Numbered from the stretch's first letter, positions 1 through 64,000 are shown. The stretch is DNA of 64,000 nucleotides from Azolla caroliniana (GCA_043228905.1 JBHGNT010000007.1:12400001-12464000); one strand, 5' to 3'. The notes: generated from the sequence alone by a model not told the origin. Numbers and translations are program-made.

Positions 1-286
1 TGGTGTTGAACCGAATGAGTTGTGATGAATGAATAGACACCTATTTATAGGTCCTTATGGAGTATTCTAGAATGTTCTAGAATATTTTAGATATTTATGA
101 TATTTAATATAATCATGGAATATCCTAGAATGTTCTAGAATACTCTAAATAGCTTGTAATAACTAATAATATATTTATTATAACTATACATCATATATGT
201 TATTATAATGGTTAAAGGTTTAACAAATAGACCAAAACGTCTTGGGCTCGAATCCTTGTAAGGCCAAAATGTATGTCTTCATGACA
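1..286 (-). repeat. 3' LTR of element A (partial)
   Basis: Near-identical to the split 5' LTR; ends ...ATGACA next to the PPT. Confidence 0.95.
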
Positions 287-1640
287 TTATCCCCCCTTTT
301 CGACAACGAGTTCCACGAGTCGGAAGACAAGTTTTCGGACTTGGCTTATGGGGATATTTGTTGTGAAACGTAGCAACCATTTCCGAGGCATTACCAAGAT
401 TCTCGAGAGGTTCCCATGTTCGATCATTAGGTGTATAACCTAGCCAGTCAACCAAATAATACAGTTTGTTGCGAATGATCTTGGAGTCGAGAATGGCAGC
501 AACTTCATCTTCGGAGCCATCTGAAACTTCGATTGAAGGTGGGGGAGATGTAAGACGGTCTAGAATAGAGCTGGTTGTGTACGGCTCCAAAAGTGAAACA
601 TGGAAGACCGGGTGAAGATGCATATGAGGGGGAGATCAAGGTGAAATTCCACATCATTGATCTTACCAGATATACATATGGGCCAAAACATTGATAATCC
701 AATTTGCAGCAAGGTCGGGTTGTTTTAATGCGACCTTGTAAAAGCCATACTCGATCTCCCACTTGAAATGTAGTTGATGAATCAAATCGATGACGGTTGG
801 CAACCTTCTTTTGAGTGTTTTGAGCTTCACATAAATAGTCCAAAGGATATCTTGAACTTCTTGGAGTTGGGTGAGCTGATCTTCAGCAACCGGGTTTGTC
901 GGGAGTTTGGGATGTTCATGCATAGTCAACGAGGATGGTACCCAAAATTTGCAAAAAATGGGGAATATCCAGTAGAAGAATGTTCCGAGTTGTTGTAAGC
1001 AAATTCCGCCAAATGTAATAGATCAACCCAATCATCTTGTTGATAATTGACAAAACAATGAGGATATTGTTCTACTATTTGGTTGGTGCACGCCGGGAGA
1101 GAGTTTGCAAGAAGTATGTAAGAGTTTGAACATGTGCCACCAAAATTTTGAGATGAACTAGGGACCCCGATCATTGATAATATCATTGGGAAGACCATGA
1201 TACCGAAACACCTCTTGCATGAGTAACTCAGCTGTCTCTTGGCTCGTAATGGCCTTTGTGCAAGGAAGAAAATGTGCCATCTTCGTAAAACGAACTACTA
1301 CCGTGAGAATAGAATCAAAACCCTTGGAAGGTGGTAGATCCGTAATGAAGTCCAATGAAATAGATTTCCATGGACTCTCAGAAATAGGCATTGGTTGTAA
1401 TGAGCCATATGGATGATGTCAAGGTTTCTTGGATCGGCAACATGTATCACAACTACGAACATAATCCGTAACAAAATGGCGAAGTCGTGGCCACCAATAC
1501 CTTCGAGAAATTAACGCCAAAGTCTTGTGGATGCCGGAATGTCCAGCCATTGGTGTGTCATGACATTGTTGCAAGACTTGGAGTCAAGAAGGACCATCAG
1601 GCACATATAAGAGATTTTGTCGAAAAAGTAAACCATCATG
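279..1640 (-). pseudogene. Integrase plus chromodomain of element A (frameshifted)
   Basis: ORF pieces [46 protein letters not shown] and chromodomain ILDSK..YLVDWLGY..RTWEP. Confidence 0.92.
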
Positions 1641-1645
1641 CCAAT

Positions 1646-2428
1646 TGACGGGAACTCAATGCTCCCTATACGCAACGCTCGGCCAGCACCGAGCTTAGGA
1701 TCATACACAGAAAACGGGAAATAAACACGACAAGAAGAAGAAGAGAATACACAGGAGGTTTACATGGAAAACCCCAAACTAGGGGAAAAAACCACGGCAG
1801 CCCACAGGCTGCAAACTGTCACAATGTAGGAATATACAACAGTGAGTTCACTGAGGCACCGACCTCGTGCTCACGTATCTTCGCCACAGGCGGTGGTTAC
1901 AACAAAGGCAGCGACCTCTTTCTCTCTCTCTCTCTCTCTGTACAGTTACGCACACTAATCTCATGCAAAACAGAAAATGACAACAACAACCAAAAGTTTG
2001 CCCTAAGTCATATTTATACTAATATGACTTTTCGGCTATTTACAAATATAGCCTCGATGGGCTCTCAGAAACATATTTACGAATATGTCTCTTCATCCGG
2101 TTCATACCGGGTCTGCACCATTCGGCTCTCTGTAGTCGGGTACTCCTCATCCGGTTCACACCGGGTCTGTATCATCCGGCTCTCCGTAGCCGGGTACTCC
2201 TCATCCGGTTCACACCGGGTCTGTATCATCCGGCTCTCCGTAGCCGGGTACTCCTCATCCGGTTCACACCGGGTCTATATCATCCGGCTCTCCGTAGCCG
2301 GGTACTCCTCATCCGGTTCACATCGGGTCTGTATCATCCGGCTCTCCGTAGCCGGGTACTCCTCATCCGAGATTGTTCGTCGGCACTGTTCTTCTCCCTT
2401 CCCATCCGGAGGGACCTGTCTCCCAACA
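1646..2428 (-). mobile_element. Solo LTR (783 bp) of the copia I family inserted in A pol
   Basis: TG...CA termini; TSD CCAAT at 1641-1645 and 2429-2433; reverse-complement homology to LTRs 56415-57128 and 61197-61892. Confidence 0.93.
2091..2369. repeat. 54-bp tandem repeat (~5 units) in the solo LTR
   Basis: Unit CTCATCCGGTTCACACCGGGTCTGTATCATCCGGCTCTCCGTAGCCGGGTACTC; gives the periodic ORFs at 2024-2473 and 2275-2484. Confidence 0.95.
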
Positions 2429-2751
2429 CCAATTGAACTGGTTGTAGTCTTGACGAGGATTTTGAGATTGTGAACAAGAAGCACGATCTAGGATAATATG
2501 GTTCAGAATGTCTTGGATGAATTCATCAGTCTCAATATGCTCCCGAATGGAGTCCAGAAGACTTGAATCCCCGGGTGTGTCTATAGCATGAAATGCCATT
2601 AGTCGTAGACGTTCAGGACCCAAAAGGATTTGCTTCTGACTTTCAAATGCAGCCTCTCCTGGTTGAAGTTCCATATATGAATGCCGAGATCAAGCATCTA
2701 CTTTTCCTTGTTGCGTCCTAGGGCGATATAGAATTACAAAATCAAAACGAG

Positions 2752-4620
2752 TTAAGAACTGTGCCCAACGAGCTTGTCGATGACACAAGACTCGAGCACT
2801 TTGTGATCATTATAGACAATTATTTGTTGAGACAAACCCTCCAAAAAATGATGCCATTGTTGAAAAGAATCCACAATGGCAAGAAGCTCTTTGTCGTGAA
2901 TCTCATAGTTGATTTCTGCAGCTTCAAATTTCCATGAATGAAAAGCCACAGGGTGCAATTGGCCATCATTGCTAATCTGGGATAATACGCTTCCTAGTGC
3001 AAAGTCAGATGCATCAACTTCGAGTATAAAGCACTTCAATGGATCAACATGCATCAAAATTGGTGCACATGTAAATTCTTGCTTTAATCCTTCAAATGCA
3101 GAGTTTGCATTTATACTCCACACAAATGGTCGATTCTTTTGTGTTAGTTGAGTGAGGGGCAATACGATCTTTGAATAATCTTTGATGAACTTGCAATAAA
3201 AGTTTGCGAACCCCAAAAAACAATGTACATCTCGCACAGACTGTGGTGTTTGCCAATCCAAAATTGTTTGAACCTTTGCTGGATCCATAGAGATGCCATG
3301 TGAAGAGACTATGTACCCCAAAAATTCCACTTGATGTTGGTCGAAACTGTACTTCTCCAATTTTGCATAGAGACCATATTCACGCAATTGTTGCAAAGCT
3401 TGTGGAACGTGTATATCATGATCCTCTTGCGTTTTTGAGTAGATCAAGATATCATCCCAGTAAACTATGACAAAAATATTGAGGAAATCTCGAAAAATAG
3501 CATTCGCCATATGTTGGAAAATTGTTGGTGCATTCATGAGACCAAATGGCATCACTGTATACTCAAAATGACCATAGCAAGTACGGAAAGCAATCTTCCA
3601 TTCATCCCCAGTACGAATTTGAACAAGGTTGTAAGCACCTCAAAGGTCCAACTTTGTGAAATACTTAGCTCCACTAAGGCATTCTAGAAGGCTCGAAATC
3701 AATGGTAGAGCATATCGGTTTCGAATAGTTACTTTATTCATTCCTCGATAATCCATGACCAAACACAGCGAACCATCTTTCTTCTTAACGAAAAATATGG
3801 ATGCACCGGCATGAGATCTTGAATGTTGGATAAACCCATTTGCCAAGTTCTCATCGATATATTCCCGAAGAACATCTAGCTCCGTGGGCGAAAGGTTATA
3901 AATTGCCCCCCATGGAGGCTCTTTTCCAGGTTGCAAATCAATCGTGCTATCATATGGTCGATGCTTTGGTAGTCTATTGGCCTTCACCTTATCAAACACA
4001 TCAGAGAATTCTATATATTTCTTTGGTAGTTGGACCCCTGATTCTTGTGAGCTCGATGTGGGAGTTGCTAAAACTACGAACACCAACATGTCTTCCTTCC
4101 GTGCTTCCTCACGTAACTGATGTATAGAGATTGCCGAAATCTTTTGGAATGTCATATCCTTTGTTGGAGTTTTAAGAAACTCAGACTGTATTGTGACCTC
4201 TTCAATGGTTCTTTTTCTCCAATCAATAGTTGGGTTATGTAGCTCAAACCATGGAAGACCAAGAACTAGGGAGTGCTCTGGACTACTAATGATGTTGAAT
4301 GAGATGACACTACACAAATTGCTTAGGACTACACAAATTGGTTCAGACTCTTCAACTATATCACTTGATGTTATGGGGCGTCCATCAATGACTCCGACAG
4401 ACATTGGGCTTGGGAGCTTATGCAACTGAATATTATGCATTACAGCAAATTCACGATCCATGAAACAAGAGTTGGCTCTAGAGTCTAAGAGGGCAGAAGC
4501 TGGGAGTTGATGGCACTTAGATGTGTTAAGCTCAACTTGTGCAGAGAAAACTCGATTAACTTGATTGGATGAAATGGAACCACAACTAGGGACGGACGTT
4601 ATATGCCTAGGGTTGTCCAA
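2752..4620 (-). pseudogene. Protease / RT / RNase H of element A
   Basis: ALLDSRANSCF (PR); SLCLVMDYRGMN, MPFGLMNAP and YWDD (RT, from YLDD); DASDFALGSVL and NYEIHDKELLAI (RH); internal stop at 3640. Confidence 0.93.
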
Positions 4621-4654
4621 CCAAATAGCTTCAATTTTGACTGGACTTACTCGT

Positions 4655-5725
4655 TTAACACATCATCTTATTTTTATGGCATGGACTACTTGGCCTACTT
4701 GGGCTACGAGAAGGTGGGGCAAAAATTGAGATAGGATTGTCATGAGCACTTACTTGGTTAACTTGCCGTCGTGGTTTATGTGGACAATTCACAACAATAT
4801 GCCATGGACCACCACAATAGAGGCATAGACGATTCACTCACCGTCATTGCTTTTCAGCATCCGATGATGGTCCTCGATGTCGTGTTGTCTCGATTTCCAT
4901 TGGAGTAGGGCCTTCCACCAAACTTGACTTTGATACTTGGGGTGGAGTTGAGACCACCGAAGCATATGTTTCTGTTGGTCGGAAGCGTAACATTTGTTGG
5001 CGCTCAGAACGTCGCTCAAATATGCGATTGTCACATCGCACGGCCCTACTTACTGCTTTAGTAAGAGATTTTGGATCATCATGGAAGGTAAGAAGTAAAT
5101 CCTTCACATCATGGAAATTTCATTAACGCAACATCGTCTCATGGAATATCACATGCTAGAAGGCGAAAATCTGCAGCATAAGCGAAAGGAGGACGAACTC
5201 CTTGTCGTAATTGTCGTATTGTGTTTATTGCGGTCCTCATACTATCGGTGTCTCCAAAGTTGGCTTGGAAATCATTAATAAACCCTTCAAAATCTTCTAA
5301 TAATGGTTAGTGCTTCTCTATGAGTGGTGCAAACCACGCTAATGCGGTACCCATTAACAAGGTACCAACTAGTCCCACCCGAGCAACATCAGTTGGGTAA
5401 CGGCTAGGATGCAATTTAATCACAAGCTGTACCTGATTTAAAAATCCACAAAATTGAGACCTTGTACCATCAAACTTGGCCGGTAGACTAATATTTGGTT
5501 CTTTCGGTGAAGTTTGAACTTCCACCGCTTGTCGTTGCAATAGAGTAGCCTCCAGTTGATGCACCCGTTGAGATAACTCTTCAAATTTTGTACCTTCTCA
5601 ACACTTACTTGTTGTAGGTTGCCTAGCAATCTTTGATTTTCTTGCTCTAGGGCCACAAATTTGGTTGTTAGCATATCGAGTTCGGAGAGAACGCACATAT
5701 ATTCTTGCTTGCTAACGAACTCCAT
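4655..5725 (-). pseudogene. gag of element A (frameshifted)
   Basis: EPNISLPAKFDGTRSQF, PTPMEI and CCHC-like CLYCGGPWHIVVNCP. Confidence 0.88.
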
Positions 5726-5831
5726 AGTTACGAGAGAGATTTGCTAGATTCGCTTGAATACGTTTAAGAGAAAAAGAAGAAGAAGAAATTGGAGAAGAAG
5801 AAAAGAATATTCAATTCAAACTATCAAGACT

Positions 5832-6022
5832 TGTGAGTAAGAGAGAGAGAAGACAAGAGATGGAAATGAGATTATATTATGAGGAAACAAGGTTACAAAG
5901 AGTAGGCTAAGGGCTAAATACTGGTGTTGAACCGAATGAGTTGTGATGAATGAATAGACACCTATTTATAGGTCCTTATGGAGTATTCTAGAATGTTCTA
6001 GAATATTTTAGATATTTATGAT
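5832..6022 (-). repeat. 5' LTR of A, inner part (R/U5 side)
   Basis: 5922-6022 matches 1-101; inner boundary TGTGAG at 5832 is inferred; TATA (CTATAAATAGG on minus) near 5961-5971. Confidence 0.8.
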
Positions 6023-7699
6023 TGTTGAGAATCAAGCTCAACTTGGTCTAGTGTGTGAACTCACCTTGAGAGTGAATAGAAACTCTGAAAAAGATTATGT
6101 GCGGAAGTAATAGAAAACCAAACACAGAAAATACGCAGGTTTAATGGAAAGCTTGAATATACACAGTACACGGGAGAGACAGAGAGAGAACACACAAAAA
6201 CCAAATTCAAAATTATACTCAATATGTACATACACCGTGCTCAGTGAGCACCTTTTATACAAGCCCTGACCATAGGGCTGACACAAGTACTGATAGTACT
6301 TGACCACTCATAAATGATCCTACTACACTAACTCCCAAAATTATTCCTTACGAGGAATATCATACTAACGACCTTCCGGTTTACACACCGATACGGCCAT
6401 GTTATGCGTACCGATTTACGCGCCCAGTCTACGCATCGTATTACGCACGAATGTTGAGCTTGTCTCTCAACACTCCCCCTCAAGCTCAACTTGAGGTTCC
6501 ACCTGCTCCGTCGGATCTACACTCTGGTTCCTTCTTGCTTGACACCTCGCTCGCGCTCCTCGACCCGTTTGATTCCGCGCGCCTCGACCCTTCCGGTCGG
6601 CTTGTCAGCTTACATGGCCCTTCTCAGCTTCCTTGTTGTTGCGGTGTTGGCGCCTCTTCTGCTGCCTTCTCTTCCGCTTGGCCCTTGGTTGATTCAATGT
6701 ATCTGAATCAAACATCTGAACCAACTCAGCTTCCTTCGATCGGTTTTCACTCTCGTCCGAGTTGGTTGTCTCCAACTCATCTTCGGTCTTCTCGCCCTTG
6801 ATGGCTTCGTCTCCCCCACGCTTGGTTGGCTTTGGCTCTTTATTTCGACTGCTCCCCTTATGTCCGCTTTTGGACTCTTCCGCGGATCCGCCCTCGGCTT
6901 CTTCAGCCGATCCGAAATCAAATTTGTCATCCGAGTCGGTGTCACGGTCTTCTCCGCTCCTTCCGTGCTCCCTTCCATGGTCATCATGGACGTCTCTCCC
7001 CCTCAAGTTCGGCACGTCGAGGTGACGTAACCCAAGCGCACCCGAGAATTGCCGCAACTTGTCCAGTTCAAGAGGCTTGGTGAAGATGTCGGCGTTCTGC
7101 CGATCCATCAAAACATACTGAAGTTCGACTTCACCGGAGAGGACACGCTCACGAACGAAATGGTAGTGCACGTCAATGTGCTTAGTCCGGGCGTGGAAGA
7201 CGGGGTTCTTAGCTAGCTGGATGCTGCTGAGGTTGTCGCAGTAGATTGTTGTTGGATCGGACACCTCCACCTGTAGATCTTTAAGTAGCCTCTTCAACCA
7301 TATGGCTTCGCATGTCGCGATAGCCGCTCCTCTATACTCGGCTTCGGTGCTCGACAATGCAATTGCCGGCTGCTTCTTGCTACTCCACGCGATCGCAACA
7401 CTCCCAAGAGAGAATGCGAAACCGGACGTGGATCGGCAATCGTCGGTGTTTCCAGCCCAATCAGCATCAGTGTAACCAACCAACTGCACTGCAGTATTGG
7501 TCCGATATAGTAGCCCCCGGTCCTTAGTGCCACTAATGTACCGGAGTATGCGTTGTGCACACTGAAGGTGCTCCTCGGTCAGTCGCGCCATGAACTGACT
7601 GATCACCCCGACCGGGTAGCTGAGATCTGGTCAGGTGATGGTCAAGTATATAAGGCTTCCGACTATCTGTCTGAACCTCGTCGGGTCGCATACCTTTCC

Positions 7700-10600
7700 T
7701 GTAAAAAGTAGCGTGCGGAAGCAAGTATGAAGACAGAACAGAAGGGAGAACACTAAGGTTTAATGGAGAGCTTGAGCTTACGCAGTATACGCAAGAGAGA
7801 CCGAGAGAGATAGAGAGAAGACACCAAAAAGAGAAAAAGATATATTAAAGACAAAAAACAATACATATATATGTGTTCAATGAACACTTTGTACAAGCCC
7901 TAGAAGGACTTCAATGCTCATTAAGAGCTCCTACACTAACTCCCAAATATATTCCTCACGGAATATCTTTCCTAACGGCCTGACCGATCGGTCCCAGTCG
8001 ATCCGGTCCTCGCCTTCTTCAGCCGATCCGGCCGATGTTGAGCTTGTCTCTCAACACTCCCCCTCAAGCTCAACTTGAGGCTCTTCGGGATCTTCACAGC
8101 TCCGGTTCCTCCTGGCTTCACGCCTCGCTTGCGCTCCTCGACCTGTTCGACTCTGCGCGCTTCGACCCTTACGGTCGGCTTGTCTGCTCATGTGACCCTT
8201 ATCAGCTCTTCTGTTGTTGCGGTGTCGACACTTCTTCTGCTGCCTTTTCTTCCGCTTGGGCCTCTGTTGATTCAACGTGTCTGAATCAAACATCTGAACC
8301 GACTCGGCTACTTCCGATCGGTTTTCTCTCTCGTCCAAGTTGGTTGTCTCCAACTCGTCTTCGGTCTTCTCGCCCTCGATTGCGTCATCTCCCCCATGCG
8401 TGGTTGGCTTCGGCTCCCTCCTTCGGTTGCTCCCCTTCTGTCCGCTTCCGGACTTTTCCGCGGGTCTGCCCTCGGCTTCTTCAGCCGATCCGAAGTCGAA
8501 CTCGACAACCGACTCGGTGTCGTGGTCTCCGCTCCTTTCCTGCTGCCTTGCTTGGTCGTTCGGGACTATTCTCCCCCTCAAGTTTGGCACGTCGAGGTGA
8601 CGCAATCCGAGCGCACCTGAGAATTGCCGCAACTTGTCCAAACCAAGAGGCTTGATGAAGATGTCGGCAATCTGCCGATCCGTCGGCACGTACTGAAGTT
8701 CGACTTCACCAGAAAGGACACGCTCACGGACAAAATGGTAGTGCACCTCAATGTGCTTGGTCCATGCGTGGAAAACGGGGTTCTTCGCGAGCTGGATGCT
8801 GCTGAGGTTGTCGCAGTAGATCATCGTCGGATCTGACACCTCCACTTGCAGGTCCTTAAGTAGCCGCTTCAACCATATGGCTTCGCATGCTCGACATTGC
8901 AACTGTCGGCTGCTTCTTACTGCTCCACGCGATCGCGGCACTCCCGAGGGAGAACACGTATCCGGACGTGGATCGGCGATCGGCGGCGTTGCCAGCCCAA
9001 TCAGCATCGGTGTAGCCGACTAACTGCGCGGCTACACTGGTCCGATATAGCAGTCCTCGGTGCTTAGTGCCACTTACGTACCGCAGTACGCATTGCGCAC
9101 ACTGAAGTTGCTCCTCGGTAGGTCGCGCCATGAACTGACTGATCACCCCGACCGGATAACTGAGGTCGGGTCGGGTGATGGTCAAGTATATGACGCTTCC
9201 GACAATTTGTCGGAACCTCATCGGGTCGCATACCTTTCCCGTATCGGGACAAAGCTTGACGGTTCTGTCCAGAGGAGTCGAGACGGACTTACAATCGGCC
9301 ATCCCGAATTTGAAGAGCATACTCAGCACGTAATGACGTTGGCTGATCAATATGCCTTCGGGGGTACGGATCACTTCGATCCCGAGGAAGTAATGAAGGT
9401 CCCCCAGATCCTTCATCTCGAACGATGCCGCAAGCTGGAGCTTCACGCGGTTGATTTCACCTAGGTCGGCGCCGGTGATGACCAAGTCATAGACATATAG
9501 TAGAATACTAACCAGTCCGAGTCGACCTTTCCGGATGAACAGGGAAGAGTCCGATTTTGACGTGACGAGGCCCATCCGACGCAGTTGTTGCGTGATCTTC
9601 GCGTTCCAGGCACGCGGGGCTTGCTTCAGTCCGTAAAGGGACTTCTTCAGTCGGCACACTGCCGAGGAGTTCGTTCCGGAGTGAAATCCGGGGGGTTGTA
9701 CCATGTACACCTGTTCCTCAAGGTCACCTTGCAGGAACGCATTCTTTACATCCATCTGATGTAAGTGCCACCCCTTCGTCGCAGCTACTGCGAGCAAAAC
9801 ACGGACGGTCGTCATTTTCGCAACCGGCGCAAACGTCTCATCGTAGTCGATGCCGTGTTTCTGCGCGTAGCCCTTTGCCACTAGCTAAGCCTTGTACCGG
9901 TTAACGGAGCCATCGGTGTTGTACTTGACCTTGTACACCCACCTACACCCGATCGGTTTTACCCCTATTGGTGCGTCAACCAGGTCCCAGGTCTTGTTCT
10001 CCGCCAATGCGTGCATCTCTTCCTCCATCACGGCACGCCAATTCGCGTCTTTGGCCGCTTCTGCGTAGCTCTCCGGCTCACGCACTTCCGCTACACGGGT
10101 CATGTACGCATAATGATGCGCCATGTACTCGTTGTATCTGAACCGCAAAACAGGATTCTTCTGGCGGGTAGATCGGCGTAACCTCGCATTAGCCGATGTC
10201 GAGGCCTTCTCGGTCAACGCGGACTTCACCTTTAAAGGCCCGTCATCGGTTCCCTCGGAGTCGGACTCGCGTCGGTATGACTCGTTCCTTTCCGTGCCGG
10301 AATCCGACACCTTCTTCTTCCCTTTCTCTTTGCGCGTAAGCCATCTCCTCGGCTTCCTGCGCAGGGAATGCACGGCCGAGTCTCCACTACTCGCCGGCTC
10401 TTCATCGGACTAGTCGTACCGACTCAGTCATCCAATCGGTCCACTTATCCGGAGTGAAATCGGACTCTCTTCGCGGGTCTCGATTTCGGGCTCATCCGGA
10501 GGCATCTCGGCCTCGCTGACCTCATCGTCAGAAACACGGATTGGAGTCAGGGTTCGGAGTCGGGGGCTGCTACCAGGACGCGGACTCGTCAAACACAACG

Positions 10601-13286
10601 TCACGGCTAACACGCGCTTGTTTGGTGTGAGGGTTATAACACTTATAACCCTTCTGCTCGTCCGAGTAACCGACCAAGATGTATTTCTCGGCGTTTGCGT
10701 CCAGCTTCCTCCTTTTCTCCTTCGGTACATGCACATACGCAATGCTACCGAACACCCTCAAGTGTCGCAAGTTCGGCTTCATTCCGAAATATAGCTCGTG
10801 CGCCGACACTTTGTCTCCGATCCGGTTCTGGATGTATACCGCGGTCCTTACCGCCTCGGCCCAATAGAACTTGGGCAAGCTCTTCTCCTCCAGCATTGCC
10901 CGTGCCGCTTCCACAACTGACCGATTCTTCCTCTCGGCCACGCCGTTCTGCTCCAGCGTGTATCTACAACTAAATTCGCGCCGAATTCCCATTTGTTGTA
11001 GATAACCGTTGAATTGACCGGAGAAGTACTCTTTCCCGCCATCTGACCGCAGGCACTTGATCTTTCGTCCCGTCTCCATTTCCATGAACCCTTTGAGGTC
11101 CTGAAAGCAGTCGAAGACTTCGCTCTTCCTCTCAATGAGGTAGATCCACGTGTGCCGCGTGTGGTCGTCGATGAAGGAGATGAAATATCGACTCCCGCCA
11201 AGACTAACGTTTTGTGTCGGCCCCCATACATCGGAGTGTATAAAGTCAAGCTTGTTCTGGCTCCGGTTTCGCTCGTTGGGGAAAGGAAGTCGGTGTTGTT
11301 TCCCGAGCTGGCAAGCTTCACAAATTTGTGCCTTTCGGCCACTAAATTTGGGCAATCCGAACACTACCTGTTTCGATTGCAGATCTTGAAGCCGTTGGTG
11401 GTTGACGTGGCCTATCCGCTTGTGCCACAAGTCGATGTCCGACTCGGATTTTTGTCCCTTCGCGAACATTGCGGTGCCGCCGTCAATGGAGTCGAGGATG
11501 AACATCCTCCTATCTCTGCGCCCTTGCGCAATCACACGGCCTTCTTACTCAATGAAGCACCCGAGGTGTGTAAACCGAACCTCCATCCCTTGGTCGACGA
11601 TCTGTCCGACCGAGACCAAGTTTTTCATGATTGTCGGAACGTGCAGCACGTTCATGAGTTTCCCTTTCTACCCGACATGGCTAAGGGGAACTTCTCCGAC
11701 ATTCGCGATCGGATGCGAAGTGTCGTCTCCTGTTGCGACTACTCCAGGTTGTATCGGTTTTTCAAGGTACAAGAACCACTCCTTATGGCTCGTCATGTGG
11801 TTTGACGCACCGGAGTCTACGTACCACACCTCGTCCGATCTCAGGGTGCTTTGTTTCATTGAGTTTGCTTTGTGTCTCGTCACGAAGGCAGACCCTTCTC
11901 CGGCTCTCCTGGAGTCTTCGGCGTAGTGCGATCGCTGCCGATTTCCCTTGTCGGTATGTCTGGAGCCGTTTCCGGAACCGGTTCTCTCCGAATCAACGCG
12001 CTTCTTCCAGCACTCACTTTCCCTGTGGCCTTTCTTGCCACAGTACCAGCACTCCGCGATGGCCTTCCCTTGCCGGTTCTCGTCGCTTCGATTCCCCCTG
12101 TTTCCAGAGGGTCCGGAGTTGCTGTCGGCATCACTTCGGTGCCTTCTTCCTTGATCTCGTCGGCCACCTCCATAGTGCGCCGACTCGCCTCGTCCTCCAC
12201 GTCCACGAGGCCTATCTCCCTCCATGTACAACATTCTGTTGTCGGTGTGTGTGCTTGTAGATGCACCCGCGTGGTTCTCCTCTACCAGGAGCATCGACTG
12301 TAAGTCGAAAAAGGACGGCGTATTCTCTCGAGTACACACAGCCGTTCGGAACGCTCCGAACTTCGACGCCAAACCTCCGAGACAGATCTGGACCATCTCG
12401 CTCTCCTTGATGTTCATCTCTATGGAGGCGAGGGAGTCGCAGATATCCTTGATCTTCGAGGTATAGTCCGCCACCGACAAGTCGCGTTGTCGTAGGTTGC
12501 TCAACTCCTGTCGGAGTTGAAGCTTCCTGGCTGTGATGCTTGCGGCGAAAATCTTCTTCACATTTTCCCACGCACCCTTCGGCGTCTTTGCATCCCGAAC
12601 ATAGCTCAATAGTTGTTCGCCCACACACGACGCGAAGCAGTATAATACCCTGCTCGCCGATTGGTCCCACGACGGAAAGTCTCTGTGTGTCGATTCGGGT
12701 GCCGCGTCATTAGCTCCTTCGACATAACTCCAGTAGTCGTGCCCGAGCAGGTACTGGTGCATCTTGTAGGACCAAGACACGTAGTTGGTTCTATCGAGCT
12801 TCTCTGTTGGAAGCGAGCTCGCCATGCCTCTATCCATCGTTCTTCTTGTTCTTCTTCATCAAGCTGTGTTGGCTGCAGACAGGTTCTCAACCCTCGCGCT
12901 CTGATACCATGTAAAAAGTAGCGTGCGGAAGCAAGTATGAAGACAGAACAGAAGGGAGAACACTAGGTTTAATGGAGAGCTTGAGCTTACGCAGTATACG
13001 CAAGAGAGACCGAGAGAGATAGAGAGAAGACACCAAAAAGAGAAAAAGATATATTAAAGACAAAAAACAATACATATATATGTGTTCAATGAACACTTTG
13101 TACAAGCCCTAGAAGGACTAATTGAAGTACTGACAGTACTTCAATGCTCATTAAGAGCTCCTACACTAACTCCCAAATATATTCCTCACGGAATATCTTT
13201 CCTAACGGCCTGACCGATCGGTCCCAGTCGATCCGGTCCTCGGCTTCTTCAGCCGATCCGGCCGATGTTGAGCTTGTCTCTCAACA
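7700..13286 (-). mobile_element. Element D: full-length young Ty1/copia (C-related) inserted in the RT of C
   Basis: TSD TTTCC at 7695-7699 and 13287-13291. LTRs 7700-8056 and 12910-13286 are nearly identical; PBS TGGTATCAGAGC adjacent to 12909; PPT 8057-8068. Confidence 0.97.
8051..12837 (-). pseudogene. gag-pol of D (gag/CCHC, PR, INT, RT, RH, long charged tail) with a few stops and frameshifts
   Basis: CWYCGKKGHRESEC, WYVDSGASNHM, HSDVWGP...QNGVAERKNR, LHQMDVKNAFL, LKKSLYGLKQAPRAW, YTDADWAG, TKHIEVHYHF. Confidence 0.93.
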
Positions 13287-16200
13287 TTTCCTGAATCGAG
13301 GGAAGCTTGACGGTTCTATCTAGAGGAGTCGAGACGGACTTACAGTCGGCCATCCCGAATTTGAAGAGCATATTCAACGCGTAATGACGTTGGCTGATCA
13401 ATATGCCTTCGGGGGTACGGATCATTTCGATCCCGAGGAAGTAATGAAGGTCCCCCAAATCCTTCATGTCGAATGATGCCGCAAGCTGAGCTTCACGCGG
13501 TCAATCTCACCTAGGTCGGCGCCAGTTATGACCAAGTCATCAACATAAAGTAAAATGCTAACCGGCCCGAGTCAACCTTTTTGGATGAACAGTGAGGAGT
13601 TCGATTTTGATGTCACAAAGCCCATCCGACGCAATCGTTGCATGATCTTCGCATTCCAGGCATGTGGGGCTTGCTTTAGTTCGTAAAGGGACTTCTTCAA
13701 TCGGCACACTGCCGAAGTGTTCGTTCCGGAGTGAAATCTGGGGGGTTGTACCACGTACACCTGTTCCTCAAGCTCACCTTGTAGGAACGCATTCTTTACA
13801 TACATCTGATGTAAGTGCCACCCTTTTGCCGCAGCGATCGCGAGCAAAACACGGACGGTCGTCATCTTCGCGATCGGCGCAAACGTCTCATCGTAGTGGA
13901 TGCCGTATTTCTACGCATAGCCTTTTGCTACTAACCGGGCCGTCAATGTTGTACTTGACCTTGTACACCCGCCTACATCTAATTGGCTTCACACCTTCCG
14001 GGGCGTCAACCAGGTCCCAGGTTTCATTCTCCGCTAATGCGCGCATCTCTTCCTCCATTGCGGCACGCCAATTCGCGTCCTTCGCCACTTCTGCGTAGCT
14101 ACCCGGTTCACGCACTTCCACTACACGGGTCATGTATGCATAGTGATGCACCATGTACTCATTGTATCCGAACCGCACAACAAGGATCTTCTGGCGGGTA
14201 GATCGGCGTAATTGCTCATTAGCCGATGTTGAGGTTATCTTAGCCGACGTGGACTTCGCTCTCGAAGACCCTTCATCACTTCCCTCGGAGTTGGACTCAC
14301 GTCGATTCGACTCATTCTTATCTGAGCCGTAATCCGACACCTTCTTCTTCCCTTTTTCCTTGCGCATAAGCCATCTCCTCGGCTTCCTGCGTGGGGAATG
14401 CACGACCGAGTCTCCACTACTCGTTGGCTCTTCATCGGACTGGTCAAACCGACTTAGTCGTTTATTCGGTCCGCTTAACCGAAACGAAATCAGACTCTCT
14501 TCGTGGGTCCTAATTTCAGGCTCATCCGGAGGCATCTCAGCCTCGCTGACCTCATCATCAAAACTCGGATTAGAGGTGAGGTCTGGAGTCGGAGGCAAGT
14601 ACCAGGACGCGGACTCGTCAAACACAATGTCGCGGCTCACACGCGCTTGTTTGGTGCGAGGGTTATAACACTTAGAACCCTTCTGCTCGTCCGAATAGTT
14701 GACCAAGATACACTTCTCAGCTTTCGCGTCCAACTTCCTCCATTTCTCCTTCGGCAAATGCACATACGCAATGCTACCGAAAACTCTCAAGTGTCACAGA
14801 TTTGGCTTCCTTCCGAAATACAACTCATGCGCCGACACTTTTTCTCCGATCCGATTCTGAATGTACACTGCAGTTCATACTGCCTCGGCCCAATAGAACT
14901 TGGGCAAGCTCTTCTCCTCCAGCATTGCCTATGCCGCTTCTACAATTGACCGGTCCTTCCTCTCACCCACGCCGTTTTGCTCCGGCGTGTATCTACAACT
15001 AAATTCGCGTCGAATTCCCATCTGTTGCAGATAGCCATTGAATTGACTGGAAAAGTACTCTTTTCCGCCATCCGACCGCAAGTTGACCTTTCATCCTGTT
15101 TCCGTTTCCACGAACCCTTTGAGGTCCCGGAAATTGTCGAAGACTTCACTCTTATTCTCGATGAGGTAGATCCACGTGTGCCACGTATAGTCGTCGATGA
15201 AGGAGACAAAATATCAACTCCCGCCAAGACTAACATTCTATGCCGGCCCCCATACATCGGAATATATCAAGTCGAGCTTGTTCCGGCTCCAGTGATGCTC
15301 GTTAGGGAAAGAAAGTCGGTGTTGCTTCCCTAGCTGGCAGGCTTCACAAATTCGTGCCTGCCAGCCACTAAATTTGGGCAATCCGAACACCACCTATTTC
15401 GATTGCAGGTCTTGAAGCCGTTGATGATTGACGTGGCCTATCCGCTTGTGCCATAAGTCGATATTCGACTCGACTTTTTGTCCTTTCATGAACATTGCGG
15501 TGCCACCATCACTAGAGTCGAGGATAAACATCCTCCCGTCTCTGCGCCCTTGCGCAATAACTCCGGTTGCGACTACTCCCAGTTGCATCGGTTTTTCCAG
15601 GTACGAGAACCACTCCTTGTGGCACGTCATGTGGTTTGATGTGCCGGAGTCGACGTACCATACCTCGTCCGACTTCGGGGTGATCTTCTTCATCGAGTTT
15701 GCTTCGTGTCTTGTCACGAAGACTAACCCTTTTCCAGCTTTTCCGGATCCTTCGGTGTAGTGCGATCACTATCGATTTCCTTTGTCGATCTGTCCGGAAC
15801 CTGACCTAGATCTGGTCCTCTCCAAATCGGTGTGCTTCTTCCAGCACTCGCTCTCCTTGTGGCCTTTTTTGCCACAGTACCAGCATTCTAGCACTCGTCG
15901 CCTCGACTCCCCTTGTTTCCAGAGGGTCCGGATTTGCTGTCGGCATCACTTTGGTGCCTTCTTCCTTGATCCCGTCGGCCGCCTCCATTGCGCACTGACT
16001 CGCCTCGTCCGTCACAACCACAGGGCCTATCTCCCTCCGTGTACAACATCTTGTTGTCAGCATGCGTGCTTGTCGATGCATTCACGTGGTTCTCCTCTAT
16101 AAGGAGCATCGACTGTAAGTTGAAAAACGACGGCGTATTCTCCCGTGTACACACAACAATTCGGAATTATTCCTTAAGAGGAATATCATACTAACGGCCT

Positions 16201-16803
16201 TCCAGTTTACGCACCGATACGGCCATGTTATGCATACCGATTTACACACCCAGTCTATGCACTGGGTTACACATCGTATTACGCACAAATGTTGAGCTTG
16301 TCTCTCAACACACTCCAACGGTCAAGAATCACCATTATGTCACCACTTTGTATTCTAGCAATTTAGTATGAGTCATAGAATCATATTCTATGACACATAA
16401 CTTATGAGCTTTCACATTCCCCATGCTCCATGAGTCTTGTAATTAATGAAGAGAGAGGGTGACTATATAAAGCACCCTCCTCCCACCTTGTATAATGTTG
16501 AGTCTTTCTCCTTTGTTAATATACTTTACCTTGCATATTCTCTATGTCTTACTCATTGTCTCTCTCACTCTCACTCTCTCTCTCTCATACACACACACAA
16601 TTCATATCTATTCCGCTGCACAGAATCCATCTCTTGATTCTTTACATGGTATCAGAGTGAGGTTGGTAGCTCGATCTAGCCCACTCGCCTCATCGTGATC
16701 GTGTGTTGTGCTCTATGCCGACGTTCACCAAGAACCGGCTCATTGCTATCGTAGCTTCGCTACATAGCTCGTATTCGAAGAGAGAAGAAGAAGAATCGAC
16801 ATA

Positions 16804-19800
16804 ATGAATACTCAAATGGGGAGCACTCTCCCTACCGAGAAGTTGGATCGAAACAACTTCGCATCTTGGGAGTACAAGATGCACCAATACCTTGTCAGAC
16901 AAGGCTATTGGAGCTACATCAAAGGAGTGCACGCTCCCGGATACACGACATGGGAGCAAGCTGTAAGCCGTGTGATGTATTGCTTGGAGACATGTGTTCA
17001 CGATCACATGCTCAGCTACATTCACGAAGCCAAGACGCCTAAGGAGGCATGGGAAAATCTACAAAAGATTTTTGCAGCAAACACAACCGCAAGAAGGCTT
17101 CAACTCTGCCAAGAGTTGAACAACATTCAACAAAGGGACATGTCCATCACGACATACACCTTGAAGATCAAAGAGCTTTGCGACTCGCTCGGCTCAATAA
17201 GCGTAAACATCGATGATGACGAGATGGTGAAAATATGCCTCCGTGGCCTCGCACCACGGTTCGGCGCGATGCGAACTGCCGTTCTAGCAAGGGCGAAATC
17301 TCCCTCCTTCTTCGAGCTCCAATCAATGCTATTGGTCGAAGAAAACCACGTGCGTACAAGGAGCAATGAGTCGAAAGGCCACATGCTCTACACGCACTTG
17401 AACGGAGGAAGAGGACGCGGACGAGCGAGAGGCCGATTCGGCCAAGGACAAGGTGGACGAGGTCCAACCTATGACAACAACTCCCAAATTCGGCCGCAAA
17501 ACGGAAGCCAACGAGGAACCTTTGCAAGAAGGGGGAGCTTCCACTCCGGCCCGAGCCATCAAAATGCAACCGAATGCAGATATTGCAAAAAGCTTGGCCA
17601 CCACAAAGAAGAGTGCCGAAAGAAGATGCGCAAATCGGCTTCCACAAGCCGACAACTCGCGAATTACGCGCACAATTCTGACTACGAAGAGTATAGCGGA
17701 ATGTACAAGCATAACCCGAACTACGAAGATCGCGGCGGAATGTATGCACACAACGTGCATGATTAGCTTTATATCTCATCTTTTCTTTTTAACTCGAGTG
17801 TCTATGCATGAATAACTTTTGTACCATGCATGTCTAGAAATTTTACATGGAATAAAGTTTAGTATAACTTTAAAATTCATAATACCCTACTATAATGATA
17901 AGGCTTAACATTATTAACATGGAGGTGCATGTATGCACACAACTCCGACCGTGGCGGAATGTTCATGATGAAACATAGAGCAAACTCTATGTTAGCCTCT
18001 ACCTCAACTAGTGCCCTCAATCCGGAGGACATATGGTTTGTTGACTCCAGAGCCTCAAACCATATGACATCTCATAAAGAATGGTTTCTCGAACTTCGAG
18101 AGCTGGAGCGACCCGGTTATGTCGAAACCGGAGATGACACTACGCACCTAATTCAGCACATCGACAATGTTCCGTTTGGCGAAAGACGTAAGCAAACATA
18201 CATTAAAAATGTCTTGCATGTTCCCACCATCACAAAGAATTTGGTCTCGGTCGGCCAAATGGTTGAGCAAGGGATGCAAGTACGATTCGACCAAGAAGAG
18301 TGCTTCATCCAAAAAGAGGGCCGAATCATCGCGCGTGGAAGAAGAGAGGGCCGGATGTTCATTCTCGATTCACATGAGATGAAATCCGCCATGTTCGCAA
18401 AAAGCACGAAAGCCGACTCCAACATAAAGCTATGGCACAAGCAAATCGGCCACATCAATCTCAACAAACTCAAAGCAATGAAATCGAAAGGAGTCATCAT
18501 CGGACTCCCGACATTCAAAGAGAAGAAGATTGAAGGTGTATGCGAAGCATGCCAATTCGGCAAGCAACACCGACACCCATTCCCAAAAGACGTATGGGAA
18601 CGTGAGCAACAGTCTACTCGACATAGTCCATTCCGACGTATGGGGACCGGCGCAGACGGCTACATTCCGCGGATGCCGATATTACGTGCTCTTCATTGAC
18701 AACTTCTTCAGGCACACGTGGCTCTATCCGATGCGGCAAAAGAGCGATGTGTTCAGACACTTCCAAAGGTTTAAAAACGAAGTCGAAAAAGCCAATGGTC
18801 ATCATGTACGATGCCTTCGATTGGATGGCGGCAAGGAGTACTTCTTGGACGATTTCACAGTGTATCTCTGAAAGGAAGGAATTTGGCGAGAATTCACTTG
18901 CCGACACACTCTGCAACAAAACGGAGTAGCCGAGCGCAAAAATCGGCACATCCTCGAAGTAGCGCGGGCCATGATGAAGGAGAAGCATATGCCCATTGAG
19001 TCATATTGGGCCGAAGCTGCTAATACGGTCGTCTACCTAATGAACCGGTGCACAACATCCGGAGTGCACGAGATCACTCCGCACGAAAAATACTTCGGAA
19101 AGAAGCCAGACTTATCGCACACCCTAATATTCGGCGCAATAGCGTACGTGCACATCCCGGACGAGAAGCGTCAAAACCCAACCCCTCAACTCGAGAATCT
19201 CGAGTACGTCAAGACGTCGTTTTTGAGGAGTCTGCATCCTGGTACGCACCAGAGACAATTTCGACTCCGACTCCGCTCGACCCGGAATCCGCTAAACAAG
19301 AGAAAGAAAATGAAAATCACCTTACGCGCATGTTCGAAGAAAGTCCGATCACGACCCGATTGAGCGGACCACAAGAGCCTTTGAGCGATCAAAGCACATC
19401 ACGGCCGAACCCGAAGATGGACAAAGGCAAGGCGAAAATGTCGGAATACGAAGACGATCGCTTCGACGACGATGAGTTGACTCACTCACTCGACAGTGAG
19501 TTCGGCAGCTTCGATGTACCAATCGGAGCTAAGAAACCCCTCATCTCTGCAAATGAAAAGCTCCGTCTCTCCACCCATGAAAAGAATCCGGTCAACCGAT
19601 TCAGCTACAACGACTACATGGCATATCACTATGCCTTTATGATGAAGGTGGCGACAATACGCGAGCCGGAAACATTTTCCGAAGTAGCCACAAATCCGCG
19701 ATGGATCGAAGCCATGAACGAGGAGATGTAGGCACTACGCAAGAATGAGACATGAGATCTCGTTCCCACCTCACCACACAAAAAGGCGATCGGATGCCGA

Positions 19801-21231
19801 TGGATTTACAAAGTGAAGTACAACACTGACGGTTCCGTCAACTGCTACAAAGCGCGACTCGTAGCGAAAGGCTACGCACAAACGCATGGAGTTGACTATG
19901 AAGAGACCTTTGCCCTGGTGGCAAAGATGACGACGGTACGGACCGTAATTGCGCTTGCCGCGGCGAAAGGGTGGCACCTCCATCAAATGGACGTCAAGAA
20001 CGCTTTTCAACAAGGTGAATTAGAAGAGGAGGTGCACATGATACAACCACCCGGCTTCAACTCGAGAACCCATCTGAAAGTTGTATGTTGACTCAAGAAG
20101 CCACTCTATGGCCTCAAGCAAGCACCGCGCGCTTGGCATTCGAAGATAACGCAATATCTTCATCAAATCGGCTTCTGTATGTCAAAATCGGACAACTCCC
20201 TCTACATACGAAGCGATTCTGCAAGTTCGATCGTCATCATCTTATATGTGGATGACCTAGTCATTGGAGGTGAGCATCTCGTCGAAATCAATAAAGTCAA
20301 ATCCCTCCTTTCTGACAAATTCGAGATGACGGACATGAAGGAGCTTCACTACTTCCTCGGCATCGAGGTAATTCAGTCTGCGGCTGGAATCATGATCTCT
20401 CAACGACATTACATCCTCAACTTGTTATACAAGTTCGGTATGGCTGAGTGCAAATCCACGGCAACCCCGCTCGATCGCAATCTCAAACTAGACGCGAACT
20501 CCGGCACCAAAGCGTGTGAGCTGACTCAGTATTGGCAACTCATCGGGAGTTTCATCTACCTCACGATCACACAACCCGATCTTAGTTATTCGGTTGGTCT
20601 CCTTAGCCAATTCATGCAAACACCGCGTGATACTCACTTGGATTGCGCTAAGTGAGTTCTACGATACGTGAGCGGCACAATGGATTGCAGCATCCTCTAT
20701 AAGACCGCGATGCCAATACGACTCGAGGGGTACACAGACGCCGATTGGGCCGGCTACAAAGCTGATAGAAGATCAACCTCCAAATTTGTTTTTTCCCTTG
20801 GCAGTGGAGCAATATCTTGGAGCAGCAAAAAGCAACCAATTGTCGCTCTTTCGAGCACAGAGGCAGAATACAGGGGTGCGGTAGTGGCCACATGTCAAGC
20901 CATATGGCTCAAAAGGATACTCAAGGATCTGGGCGTACCCATCAAGGATCCGACTTCCCTTTATTGTGACAACATGAGCAGTATCTATCTGGCTTGGAAC
21001 CTAGTGTTCCACGCGCGGACAAAGCACATCGAAGTGCACTATCACTACATCCGAGAGCGCGTTCTACCTGGCGATGTCGACCTACAACACATTAGCACCA
21101 ATCTCCAAACGGTCGACATCTTCACTAAAGCCTTAGGAGCCGACAAGCTATGGCAGTTCATGACCAATCTCGGATTAACGATCCCTGACCTGCCAAGCTT
21201 GAGGGGGAGTATTGAAGACACTGCACAATAA
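16804..21231 (+). pseudogene. gag-pol of B (degenerate)
   Basis: Copia gag (EKLDRNNFASWEYKM), WFVDSRASNHM, HSDVWGP, YVDDL, YTDADWAG, RTKHIEV; multiple stops. Confidence 0.93.
17755..17928. other. 174-bp AT-rich insertion with a 15-bp flanking duplication in the gag-PR linker of B
   Basis: ATGTATGCACACAAC at 17740-17754 and 17929-17943; the insert is absent from sister copy G. Confidence 0.85.
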
Positions 21232-21488
21232 CGCGTGGATTCCGCAACGAAGCCGTGAAGAGCAACCGTGCAACGAAGCTGCGAAGAGCCGATCTACCAT
21301 GCAAAGCTGCGAAGAAAGACGCAAGCCGAAACACAGAATTCGCAACTACACACAACACAAGCTAGAGCACGGATTCCACAACTCCACATAAATGCGAGTC
21401 TACTCAAGTCAATGCAAACTCCGGAACGCGAGTCGAAGCAGATTTCAAATACCATCTAAAACTGACCCGACTTGAGCTTGAGGGGGCG

Positions 21489-21863
21489 TGTTGAGAATCA
21501 AGCTCAACTTGGTCTAGTGTGTGAACTCACCTTGAGAGTGAATAGACACTCCAACGGTCAAGAGTCACCATTATGTCACCACTTTGTATTCTAGCATTTA
21601 GTATGAGTCTATGACACATAACTTATGAGCTTTCACATTCCCCATGCTCCATGAGTCTTGTAGTTAATGAAGAGAGAGGGTGACTATATAAAGCACCCTC
21701 CTCCCACCTTGTATAATGTTGGGTCTTTCTCCTTTGTTAATATACTTTACCTTGTGTATTCTCTATGACTTACTCATAATTTGTCTCTCTCACTCTCTCT
21801 CTCATACACACACATAGTTCATATCTATTCCGCTGCACATAATCCATCTCCTGATTCTTTACA
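21489..21863 (+). repeat. 3' LTR of B
   Basis: TGTTGAGAATC...TTTACA, preceded by PPT GAGGGGGCG. Confidence 0.95.
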
Positions 21864-22073
21864 ATGATATTTAATATAATCATGGAATATCCTAGAATGT
21901 CCTAGAATACTCTTGAATGTTCTAGAATACTCTAAATATCTTGTAATAACTAATAATATATTTATTATAACTATACATCATATATGTTATTGTAATGGTT
22001 AAAGGTCTAACATATAGACCAAGACGTCTTGGGCTCGAATCTTTGTAAGGCCAAAATGTATGTCTTCATGACA
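21864..22073 (-). repeat. 5' LTR of A, outer part (U3 side)
   Basis: Matches 97-286, with an extra copy of the CTAGAATACTC unit; ends ATGACA. Confidence 0.93.
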
Positions 22074-22560
22074 ATCCTCAAATACATTGGTTCATCAGCC
22101 TATCGTCTCACATTTCCTGATGGTGTTGAAATCCATCCAAATTTTCATGTAAGTCATCTAAAAGAACTAATTGGTTTGGTGAGAATACTGTTACAATTGA
22201 AACTCTGGTTAGTTTTGAAGATTTAGCTTCTAAACCACATGTACCAGAGAGAATTCTCAATATTAAAACAAAAAATTTGAGTTCTAAAATAGTTCAAGAA
22301 TTTAAAATTAAATGGATGGATAAGTCTAACAAAGATGCTACATAAGAATGAGAAAATACTCTTAAATCTAACTTCTCTAACTTTTCATTGCAAGAGTGCA
22401 ATGTTTTAAAGTGGGGGAGTGTGTTACGAGCATGACCATAAAGTATCCCATGGTAAGTTATACCGTAGTATTTTACACATAAGGGAAACGTGTGAGGGTT
22501 AACCAAGAGTGTAAAGAAGGGAGGATTACTTTTAATCTAAGGAATTGAGATAACCCATAA
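22074..22560 (+). mobile_element. Relic of an older chromovirus (integrase end, chromodomain, PPT, start of 3' LTR) into which A inserted
   Basis: IGSSAYRL..P..EIHPNFHVSHLK, then degenerate chromodomain VPERILN...FKIKW; PPT AAAGTGGGGGAG followed by TGTTAC at 22422. Right end is approximate. Confidence 0.75.
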
Positions 22561-23116
22561 AGGCCAAGTGTGGACATTTATTATAAAAATTTAGTACTGT
22601 CAAATCCCCAAGTCTCTCTTTTATTATCCCTATTTTATTGTCAATTTCCTTCTTTTATATCTTGTGAAATTAAAAAAGATAGTTTCTTTTTTTGAGTTAA
22701 ACGAATACTTGACCACACATTCGTATTCGTATTCGTTTCAGTTTGCATTCGAATGGGAAACCCAACGAATGCGAATATGTATGTATGTCAATCTATGCAT
22801 ACATACATACATGTGTGAGTGTGTGTGTATTTCTCTTAAAAGATGTTAATATATCTTTCTTTCTTTTTGGGATTGATATTAGTTTTTTTGGGGGGGTGTA
22901 GGGGCATTTTTGGAGAACCCTAGCCAGTTGAGTTGGGCAGGCTAATTAATTATGTATGTAGTAGGTATTGTATGTATATGTATGTGTGTGTGTGTGTAGA
23001 TGAGATCCATCCCATAACCATTCTATATGTACATATCTATCTCTCCCTAGGGACCACAAAACCAAGAAGAAGAAGGAGGAAGAAGAAGAAGGGGGTTTTG
23101 GTTGGAGCGCTGCGCT

Positions 23117-23141
23117 TAAACCCTAAACCCTAAACCCTAAA
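23117..23141 (+). promoter_or_regulatory. Telo-box array (TAAACCC)3TAAA upstream of the host ORF
   Basis: Three tandem plant telomere-type repeats ~160 bp upstream of ATG 23301; telo-boxes are established in promoters of plant translation-machinery genes. Confidence 0.7.
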
Positions 23142-23300
23142 CGCATACTTATTACATTACACAACTATATGTACATACTCTTCTTCTTCTTCTTCTTCTT
23201 CTGCAGGTGAAGAAGCCATAATAAGCCCGTCGTAAGAAAAGGAAGAGAGAGCCGAAGAGTCTGCAGCAGCAGCAGAGTGCAAAAGAAAGAGCAGAGGGAG

Positions 23301-23903
23301 ATGAGGACCATTTTTTCTGCTAGTCGCTGCATTAGGCAGATCGCGTGGAGGCCATCATTATCTTCCTCATTACCACTCCTGGTCTCAGGAATTAGCACAG
23401 GAACTAAAACCCAAATCAACGGAGTCCTTCCTTCATTTTCATCATCGTGTTCGGCCTTTCCGTTGAGCCTCGTTCGGCTCTACCGCAGAGAACCGATCCG
23501 AGAGATGTCGGAGCTCGATCTAGAAGAAGAAGTGGCCAAGATCGACATGGATCCGAAGAAACTTCTGCAGAAAGGAGATCCTAATAGTATGCAAGCCATC
23601 ATTAAAGATGTGATGCCAGTAGGATATATCCTCTCCCTGCCCACAGGTCGCGATGCTTACCTTCCTGCAGACGATTTCGGATTCACAGGAGGCCTCTCAA
23701 TCCTTCAAAGGCTCTTCAAAGAAGGACAAGAAATCACTGTTCGGATAGTGTGCAGAGGGGGTGCTGGGAGAGAAATCGTTTCCTGTAAGAAGCCCGAGTT
23801 CGCCCCTGCGAGTGAACAGAAAACGATTGAAAGCATGAGGCTTCATTTCGAATGGGAGAAGAAGAATCGGATGAATCCTCGCCGTCGTCATAGCAGCTAC
23901 TGA
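23301..23903 (+). CDS. Probable host gene: 200-aa protein with organellar (mitochondrial-like) presequence and an S1/OB-fold RNA-binding-like domain
   Basis: Uninterrupted ORF outside any TE. N-terminal ~65 aa are Ser/Arg/Leu-rich with no acidic residues. IIKDVMPVGYILSLPTGRDAYLPADDF...LFKEGQEITVRIV...IVSCK resembles the S1 consensus. Telo-box upstream; AT-rich intron/UTR-like DNA downstream. Confidence 0.65.
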   Translation: MRTIFSASRCIRQIAWRPSLSSSLPLLVSGISTGTKTQINGVLPSFSSSCSAFPLSLVRLYRREPIREMSELDLEEEVAKIDMDPKKLLQKGDPNSMQAIIKDVMPVGYILSLPTGRDAYLPADDFGFTGGLSILQRLFKEGQEITVRIVCRGGAGREIVSCKKPEFAPASEQKTIESMRLHFEWEKKNRMNPRRRHSSY

Positions 23904-25935
23904 GTAGTAGTAGAAGAAGAAGGTCAGATGTTTTCTGGTTTCTGTTTCCTCTTAGATATTTGGCATGGATGTTTTTTGTATAGATAAAAATGGTTTATGT
24001 AGGATCTTTTGTCATTTTTTGATAAGGTGACTTTTAGTTTCCAATATTATGCATAGCTATGCTAATATGTTCAGGATTTTAATGATAAGCTTGTTATGGA
24101 TCGGGTTCTAAAATTACAATTCCTGTACTTATGCCTGTTTTTGTTTTTCATGTCTGTGTTTTGGTATAGATAAAATGACATCTTTAGTACCATTCTTTTT
24201 GTGTTGTGATGCTATTGATTCACCGTTAGCTTTTCTTAAGAAAGTAGAAGATTTTTAGTTATGGATTGTGGTGTTAACAATCTATTGGATGCAAGCTTTA
24301 ATACGTTATTTTTAAAGCTTAGTTATAAATTGCATTCAATGTTCCTTTGTTTGCTGTTCTTCTTTAGGAACTTTGTTTTGCATGAGGATTCTCGGATGTG
24401 CTCTCTATTAAGAGGATGAAGGCTTTAGTTGCAATTGTATGCAAATCTGTGCTACAGTAGAAACTTTTTGATGTGATGAGAAAAGCCTGTTAATATTCTG
24501 GCAATTACTTGCAAATTTGTTTGTTTGTATTAACAATGGCTGCTTAGAAACGTTTTATTTCATCATGATGCTGTAGTTTATATTTGTATATGGTTGCTAT
24601 AAGGAAGAACCAGAGTGCGGTAAACCCACCAAACGAAAACCACTAATTTAACTAAAATTTATAAAGTATACTAGAAGATACCCCAAACCCTAAATACACA
24701 ACTACTTGTTTAAGCCTATGTCAGATACTAAAACATGCACGTAGAGCTTCCATGCAACTCTTCATTTAGAGCAAATTAGTCATGAGGCCTGCAAATAGCA
24801 GCTCCACTATTAATTGTTCCAGTGGAGCAAGTAAAAAACAAAATGACAGTAAAATTGTTACTGTCTAATATTACAAATGAAGTATGAAAATTGCTCCTTG
24901 CAATAGAGTGTTTGTTTTTCTTGTAATGTTATACAATCTATGGTATGAATGGATTAGAATTTGTTGGATACTAAATGTGTGCGCTAATGTTTTTGAGACT
25001 TCTTTTCTAATCACATATGCTTGCAATTAACTTGTAGTTATGAGTTGCACGTCTTTTGTATCTCTGCTTTTCTGAGGACCCATTGTATGTAGAAAACATC
25101 AACAATTTACTTGTGATTTACTGCAGTTTTCTTTGTCCATGTACATGTATGTTAATGCGTTATAAATCTAACTGTAATGTCATTAAAACTTACCTATATG
25201 ACTATGTTGGGTGTTGAAAGCTCTAATTTTATTCTCTTATTCGTTGGCATTTTATAAATATGTTTAGTTATAAATATGTTATATCGTATGACTAAAACAA
25301 ACTGTCCAGTGTTTGGTAAACAGGCTTTATTTAGATTGTATAATTTAATGACGATAGGTTCAATGTTTTAAAAAAGAACAATGCTCGGCATGCTTTGACA
25401 AGGCTTAATTTATATACATTCAGTTGGCAAATTTCAGTCATTGCTTGCTTGAACCTAGATTTTGCACACTGGTATTAAGTAAGTGTTGTAGTAGTGATGA
25501 TTATCCATTTTTATGCACTTGATTTTCCACTTTGAACCACACTTGCAAAAAGCCATATTCTAGATCAAACTTGCCTCACAAAATTTACATGCTAAAACGA
25601 AATATGTATATCAACTTGTCTCTCTTCTCTAAACCTTTTTGTGAACTTTCCCGAAACTAAAACATATAGGCTACATTTAGTCTTGCATTGTTAGAAAGGT
25701 AAGAAAGAAAGGAGACCTTCCATAAAAGTTAAGCAGCAATAAACATCCACCTTCCATATTTTTGCATCTAATCTTTAGCTTCAGCTTGACCACACTCAGT
25801 GTCTAAATTAATCTAGCATTTTAAATTGTGCTTCTAGATCTTTAAGTAGGGCTTATTTTCCTAGATAGAAATGCACCAATCCTGGATTTATCATCTTGAA
25901 TGTGGAAAAAGTTCCTTTCAGATTGACCAGGATCC

Positions 25936-26582
25936 ACTTTTGTATTGCAAGAGGAGAACAAAGTGTACACATACGACATGAGGATCTGTATCTCCTAACC
26001 TTTTATTTTAACATATAGATGACTAATATTTGTTGAACACACACAAGTATGTTGGTATTAGGGTCAGGGTTTTCACCATAGAAGTCATACATGGGAAGCA
26101 ACATAGATGCATACACCTAGAAATCAACACATTCATACACTTTTGTATTGCAAGAGGAGATCAATTTGTACACATACAACATGATGATCTTTATCTCCAT
26201 GCATTGCACCATGAGGCGGAGGAGGTAGAGTGATTGGTCGACTGTATTTTAATAGTAGAGGACTAATGTTGTCAAACATCGGCCACACAACATACACATA
26301 AGTACCTTGTATTATGGTTAGGGTTTTCACATAGTTTTACACATAAATCAACACACATTCATACACTTTTGTATTGCAAGAGGAGATCAATTTGTACACA
26401 TACAACATGATGATCTTTATCTCCATGCATTGCACCATGAGGGGGAGGAGGTAGAGTGATTGGTCGATTGTATTTTAATAGTAGAGGACTAATGTTTGTC
26501 AAACATCGGCCACACAACATACACATAAGTACCTTGGTATTATGGTTAGGGTTTTCACATAGTTTTACACATAAATCAACAC
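25936..26582. repeat. ~226-bp tandem duplication (two near-identical copies plus one diverged partial copy)
   Basis: CACTTTTGTATTGCAAGAGGAGA recurs at ~25936, ~26138 and ~26364. Confidence 0.9.
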
Positions 26583-26658
26583 AAATGCATACACAGAAAT
26601 CAACATACACAAATCCATGCATACATGGAAACATACACAAGAAATCAACCAAACATAC

Positions 26659-27140
26659 TGTTGAGAATCAAACTCAACTAGATTGTGAAAAAACTTTAAG
26701 TACAAATTGACAATCTTTACTTCGAGTGCTTTTAATCTCTTTAGTGTCTAATCGACGTTCGTATATTTTTCTTTATTCTTTGTGGGTTTTCACCTCACTT
26801 TGAGGTTTCCCACTAGTGATAAACGTGTTACTAAAAAAAAAGGAAAATGTTTAAGTACAGTTAAGTGTATGAACACACCACTATATAACAATAACTAATG
26901 TTTCATAGAATGTAACTTCTATGACACATAGTTATAGAGTTAGTTAGGGTTTCCCCGTTTTCTCGAGAAGACCGTTTTAGTGAGAGAGTATAGAGAGAGG
27001 GTGACCTTATAAACACCCGCTCTCTCTATGTAGTTATTGGTTGTCTTTCATCTTTTTTTGAGTATACAGTTTTTGTTTTTCTAACTTGTGTCTATCTTCT
27101 CTCTTCTCTTATACAAACACACATATCTAATCTACTTCCA
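26659..27140 (+). mobile_element. Diverged LTR related to the B/G copia family
   Basis: Starts TGTTGAGAATCAAACTCAAC; shares TCATAGAAT..CTATGACACATA and GAGAGAGGGTGAC..ATAAA.CACCC blocks with the B LTR. Right end is approximate. Confidence 0.6.
26705..26841 (+). mobile_element. 5'-truncated poly(A)-tailed LINE 3' end
   Basis: Ends in A9; imperfect TSD ending TTTAAGTACA (26695-26704 and 26850-26859); inverted homology to 53228-53367. Confidence 0.8.
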
Positions 27141-27379
27141 CCACATGACGTCCCAATTCGTCGTCCTTCAAGCCCTTGACCACATCTGACCACGTCTTGG
27201 TCCTGGTCTTCATCTTCAGGTCGTTTTTGCCATTCTTGGCTCTGCCTTTTGGGATAAAAGAGTCCCACTCCGTCCACCTTGTATCTCCACTGTGAACACA
27301 TAGTTAACCAAACTATATATGTGGGTTACTTACCTTGTAAAGAGGAGTTCGAAGGTTAATGCAATATAGTATTCTTTGA

Positions 27380-27382
<3 letters not shown>

Positions 27383-27427
<45 letters not shown>

Positions 27428-28539
27428 GTGCAACTGTTTATTTTCATCCTCTTGAATCCTGCACATAGTGCACACCCATATCTTGAATCATTGTTTTTGT
27501 TGTTTGCTAGACTCACTGACATGTCCTTAATCTCGCTTCCGCACCAATGACTTCCACAAGTGGTATTAGAGTGACTTGGAGTCTGACGACAATAACAACA
27601 TAAACCTGAGAAAAGAAGAATCAATTGAAGGAAAGGACCATGTCAGAAAAATCTTACTTCCCACAGAACATGGCTTCTACTTTCGGTACAAGAGTAGAAA
27701 TTCAAAAGTTCGATGGCAAAAACTTTGCCCCATGGAAGGAGATGATGTAGAATGTACTTATCATCCAACGTCAAACCAAGGCAATACGACACAACAACAA
27801 GCCAGCCTCGATGACAATAGACGAATGGTGCTCATTGGATGAAATAACCAAGTCGACCATTCGAATGCATCTAGCAAAAAATGTCTTCTTTAGCATGGCC
27901 AAAGAGACGACGCCATTTACCTTGTGGGAGAAGCTCCAGGCCGTTTATGAGAAGCAGTCCTCCTCATCAAAGCTAATATTGATCCTACAGTTGTGCAATA
28001 TAAAGATGAGAGAGACAGATCCAACGACCTCCCACATAAACACCTTCAACCAAAGTTGAATATGGACGAAACTATCGGACAAGTCCTCAATGAGGATATC
28101 CAACGAAAATCTATGGGCCTCACTATCAACAACTCGGCGGAAGCCCACTACTCGACCGAGCCAACCAGAAGAACCAATCGGTCGAGAAAGAAGGAGGAGT
28201 CAGGACCAACAACGATCGAAGATGAGAAATAGCCGACCAGGTGATTTCTGCACCCACTGAAAAAAAGATGGTCACAACATTTTCGACTGCCGGTTGATCA
28301 AGAGGAAGGAGAACGATCAATGACTCGAGTAGAACTCAGGACGATCTGACTCGAACCAGTCTCTAGTCGGCAACCAAATCAATGTTGTCAACTCCCGATC
28401 AGGAGAAATCATCTCTTTAGAGGACTCGGTGATATGAGAAGTCCTCTATAGTGTGCAAGACGCACGAACATAGCTATTAGACTCCGGAGCCACATTTCAC
28501 GTAACCCCCAACATCGACAAGAGCTCACGAACATTGCCT
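27383..28539 (+). mobile_element. Element J: degenerate copia 5' portion ((CT)n, LTR end 27558, PBS 27561, gag, start of PR)
   Basis: ...CCACA AG TGGTATTAGAG; gag KFDGKNF..W and KSTIRMHLAKNVFF; LLDSGATFHVTP near 28472-28510. Confidence 0.75.
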
Positions 28540-31500
28540 AGTTGGACAGAGGAATGGGAAGCTCACTTCCGACTGAAAAGCTTGACGGAAGCTGTCGAAT
28601 ACAAGTGTATAATGGTCGTATTCACACTGTCCCTTTGGACATCCCAAGTTTGGGCTATTTCTGTAAATAGCATAAAGGGCAGTTGCCCTAGGATAGTCAC
28701 TATATAAAGTGACTTTGTAACCTTTAGTGGAAGTTGGTTGTCATTTTGTAACTGTTGCTATTAAGAAATAAAATGTTTCTTTGTGCCTCTCTCTCTCTCT
28801 CTCTCCCTCTCTCTGTGTATCTTGTTCATTCTCATACACAGGTCCTTCAACGTCACAGATGTTGTTTGTTCTTCCGCACTAACGACCTTGTCCCCAACAT
28901 TTGGTATCAGAGCGTTGGAGGTTCTTCAACCTGCTGCCAGCCGTCTTAGTACACCACACAACATTTTGTTTTTGTTTTTCTTGAAGAATAGAGAAGAGAG
29001 AAGAAAAACAAGAAGTCTACATCTCTCTGTGTTAAATCACTAATTGGAGTAAGCTAGCCGAATGTACTTTGTTCCTGTGATTGTAACCACTTGAGATTGG
29101 TCTCTAGGCAACAACCAAATTCGTGCTTCATTCGGCTGATCGACATTCGGAAGGATCTGTTGGATCCGTCCCTCTCATCGTTGTAGTCATCTGAAGCAGA
29201 ATCAGCCTAAACAATCGGTTTCTTGTGATCAATATTCGGCATACAATCGGAAGCTAACCGGAGTCACTCCAAGAAGGTTCAACAAACAAGTATCCGAAAC
29301 CAAACCGACTCGGGTTCAAGACCGACTAGAACGATATCGGGTGAGCCGATTGGCTGCACCCTGCTAAGGTTCCTAGTCAACTCCGAACAAAGTCTTACCA
29401 ACCGAAATCGAATCAGATAGCATCAACATATGGCTCATCGGAGATGAGTTTAAGGAGGTTCGACAGTTCGAACTTCAACTTTCGGAAGTAACAAATGCAG
29501 GACTATCTCATAGTCAAGGGTCAAATAGACCCGATTGAGAATGAAAATCCTCAAGAAGCATACAAGGAAAATGAGTGGCTAAAGCTAGACAGAATCATCT
29601 ATGCCACGATTTGGATGCACTTGTTGGAGTCAGTGTACTTCACAGTGCAATCATGCTCGACAACTTTTGAACTTTGGAAAACATTGTTGGAAACTTATGA
29701 AAAGAAGGTCGCCGCAGTGAAGATGTATTTGATCTGACGCCTCTACAACTTGCGGATGAAAGAATCTGATTCGGTTCAGGCACACCTCAACGTGTACGAA
29801 AGCCTAAGCTCCCAAATATTGTCTCAGGGGAAGACAATAGAGGATGAACTCAGAGGAATGATACTCATGAGGTAGTCTCCCCTCTTCTTGGGAAACTTTC
29901 GTCACAACTGTGTGCAATGCTTCAATAACTGCCATCAAGTACTCCGAAATCATGAGCACAATCTTGACTGAAGCAGCTCGGAGAAAGTCTTTCGCTAAAG
30001 ACTCGGCAGATGAAGTTTACATAGTATAAGGTTCGACTGACCGATCAAACAATCGGGGAAGAAGTTCTTCCCAACCGTCGAACAATCAGCGAAGCCGGAG
30101 CAAGTCCCGAGACAACCGATTTTGCAACTACTGCAAGAAACCGGGACACATCAAAGCCGACTGCCGGGCACTCAAAGAAAAAACCGACAAAGCTCAAAGA
30201 GCGGATCAGAAGAGTAGCCGGCATGAGGAGGTCAACTACGTCGGCTCTTTAGCCGAAATTTTGACGACCGACCCGAACATACTATCCATAGAGAACCTAG
30301 TCGAATCAGAAGTTCTACTTAAAACTGAGGAATCGAGCACATGGCTCCTGGACTCGGGCATGTTTAAGCTTCATCTGCCGAGTCTTTAGCGAAAGACTTT
30401 CTCAAAGCTGCTTCAGTCAAGATTGCGCTCGTGATTTTGGAGTACTTAATGGCAGTTGTTGAAGCATTGCACACGGTTGTGACGAAAGTTTCCCAAGAAG
30501 AGGGGAGACTACTCATGAGTATCATTCCTCTGAGTTCATCCTCTATTGCCATCCCTTGAGACAATATTTTGGAGCTTAGGCTTTCGTACTCATTGAGGTG
30601 TGCCTGAACCGAATCATATTCTTTCATCCGCAAGTTGTAGAGGCGCCGGATCAGATACATCTTCGTTGCGGCGACCTTCTTTTCATAAGTTTTCGACAAT
30701 GTTTTCCAAAGTTCAAACATTGTCGAGCATGATTGCACTGTGAAGTACACTGACTCCAACAAGTGCATCCGAATCGTGGCACAGACGATTCTGTCCAGCT
30801 TTAGCCACTCGTTTGCCTTGTGTGCTTCTTGAGGATTTTCATTCTCAATCAGGTCTATTTGACCCTTGACTATGAGATAGTCCTGCATTTGTTCATTCTA
30901 GAAGTTGAAGTTCGAACCGTCGAACCTCCTTAGACTCATCTTCGATGAGCCGGATGTTGATGCTATCTGATTCGGTTTTGGTTGGTAAGACTTTGTTCGG
31001 AGTTGACTAGGAACCTTAGTGGGGCGCAGCCGGTCGGCTCACCCGATATCGTTCTAGTCGGTCTTGAACTCGAGTCGGTTTGGTTTTGGATACTTGTTTG
31101 CTGAACCTTCTTGGAGTGACTCCGGTTAGCTTCCGATTGTATGCCGAATATTGATCACAAGAAACCGATTGTTTAGGCCGATTCTGCTTCAGATGACTAC
31201 AACGATGAGAGGGACGGATCCAACTGATCCTCCCGAATGTCGATTAGCCGAATGAAGCACGAATTTGGTTGTTGCCTGGAGACCAATCTCAAGTGGTTAC
31301 AATCACAGGAACAAAGTACATTCGGCTAGCTTACTCCAATTAGTGATTTAACACATAGAGATGCAGACTTCTTGTTTGTCTTCTCTCTTCTCGGTTCTTC
31401 AAGAAAAACAGAAACAAAATGTTGTGTGGTGTACTAAGACGGTTGACAGCAGGTTGAAGAACCTCCAACGCTTTGATACCAAATGTTGGGGACAAGGTCG

Positions 31501-32410
31501 TTAGTGCGGAAGAACAAACAACATCTGTGACGTTGAAGGACCTGTGTATGAGAATGAACAAGATACACAGAGAGAGGGAGAGAGAGAGAGAGATAGGCAC
31601 AAAGAAACGTTTTATTTCTTAATAGCAACAATTATAAAATGACAACCAACTTCCACTAAAGGTTACAAAGTCACTTGATATAGTGACTATCCTAGGGCAA
31701 CTACCCTTTATGCTATTTACAGAAATAGCCCAAACTTGGGCTGTCCAAAGGGACAGTGTGAATACGGCCATTATACACTCGTATTCGACATCTTCTGTCA
31801 AGCTTTTCAGTCGGAAGTGAGCTTCGCATTCCTCTGTCCGACAAGTGAACTATTCTACAAGAGCTAGCAGCACAGTCCTACTAGGCAATGGGCAGGAGTG
31901 CGCAATCGTAGGGATCAGAGAGGTCCCCATCCAATTTCCGAATGGCAATACTATCACCTTGCACCGAGTGTGGCATATACCCAATCTCAGAAGGAGTCTG
32001 GTCTCCATTGGCATGTTAGCCGAAGACGGGTACTGAACGACTCTCAATGAGTCGTCATGGACAATCAACGGCGGAAACATGTAAATTTGGAGCGAATGAA
32101 GGCAAACCAACTTGTATCCACTAATGGTGATCAGTCCAGAAGGGGTCGTGAACGTAGCCGAATCGCGAGACTCAAACCTATGGCATAACCGACTTGCCAT
32201 ATGTCACAAGCCAGACAAGGATGTTTCCAATTCGGAAAAGCCCAAATACAAAGCTCGGCTCATCGCAAAGGAATTCAAACAAGAACAAGGGGTCGATTAC
32301 GATGAGATGTTATCACCAGTAATCAAGATGACCACCGTCCGACTTCTACTTGTGGCGAGTGAAGACCTAGAGCTCGAGCAGCTGGACGTCAAGACAACGT
32401 TCCTACACGG
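28540..32410 (+). mobile_element. Element K: internally deleted, 3'-truncated copia
   Basis: LTR 28540-28899, PBS TGGTATCAGAGC 28902-28913, gag MQDYLIVKG, CCHC, WLLDSG at ~30340-30361. PR resumes at 31844, then jumps from LWHNRL to RT ([20 protein letters not shown]). Confidence 0.85.
30362..31843 (-). mobile_element. Inverted partial copy of the K family (5' LTR 31484-31843, PBS, leader, 5' gag) inside the K protease
   Basis: Reverse complement aligns to 28540-~30016 with scattered substitutions; ORF 30364-30888 is homologous to 29495-29737. Confidence 0.92.
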
Positions 32411-32411
32411 A

Positions 32412-32825
32412 ACTACCATACTTTAGCTGAGTAGCTAATTAGCAACCATTTAGTTAATTAGCTACTACCACAGTTTCGTACAATAGCTAATTAGCTAAGC
32501 GGTAACTAATTAGCTACTACCATAGTTTAGTATAGTACCTAATTAGTTAAGTGGTAGCTAATTAGCTACCACCATACTTTAGTTATAGTGGCTAATTAGC
32601 TAGTACCATACTTTAGCTGAGTTGCTAATTAGCTAACTGGTAGCTAATTAGCTACTACCATACTTTAGCTTAGTAGCTAATTAGCGACTACCATAGTTTA
32701 GTACAATAGCTAATTAGCTACCACTTAGCTAATTAGCTACTACCATAGTTTAGTACAGTAGCTAATTAGCTAAGTGGTAGCTAATGAGCTACTACCATAG
32801 TTTAGTATAGTATGCTATGAGCTAA
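32412..32825. repeat. Palindrome-rich minisatellite (TAGCTAATTAGCTA cores plus CTACCATA(G/C)TTTAG spacers)
   Basis: More than a dozen exact or variant copies of the 14-bp palindrome in ~35- and ~52-bp units. Confidence 0.92.
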
Positions 32826-33181
32826 GAAAGTCTAAGTTTTGAAATTCAGGCAAAGCGACATGAAGGAAAAAGTAAAGTTGTGGTAGAAGTCATGAAGGGG
32901 CAAACAATAACACCCATAGGAACCAAAAAGCTCATAGCGTCTTCATATGATCATATCAGATTTCAGACTTCAAATACTTGAATTGAACCCAACGAAGTAC
33001 TCTACGATATGACGTAAGGAAATCTTAGTTTTGAAATTCAGGCAAAGAGACAAGAAGGAAAATGTAAAGTTGTGGTAGAAGTCATGAAGGGGAAAACAAG
33101 AACACCCACATGAACCAAAAAGTTCTTAGCATCCGCATACCATATCGAATTTCAGAGTTCAAATACTTGAATCGAATCCAC
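32823..33181. repeat. 192-bp tandem repeat, ~1.9 copies
   Basis: AGTTTTGAAATTCAGGCAAAG at 32835 and 33027. Confidence 0.88.
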
Positions 33182-36100
33182 ACACCACCCATTAAAATCC
33201 TCTTTGGCGACCAACAACAGTTGTACCACTCATATACGCAAGTCATGTGCATGCTCACCATAAGTTTTGCCCAGATCCAACATCGTTTCTACGTCTTCCC
33301 GCGCCAATTGTTCCCAATCACCCTGGGCTGTGATTGGTTCCTCCATAGTCGAGCCTGTCTCGATTTCTCCTCGCAACAACTCGTCCTCCCCAATCACCTT
33401 CTGATCGCGCTCTTCACTAATCCGCGAGATACCAGCCACATCAGCAACACACAGTACTTGGTATCACCGACAGAGCGCATCCATGACATCTAACGGCTCC
33501 TAGCCACCTTTCCCTCGCTGTCTACACCACCTGCAAAACCTCCCTCGGTCCGCTTTTCGATCCACCACACGATTCCTACAGGCAATGCCCGCTCCCCTCT
33601 CGACCACGAGTGCTACAACAAGGGATTATCACACCTTCCAAGAGCGAGTGGATCTCGGAGCCACACATGGTAAAAAAAGGGGACACCTCTTACCGTTTTT
33701 GTGTCGACTTCCGACAACTGAACCATGTCACCACCCATGACCAATATCCTCTCCCTCATATCGACGACCTCCTCGACCAGCTCGGCAAATCAAAGTACTT
33801 CTCCTCCCTCGATCGGGCCTCGGGATATTGGTAGATCCCTATGAATCGTAAAGATGCCCACAAAATTGCATTCCACACTAGGAAAGGCATTTTTCAGTTC
33901 ACACGGATGCCCTTCGACCTATCCGATGCTAGGAGCACATTCCAGCGAATGGCTAACGCCATCTTTGACGATCCCCGCCGCGTTGTCATCGTCTTTCTAG
34001 ATGATATTCTGATATATACAAGCACCTGGGTGGAACACCTCCAAATCCTTCAGGAGGTCCTAACTTGTGTTCAACGCTATCGATTGCAGCTGCAATGGAA
34101 GAAGTGACGCTGGGGTAGTACGCGCCTTTGCTTCCTCGAGTACATCATCTCCTTCGACGAAATACAAATGGACCCAAAGAAGATGGAAGCAGTCCAAAAA
34201 TTCCCACGCCCCACCACAATCAAGCAGCTTCAACGCTTCCTCGGCCTCCTTACGTTCTCTCCCCGCTTCATCCCACGGCTAATCGACATGTTAGCCACAC
34301 CACGCGCGCTCCTGCAAAAAGGCACCCTTCCTATGGACCGACGCCTGCGAATCCAACTTCCTGCAGCTCAAGCGAATGCTCCAAGCCTCTAACCTCTTGG
34401 CACACCTTGATTTCACGAAGCCTTTCCATCTGCAGACGGATGCCTGCAACGTCGGCCTTGGCGCGGTCCTGCTCCAATCCAACGACAACAACCAACTTTG
34501 CCCGATTGCCTACATAAGCTGGTCACTTACCAAAGCTGAACAAAATTACTCAACAACCAAAAAAGAGTTGCTTGCCATCGTCTGGGCATTCCATCGCTTC
34601 CACCCGTACCTACATGGATCAAACACATCAATCGAAACCGACCATCAGCCATTGCTCTCCCTCATAAATAAGGCTCACCCACCCGGTCGCTTACTCTGTT
34701 GGGCTTTGGCGCCACAGGATTACACATTCACTTTGCACTATCATCGCGGTCCCCAAAACATCGTCGCCAATGGATTATGCTGCATATCCTTTCAGGCGAA
34801 CCAAATCACCTTCGGCACAATCGATTTCCCCATATCCTCGTCCCAAATGGCCAACATGCAACAACACGACAAAAAGATACAAGACATCTGCCACCGCCTA
34901 CGAGCCGAGCCCACATCATCCCTCACCAAGCAATTCATGATCCAGGATAATGTCCTGCTTTTTTGCCAAGTAGGCAAGGAACCTCGGCCCGGGTCTACAT
35001 GCCTAAGCAATTGCGCATGTCTTACCTTCGTTTCTTCCACGATCACTCGTTGTTCGGCCACTTGGGTTTTCACAAGGTGCTAGACAAAATCCGTTGCAAA
35101 TTCTATTGGCCGGGGTTATGCCACAAGGTCGCCTCCTACATCAAAACATGCAACTCATGTTAGGCCATCCAATCACCTCAAGTGGCTCAAGGCCTCTTAC
35201 ATCCGATACAGGTTCAAGCTCCATTTGAAATCATCAGATGGGACATTCTAGGCCCCTTTCTCGAGTCACAAGAAGGGAACAAATTCATCCTCGTCATAAC
35301 CGAGTACTTGACGCATTGGGCTGAGACAGCCACTATCCCAAATGCAAAGGCTACGACCATCGCCACCAAACTGTTGGAGAAAATCATCTTCCCCCACGGT
35401 TGCCCACTGCAAATCTTGTTCGATCGGGAACCCCAGTTCAACAGCGAGCTCCTACGTCTCATTTCTACACAATTAGGAATCCAACAATTATTCACGTCAC
35501 CCTACCATCCGTAGACGGATGGATTGATGGAGCACCTCAACCGAACCTTAAAACAACAGATCTCGGCCTACATCGATCCGCTGCACTTGACCTGGGACCG
35601 GATCTTGCCCTTCGTTACACATGCCTTCTTGCCCTTCGTTACACATGCCTTCAACACAGTTGTGCAAGCCTCCACCCGCATTAGCCCCTTCCCGGCCCTT
35701 TACGGCAGTCCGTAACCAGCCACACCACTCCACTCTGACACAGTGTCTTGGTGGTCCCACCTGCAACGACTCCAGCCCCTCCTCCGCAAAACCATCACGA
35801 GCAACCTACACCAAGCATAGCTATGCCAAAAACGCCAACACAATGAAGGCCGCATTGTCGCGAAGATTCGCGCATGCGTGTGCTACTCGAGCGACCACCA
35901 GGGTCTTGGACTTAGGAGGATGTTCGCGGAATTATCGAAGAAATGACGATCAATGTAATATTGGATGAAATTTGTTCACTTGAGAAGAAGAAAGATTGTA
36001 CACTTGAGAAGTAGAAAAATATGAAGAAGATAAAGACAAATATAATTATATTGATGATAATGGTGTTGGTGATATCACATATTGAGCCCCCCTTTACACA

Positions 36101-36491
36101 AGCTCCACTAGGGTTTTTATAGCTCTCTTCATAAACAAAACCATGGGTTTAGAATCACGGTTTTGGGGACATGGTTTTTCTTATGACATGCACAATCCAT
36201 GGGTTTAGAACCATGGTTTTGTGCACATGGTTTTCTATGGTTGTTTCGTCTATAATTCGTATATGAAAAGGAAATATATAAAATCTACACTATGTGATAG
36301 CTGTCCTAGCGGTAAGGCAAACATCTTGTATGTTAGAGGTGCAAGGTTCAACCCTTACTTGCACCCCTCTGTATGAACTCAAGTGCCACTAGGCCTTAGG
36401 CTTATTTGCTAAGTGCATGTGCAATGTTGCACATCCTTGGTTTATTTGTCTCACTCGGTTTCACACCGTAGCCGAAAATCGTCACGACATT

Positions 36492-39400
36492 TGTAAAGAA
36501 TCAAGAGATTGATTCTTGTGAAGCGGAAATGATATGAGTTATGTGTGTGTATATGAGAGAGAGAGAGAGAGAGAGTGAGAAAGACAAGGAATACGCAAGG
36601 TAAAGGTATATAGACAAAGGAGAAAAGACTCGACATTATACAAGGTGGGAGGAGGGTGCTTTATGTAGTCACCCTCTCTCTTCATTAACTACAAGGCTCA
36701 TGGAGCATGGGGAATGTGAAAGCTCATAAGTTATGTGTTATAGAATATGATTCTATGACTCATACTAAATTCTAGAATACAAAGTGGTGACATAATTGTG
36801 ACTCTTGACCGTTGAGGTGTCTCTTCACTCTCAAGGTGAGTTCACACACTAGACCAAGTTGAGCTTGATTCTCAACACACCCCCTCAAGCTCAAGTCGGG
36901 TCGGTTTCAGACGGTATCCGAAATCCGCTTCAATTCACGTTCGGGAGTCCGCGTCGACTCGTGTCGACTCGCTTTATGCGGAGTTGCGGAATCCGTGCTC
37001 GAGCTTGCGTTGTGCGTAGTTACGAAGTCTATGCTTCGGCTTGCGTCTTTCTTCACGGATTTGCGCGGTAGATCGGCTCTTTGCTGCTACGGTGTGTGGT
37101 TGCAGAATCTACGCGTTATTGCGTAGTGTCTTCAGTACTCCCCCTCAAGCTTGGCAGATCAGGGATCGTCAATCCGATATCGGTCATGAATTGCCATAGC
37201 TTGTCGGCTCCTAAGGCTTTAGTGAAGATGTCGGCCGTTTGAAGATTGGTGCTTATGTGTTGTAGGTCGACATCGCTAGCCAGAACGCGCTCTCGGATGA
37301 AGTGATAGTGTACTTCGATGTGCTTTGTCCTTGCGTGGAACACCAGGTTCCGAGCCAGATAGATACTGCTCATGTTGTCGCAGTAAAGGGAAGTCAGATC
37401 CTTGATGGGTACGCCCAGATCCTTCAAAATCTTCTTGAGCCATACAGCTTCACACAGCTACGGTTGCGCCCTTGTATTCCGCCTCCGTACTTGAAAGAGC
37501 GACGGTGGGCTGCTTCTTGCTACTCCAGGATATTGCTCCGCTGCCAAGGGAAAAAACAAATCTGGAGGTTGATCTTCTATCGACTTTGTAGCCGGCCCAA
37601 TCGGCGTCTGTGTACCCCTCGAGTCGTAGTGGCATCGCGGTCTTGTAGAGGATGCCGCAATCCATTGTGTCGCTCACGTACCGTAGAACTCGCTTAACGC
37701 AATCCAAGTGAGTATCACACGGTGTTTGCATGAATTGGCTAAGGAGATCGACTGGATAACTGAGATCGGGTCGAGTGATCGTGAGGTAGATGAGACTCCC
37801 GATGAGTTGCTGATACTGAGTTGGCTCACACGCTTTGGTGCCGGAGTTCGCATCCAGTTTGAGATTACGATCGAGCGGGATTGCCACGGATTTGCACTCA
37901 GCCATCCCGAACTTGTATAACAAGTTGAGGATGTAGTGCCGTTGAGAGATCATGATTCCGGCTGGAGTCCGAATTACCTCAATGCCGAGGAAGTAGTGGA
38001 GCTCCTTCATGTCCGTCATCTCGAACTTTTCGGAAAGGAGGGATTTGACCTTATTGATTTCGACGAGATGCTCACCTCCAATGACTAGGTCATCCACATA
38101 TAAAATGATGACGATCGGACTTGGGGAATCGCTTCGTATGTAGAGGGAGTTGTCCGATTTTGACATACGGAAGCTGATTTGATGAATATATTGCGTTATC
38201 TTCGAATGCCAAGCACGCGGTGCTTGCTTGAGGCCGTAGAGTGGCTTCTTGAGTCGGCATACAACTTTCGGATGGGTGCTCGAGTTGAAACCGGGTGGTT
38301 GTATCATGTACACCTCCTCTTCTAATTCACCTTGTAGAAAGGTGTTCTTGACGTCCATTTGATGGAGGTGCCACCCTTTTGCCGCGGCAAGCGCAATTAT
38401 GGTCCGCACCGTTGTCATCTTTGCCACCGGGGCAAAGGTCTCTTCGTAGTCGACGCCATGCGTCTGAGCGTATCCTTTCACTACGAGTCGAGCTTTGTAG
38501 CGGTTTACAGAGCCATCAACGTTATACTTCACCTTGTAGATCCATCTGCATCCGATCGCCTTTTTGTGTGGTGAGGTGGGAACGAGATCCCACGTCTTGT
38601 TCTTCCATAGTGCCTGCATCTCCTCGTTCATTGCTTCGATCCATCGCGGGTCCTTTGCGGCTTCCGAAAAGGTTTCTGGCTCCCGTACTGTCGCTACCTT
38701 CATCATAAAGGCGTAATGGTATGCCATGTAATCGTTGTAGCCGAATCGGCTTACGGGGTTCTTTTCACGAGTGGATCAGCGGAGCTTTTCATTTGCAGAG
38801 ATGAGGGCTTTCTTGGCTCCGATTGGTACCTCGAAATCGCCGAACTCACTGTCGAGTGAGTGAGTCGATTCATCGTCGTCGAAGCGATCGTCTTCATATT
38901 CCGCCATTTTCGCCTTGCCTTTGTCCATCTTCGGGCTAGGCTGTGATGTGCTTTGATCGCCAAAGGCTCTTGTGGTCCACTCAATCGGGTCGTGATCAGA
39001 CTTTCTTCGAACATGCACGTAAGGTAATCTTTATCCTCTATCTCTTGTTCGGTGGATTCCGGGTCGAGCGGGGTCGGAGTCGAAGTTGTCTCTGGTGCGT
39101 ACCAGGATGCGGACTCGTCAAAGACGACGTCTCGACTTACCCGAGATTTTCGAGTTGAGGGGTTGTAGCACTTGTACCCCTTTTGCTCCAGTGAGTATCC
39201 TACGAGGATACATTTCTCTGACTTCGGGTCGAGCTTTTGACGCTTCTCGTTGGGGATGTGCACGTACGCAATGGAGCTAAATATCTGAACATGTGATAAG
39301 TTCGGCTTCTTTCCAAAGAAGCTTTCGTGCGGAGTGACCTCGTGCACGCCGGATGTTGTGCACCGGTTCATTAGGTAGACAACTGTATTTGCCGCTTCGG

Positions 39401-41981
39401 CCCAATATGACTTGGGCATATGCTTCTCGTTCATCATGGCTCGCGCTACTTCGAGGATGTGTCGATTTTTGCGCTCGGCTACTCCATTTTGTTGCGGAGT
39501 ATGTCGGCAAGTGAATTCTCGCCGAATTCCTTCCTTTCAGAGATATGCCGTGAAATGGTCTGAGAAGTACTCCTTGCCGCCATCCAATCGAAGGCATCGT
39601 ACATGTCGGCCTGTGGCTTTCTCGACTTCATTCTTGAACTTTTGGAAGTGTCCGAACACTTCGCTCTTTTGCCGCATCGGGTAGATCCAAGTGTGCCTCG
39701 AAAAGTCGTCGATGAATAGCACGTAATATCGGCATCCGCCGAATGTCGCCGTTTGGGCCGGACCCCATACATCGGAATGAATTACGTCGAGTACGCCTTT
39801 GCTCACATTCCGCTCCTTCGGGAATGGGTGTCGGTGTTGCTTGCCGAATTGGCACGCTTCGCATACTCCTTCAATCTCCTTCTCTTTGAATGTGGGGAGT
39901 CCGATGACGACTCCTTTCGACTTCATTGCTTTGAGTTTGTTGAGATTGATGTGGCCGATTCGTTTATGCCATAGCTCTATGTCAGAGTCGGCTTTTGTGC
40001 TTTTCGCGAACATGGCGGATTTCATCTCGTGCGAATCGAGAATGAACATCCAGCCCTATCTTCTTCCGCGTGCGATGATTCAGCCTTCTTTTTCGATGAA
40101 GCACCCTTCTTGGTCGGATCGTACTTGCATCCCTTGCTCAACCATTTGGCCAACCGAGACCAAATTCTTTGTGATGGTGGGTACATGCAAGACATTTTTA
40201 ATGTATGTTTTCTTACCTCTTTCGCCGAACGGGACATTGCCGATGTGCCGAATCGGGTGCGTAGTGTCATCTCCGGTTTCGACATAACCGGGTCGCTCCG
40301 GCTCTCGAAGTTCGAGAAACCATTCTTTATGGGATGTCATATGGTTTGAGGCTCCGGAGTCTACAAACCATACGTCCTCCGGATTGAGGGCACTAGTTGA
40401 GGTAGAGGCTGACATAGAGTTTGCTCTATGTTCCATCATGAACATTCCGCCACGGTCGGAGTTGCGTGTATACATTCCACCACGTTCTTCGTAGTCAGAG
40501 TTGTTCCCGTACATTCCGCTATACTCTTCGTAGTCGGAATTGTGTGCGTAATTCGTGAGTTGTTGGCTTGTGGAGGCCGATTCACGCATCTTCTTTTTGC
40601 ACTCTTCTTTATGGTGGTTGAGCTTTCCGCAATATCCGCATTCGGTTGCATTTTGATGGCTCGGGCCGGAGTGGAAGCTCCCCCTTCTTGCGAAGGTTCC
40701 TCGTTGGCCTCCGCTTTGCAGCCGAAATTGGGAGTTGTTGTTGTAGGTCGGACCTTGTCCGCCTTGTCCTTGGCCGAATCGGCCTCTCGCTCGTCCGCGT
40801 CCTCTTCCTCCATTAGAGTGCGTGTAGAGCATGTGGCCTTCCGACTCATTTCTCCTTGTACGCATGTGATTTTCTTCGACCAATAGCATTGATTGGAGCT
40901 CAAAGAAGGAGGGAGATTTCTCCCGTGCTAGAACGGCGGTTCGCATCGCGCCGAACCGTGGTACGAGGCCGCCGAGGCATATTTGCACCATCTCATCATC
41001 ATCTATACTTACGCTTATTGAGCCGAGCGACTCGCAAAGCTCTTTGATCTTCAAGGTGTATGTTGTGATGGACATATCCCTTTGTTGAATGTTGTTCAAC
41101 TCTTGGCGGAGTTGAAGCTTCCTCGCGGTCGTGTTGGCGGCGAAAATCTTTCGTAGGTTTTCCCACGCTTCCTTCGGCGTCTTGGCTTCTCGAATGTAAC
41201 CGAGCATGTGGTCGTGAACACATGTCGCCAAACAATACATCATGCGACTTGCGGCTTGCTCCCATGTTGCGTATCCGGGAGCCTCTTCGGTGGGTCGGTC
41301 TTCATGCGCTCCTTTGATGTAGCTCCAATAGCCTTGTCCGACAAGGTATTGGTGCATCTTGTACTCCCAAGATGCGAAGTTGTTTCAATCCAACTTCTCG
41401 GTAGGGAGAGCGCTCCCCATTTGAGTATTCATTATGTCGATACTTCTTCTTCTTCTTCTTCTTCTCTCTTTGAATGCGAGCTATGTAGCAAAGCTACGAT
41501 AGCGATGAGCCGGTTCTTGGTCATCGGCGTGGAGCACAACACACGATCACAATGAGGCGAATGGGCTAGATTGAACTACCAAATCACTCTGATACCATGT
41601 AAAGAATCAAGAGATTGATTCTTGTGAAGCGGAAATGATATGAGTTATGTGTGTGTATATGAGAGAGAGAGAGAGAGAGTGAGAGAGACAAGGAATACGC
41701 AAGGTAAAGGTATATAGACAAAGGAGAAAAGACTCGACATTATACAAGGTGGGAGGAGGGTGCTTTATGTAGTCACCCTCTCTCTTCATTAACTACAAGG
41801 CTCATGGAGCATGGGGAATGTGAAAGCTCATAAGTTATGTGTCATAGAATATGATTCTATGACTCATACTAAATGCTAGAATACAAAGTGGTGACATAAT
41901 GGTGACTCTTGACCGTTGAGGTGTCTCTTCACTCTCAAGGTGAGTTCACACACTAGACCAAGTTGAGCTTGATTCTCAACA
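36492..41981 (-). mobile_element. Element G: full-length young Ty1/copia of the B family inserted at the PPT/3' LTR junction of F
   Basis: TSD ACATT at 36487-36491 and 41982-41986. LTRs 36492-36877 and 41598-41981 differ at only a few sites; PBS 41587-41597; PPT at 36878. Confidence 0.97.
37116..41432 (-). pseudogene. gag-pol of G (few lesions)
   Basis: ORFs 40080-41357 (gag/PR), 39537-40049 and 38751-39437 (INT), 37450-38727 (RT/RH), 37116-37427 (RH end). Confidence 0.94.
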
Positions 41982-43455
41982 ACATTCACCCCCACCAAAC
42001 CCGCACATCCTCCGGTATGTGCTGAGAAAGGTGAAGAGGTGAGATATTTGGCAACGGTGATCAACCGAGTTCCTCCACACGCTCGTCAACTTCGTCTTCC
42101 ACTTCGAGTATGCCCAATCTTTCCAACCGAACCACCGTAGCCACCCGATCCACCATATCCACCGCCGCTCACACCTTCTTCCCCGGTCAGTTGTAGTAGA
42201 TCTACCAAACGATGTCGTCGATCCGACCACTCTTCCTTCGTCCACCGTGCGTGTTCTTCGATTGGACTCCTGGCCACTCCTCGTGCTCACCGTCTTCAAC
42301 TAGGTGTTGTGGATTGTTCGTGTCGATCTCCTATTAGGACGGGTTTGCCCTTGTCTGGATCGGTCTCTGCCGATCGCTTCTTGGCTCAGTTGGCCTTCGT
42401 CTACATTCACATTTCGCCGAGTCGGGCTCGACCGATTGATTCCGGCCGGGTCGGCTCCCTTTTGGATCGGGATCGTCGGATCGATTTCCGCCGAATCAGG
42501 TTTCGACTGGGTCGGCCCCAGTGGATTGGTTCCCAAGTGGATCTTCCTTCGTTCGGGCCAAAATCCCGACCGGATCGTCTTTTGGTTCGACTGGTTCTCG
42601 ACTCTTCCTTCCTTCCTGCATGCCGCCTCTCCATCGAACTCAACTGCGGCTTCATCCTTGGCCTCCTCGTCGGTCACATCCTTCCCTCCATGTATGCTCG
42701 TCTTGAGCCATATTGTCTCCTTTCCGCCACCTCCTTTATCTTCGGTCTTATGTCGACACACGGTCTCGACTACCGAAGTCTCTAGAACCGGTGTGAAGGA
42801 ATCCCTTCGTTCATGCACATTTATCTTGTCTTCCTCATCGCCCTTCCCGTCCTCAGTTTTTCCGTCGACACATTCCGTCTCTACGGTCTCACGTTGGGCC
42901 GAAGTCTCTAGAATAGGTGTGGGGATATCCTTTTGTCCTCGATCTTCTTCCTCCTTGTGTTGGGCCTTCGTCTTCCCATCACCACATTCCGTCTCTCTGG
43001 TCTCTCGTCAGCACACGGGCGCAACTGCCAAAGTCTTTGGAACAAGTGTGGAGAAAGTCTCGACATGGCTATCTGCCGTTGACTCGTCCATAGCCACCTC
43101 CGACTTGATGTCGTTTATCATGGCTTCCTCCCCAATCACGTCGGACTCAAACACTTTATCTCCCTCGATCATGCAAGCTTTTCTCATGCTTGCACCTTCA
43201 TCACCCGATGTTTCGTACACAATGCGTGTTCCGAAACATTTATCCTCCCTTGAAGTGGCGTTCGCCGTCCTCGAGTCATCAGCCTCCTCCTTGGCCGTCG
43301 TTTCTTTGTAAGACAAGAAGGTGACTTGTTTTGCACCTTCTCTCTCGGTACCATCATAATGAACCTGAGCCTTTGTATCGGCCACTTCATTAACCCGCAT
43401 TTGTTGGGAGGTCTCTTCTTCCTCGATCACCATTCGCCTCGGTTTTGTCTCCCTT

Positions 43456-44151
43456 TTAAGCTTCATTTCTTTTGTTGGTGGCGCGTTGCTGCATCTCGTC
43501 CCTCATGGGCCGTCTTGTTGTCGTCGATATTCTCGCTCGTCCCTTGTCGTGTAGTTGGCATACACTTTCCAGTTTGCTCCAATCCTTGATGAGGCCATTT
43601 GCACCGTCATCTTCTTCGAGTTTGAGGCCGATGGCCATCCTTTCCATTCGATCGATTGACTTCACGAATATAAGGACCTTATCGACCCCCACCAATCTTT
43701 GTTCCCGCTCCGAGAGTTGAGAAAAACGACGATCGAAGTCTATGAATGCTTGTGTCGCGCCTTTGTGGGTCTTCGCCGATGTCACCCATTGGTCGAAGTT
43801 GCGTTGATCTCGTCCCTTCAGTCTCTCATAGCCATATTCCTCCAATAGAGCCTTCTCGAAAGTTGCCCACGAATCATGAGCTTCTAGAATCTCTTTTACA
43901 TCTTTGAAGATCGGTTGAGACACCACCCGACAAAAGTACTCCATCCTCATAGCTTCGTCCACACCTCTTGAATCCATCTCTGCATTGTAGACTTTTAGAA
44001 AACTTTGGACTTCGGCGCCGTTGAAATAGCTCACTTGCTCGACTACCCTCTCGACGGCTTGTTGGGATCCATTTCGTCTTTTCCCTTCTCTCAGAAACTC
44101 CATCATCCTTTTTGACATTGCTTCCATGAGATATTCGCCATCCATCTTCAT
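43456..44151 (-). CDS. Gag-like capsid ORF of element F (231 aa), followed by frameshifted acidic/Thr-rich ORFs to ~42300
   Basis: Starts just after the PBS; FNGAEVQSFLKVY...W.TFEKALLEEY pattern typical of Ty3/gypsy gag capsid. Confidence 0.6.
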   Translation of the reverse strand: MKMDGEYLMEAMSKRMMEFLREGKRRNGSQQAVERVVEQVSYFNGAEVQSFLKVYNAEMDSRGVDEAMRMEYFCRVVSQPIFKDVKEILEAHDSWATFEKALLEEYGYERLKGRDQRNFDQWVTSAKTHKGATQAFIDFDRRFSQLSEREQRLVGVDKVLIFVKSIDRMERMAIGLKLEEDDGANGLIKDWSKLESVCQLHDKGRARISTTTRRPMRDEMQQRATNKRNEA

Positions 44152-44166
44152 CCTCCCCTGTTGCTC

Positions 44167-44184
44167 TTCACGTCGGGTTCACCA
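44167..44184 (-). promoter_or_regulatory. Primer-binding site complementary to the 3' end of cytosolic tRNA-Trp
   Basis: Plus strand reads TTCACGTCGGGTTCACCA, matching the recalled 3' 18 nt of plant tRNA-Trp(CCA); 5 nt from the 5' LTR. Confidence 0.8.
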
Positions 44185-47100
44185 AATTATGTCGCGAAGA
44201 TTCGCGTGTGCGTGTGCTACTTGAGCAACCACCGGGGTCTTGGACTAGGAGGACGTTCGCGGAATTATCGAAGAAATGACGATCAATGTAATATTGGATG
44301 AAATTTGTTCACTTGAGAAGAAGAAAGATTGTACACTTGAGAAGTAGAAAAATATGAAGAAGATAAAGATGAATATAATTATATTGATGATAATGGTGTT
44401 GGTGATATCACATATTGAGCCCCCCTTTACACAAGCTCCACTAGGGTTTTTATAACTCTCTTCATGCACAAACCCATGGGTTTAGAATCACGGTTTTGGG
44501 GACACGGTTTTGCTTATGACATGCACAATCCATGGGTTTAGAACCATGGTTTTGTGCACATGGTTTTCTATGGTTGTTTTGTCTATAATTTGTATATGAA
44601 AAGGAAATATATAAAATTTACACAATATGATAGTTGTCCTAGTGGTAAGGCAAACATCTTGTATCTTAGAGGTGCAAGGTTCAACCCTTGCTTGCACCTC
44701 TCTGTATGAACTCAAGTGCCACTAAGCCTTAGGCTTATTTGCTAAGTGCATGTGCAATGTTGCACATCCTTGGTTTATTCGTCTCACTTGGTTTCACACC
44801 GTAGCCAAAAATTGTCACGACAACGCCGACCATCAATACCACGCCAGCAACAAAGTCCTCATCTATTTCCCCATCTGTCATCGTGGCCTGAGTGAGTCGC
44901 TCATGCACCTATGGATCGGTCCCTTCGAAGTTCAAAAGAAGATATGCAACACTACATACTGCTCTGCCACGCCTCCAACAACAGCTCTACCTTCACCCAC
45001 CAGTCTCGCATGAAGCCCTTCCATCAGCTACCACTGCCCACGTCCACGCTCACGCCCACGCTCGTGCCATCCCTCCCCCCAGAACTGCAGTCCATGCCCC
45101 GCCACAATCCGACCGCACCTATGGTATTACCACGAATCCTAACCAAGGCCCCACCTATACAGGGTCACATTGACCACACCCAAAATAGGTCCCTACCAAG
45201 CCCCCATAATTAGAAGGGCTAATTGCTAAGAGTAGCCTATAAGATGCACTAAGAGTAGCCTATAAGATGTAACTTAGAATGTAATGGAAAGGGAGCTATT
45301 TTGAGAGCATTTCACAATATGTACCACAATTGCACTCCTATTTACTTACTACATATTCACCGTAACTTTGAGGAGGCACGAGATATTCTACTTACTACGT
45401 TTGTGTTATCATATGTTTACAAGTATGTATGCATGTCATGTATGTATGTACCTCTCTCTAGCTCTAGCTGGCAAACTTTGTAACGTGCTTCTTAACAATA
45501 TATTTGTATATATATATATATAGATAGGTTCACACGAGGCTATATATATTTGTATGTATGCATGTAATAGATTGATGCACACAAATTTACATCTTAAGAA
45601 ATACAAAATTTCCGTTTACTCTCTCGACCACCCTCAAGGTGCATCCATCATCATTGGAACCATCCATGGCCTTCAAAGAAGGGAGGTACATAACTATCGA
45701 TTAGGGAAAACGGTTGTACAAACATGTAGGTTTGGGAATAATATGTAAATGGAGAAATATAACTCAATTGAGTAGCTAACCTCTTTCTTTCGTGGAGTAA
45801 ACGTACAAACTAACAATTCTTTTCTGCAAAGGAGAAATAGATAGATCTACGATGTTGGGGACACGATAAATAGTGAAATTGCCCATCATATACATAGCCT
45901 CAAGCCATTTCTACACTTAGTTCAAAATGAAAAAAGTTGGTACTAATTGTAAGCCTTGTTACACTCAAAATTCAGTAAGGCATATTAGAGTTAATCATAA
46001 TATCAATATATACATACTAAGTTCCACAATTGATTAGACAATGAAATAACTGTAACCCCACCCCTATTGTAATCAATTTCACCTAAAGGAAAATTAGAGT
46101 TGATCATATTATTAATACACATACTAAGTCACACAATTTACCCAAGATTAGACAATGAGATTTTGTGTATGCTATGATAAGTATCATATTAATTACAAAT
46201 AGTTATCAAGGCTGAAACTAAAAAACAATATTAAATTATGAAATGAAAAGAAGAACATTTACCATATATAAGAATTGTAGGAGCAGATTTGAACGTATTG
46301 GCCAACGATGAGAGTTGAACTAGAATGGTTTGATGATATTTAACCTCCCTAATTAAGTATAGCCACTAGTTTTATGCCTGCTCGCTATTAAACTATGATG
46401 TGTGCCCATCACTTTGTTACCATGAATATTTGCCACTTGCCTATCAAACAAAATTCCATAGTAATTATCATGCAAAATGTTATGGTGATTACCATGAGTA
46501 CAATGGTCAAATTATTAACTAAGGTAATTTTATATTAATTATAACAATTGGCTAAATTGCATGGCATGCGCCAAGTGACATGTGCCATTTTTATGATTAT
46601 GACATCATTTTCGTCTAATGATGTCATAATCATTAGAGAGAACACCCTTCCTCTTCACACCCTTGCTAAGTTGTTGTATCTTTGGGTCTGGATTCACCTT
46701 GATTTGCTCCTGCACAGTCGGATCGGCAAGCATTTTGTTTGTGGGTCTTGCCCTTGAGTTGCAACATTTGCCTTACACCAAAGACTCTCTAGCTTCCTGC
46801 TTGTTAATACCTCTCTTGTCAAGATGAGCCCAACACTATCAGTTGCTACATCCACCTGCAAAATTAGACCAAATGTGCCGCATGCTTCATCCACTTGATT
46901 AACTAAACTAGTTGTGTCGGTTTCTATATCTACTCTCAAAATGGGCCCCTCAAAACATGTAGCAAAATCAAAAGTTTCCATACTAATGTCAGCCATTATC
47001 ACAAGTGATTCATACCCTTTAGTCTTTGCAATTCAACAAAAACGAGCATAATCACACTCACAAAGCAACAAAAATCTTACAAAACAACTACAATATAATA

Positions 47101-47286
47101 AAACAACATTCCTTGACCAACACAATATATTTCCTAAATATTTTTCATAAATATCCATTACATGAAAGGGATTAAGTATAAACCAAGAATGGTTTTACAT
47201 GTACAAACAAAACTTATACATTAATCTCCGAAAGAAAAATCAGCTACATATCTAATCCATTAAAATGACAATCTAGCCCCTTGACC

Positions 47287-47404
47287 GAGTAATTGGGCTT
47301 TCCCCATGTAAAAAGATTCGTGTGCGGAAGCGTGTGCGATAGACACCGACCGAGTACACAGTTGATTGTTCGGAACTCAACAGTTAGGTAAACATAGAGA
47401 ATAG

Positions 47405-47409
<5 letters not shown>
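47287..47409 (+). repeat. Left copy of the ~123-bp duplication flanking the LINE
   Basis: GAGTAATTGGGC...AATAGATACA repeated at 53067-53190 (about 5 substitutions and 1 indel). Confidence 0.92.
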
Positions 47410-47484
<75 letters not shown>

Positions 47485-47690
47485 GCAAAGTTCGGAGATG
47501 TTGGAGAAGGACAAACACTAATTTTGATGTATCTTCTTGCTACAATGTCTGTTTCCTTTGTTCTTTAGCTCGTTTCGAAGCCTGCTCATAGAGCTTTCTA
47601 AAGAGTATCTGCACGTATCATTTTGTGGTCTTGGTAGAACGTTACGAGTAAAAAATCCATTCGATTGCATGCATCTCATGATCGCTTGCT

Positions 47691-49079
47691 TTGATTCCTT
47701 CTGCAACACAATTACTTGTAAGTGAGCTCTCTCCTATTTCTTGTCATATGGATGGTAGTGTTTTCATGAATATGGATGAGTCTCTAAATTCTTCAAAGGA
47801 TGCATGCATTGTTGAGTCAGTATCAAGACCAAGAGGGGATGGTAAAAGAAAACGATGTATTGGAGATAATAACAATGACATGTCTTATGCTAATGCAAGG
47901 CGACAAGATGATATTGAGAAAGACGATAGTCATTGGGAACATTTAAGATGCATGGAAAATATATTAATGGAAGATTGTATAAGGGAGAGTGTGAAAGTTG
48001 CTGAGGAGTTTGTTGATGATGAAGTGGTTAAGGTAGAAATAGACAATAAGGAGTTTTTGGACTCATTTGCTAATTTTTGTGATAAAGGGGTCATATTGTT
48101 TTTCACGAGAAAGATACAGTTACGTGGGATTTTACAAGCTGATTGTGTTCAGGATGTTTATGTCGGTCCTCGTGGATTTTATGAGGTTGTTTTGGTATCA
48201 CAAGAGTATAAAGAGAAATTACTTAATAAATTGCCAGTGTTTTATGAGAAAAGTTTGGTTCATATTGTTCCGTGGAGACCACTAGTGGAATACCAAAATA
48301 TATTAGAGCAAGAGTGTTCCGTATGGGTTGAGGTAGAGTGCACATATTCAGTAGTTTGGCCAATATTACGGTCAGCGATGGAAAAGTTGGGAAAGATCTT
48401 GGTGCCTCCTAGTGCTAATGCTCAAAATCAATATCAGATGTGTATTCTTTGGAATACTGCTATAAAGAGGCCAAGTTGTTTACAGATTGCATGCTCTGGT
48501 ATGTTGCCTATGTATTTTTGGCTTAAATGGGGTACATTTGCAGGACATTGTTTCCATTGTGGTGTGTTGGGGCATTTTATGGCTGAGTGTCCTCAAAAAA
48601 GAAATAATTTAGTGGAAGTGGTACATGAAGAGCCTACAACTCATTATCAAATTCAAGTTTTGACAATTTCAAAGCAAACAAAGGAACCACAAATTGTGAA
48701 TGAGAAGGATGGAAAGACTCTAGAGGATGAAGGACAATGGTCAATAGTTTCCGGAAAGATGAAGAAGTCTAATAAAAATGTTGGGCATAATGTATCTATG
48801 GAGAAGGTCACACCGACACATCCCATGCGGAATAAACCATGGGCTCGTCAAGAGGACTATCCAAAGAAATTATCTTTTGATAATAAAGGTAATTTGTATG
48901 TTCCTTGGAATAAACGGAAATCGGTGCCTCGTTCACATGAGGAGCCATCGGGGTCTGGAGTTTTGCATTCCCATAGTAATTCATATGCAATCTTAGGGGA
49001 TTTATTTTCGGATATGGCAGAAACATTAGCAGTGAAGGAGAAGGAGATTTCTCGAATAGAAGGAAAAAATAAAGTATGA
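47691..49079 (+). CDS. LINE ORF1 (DUF4283-like region plus CCHC zinc knuckle), open frame; true start uncertain
   Basis: 462-aa ORF with GFYEV..F, PW..., VWVEV, LGKIL and CFHCGVLGHFMAECP. Confidence 0.8.
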   Translation: MIPSATQLLVSELSPISCHMDGSVFMNMDESLNSSKDACIVESVSRPRGDGKRKRCIGDNNNDMSYANARRQDDIEKDDSHWEHLRCMENILMEDCIRESVKVAEEFVDDEVVKVEIDNKEFLDSFANFCDKGVILFFTRKIQLRGILQADCVQDVYVGPRGFYEVVLVSQEYKEKLLNKLPVFYEKSLVHIVPWRPLVEYQNILEQECSVWVEVECTYSVVWPILRSAMEKLGKILVPPSANAQNQYQMCILWNTAIKRPSCLQIACSGMLPMYFWLKWGTFAGHCFHCGVLGHFMAECPQKRNNLVEVVHEEPTTHYQIQVLTISKQTKEPQIVNEKDGKTLEDEGQWSIVSGKMKKSNKNVGHNVSMEKVTPTHPMRNKPWARQEDYPKKLSFDNKGNLYVPWNKRKSVPRSHEEPSGSGVLHSHSNSYAILGDLFSDMAETLAVKEKEISRIEGKNKV

Positions 49080-52000
49080 AGATCACCATATGGAATGTGA
49101 GGGGATTGTGTTCTAGATTTAGAATGCATGATGTTTGGAGAATTGTGTTAAGTGAGCAATGGGATGTTTTATGTGCAGTAGAGCATAAAGATCATCGTAA
49201 TGTTGGTTTAATTAGTTATTCTAAGGGTTATACATTATGTTATGCTGGCAAGGTTCATGGGGATTATTCAGGGATTGTCATGTTTATAAGAGATAAATTT
49301 CACCCAAAAGTAATTGTTTCTGATGAATTTGGAAGATTTATTGTGGTAGAGATATGTTATGAAGGGCAAGATCTTTGGTCAGTTGGTGTGTATGCATCAA
49401 ATGTTTCACAAGCATGAAAGTTGTTATGGAGATCTCTAAACTCAGTGCTTGATAATGGTAGAACGGGTTTATTGATGGGAGATTTTAATGTTTGTTGTGA
49501 GACAGATCAATCAACATCTATCCACTCTATTATGGATGGACCAGAGGTTCAAGAATGAGGAGATTTTGAGACTGAAGTCATGTTAAGGGATGTATGGAAA
49601 TGGATCAAGGGAGATGAACCTAGTTATACATTTCAATCGACTTACTTGGAGTAGGTTGGATCAAATGTATGTAATGCATGCCAAAGGTTTTTTACCAGAG
49701 ATTTTGGATATTTTAGTGTTTTATAGGTCAATTATATCAGATAATTTCCCATTAATTTTTGAGTTCAATCACCACTCAATTAAAGGTTTTCATGAGTTTC
49801 TAGGAAAACCACTGTTGATTTTTAATTCATCATTTTTGGATCATGAGGTCTTCCATGCCTATATGTGTCAATTGATTGATGCATTTGCCTATCATGTTCA
49901 ATTTGATGGGTATGAAGCGTGGGAAATATTTGTTGCAAATGTTCAAAGGTTAACTAGATATTATGGAATTCACCATGCTTTTAAAAGGAGAAAGAAATTA
50001 AGTCTCCTAGTTAATTTTCTTGATAAATGCAACTCATTGTTAATTTATTGGCCAATGGATGTAGAGTTGATGGGATATCAAGAGGTATTAATTTCTGCGA
50101 TGCATGACCTAACGACAAAAAATTATCAACATGCTAGACTACATCTTCTCAGACAAGAAGTGAATGATGCTAATTGTCAATCACATAAGTTTTTTCATGA
50201 CCTTCATGAATCACATGCACGACATAATGTGGTAAGGTTAGAGGAAAATGGTATCATGTGTTCTGATCCTCAAGAAATTGTGAAGAAATGCATAGAATAT
50301 TATACACAATTGTTGGATGTACAAGTGTGTATCGACGATAATGTTAAAAAGGATAGAGATGTATTTTTTAATGGAGTGAAAAATCATGTATCGCATGATG
50401 TGGCACAATCATTAGATGCTAATATTTCAGAGGATGAGGTGGAACATGTCATGTCACATCTTGGTAATGATAAGAGTCCTGGGTGGAATGGATTAACACA
50501 TGAACTCTTTAAATATGTGATTAAGTTAAAGGGGCCTTTTACGGTTTTATTTTAGAAGGTGTGAGGGAAATGCCTCATTCTTGGAAGATTGGTTTGATCA
50601 AGCTTTTGCCGAAGGTGCCTTCTCCATCTTCCTTTGCTCAATGGAGGCCTATTTCATTGATAGGGGGAATGTACAAAAATTTTGCAAAAGTGATGGCCAA
50701 TATGTTGCATAAAGTTTTACCTTCTATTATTCATGATGCTCAATATGGGTTTTTAGCAAAAAGAGACATTTTACATAATATTTTAAATGTTCAAATGGCA
50801 ATTAACTATGTAAAGGAGTCTAAACAAGAATTAGGGTTGCTACAATTGGATATCGAGAAAGCTTATGATAATGTGGATTGGTCATTTATAAATCAATTGA
50901 TGTCTCAAATGGGTTTTGGTGATCGTATGTATAAGTTCATATACACATTAGGGGAGGGTTCGGTTTCACATGTGATGTTTAATGGAGGAGTAACACAACC
51001 GATTTCTATTCAGAGGTCAATTAGACAAGGATGCCCGATAAGTCCTTTACTATTCACTATTGTGACACATCCTATTCTTGTTAAGTTACACAATATGGCT
51101 ATGGAGGAAGAATTGTTTGGATTAAGGTTGCCTTCAGGGAAGCCATGTATTGTTCAAGCTCTCGCAGATGACCATATTATGTTTTTGGCACCTAATCGGG
51201 AAATATTAGTAAGACAAGAGATGTGTGGGTATTGTTTTCAAATGCTTCAGGGTTGAGAATTAATATACATAAATTTGTTCTCATTTCATGTACAGAACAA
51301 GATGTGTTAGGGTTGGGGTGGCCAGGAAGGATAGTACATCATGGTATGATTTGTCGTCATCTTGGATATCCAATTGGGGTGGAAGTTTCTCATGTGAAAC
51401 TTATTGAGTGGGTATCCAAAAGGTTGGAGGATAAGTTTATGTATTGGAGGTCTCCATTTTGGCCTTTTCATGTACGACTTAAGGTGGTCCAATCAATTAT
51501 GGTCTCTATGGTATCGTATTATCTTCCTTTGCTCCCATGGTCAAAGAAATCTCTTGAAATGTTATCACACTCGATGCGAATGTTGTTATGGAAAAGAAAA
51601 GGGAAAAGTGCCTTGTCATGGTTGGCATGGGATCATGTTTGTACTCTGAAGTGTCTTGGTGGGGCATCAATATTGAATCTATATGAGCATATAGTGTGGC
51701 TCGTCGATTTACTTTCATTCGATTCATGTTTGAAGTTGTACAACCTTGGACAGAAATGATGGCATACTTTATAGAGAAGAACGGAATAAAGCTTGGAAAC
51801 ATGAAGGTTGAAGCGAATTGGTGGAATGTAATTAAATCTGACAGGGATGTCAAATGTACAGGGTCTATGATAGTTAATCATTTGTTGACATTTTGGCAAA
51901 GTATGTTGGATTTTGTGGAATGGCATCCCCCACAAGAAAGGGGATGTGCCAATTCATTACAAATGGAGGTTTTGGCAACATCAAGGTTGTTGAGGTGGGA

Positions 52001-52850
52001 AGGTAAACAAATTCTTAACCTTCAATTTAATCAGATGGCTAGATTGGGTTTGGTAACAGTTAAGGATACTATGTTGGTTTCACAAAGAAGTTTAATGGAT
52101 TTTCGAACAATAAGATCAACATTTCGTATTCCAAAAGGTTATAACATTATTTGGGATAAGTTGCAACAAATACTATCTTCGCATGAGCCAATTCCTGACT
52201 TAGATGGGTGATCTCAAGAGCTTGATTGGAGGTTTGTTGGAAATAAGAGATTGACTATGATCTCAACTAATGTTGCTTATCACAAGTTGATTGACAAACA
52301 TACTTGTGATTGAAAGAAAGGGTTATAAAGATATGGGGTTTTCATAAGCCCATTACTTGGTGGTTTCATGTGATCAAGGTAGGTTGGTGTTCTCGATTGA
52401 TGCTACGAGCCAAGGTATTTATTTGGAGAGTTATGGTTGGAGCTTTACCATTAGGGGACACATTAAAAAAAAGAAACATTACTAAAGGATTATGTTTCTT
52501 TTGTTTGATGGAATTGGAACATATAGGCATCGATTTATTTCATGCCTGATGGCAAGGATGGTTTGGAGGTGTATCCATTTAGTGTGGATGTCTCTAACAG
52601 AAGTCTATCTTCCTTCAGTTGGGTTTTTGCACATATGGAGAACAATGAACTGATGCCTCATTTTCAAATTATTTTTGAGTTATTGAGGTATTGGGGGCTA
52701 TGGTTCAATTGGAATATGCGGAATTCCTTAATTTTTTATTCGCAAGTTGGGGTGAGAAAATATGTTCTAAAGTTAAAAGGACTTCTTTTGTGGCAATTGA
52801 CAGTGCTAGAGAAGTCACGAAATCTCAACCAAGAAGAGAGAGAACTCTGA
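49076..52850 (+). pseudogene. LINE ORF2 (APE endonuclease, RT, zf-RVT-like), broken by stops and frameshifts
   Basis: MKITIWNVRGL, GDFN, WSRLD, SDNFP, KSPG.NG, WRPISL, LDIEKAYD, IRQGCPISPLLF, ALADD, RHLGYPIG, CFFC..E, WNMRN. Start overlaps the ORF1 stop. Confidence 0.92.
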
Positions 52851-53009
52851 AAGGTCACATATCATCATACTTCACATTTGAATTGGTGTGTAGGGTGGCA
52901 TTGAGTTTGGTGTCATAGTATTCTTTAGATCCTTTGATAGAAGGGTTCTATGCTTTGTAGTAAGTTAGTCATGGCCGTGTTTTTTTCTTTCGTAATGAAA
53001 GCCATTATT

Positions 53010-53066
<57 letters not shown>

Positions 53067-53071
<5 letters not shown>

Positions 53072-53190
53072 ATTGGGCTTTCCCCTTGTAAAAAGATTCG
53101 TGTGCGGAAACGTGTGCGATAGACACCGAACCGAGTACACAGTCGATTGTTCGGAACTCGTCAGTTAGGTAAACATAGAGAATAGATACA
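53067..53190 (+). repeat. Right copy of the ~123-bp duplication flanking the LINE
   Basis: Matches 47287-47409. Confidence 0.92.
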
Positions 53191-53227
53191 TATTGAGAGA
53201 GACAAAAAGAGTAGACAACAACTTACA

Positions 53228-53635
53228 TTTTTTTTTTTGTAACACTTTTATTACTAGTGAGAAACCTCCAAGTGAGGTGAAAACCCACAAAGAATAAAGA
53301 AAAATATACAAGTGTCGATTAGACACTAAAGAGCTTAAAAGCACTCAAAGTAAAGATTGTAAATTTGCAGTGTGATGTCTCTAAGTTGCAGACAATAAAA
53401 AATAGAGTTTGCTTGAGGGATTGCTTAAAGAAGCTAACTTCATGAAGTTGGGTTCAATCAAAGACCTTATATTGCGGGCTGTCCAAATGGTCCAGAGTGC
53501 CCAAAATCGTGTCCATTGGAGAAAATAGGCATTGTTGGATAGGGTGCATGGAATTTGTCCAAATATCCAAAAGTGTTTACCAAACCTTCGGCCAGGAAAT
53601 CTATGATAAAGAGATGCACTTAGTCTTTGTATAAA
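53228..53635 (-). mobile_element. 5'-truncated poly(A)-tailed LINE (second family), 3' end of ORF2 plus UTR
   Basis: T11 at 53228-53238 with AATAAA just upstream on minus; minus-strand translation includes FWALWTIWTARN (LINE ORF2 C-terminal W.IW..RN motif); homologous to 26705-26841. Confidence 0.8.
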
Positions 53636-53640
53636 TGTTG

Positions 53641-54216
53641 TAGGTTTCTGGATCTCTTCCGGTTCTCACCGGGTCTTCTCCATTCATAGCCGGATCCCAT
53701 CCGGAGGGACCGATTTCCCAACAATCTCCCCCTTCACTCCGGCATGGGATGTCTCACCAACCCGATCCACTCTCGGCATGCGTCTAACTTGTGGGTTGTC
53801 AGCACCTTGGTTAGCATGTCTGACCTGTTCTCCTCCGTGTGGATCTTCGTCAGCACGAACTCTCGATCTTCAACTCGCTCCCGGATCTCGTGGTACCTAC
53901 GCTGGATGTGCTTCGTTCTAGAATGGTATGCCGCGTTCTTTGCAAGGTGGATGGCACTTTGACTGTCGCAGTGGAGCCGGTATTCTTCTTGCTCGATCCC
54001 TAGCTCTTTGATGAAGTCCTTCATCCACAGTATTTTCTTGCAGGCTTCCATGGCTGCCATGTACTCCGCCTCCGTGGTTGACAACGCAACCATCTTCTGT
54101 AGCCTCGACTGCCACGAAACGGCTCTCTTAGCATAGGTCATGACATATCCAGAAGTTGACTGACATATACGAATCCGTAAAGCCTTCCATGAGGTGTTTA
54201 CTGGAGCCGAATCTAT
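53641..54216 (-). mobile_element. Copia relic related to element I (RNase H, PPT, start of 3' LTR), interrupted by H
   Basis: ORF 53734-54141 ends VRHPMPE as in I; PPT at ~53726-53735; LTR start TGTTGGGAAAT. Confidence 0.85.
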
Positions 54217-56414
54217 TGTCCGCCAGAAAAGTAACCGACGGACAAGAGCGTAGGAATAAGAAATAATATAAGATCATAACGCATGTAACGGTTCACGAAG
54301 GAAGCGTGAATGGCTAAATAGACCCTGCGTATATAAAGGGCAGAAAACCTCTGATAGAGGGAGCGTGTAATTTTGGGGAATGTAAGAAACGTCTCATAAT
54401 AGAATTGTATTTTCTCTGATTCTCTGTGTATAGCTATGACTAATCCCTTGTGTGTGTCTTGAAGACCTAACCGTGTAAGAACGTAAGTGTAACCTTTGCT
54501 AAGGATTCGGTTGTAGCCGTCTCCCTTATATGCTAATAGGTTATAGGGAACATTCCCCTACGCATTACGCTTAGACGCCTATTCGTTATTCCACACCCAC
54601 TTGGAGGTCTAGGTCGAAGGATTGACCGCGGACCGTGTTCCTAATCGGCAACACTTTTGGCACGCTTGGTGATCTGTGTCTTCTCACAGACGAACAATGA
54701 CGAATGGATGTTTAGCTGCAGACGCCCCAGAGAACCAACACGATAAGACTGGCCAATAACAAGGTATGTCACACGCCAGGCAGAAGAACGCACACGGCAA
54801 AAGCCGCGCCTCAACAACCTCAGTACTACCTGCCGTGAGTACAAAGGTGATTCTTCGCTCTCCAAATACCTCGACGAGACGCAGGGACTATGCTAACCAC
54901 AACCACCCGGTGGTCTTTCCCGACCCACCGTAGCCCCCACCATGGCCTTTATCTACCCCAGCTTTAACGGCGAAACTGACGCCACAACGCATATTCGCAT
55001 GTTCCTGAATGTCTGGAATGCAAACCACATGGCGCAGAGCTTTTCAGAGGCGGTAGCACACCAGTCGAAAATGACGGAGTTCGGGTTAACATTAGATGGG
55101 CGAGCGGCGTTTTGGCATTCACAGATGGATTGACCAGCAATAACAACCTTCGATGAGCTGCAGTCCGCCTTCTTGCGATTCTTCCATCAGAGGGTTCCAC
55201 AACGCGAAATCCTCGGACAGTTTTATACGATTAAGAAACTGCCGACCGAGACGATAGCGGACTTCAGCTTACGTTTCCAAAATTTACGATGGAAATTGGA
55301 ACGGAGCCCCATGGAAGACGAGGCTCGGGAAACATTTTTGGCAGCTTTACGCCGGCCCATCTGGGCAAGGCTCAACAACAATAGCGCGTGAAAGGGGAAA
55401 TGACGGATATGGTAATTAAACGAGCGTTACAGCTCGAGTTGGATGACGAGGAGGAAAGGTTTTCTATGTCCTCCTTACGACAAGGGTTACCTCAGGATGA
55501 GGAACGCTAGTTTCGTCAAGCAATCCAGTGCACGATTTGCTTGAACTCGGGGCATTCCGCAGTGGACTGCAATATGCGAATCCACTACCCAATCTGCCAC
55601 TCGAAGGCTCACACAGTCGACCAATACGAATACAATATGTTAAACAGAGCCACTCCCGCAGTCCGCAGCATGGACACACATCGTCAACCACACCGGACTG
55701 AAAAAAGGAGGCAAGAAGACCGACCCCGGTATAAGGATCGCAACCCACGGGAGGACCGGTACCAACGGAACCGCCGAAATCACAACGATTCCGAGGAGGA
55801 CGAACCAGAGGACGAGGATTATCGTGGACATCTGAGTTACGCCAAAGGGGGTCGGCGCTACGAGAATCAACGGCCGACAAACAAATGGGGCGGTTTTAAT
55901 GGTTATCGTGGTAAGACATGGCAATATTGAGATCACCGGCATTACGACGAAAGCTCGGTGGATGAGCGGCACTAGGAACAACGACGGGACCAACAACAGC
56001 CACCGCGTATGTTCCGACAAACGAGGCCGGACCACGAGGAGCAAGTAGCACCATGGGAGCGGCACACACCACCAGGAGCTGAGAAGGGTGAATCAAGCAT
56101 CCATTGTTTTATTTGTCAGCAACCCAGACATTATGCCACGCAATGCCCAACACGCAAGGGAAAGGGGCCCGCTGTCAATACGATTACGGCGGAAGTGCAG
56201 CAAGTCACGACACGCTAGCAAACAAAAACGGTTGATTGGGTTGCGCAAGATGAGGTACGCCGACAAGCCCAAGCGTGGGTGGAAAAAGCAAACGCGACAA
56301 ATATGGCACGTATGTGGAAGGAGTCCGTGAACACAATGGAGCGAGCAGAGGATGAAAGACTGGTCCTAGACCCCATTTGGCAGGCGTTAGCGGGCTGTGA
56401 GATAACGTTAACCA

Positions 56415-59400
56415 TGTTGGGAGACAGGTTCCTCCTGATGGGAAGGGAGAAGATCAGTGCCGATGAACAAACTTGGCCGAGGCCGATAGGTCGAGGCCGA
56501 AACCGGATGAGGAGGACCCGGCTACGGAGAGCCGGATGGTGCAGGCCCGGTATGAACCAGATGAGGAGTACCCGGCTATGGAGAGCCGGATGGTGCAGGC
56601 CCAGTATGAACCGGATGAGGAGTACCTGGCTACGGAGAGCCGGATGGTGCAGGCCCGGTATGAACCGGATGAAGAGACATATTCGTAAATATGTTTCTGA
56701 GAGCCCATCGAGGCTACATTTGTAAATAGCTGAAAAGTCATATTAGTATAAATATGACTTAGGGCAAACTTTTAGTAATTGTTGTTGTCATTTTCTTGTT
56801 GGTGCAAGAAGCAGAGACAGTACGTAACGTTGTACAGAGAGAGAGAGAGAAAGAGGTCGTTGCCTCTGTTGTAACCGCCGCCTGTGGTGAAGATCGTGAG
56901 TCCGAGGTCGTTGCCTCCGTGAACTCACTGTTTTGTACATTCTTACATAGTGACAGTTTGCAGCCTGTGGGCTTCTGTGGTTTTTCCCCTAGTTTGGGGT
57001 TTTTCCACGTAAACCTCCTGTGTATCTTCCTCTCCTTTTGTGTCGTGTTTTATTTCCCGTTTTCTATGTATCTTTCTACGCTCGGTTGTGGCTGAGCGTC
57101 GCGCATAAGGAACGTCGGGTTCCCGTCAAGTGGTATCAGAGCAAAATCGACACAGAAAATGGACGAATCATTTGGCGGCATGTTCAAGCTCACCGGCTCC
57201 AACTATTCAGTATGGAAGTCGAAGATGAGGGACATGCTCGTTGTTAAAGACCTCTGGCTGCCGGTTCAGTTCGGGGACAAGAGACCGGACAAAATCGACG
57301 CCGCGATATGGGAGGTGATGCACATGAAGACAACGGCGTACATACGGTGCTTCATCGACATGAGCCTATCCAACAACTTCAATGAAGAGAGCAAGGCTCA
57401 TGAGCTCTGGGAGAAGATCGGCATAATGTTCCAGAACAAAAATGCTGTCAATCAGGTGTCGGTATTCCGGAAGCTAGTAAGACTCCGGTACCAAGATGGC
57501 TCCAGCATGGCGGAGCACATGAATGCCTTCCAGGGGCTGATCCACCAGGCAACGCCATTGGAAGTACCTCTTGCCGATGAGGTACTAGCTCTACTCCTGC
57601 TCAGTTCCCTCCCAGATAGTTGGGAGACGTTGGTTGTCACTTTGGGCAACGCCGGGCCGGAAGGAAAACGGTTATCCCTAGCAAGAGTAAAGTCGAGCTT
57701 GCTAGATGAGGAGGCGCGTCAGAAGGATAAAGATACGAGCTCTGACTCCAAAAGCGCTCCTTACCGAATCGGAACGCAGAAGACATAGAAACCGTAGTCC
57801 CCAGAACCGGGAGAAGTCGGGGACACGGTCAAAGTCAAGGGGGAGGCAAGCCGGGTCACTTCCAAAAGAACTGTCGGCATTTCCGTAAAGACAAGGAAAC
57901 TGACGGTACCGATTCGAAGCAAACCCCGGACCGGAACGGTAAAGACCGGAGGGGGCCTGACCGGAAGGGAACGACGGCAATCGCAGCATGTGAAGAAGAG
58001 TTGATGCTCATCACCGAGGAGAGTGAAATAAACCTTGCCGGCGACGAGATGACCTGAGTGATAGACTCCGGAGCGTCGTTCCACCTTACCCCGGACCGGA
58101 AATGCTTCTCATCCTACTCAGCCGGTGATCACGGCTGTGTCCGGATGGGAAATGAAGGGACATGCCGAATTGTCGGCATAGGAGACGTGTGGCTGACAAC
58201 ACCAACCGGATGCAAGTTGTTGCTGAAGGATGTCCGACACGTTCCGGAAGTTTGTCTGAACCTGATATCAGCCGGTCGGCTAGATGATGAAGGCTACACG
58301 GGTAGCATCCGGAATGGTGTCATGAAGTTCAGCAAAGGGAGCCTGATTGTGGCTCGGGCCCAGAAGGTAAACACACTATACCTGATGAATGCCCGGTTAT
58401 GTCCGGAAGAAGTGAACGTGGCATCCGACACTGCCGGTGAACTGTGGCACAAGAGGCTGTGTCATATGAGCGAGAAGCAGATGAAGAGGCTTGCAGACGA
58501 CAACCTCATTCTAGTGAAGAACGTGCACTTGGAGAAGTGCACTGATTGTCTGGCCGGTAAGCAGAACCGGACCTCCTTTCGATCAAGGCCACCGATGAGA
58601 CGTAATGCACCACTAGAGTTGGTGCATACAGATGTGTGTCAAGTAGACACGAAGTCACATGCCGAAGCGCAGTACTTCGTGACGTTCATAGATGACCACA
58701 GCCGGAAGCTGTGGGCCACACCGTTGAAGACGAAGGATCAGGTGTTATCCGTCTTCAAAGAGCTCCACGTGAGAGTGGAAAGAGAAACCGGCCGGAAGTT
58801 GAAGGCGGTTCGAGCATATAACGGAGGAGAGTACCGGGGGCAGTTCGAGGATTACTGCCGCTCGAAGGGAATCCGGCTCGAATTTACCGTGCCGAAGACG
58901 CTGGAACTAAACGGACTGGCCGAGAGGATGAAACGGACCATAATGGAGAGGGTCCGGAGTATGCTAGCGCATGTAAAACTACCCAAGAAGTTTTGGGCTG
59001 AGGCACTGTCGACGGCGACATATGTGAGTAATAGATCACCCTCAGTACCCTTGGACGGAGACACGCCACAGAGAGTGTGGACCGGTAAGGAAGTATCCTA
59101 CCGGCATCTGAAGGTGTTCAGGTGTCTCGCGTACGTGCATGTTGGTAAGGACCGGAGAGGTAAGTTAGATCCAAAGACCCGGCCATGCATATTGCGCGGT
59201 TACGGTGACGATGAGTTTGGCTACCAAGTGTGGGGCCCGGTCGACAAGAAGGTATTCCGGAGTCGAGATATTATCTTCATGGAGGACAAGACGCTCGCCG
59301 ACTGGTAGTCGGAGAAGAAGATAATGAACTCTGAGTCGACCGGTAAGGATAGACTCTACGATGAGCAGACACAACCGGCAAGAGACCGGTTAGCACTCGA

Positions 59401-61892
59401 GGAACCAGCCGGTTACGGTGAGGATACCGAACCGGCAGAAGAAGAGGTAGAGGAAGCTGATACTGGAACCGGCCAAGACCCCGAATCGGATTCGGATAAA
59501 GAGCAAATGGAGGAGCCGGTTACCGAAGCCCGAAGACGGAGATATCCTCTCAAAGAGAGAAGGGCGCCCCGGAGATTTCCGGATGCAGAGCATGTTCTGC
59601 TGACCGATGAGGGGGAGCCGGAAAGCTTCGAAGAAGTGAAGGAAGACACTCACAACCGAAAATGGTTAAGTGCCATGCAGGATGAGATGGATTCCCTACA
59701 TGAGAACCATACATACGAATTGGTGGAGTTGCTGAAAGGAAAACAGGCACTCCGAAACAAGTGGGTGTACAAGTTGAAACCGGGAGATGCTGGCAACCCC
59801 CCGAGATACAAAGCCAGGATCGTGGTGAAGGGGTTCCAGCAGAAGAAGGGCGTGGACTTCGATGAGATATTTGCCCCGGTAGTAAAGATGACCTCCATCC
59901 GGACGGTGCTGAGTATAGCAGCAAGCATGGGCCTTGAGGTAGAGCAGTTGGACGTGAAGACGGCATTCCTTCACGGCGACCTCGAAGAGGAGATCTACAT
60001 GCAGCAACCGGAAGGATTCGTGGAGAAAGGGAAGGAGCACCTGGTATGCCGGTTGAAGAAGAGCCTGTACGGACTGAAGTAGGTTCCCCGACAATGGTAC
60101 CGAAAGTTCGATTCCTTCATGACCGATCAAGTGTACCACAAGACGCAGGCCGATCACTGCGTGTTTGTGAAGAAGTTCGAAGGAGGAGACTTCCTGATAC
60201 TCCTTCTGTACGTGGATGACATGTTGATCGTCGGACGAGACCAAGTAAAAATACGGATGCTGAAGAAGGCTCTCAACCGGACCTTCTCAATGAAAGACTT
60301 GGGTCCGGCAAGACAGATGTTGGGGATGCACATCATTCGGGACCGGTCAGCGAAGCAATTATGGTTGTCACAAGAGAAGTACGTGACAAAGATGCTTCAC
60401 CGGTTCAACATGTCAGAAGCGAAACCGGTTGGATCTACACTTCCGGCAAACTGCAAGCTATCTGGTAAGCAAAGCCTGAAGACGAAAGCAGAGAAGGCGG
60501 ATATGATGAAGATCCCATATGCCTCTGCCGTCGGGAGCTTGATGTACGCAATGGTTTGTACCCGACCGGATATTGGATACACAGTCGGAGTGGTGAGCCG
60601 GTTCATCAGTAATCCCGGCAAGGAGCACTGGAACGCGATCAAATGGATACTCCGGTATTTGAAGGGCACTTCAAATATGTGTCTCCGATTCGGCTCCGGA
60701 AAACCTCAACTAGACGGTTTCATCGATTCGGACATGTCGGCTGATGTGGATACCAGCCGGTCTACATCCGGGTATGTGATGACATATGCAGGGGGAGCTG
60801 TTTTGTGGCAGCCCAGGCTGCAGAAGACGGTTGCATTGTCAACCACAGAGGCGGAGTACATGGCGGTTGTGGAAGCCGGCAAGGAAATATTATGGATGAA
60901 GGACTTCATCGGAGAGCTCGGTATCTGGCAAGAGGAATACCGACTCTTTTGCGACAGTCAAAGTGCCATCCACCTTGCTAAGAATGCGGCCTACCATTCC
61001 CGGACGAAGCATATCCAGCGGAGGTATCACTGGATCCGGGAAAGAGTAGATGACCAAGAGTTCGCACTGACGAAGATCCACACGGCCGAGAACGGGTCAG
61101 ATATGCTGACCAAAGTGCTGATACCCGACAAGCTGGACGCATGCCGGAAGAGGATCGGACTGGTAAGACACCCCATGCCGGAGTGAAGGGGGAGTTTGTT
61201 GGGAGACAGGTCCCTCCGGATGGGAAGGGAGAAGATCAGTGCCGATGAACAAACTTGGCCGAGGCCGATAGGTCGAGGCCGAAACCGGATGAGGAGGATG
61301 GTGCAGGCCCGGTATGAACCGGATGAGGAGTACCCGGCTACGGAGAGCCGGATGGTGCAGGCCCGGTATGAACCGGATGAGGAGTACCCGGCTACGGAGA
61401 GCCGGATGGTGTAGGCCCGGTATGAACCGGATGAAGAGACATATTCGTAAATATGTTTCTGAGAGCCCATCGAGGCTACATTTGTAAATAGCTGAAAAGT
61501 CATATTAGTATAAATATGACTTAGGGCAAACTTTTAGTAATTGTTGTTGTCATTTTCTTGTTGGTGCAAGAAGCAGAGACAGTACGTAACGTTGTACAGA
61601 GAGAGAGAGAGAGAAAGAGGTCGTTGCCTCTGTTGTAACCGCCGCCTGTGGCGAAGATCGTGAGTCCGAGGTCGTTGCCTCCGTGAACTCACTGTTTTGT
61701 ACATTCTTACATAGTGACAGTTTGCAGCCTGTGGGCTGCCGTGGTTTTTCCCCTAGTTTGGGGTTTTTCCACGTAAACCTCCTGTGTATCTTCCTCTCCT
61801 TTTGTGTCGTGTTTTATTTCCCGTTTTCTGTGTATCTTTCTACGCTCGGTTGTGGCCGAGCGTCGTGCATAAGGAACGTCGGGTTCCCGTCA
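56415..61892 (+). mobile_element. Element I: full-length Ty1/copia inserted between gag and PR of H
   Basis: TSD AACCA at 56410-56414 and 61893-61897; LTRs 56415-57128 and 61197-61892; PBS TGGTATCAGAGC 57131-57142; PPT GAAGGGGGAG 61185-61194. Confidence 0.97.
57159..61186 (+). pseudogene. gag-pol of I (near-intact; frameshift/deletion in gag and three point stops)
   Basis: KLTGSNYSVWK, IDSGASFH, LELVHTDVC, LNGLAERM, QLDVKTAFLHG, YVDDML, RTKHIQRRYH. Confidence 0.94.
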
Positions 61893-64000
61893 AACCATAG
61901 AGAAACTGCTGCGTAAGGAACAGGAAATTCCTGGATGCGTAATCGATGACAACTCAGGTGTCAATGTAATTAGCGGGAAAACTTGCGAGCAGTTAGCCAT
62001 TTTAGAATGGGAGGCTTGCCCATTCTGGCTTCGAATGGCAAATACCCACTCAGTATGACCATTAGGGTTAATTCGCAAAATAGGCATTATTGTCCTCACC
62101 TTGGACGCCCCAAGGGCGTATCCAGTGCTTCTGGGCAGGCCATGGCTTCGGGGCAGCAAATATCAAGCAAAGCTGGCAACACAGGTGTATTAGTTTCCGA
62201 CACGAACACACCAAGGTTCGCCTACCTACGGAAGGAAGCACGCCACAACCGAAGGGTATAACACCATTATACGCAGAAGATATAAATATGCTGGATGGGG
62301 TGGAGGATGCAGAATTAGAGGTATACCTCGATGAGCACCCTCAGATTATTCCGCTGTTTGAAATAGACGTCATCGCAACCGCACAGAATATGCCACGACC
62401 GCTGTTCTCCATGACGAGCCTTACGAACCAAACCCAGAGTCCATATTGGAACTCAGTAGAGCACGGGCAGCATTCGAAAGGGAAATGGAGATTTCACGAC
62501 GAGTCACCGCTTCCACCCTCGAAGAAGTAAATATGGGTATGGAATCGGAGCCTCGTTTCCTCTCCATCGCAAAGGAATTAAGGCCGGACCAACGAAACAC
62601 GATGATCGCACTACTCACGGAATATAAGGATGTGTTCGCTTGGGCTCACGAGGACATGAAGGGGTTAGATCCCAAGTTCTATCAACATAAGATCAATTTA
62701 GCAACCAACTCAAAACCCGTTCAGCAGTGCCGCTACCGCATGAACCCGAACTACGCGACCCGCGTGAAAGAAGAAATTGACAAGCTCCTGAAGGCGGGCG
62801 GGGTTCATACGACCAGTTAAACAAGCAAAATGGTTAAGCTCGATAGTGGTCGTTCCAAAGAAAAACGGCAAAATACGGGTATGCGTAGATTACCGAAAAT
62901 TAAACGCCGTCACCATCATGGACGCATTTCCCTTACCCTTCATCGATAGCATACTGGACTCCGTCGCAGGCCATGAGATGTACAGTTTTTTAGATGGCTT
63001 CAATGGCTATAACCAGGTACGCATGCATCCCGAGGACCAAGAAAAGATGGCATTTATCATAGACTAGGGGGTATATGTGGCAATCGTCATGATGTTCGGG
63101 CTAAAGACGGCGCCGGCAACATTTCAATGGACAATTACGAAGATATTTGGGGAATACATTCCGGCGTTCATTGAAGTTTTTTTAGATGACTTTGCAGTAT
63201 ATGGGAGAACAATAGACCATTTTTCACACTTACAACTGTGCCTGAAACGTTGTCGCACCGCACGCTTAAGCCTGAATCCCGCGAAATGTGCTTTCGGCGT
63301 GACCAGCGGGACTCTCCTAGGCCATATACTCAGCAAGGAGGGAATAGCGGTTGACCCAAACAAAATCTCCGCAATTACGCAAGCCAACACTCCGACAAAC
63401 GCCAAATCACTCAGCCGGTTTTTGGGACAAATACGGTGGCATAGTCGGATGATACGGTATTTGGCGGACTTCACCACGCCGTTACACGCTGCCATACATG
63501 AAACTCCTTTCCAATGGACTGCAACGGAGGATAAGGCCTACGAGGCACTTAAGATAATGCTCACACAGGCTCCCGTTGTCCAACCACCAGTTTGGGCGAA
63601 GCCATTCCACGTGTTCGTCGACGCCTCGGACATAGCAATAGGAAGTGCACTAATGTAGCTCACCGAACCAAGCTGGTACCGGCCGGTATACTACGCTAGT
63701 CGCAAATTATCAACAACAGAGCGTAACTACTCCACAACGGAGCGGGTGGCGCTAGGGATGATCTATAACATCAATAAATTCCGGCACTATTTATTAGGAA
63801 GGAAATTCACGTTCCACGTGGATCATTTGGCGCTACTGTATTTGGTGGAGAAATAAGCCCTGACAAGGAAATTAGCGCGGTGGATGCTGCTACTCCAGGA
63901 ATTCGATTTTGTAATCCAACACCGACTAGGGACGCAACACGCAGTGGCGGATTTTTTGAGCAGACTCAAGAATGGAGAAACAGTACAGAAAGATGACGAC

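What the first reader, a model, noticed from the sequence alone, without database searches (positions are those of the whole stretch)
47287..53190. Full-length L1-type LINE with (GA)n at both ends and a ~123-bp target-site duplication
Seen: the layout is [X 123 bp][(GA)37][5'UTR-ORF1-ORF2-3'UTR][(GA)28][X 124 bp]. The X copies are ~95% identical and there is no poly(A). The GA runs lie inside the duplication, so they travelled with the insert and were not a pre-existing target microsatellite. The 3' GA run merges with the GAG that opens X, suggesting tail-target annealing. Established: L1 elements normally make short (~7-20 bp) TSDs and end in poly(A); microsatellite-specific LINEs (Tx1-clade Kibi/Koshi) insert into repeats; >100-bp TSDs are known from rare cases such as rotifer R9. 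Inference: a plant LINE family with a GA tail, a 5' GA tract (GAGA-type promoter or template-jump product) and second-strand nicking ~120 bp away. This could be an undescribed integration mode. A second LINE family in this window shows the ordinary poly(A) and short TSD, as an internal control.
Basis: partly seen in the sequence, partly recalled or inferred. Interest (0 to 1): 0.85.

Follow-up and report, generated by a model that had tools for sequence, protein, structure and literature searches.

The report
Fern retrotransposon homing to GA repeats
This is a decayed copy of a multi-copy L1-type jumping gene, likely from a fern, whose relatives mostly sit next to GA repeats, so the family likely targets GA-rich DNA (a habit known from fish retrotransposons), while the 123-base duplication around this copy is real but likely a one-off rather than a family rule.

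Summary
The layout is real: X copies at 47287-47409 and 53067-53190 (95.2%), (GA)37 and (GA)28, ORF1 intact, ORF2 broken. X is 20 bp of flank plus the 3' end of a Copia LTR. Related LINEs (clade with Adiantum) have a GA run of 10 nt or more at 13 of 16 full-length 5' ends and 12 of 22 3' ends, far above background. Others end in A-runs, so 'no poly(A)' is not a family trait. Three of four 3' junctions with a paralogous host sequence map onto a native GA tract, one onto the LTR tract where this copy's 5' junction lies. GA is therefore largely a target, Kibi-like. Some GA is likely RNA-borne: 0 of 12 truncated junctions have a long GA run, and two long tracts are absent from paralogues. X-X divergence (5 substitutions, 6.8 expected) fits duplication at insertion. 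No relative showed a long duplication within one contig; one cross-contig pair is suggestive; short-read contigs are chimeric, so this stays untested. Long TSDs are known (human L1, R9, Dualen). The empty site was not seen. Earlier scan notes shown to me held no such finding. Verdict: new variant of a known kind.

The parts
47287..47409 (+). X, 5' copy of the duplication: 20 bp of low-copy flank (47287-47306) plus 103 bp of the 3' end of a Copia-type LTR lying on the minus strand (47307-47409)
   Evidence: depth 5,000-14,000 over much of the LTR part versus about 50-60 per single contig; paralogues continue into a reverse-complement PBS before 47304
47410..47483 (+). (GA)37 at the 5' junction, at the position of the LTR's own purine-rich tract; likely part target, part RNA-borne or expanded
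   Evidence: family comparison
47484..47747 (+). 5' UTR; begins at the same place as in the family member L018 (97% identical)
47748..49079 (+). ORF1, 443 aa, open, CCHC zinc knuckle; relatives P0125 and P0126 carry PF14111 (DUF4283, name recalled)
49076..52890 (+). ORF2 (APE endonuclease, RT with QALADD motif, C-terminal zinc-binding region), broken by several stops and frameshifts; end coordinate approximate
52891..53012 (+). 3' UTR ending in the clade-conserved TTTAC
   Evidence: (89% to L008)
53013..53069 (+). (GA)28G at the 3' junction, no poly(A); last GAG shared with X
53067..53190 (+). X, 3' copy of the duplication (124 bp)
53191..53227 (+). Continuation of the host LTR: TATT(GA)4 and purine-rich tract, the kind of site at which relative L002 has its 3' junction

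Best explanation
This is a decayed full-length copy of a multi-copy L1-type LINE family, likely of a fern, whose relatives mostly abut GA-rich tracts, so the family likely targets host (GA)n and purine-rich tracts, and the 123-bp repeat is likely an occasional long target-site duplication made at this one insertion. Shown: anatomy, multi-copy family with 5' truncation, strand-specific GA adjacency, three 3' junctions on native GA tracts, and an age of X that matches the element. Inferred mechanism: the APE endonuclease nicks the pyrimidine strand of purine-rich tracts, often those in LTR ends. The freed TC/T-rich end primes on the RNA's purine 3' end, which is poly(A) or GA read through from the source locus. 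Full-length RNA likely starts inside the upstream GA tract, so the cDNA ends in (TC)n and joins the target at a GA-rich tract. Normally both junctions fall in one tract and the TSD is hidden in the repeat. Here priming used a CTC end 123 bp upstream while the 5' join used the LTR's GA-rich tract, which duplicated the DNA between. The same product would arise if the nick was at the tract and the primer first copied 123 nt of target before switching to the RNA; sequence cannot separate the two.
For: GA run of 10 nt or more at 13 of 16 distinct full-length 5' flanks (chance 0.118 per 1100 nt, P 3e-10). Homology between close family members stops at or in the GA tract (W/L018, L002/L003/L004/L006, L024/L025). 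3' ends: GA of 10 nt or more in 12 of 22 (background 0.4% per 40 nt) and purine content of 75% or more in 18 of 22. No TC run over 3 nt at the 13 GA-bearing full-length 5' junctions. Native GA tract at the junction in paralogues for L002, L003 and L011 3' ends. Short GA or purine-rich flank at 6 of 12 truncated junctions (6 of 8 after dropping four; background 5%). Window copy has 31 private substitutions in 1121 columns, predicting 6.8 X-X substitutions; 5 seen. Depth rises from about 1-10 thousand over the 5' third to about 64 thousand at the 3' end in run X1. Precedent for occasional TSDs over 100 bp: up to 10% of human L1 events in HeLa (PMC5223499, passages). Precedent for RNA-borne target sequence annealing: R2 5' junctions (PMC3774820, passages) and SART1 priming (PMC7265360, passages).
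Against: The empty site was not seen, so the TSD is not proven, and the age test is loose (X-X 4.1%, 95% CI 1.3-9.5%). The 3' junction of this copy is not at a GA tract, unlike three relatives. The paralogue of L029's 3' flank shows (GATG/GATA)n, not long GA, and 0 of 12 truncated junctions have long GA, which a pure target model does not predict. Three full-length 5' regions lack long GA (L009, L010, L029), and 2 of 8 clean truncated junctions show no purine tract (L022; L015 has TC instead). Relatives are short-read contigs of multi-copy families and can be chimeric (L004 and L005 share a 5' flank but differ at 3'). Accumulation by selection rather than enzymatic targeting is not excluded. 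No endonuclease assay exists.
Confidence: 0.55

Rival explanations
1. Long duplications are a regular family mode. The RNA carries GA at both ends, GA:TC pairing uncouples the 5' join from the first nick, and copies often have TSDs of tens to hundreds of bases.
For: Long GA at 13 of 16 full-length versus 0 of 12 truncated 5' junctions (Fisher P 1.5e-5). L011's 5' flank ends at its GA run and matches (86%) the flank that starts right after L029's 3' GA run, and neither long GA is in the other copy: the same layout as this window at about 330 bp. Several relatives have a constant short linker, TTTACG-AA(A)-(GA)n, which looks inherited.
Against: L011 and L029 are different subfamilies (77%) from different assemblies. 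Two separate insertions in one host repeat give the same picture, and two other flank pairs also shared host repeats. None of 15 contigs tested showed a long duplication. Three 3' junctions sit directly on native GA tracts. The excess of GA at 5' over 3' ends is not significant (13/16 vs 12/22, P 0.17).
Confidence: 0.2
2. A tandem duplication of X plus its GA-rich tract (GAG microhomology) arose first, and the LINE then inserted in the ordinary Kibi-like way into the first GA tract, losing TATT; X is not a TSD.
For: The 5' junction lies in the family's preferred kind of site and the 3' junction does not. GA on both sides is what in-tract insertion gives. The age interval allows a somewhat older duplication.
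Against: It needs two rare events at one site at about the same time, plus a 4-bp loss. X-X divergence is not larger than expected for the insertion age (5 vs 6.8). X starts and ends exactly at the element's junctions.
Confidence: 0.2
3. The duplication is an assembly artefact at the GA runs.
For: No contig bridging the 3' GA-X junction was examined. One locus-specific contig reads C at 47306, where the window has A and T in the two copies.
Against: The copies differ at 6 places. The flank-X junction is covered by near-identical contigs in two independent runs (X1 47153-47345, X3 47239-47345). At 47379 the 3' copy has the LTR family's common base and the 5' copy a rarer one, as expected of two aged copies.
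Confidence: 0.05

Closest known systems
Kibi and Koshi (Tx1 clade, teleost fish; (TC)n and (TTC)n targets), seen through passages of PMC4494074 and PMC3812793; the original 2004 paper not read
   Same: APE-type LINE found at a GA/TC dinucleotide microsatellite, with repeat on both sides.
   Different: Host is a plant; RT groups with Adiantum and Riccia elements in a quick tree. Preference looks relaxed (A-rich and degenerate purine tracts also used). No Kibi sequence was available to compare, and the strand of Kibi's target was not checked.
Plant L1-clade LINEs (e.g. Celine, PMC11288735 passages; overview PMC3747384 passages)
   Same: Two ORFs, CCHC ORF1, EN-RT-zinc ORF2, 5' truncation, A-runs at some 3' ends. 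Celine also shows a weak purine-rich bias (AAGA/AATA).
   Different: Celine has poly(A) and 10-30 bp TSDs, and almost all flowering-plant L1s end in poly(A). Here 12 of 22 3' ends and 13 of 16 5' ends carry long GA, and the clade lies outside the angiosperm group in the quick tree.
Long TSD cases: human L1 (PMC5223499 passages), rotifer R9 126 bp and Chlamydomonas Dualen median 900 bp (PMC9977147 passages; R9 paper seen only as cited)
   Same: Duplicated target DNA over 100 bp on both sides of a LINE.
   Different: R9 is rDNA-specific with a 126-bp TSD, and Dualen has two endonucleases. This element shows only an APE domain, and one instance only, which fits the occasional human L1 pattern best.
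R2 with upstream 28S sequence in its RNA (PMC3774820 passages) and SART1Bm (PMC7265360 passages)
   Same: Proposed annealing of RNA- or cDNA-borne target sequence to the target at the 5' join or at priming.
   Different: Different clades and targets; here the shared sequence is a dispersed microsatellite, and the annealing is inferred only.

Membership tests
L1 superfamily / plant L1 clade | ORF1 with CCHC knuckle upstream of ORF2 | tested here: met
   PF00098 above cut-off in ORF1; PF14111 in relatives P0125 and P0126
L1 superfamily / plant L1 clade | ORF2 with N-terminal APE endonuclease, RT and C-terminal zinc-binding region | tested here: met
   RT E 2e-25, EN weak in the broken copy; intact relative P0002 matches human L1 ORF2p at E 7e-62 and L1 EN at E 5e-11; PF13966 in P0001 and P0002
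L1 superfamily / plant L1 clade | Many 5'-truncated copies | tested here: met
   Depth gradient 5' to 3' in 4 of 4 runs; truncated junctions in loci
L1 superfamily / plant L1 clade | Poly(A) tail | tested here: inconclusive
   Absent in this copy; longest A-run in the first 14 nt is 1-10 among 22 relatives
L1 superfamily / plant L1 clade | Short TSD (about 5-30 bp) | tested here: not met
   123 bp in this copy; not measurable in relatives
L1 superfamily / plant L1 clade | RT groups with the flowering-plant L1 lineages | tested here: inconclusive
   Quick tree only: clade with Adiantum (100), sister to Riccia (95), outside the angiosperm group (99); midpoint root, no curated references
Tx1 clade, Kibi | Insertion at (TC)n/(GA)n microsatellites | tested here: met
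   13 of 16 5' ends, 12 of 22 3' ends, native tract at 3 of 4 junctions with a paralogue; works like Kibi
Tx1 clade, Kibi | RT groups with Tx1/Kibi elements | tested here: inconclusive
   No Kibi or Tx1L sequence in hand; the clade is apart from the group holding a frog element and marine contigs. Not filed as a member.
R9 / Dualen long-TSD elements | Restriction-like endonuclease (domain make-up of R9 recalled; Dualen from PMC9977147) | tested here: not met
   Only APE, RT and zinc-binding families on the clade's proteins
R9 / Dualen long-TSD elements | Long TSD in most copies | not testable with these tools
   No genome held; relatives are chimeric short-read contigs

The most novel reading that the evidence does not exclude
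A fern LINE clade carries (GA)n at both ends of its RNA and uses GA:TC pairing both to prime and to capture the second strand at the nearest GA-rich tract, so TSD length is set by the distance to that tract and regularly reaches hundreds of bases: a microsatellite-guided integration mode that duplicates host DNA.
Probability: 0.2. Interest if true: 0.78.

Novelty: new variant of a known kind. Interest (0 to 1): 0.5.

Why it matters
The passages I read place microsatellite-targeting APE-type LINEs in animals (Tx1 and R1 clades; PMC3812793, PMC4640811). My searches turned up no plant LINE targeting GA repeats, though Repbase and subscription papers could not be searched. A diverse clade, likely of ferns, with this habit would be an independent origin of microsatellite targeting. 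It offers intact natural ORF2 proteins (P0002, P0004) for testing how an L1-type endonuclease shifts from T-tracts to TC-tracts. It also appears to use LTR ends as safe landing sites. If GA pairing sets the 5' join, the open question of how L1-type elements choose the second nick becomes readable from TSD lengths in one genome.

Tried and rejected
No whole genome is held, so the genome-wide table of copies could not be made. Rfam: 0 hits at gathering score in the window and 4 chance-level hits near the element; X is not a known RNA. Scans of viral and prokaryote contigs found no relative. Sequencing runs: only contigs, no RNA holder listed. Laying contigs on the element body did not print the termini among the loose ends shown. 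Laying on flank plus 5' X showed no empty allele and no bridging of the 3' junction; only 32 of 331 pieces were shown. The idea that X is a terminal repeat of the element was rejected: no hit of X in 79 loci, and family members L018 and L008 have other flanks. Long duplications within single contigs: none in 15 tested (several have short or missing flanks). Four of the 12 'truncated' junctions were dropped for the clean count: L014 (flank is an LTR end, likely a later insertion), L038, L065 and L079 (old or fragmentary); both counts are given. An earlier 13-of-14 count left out L009 and L029; the report uses 13 of 16. The careful tree did not finish; the quick tree is used, on 80 rows chosen from about 130 proteins and 79 loci. 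No TSD was found for the poly(A) fragment at 53229. Earlier scan notes: nothing by sequence or words; by place, 8 of 34 notes shown, none on this family as far as the shown text goes. PMC9804982 and PMC12477314 (passages) held no plant microsatellite-targeting LINE; the latter mentions microsatellites as general landing pads. No supplementary files were read.

Full report
Observation. Two copies of X lie at 47287-47409 and 53067-53190, 95.2% identical with 5 substitutions and one indel; 0 of 300 random flank pairs reached that score. Perfect GA runs lie inside them (37.5 and 28.5 units). Between them are a 5' UTR, an open 443-aa ORF1 with a CCHC knuckle, a broken ORF2 with endonuclease and RT, and a short 3' UTR ending in TTTAC with no poly(A). 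The copy is full-length but dead.

What X is. From 47307 X is the reverse complement of the 3' end of a Copia-type LTR. It resembles the LTR end next to a primer-binding site at 12909. Depth over much of it is 5,000-14,000 against 50-60 for a single contig, and paralogues run into a PBS just left of it. The first 20 bp are low-copy flank. The 3' copy continues into TATT(GA)4 within a 78% purine stretch. X has no match in 79 related loci, so it is host DNA, not part of the element. The flank-X junction is covered by near-identical contigs in two independent runs.

The family. The nearest named relatives are from the fern Adiantum nelumboides (56% RT). A quick tree puts the window RT in a clade with them (100), sister to Riccia elements (95) and outside the angiosperm group (careful search unfinished, no curated Tx1 references). 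The host is therefore likely a fern, which agrees with unchecked scan notes on this genome. Contig depth in 4 of 4 runs rises several-fold from 5' to 3': a multi-copy family with many 5'-truncated copies. A metagenome scan gave 79 loci, of which about 35 top hits belong to this clade; L018 (95.8%), L008 (93.2%) and L022 (93.5%) are the window's own family.

Ends of relatives. At full-length 5' ends, 13 of 16 distinct flanks have a GA run of 10 nt or more (misses L009, L010, L029; chance 0.118, P 3e-10). Homology between close family members stops at the tract, and the tracts differ in length and interruptions. At 3' ends a conserved TTTAC-like motif is followed by A-runs of 1-10 and long GA in 12 of 22; 18 of 22 are at least 75% purine; ten end in A-rich sequence without long GA. 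At the 13 GA-bearing 5' junctions there is no TC run over 3 nt, so the bias is strand-specific. Where a paralogue of the host flank was at hand, three of four 3' junctions fall on a native GA tract (L002, L003, L011); the fourth (L029) falls on a GATG/GATA tract. L002's junction maps, by a loose alignment through the 12909 LTR, to within about 10 nt of X's right end.

Evidence that some GA travels with the RNA. Long GA occurs at 0 of 12 truncated 5' junctions (0 of 8 after dropping four doubtful ones), against 13 of 16 full-length ones (P 1.5e-5 and 2e-4). Short GA or purine-rich flanks do occur at 6 of the 12 (background 5%). The long GA at L011's 5' junction and at L029's 3' junction is absent from the paralogous host sequence. 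The simplest reading is that transcripts start in and read through into the flanking GA tracts of their source locus, as proposed for R2 and SART1 (PMC3774820, PMC7265360; passages read). This step is inferred. The excess of GA at 5' over 3' ends is not significant (P 0.17).

The duplication. The window copy carries 31 private substitutions in 1121 columns (2.8%). A duplication of the same age should show 6.8 substitutions between X copies; 5 are seen. This fits a TSD and argues against an artefact, but the interval is wide and does not exclude a slightly older tandem duplication. X starts and ends exactly at the junctions, with GAG microhomology at the 3' side. TSDs over 100 bp are known: up to 10% of human L1 events in HeLa cells and most events in repair-deficient cells (PMC5223499, passages), 126 bp in R9 and a median of 900 bp in Dualen (PMC9977147, passages). 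None of 15 contigs tested showed a long duplication, but such contigs join flanks of different copies (L004/L005), so this is weak. One cross-contig pair (L011 5' flank, L029 3' flank, 86%, about 330 bp) repeats the window's layout. The two belong to different subfamilies (77%), and two insertions in one host repeat would look the same. The empty site was not seen, and no genome was available.

Mechanism and odds. Best (0.55): a GA-tract-preferring L1-type family; first nick on the pyrimidine strand, priming on poly(A) or read-through GA, 5' join at a GA-rich tract; here the two junctions fell 123 bp apart once. Rivals: long TSDs as a regular GA-guided mode (0.2), a prior tandem duplication followed by ordinary in-tract insertion (0.2), artefact (0.05). 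The predicted target-contacting hairpin of the endonuclease is one residue longer than in human L1 and conserved in the clade (the role of this loop is recalled, not tested).

Comparison and novelty. It works like Kibi (PMC4494074, PMC3812793; passages), but membership of Tx1 was not shown. It has L1 anatomy without the usual tail and TSD in this copy. Searches listed no plant LINE that targets GA repeats; I read passages of twelve papers, no whole text and no supplements, and Repbase could not be searched, so prior description there is possible. Verdict: new variant of a known kind, interest 0.5. The interesting part is the clade-wide GA association; the 123-bp duplication is real but not shown to be a new integration mode.

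Noticed in passing
window 51160-51180 and P0001-P0011: The RT catalytic motif reads QALADD in the clade proteins where the motif was located, instead of the usual Y/F-ADD (usual form recalled); the Adiantum relatives keep AFADD.
   Followed up: partly
L015:1-38: A 5'-truncated relative is preceded by a (TC)n run on the sense strand, the reverse complement of the usual GA; the contig starts there, so inversion or chimerism cannot be told apart.
   Followed up: no
L025:950-1163; L022:1420-1823: Elements of the clade sit in or next to each other: L025 follows the 3' end and GA tract of a related element, and L022 lies just after an internal piece of a related LINE.
   Followed up: partly
window 26703-26841 (+) and 53229-53367 (-): Two 139-bp copies (92%) of a poly(A)-ended element; the first has a 12/14 flanking repeat, the second none found; no coding part in the window.
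   Followed up: partly
window 47306 / 53086: The base next to the LTR end is A in the 5' copy, T in the 3' copy and C in a locus-specific contig of run X1: a polymorphism or an assembly error.
   Followed up: no
window 28538-31845: Long inverted repeat, arms 1334 nt at 95%, 640 nt apart, around an LTR-retrotransposon gag-like fragment; it holds the native GA tract that matches L003's target.
   Followed up: no
window 46900-47305: The left flank is itself a low-copy repeat, with a few 85-90% paralogues in all four runs laid.
   Followed up: no
L011:39-313 and L029:5753-6080: Flanks of two different subfamilies match at 86% in the same layout as the window's duplication; possible second long TSD or two insertions in one repeat.
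   Followed up: partly
window 6300-16200: Nested or tandem Copia fragments on the minus strand with repeated RNase H and LTR pieces.
   Followed up: no
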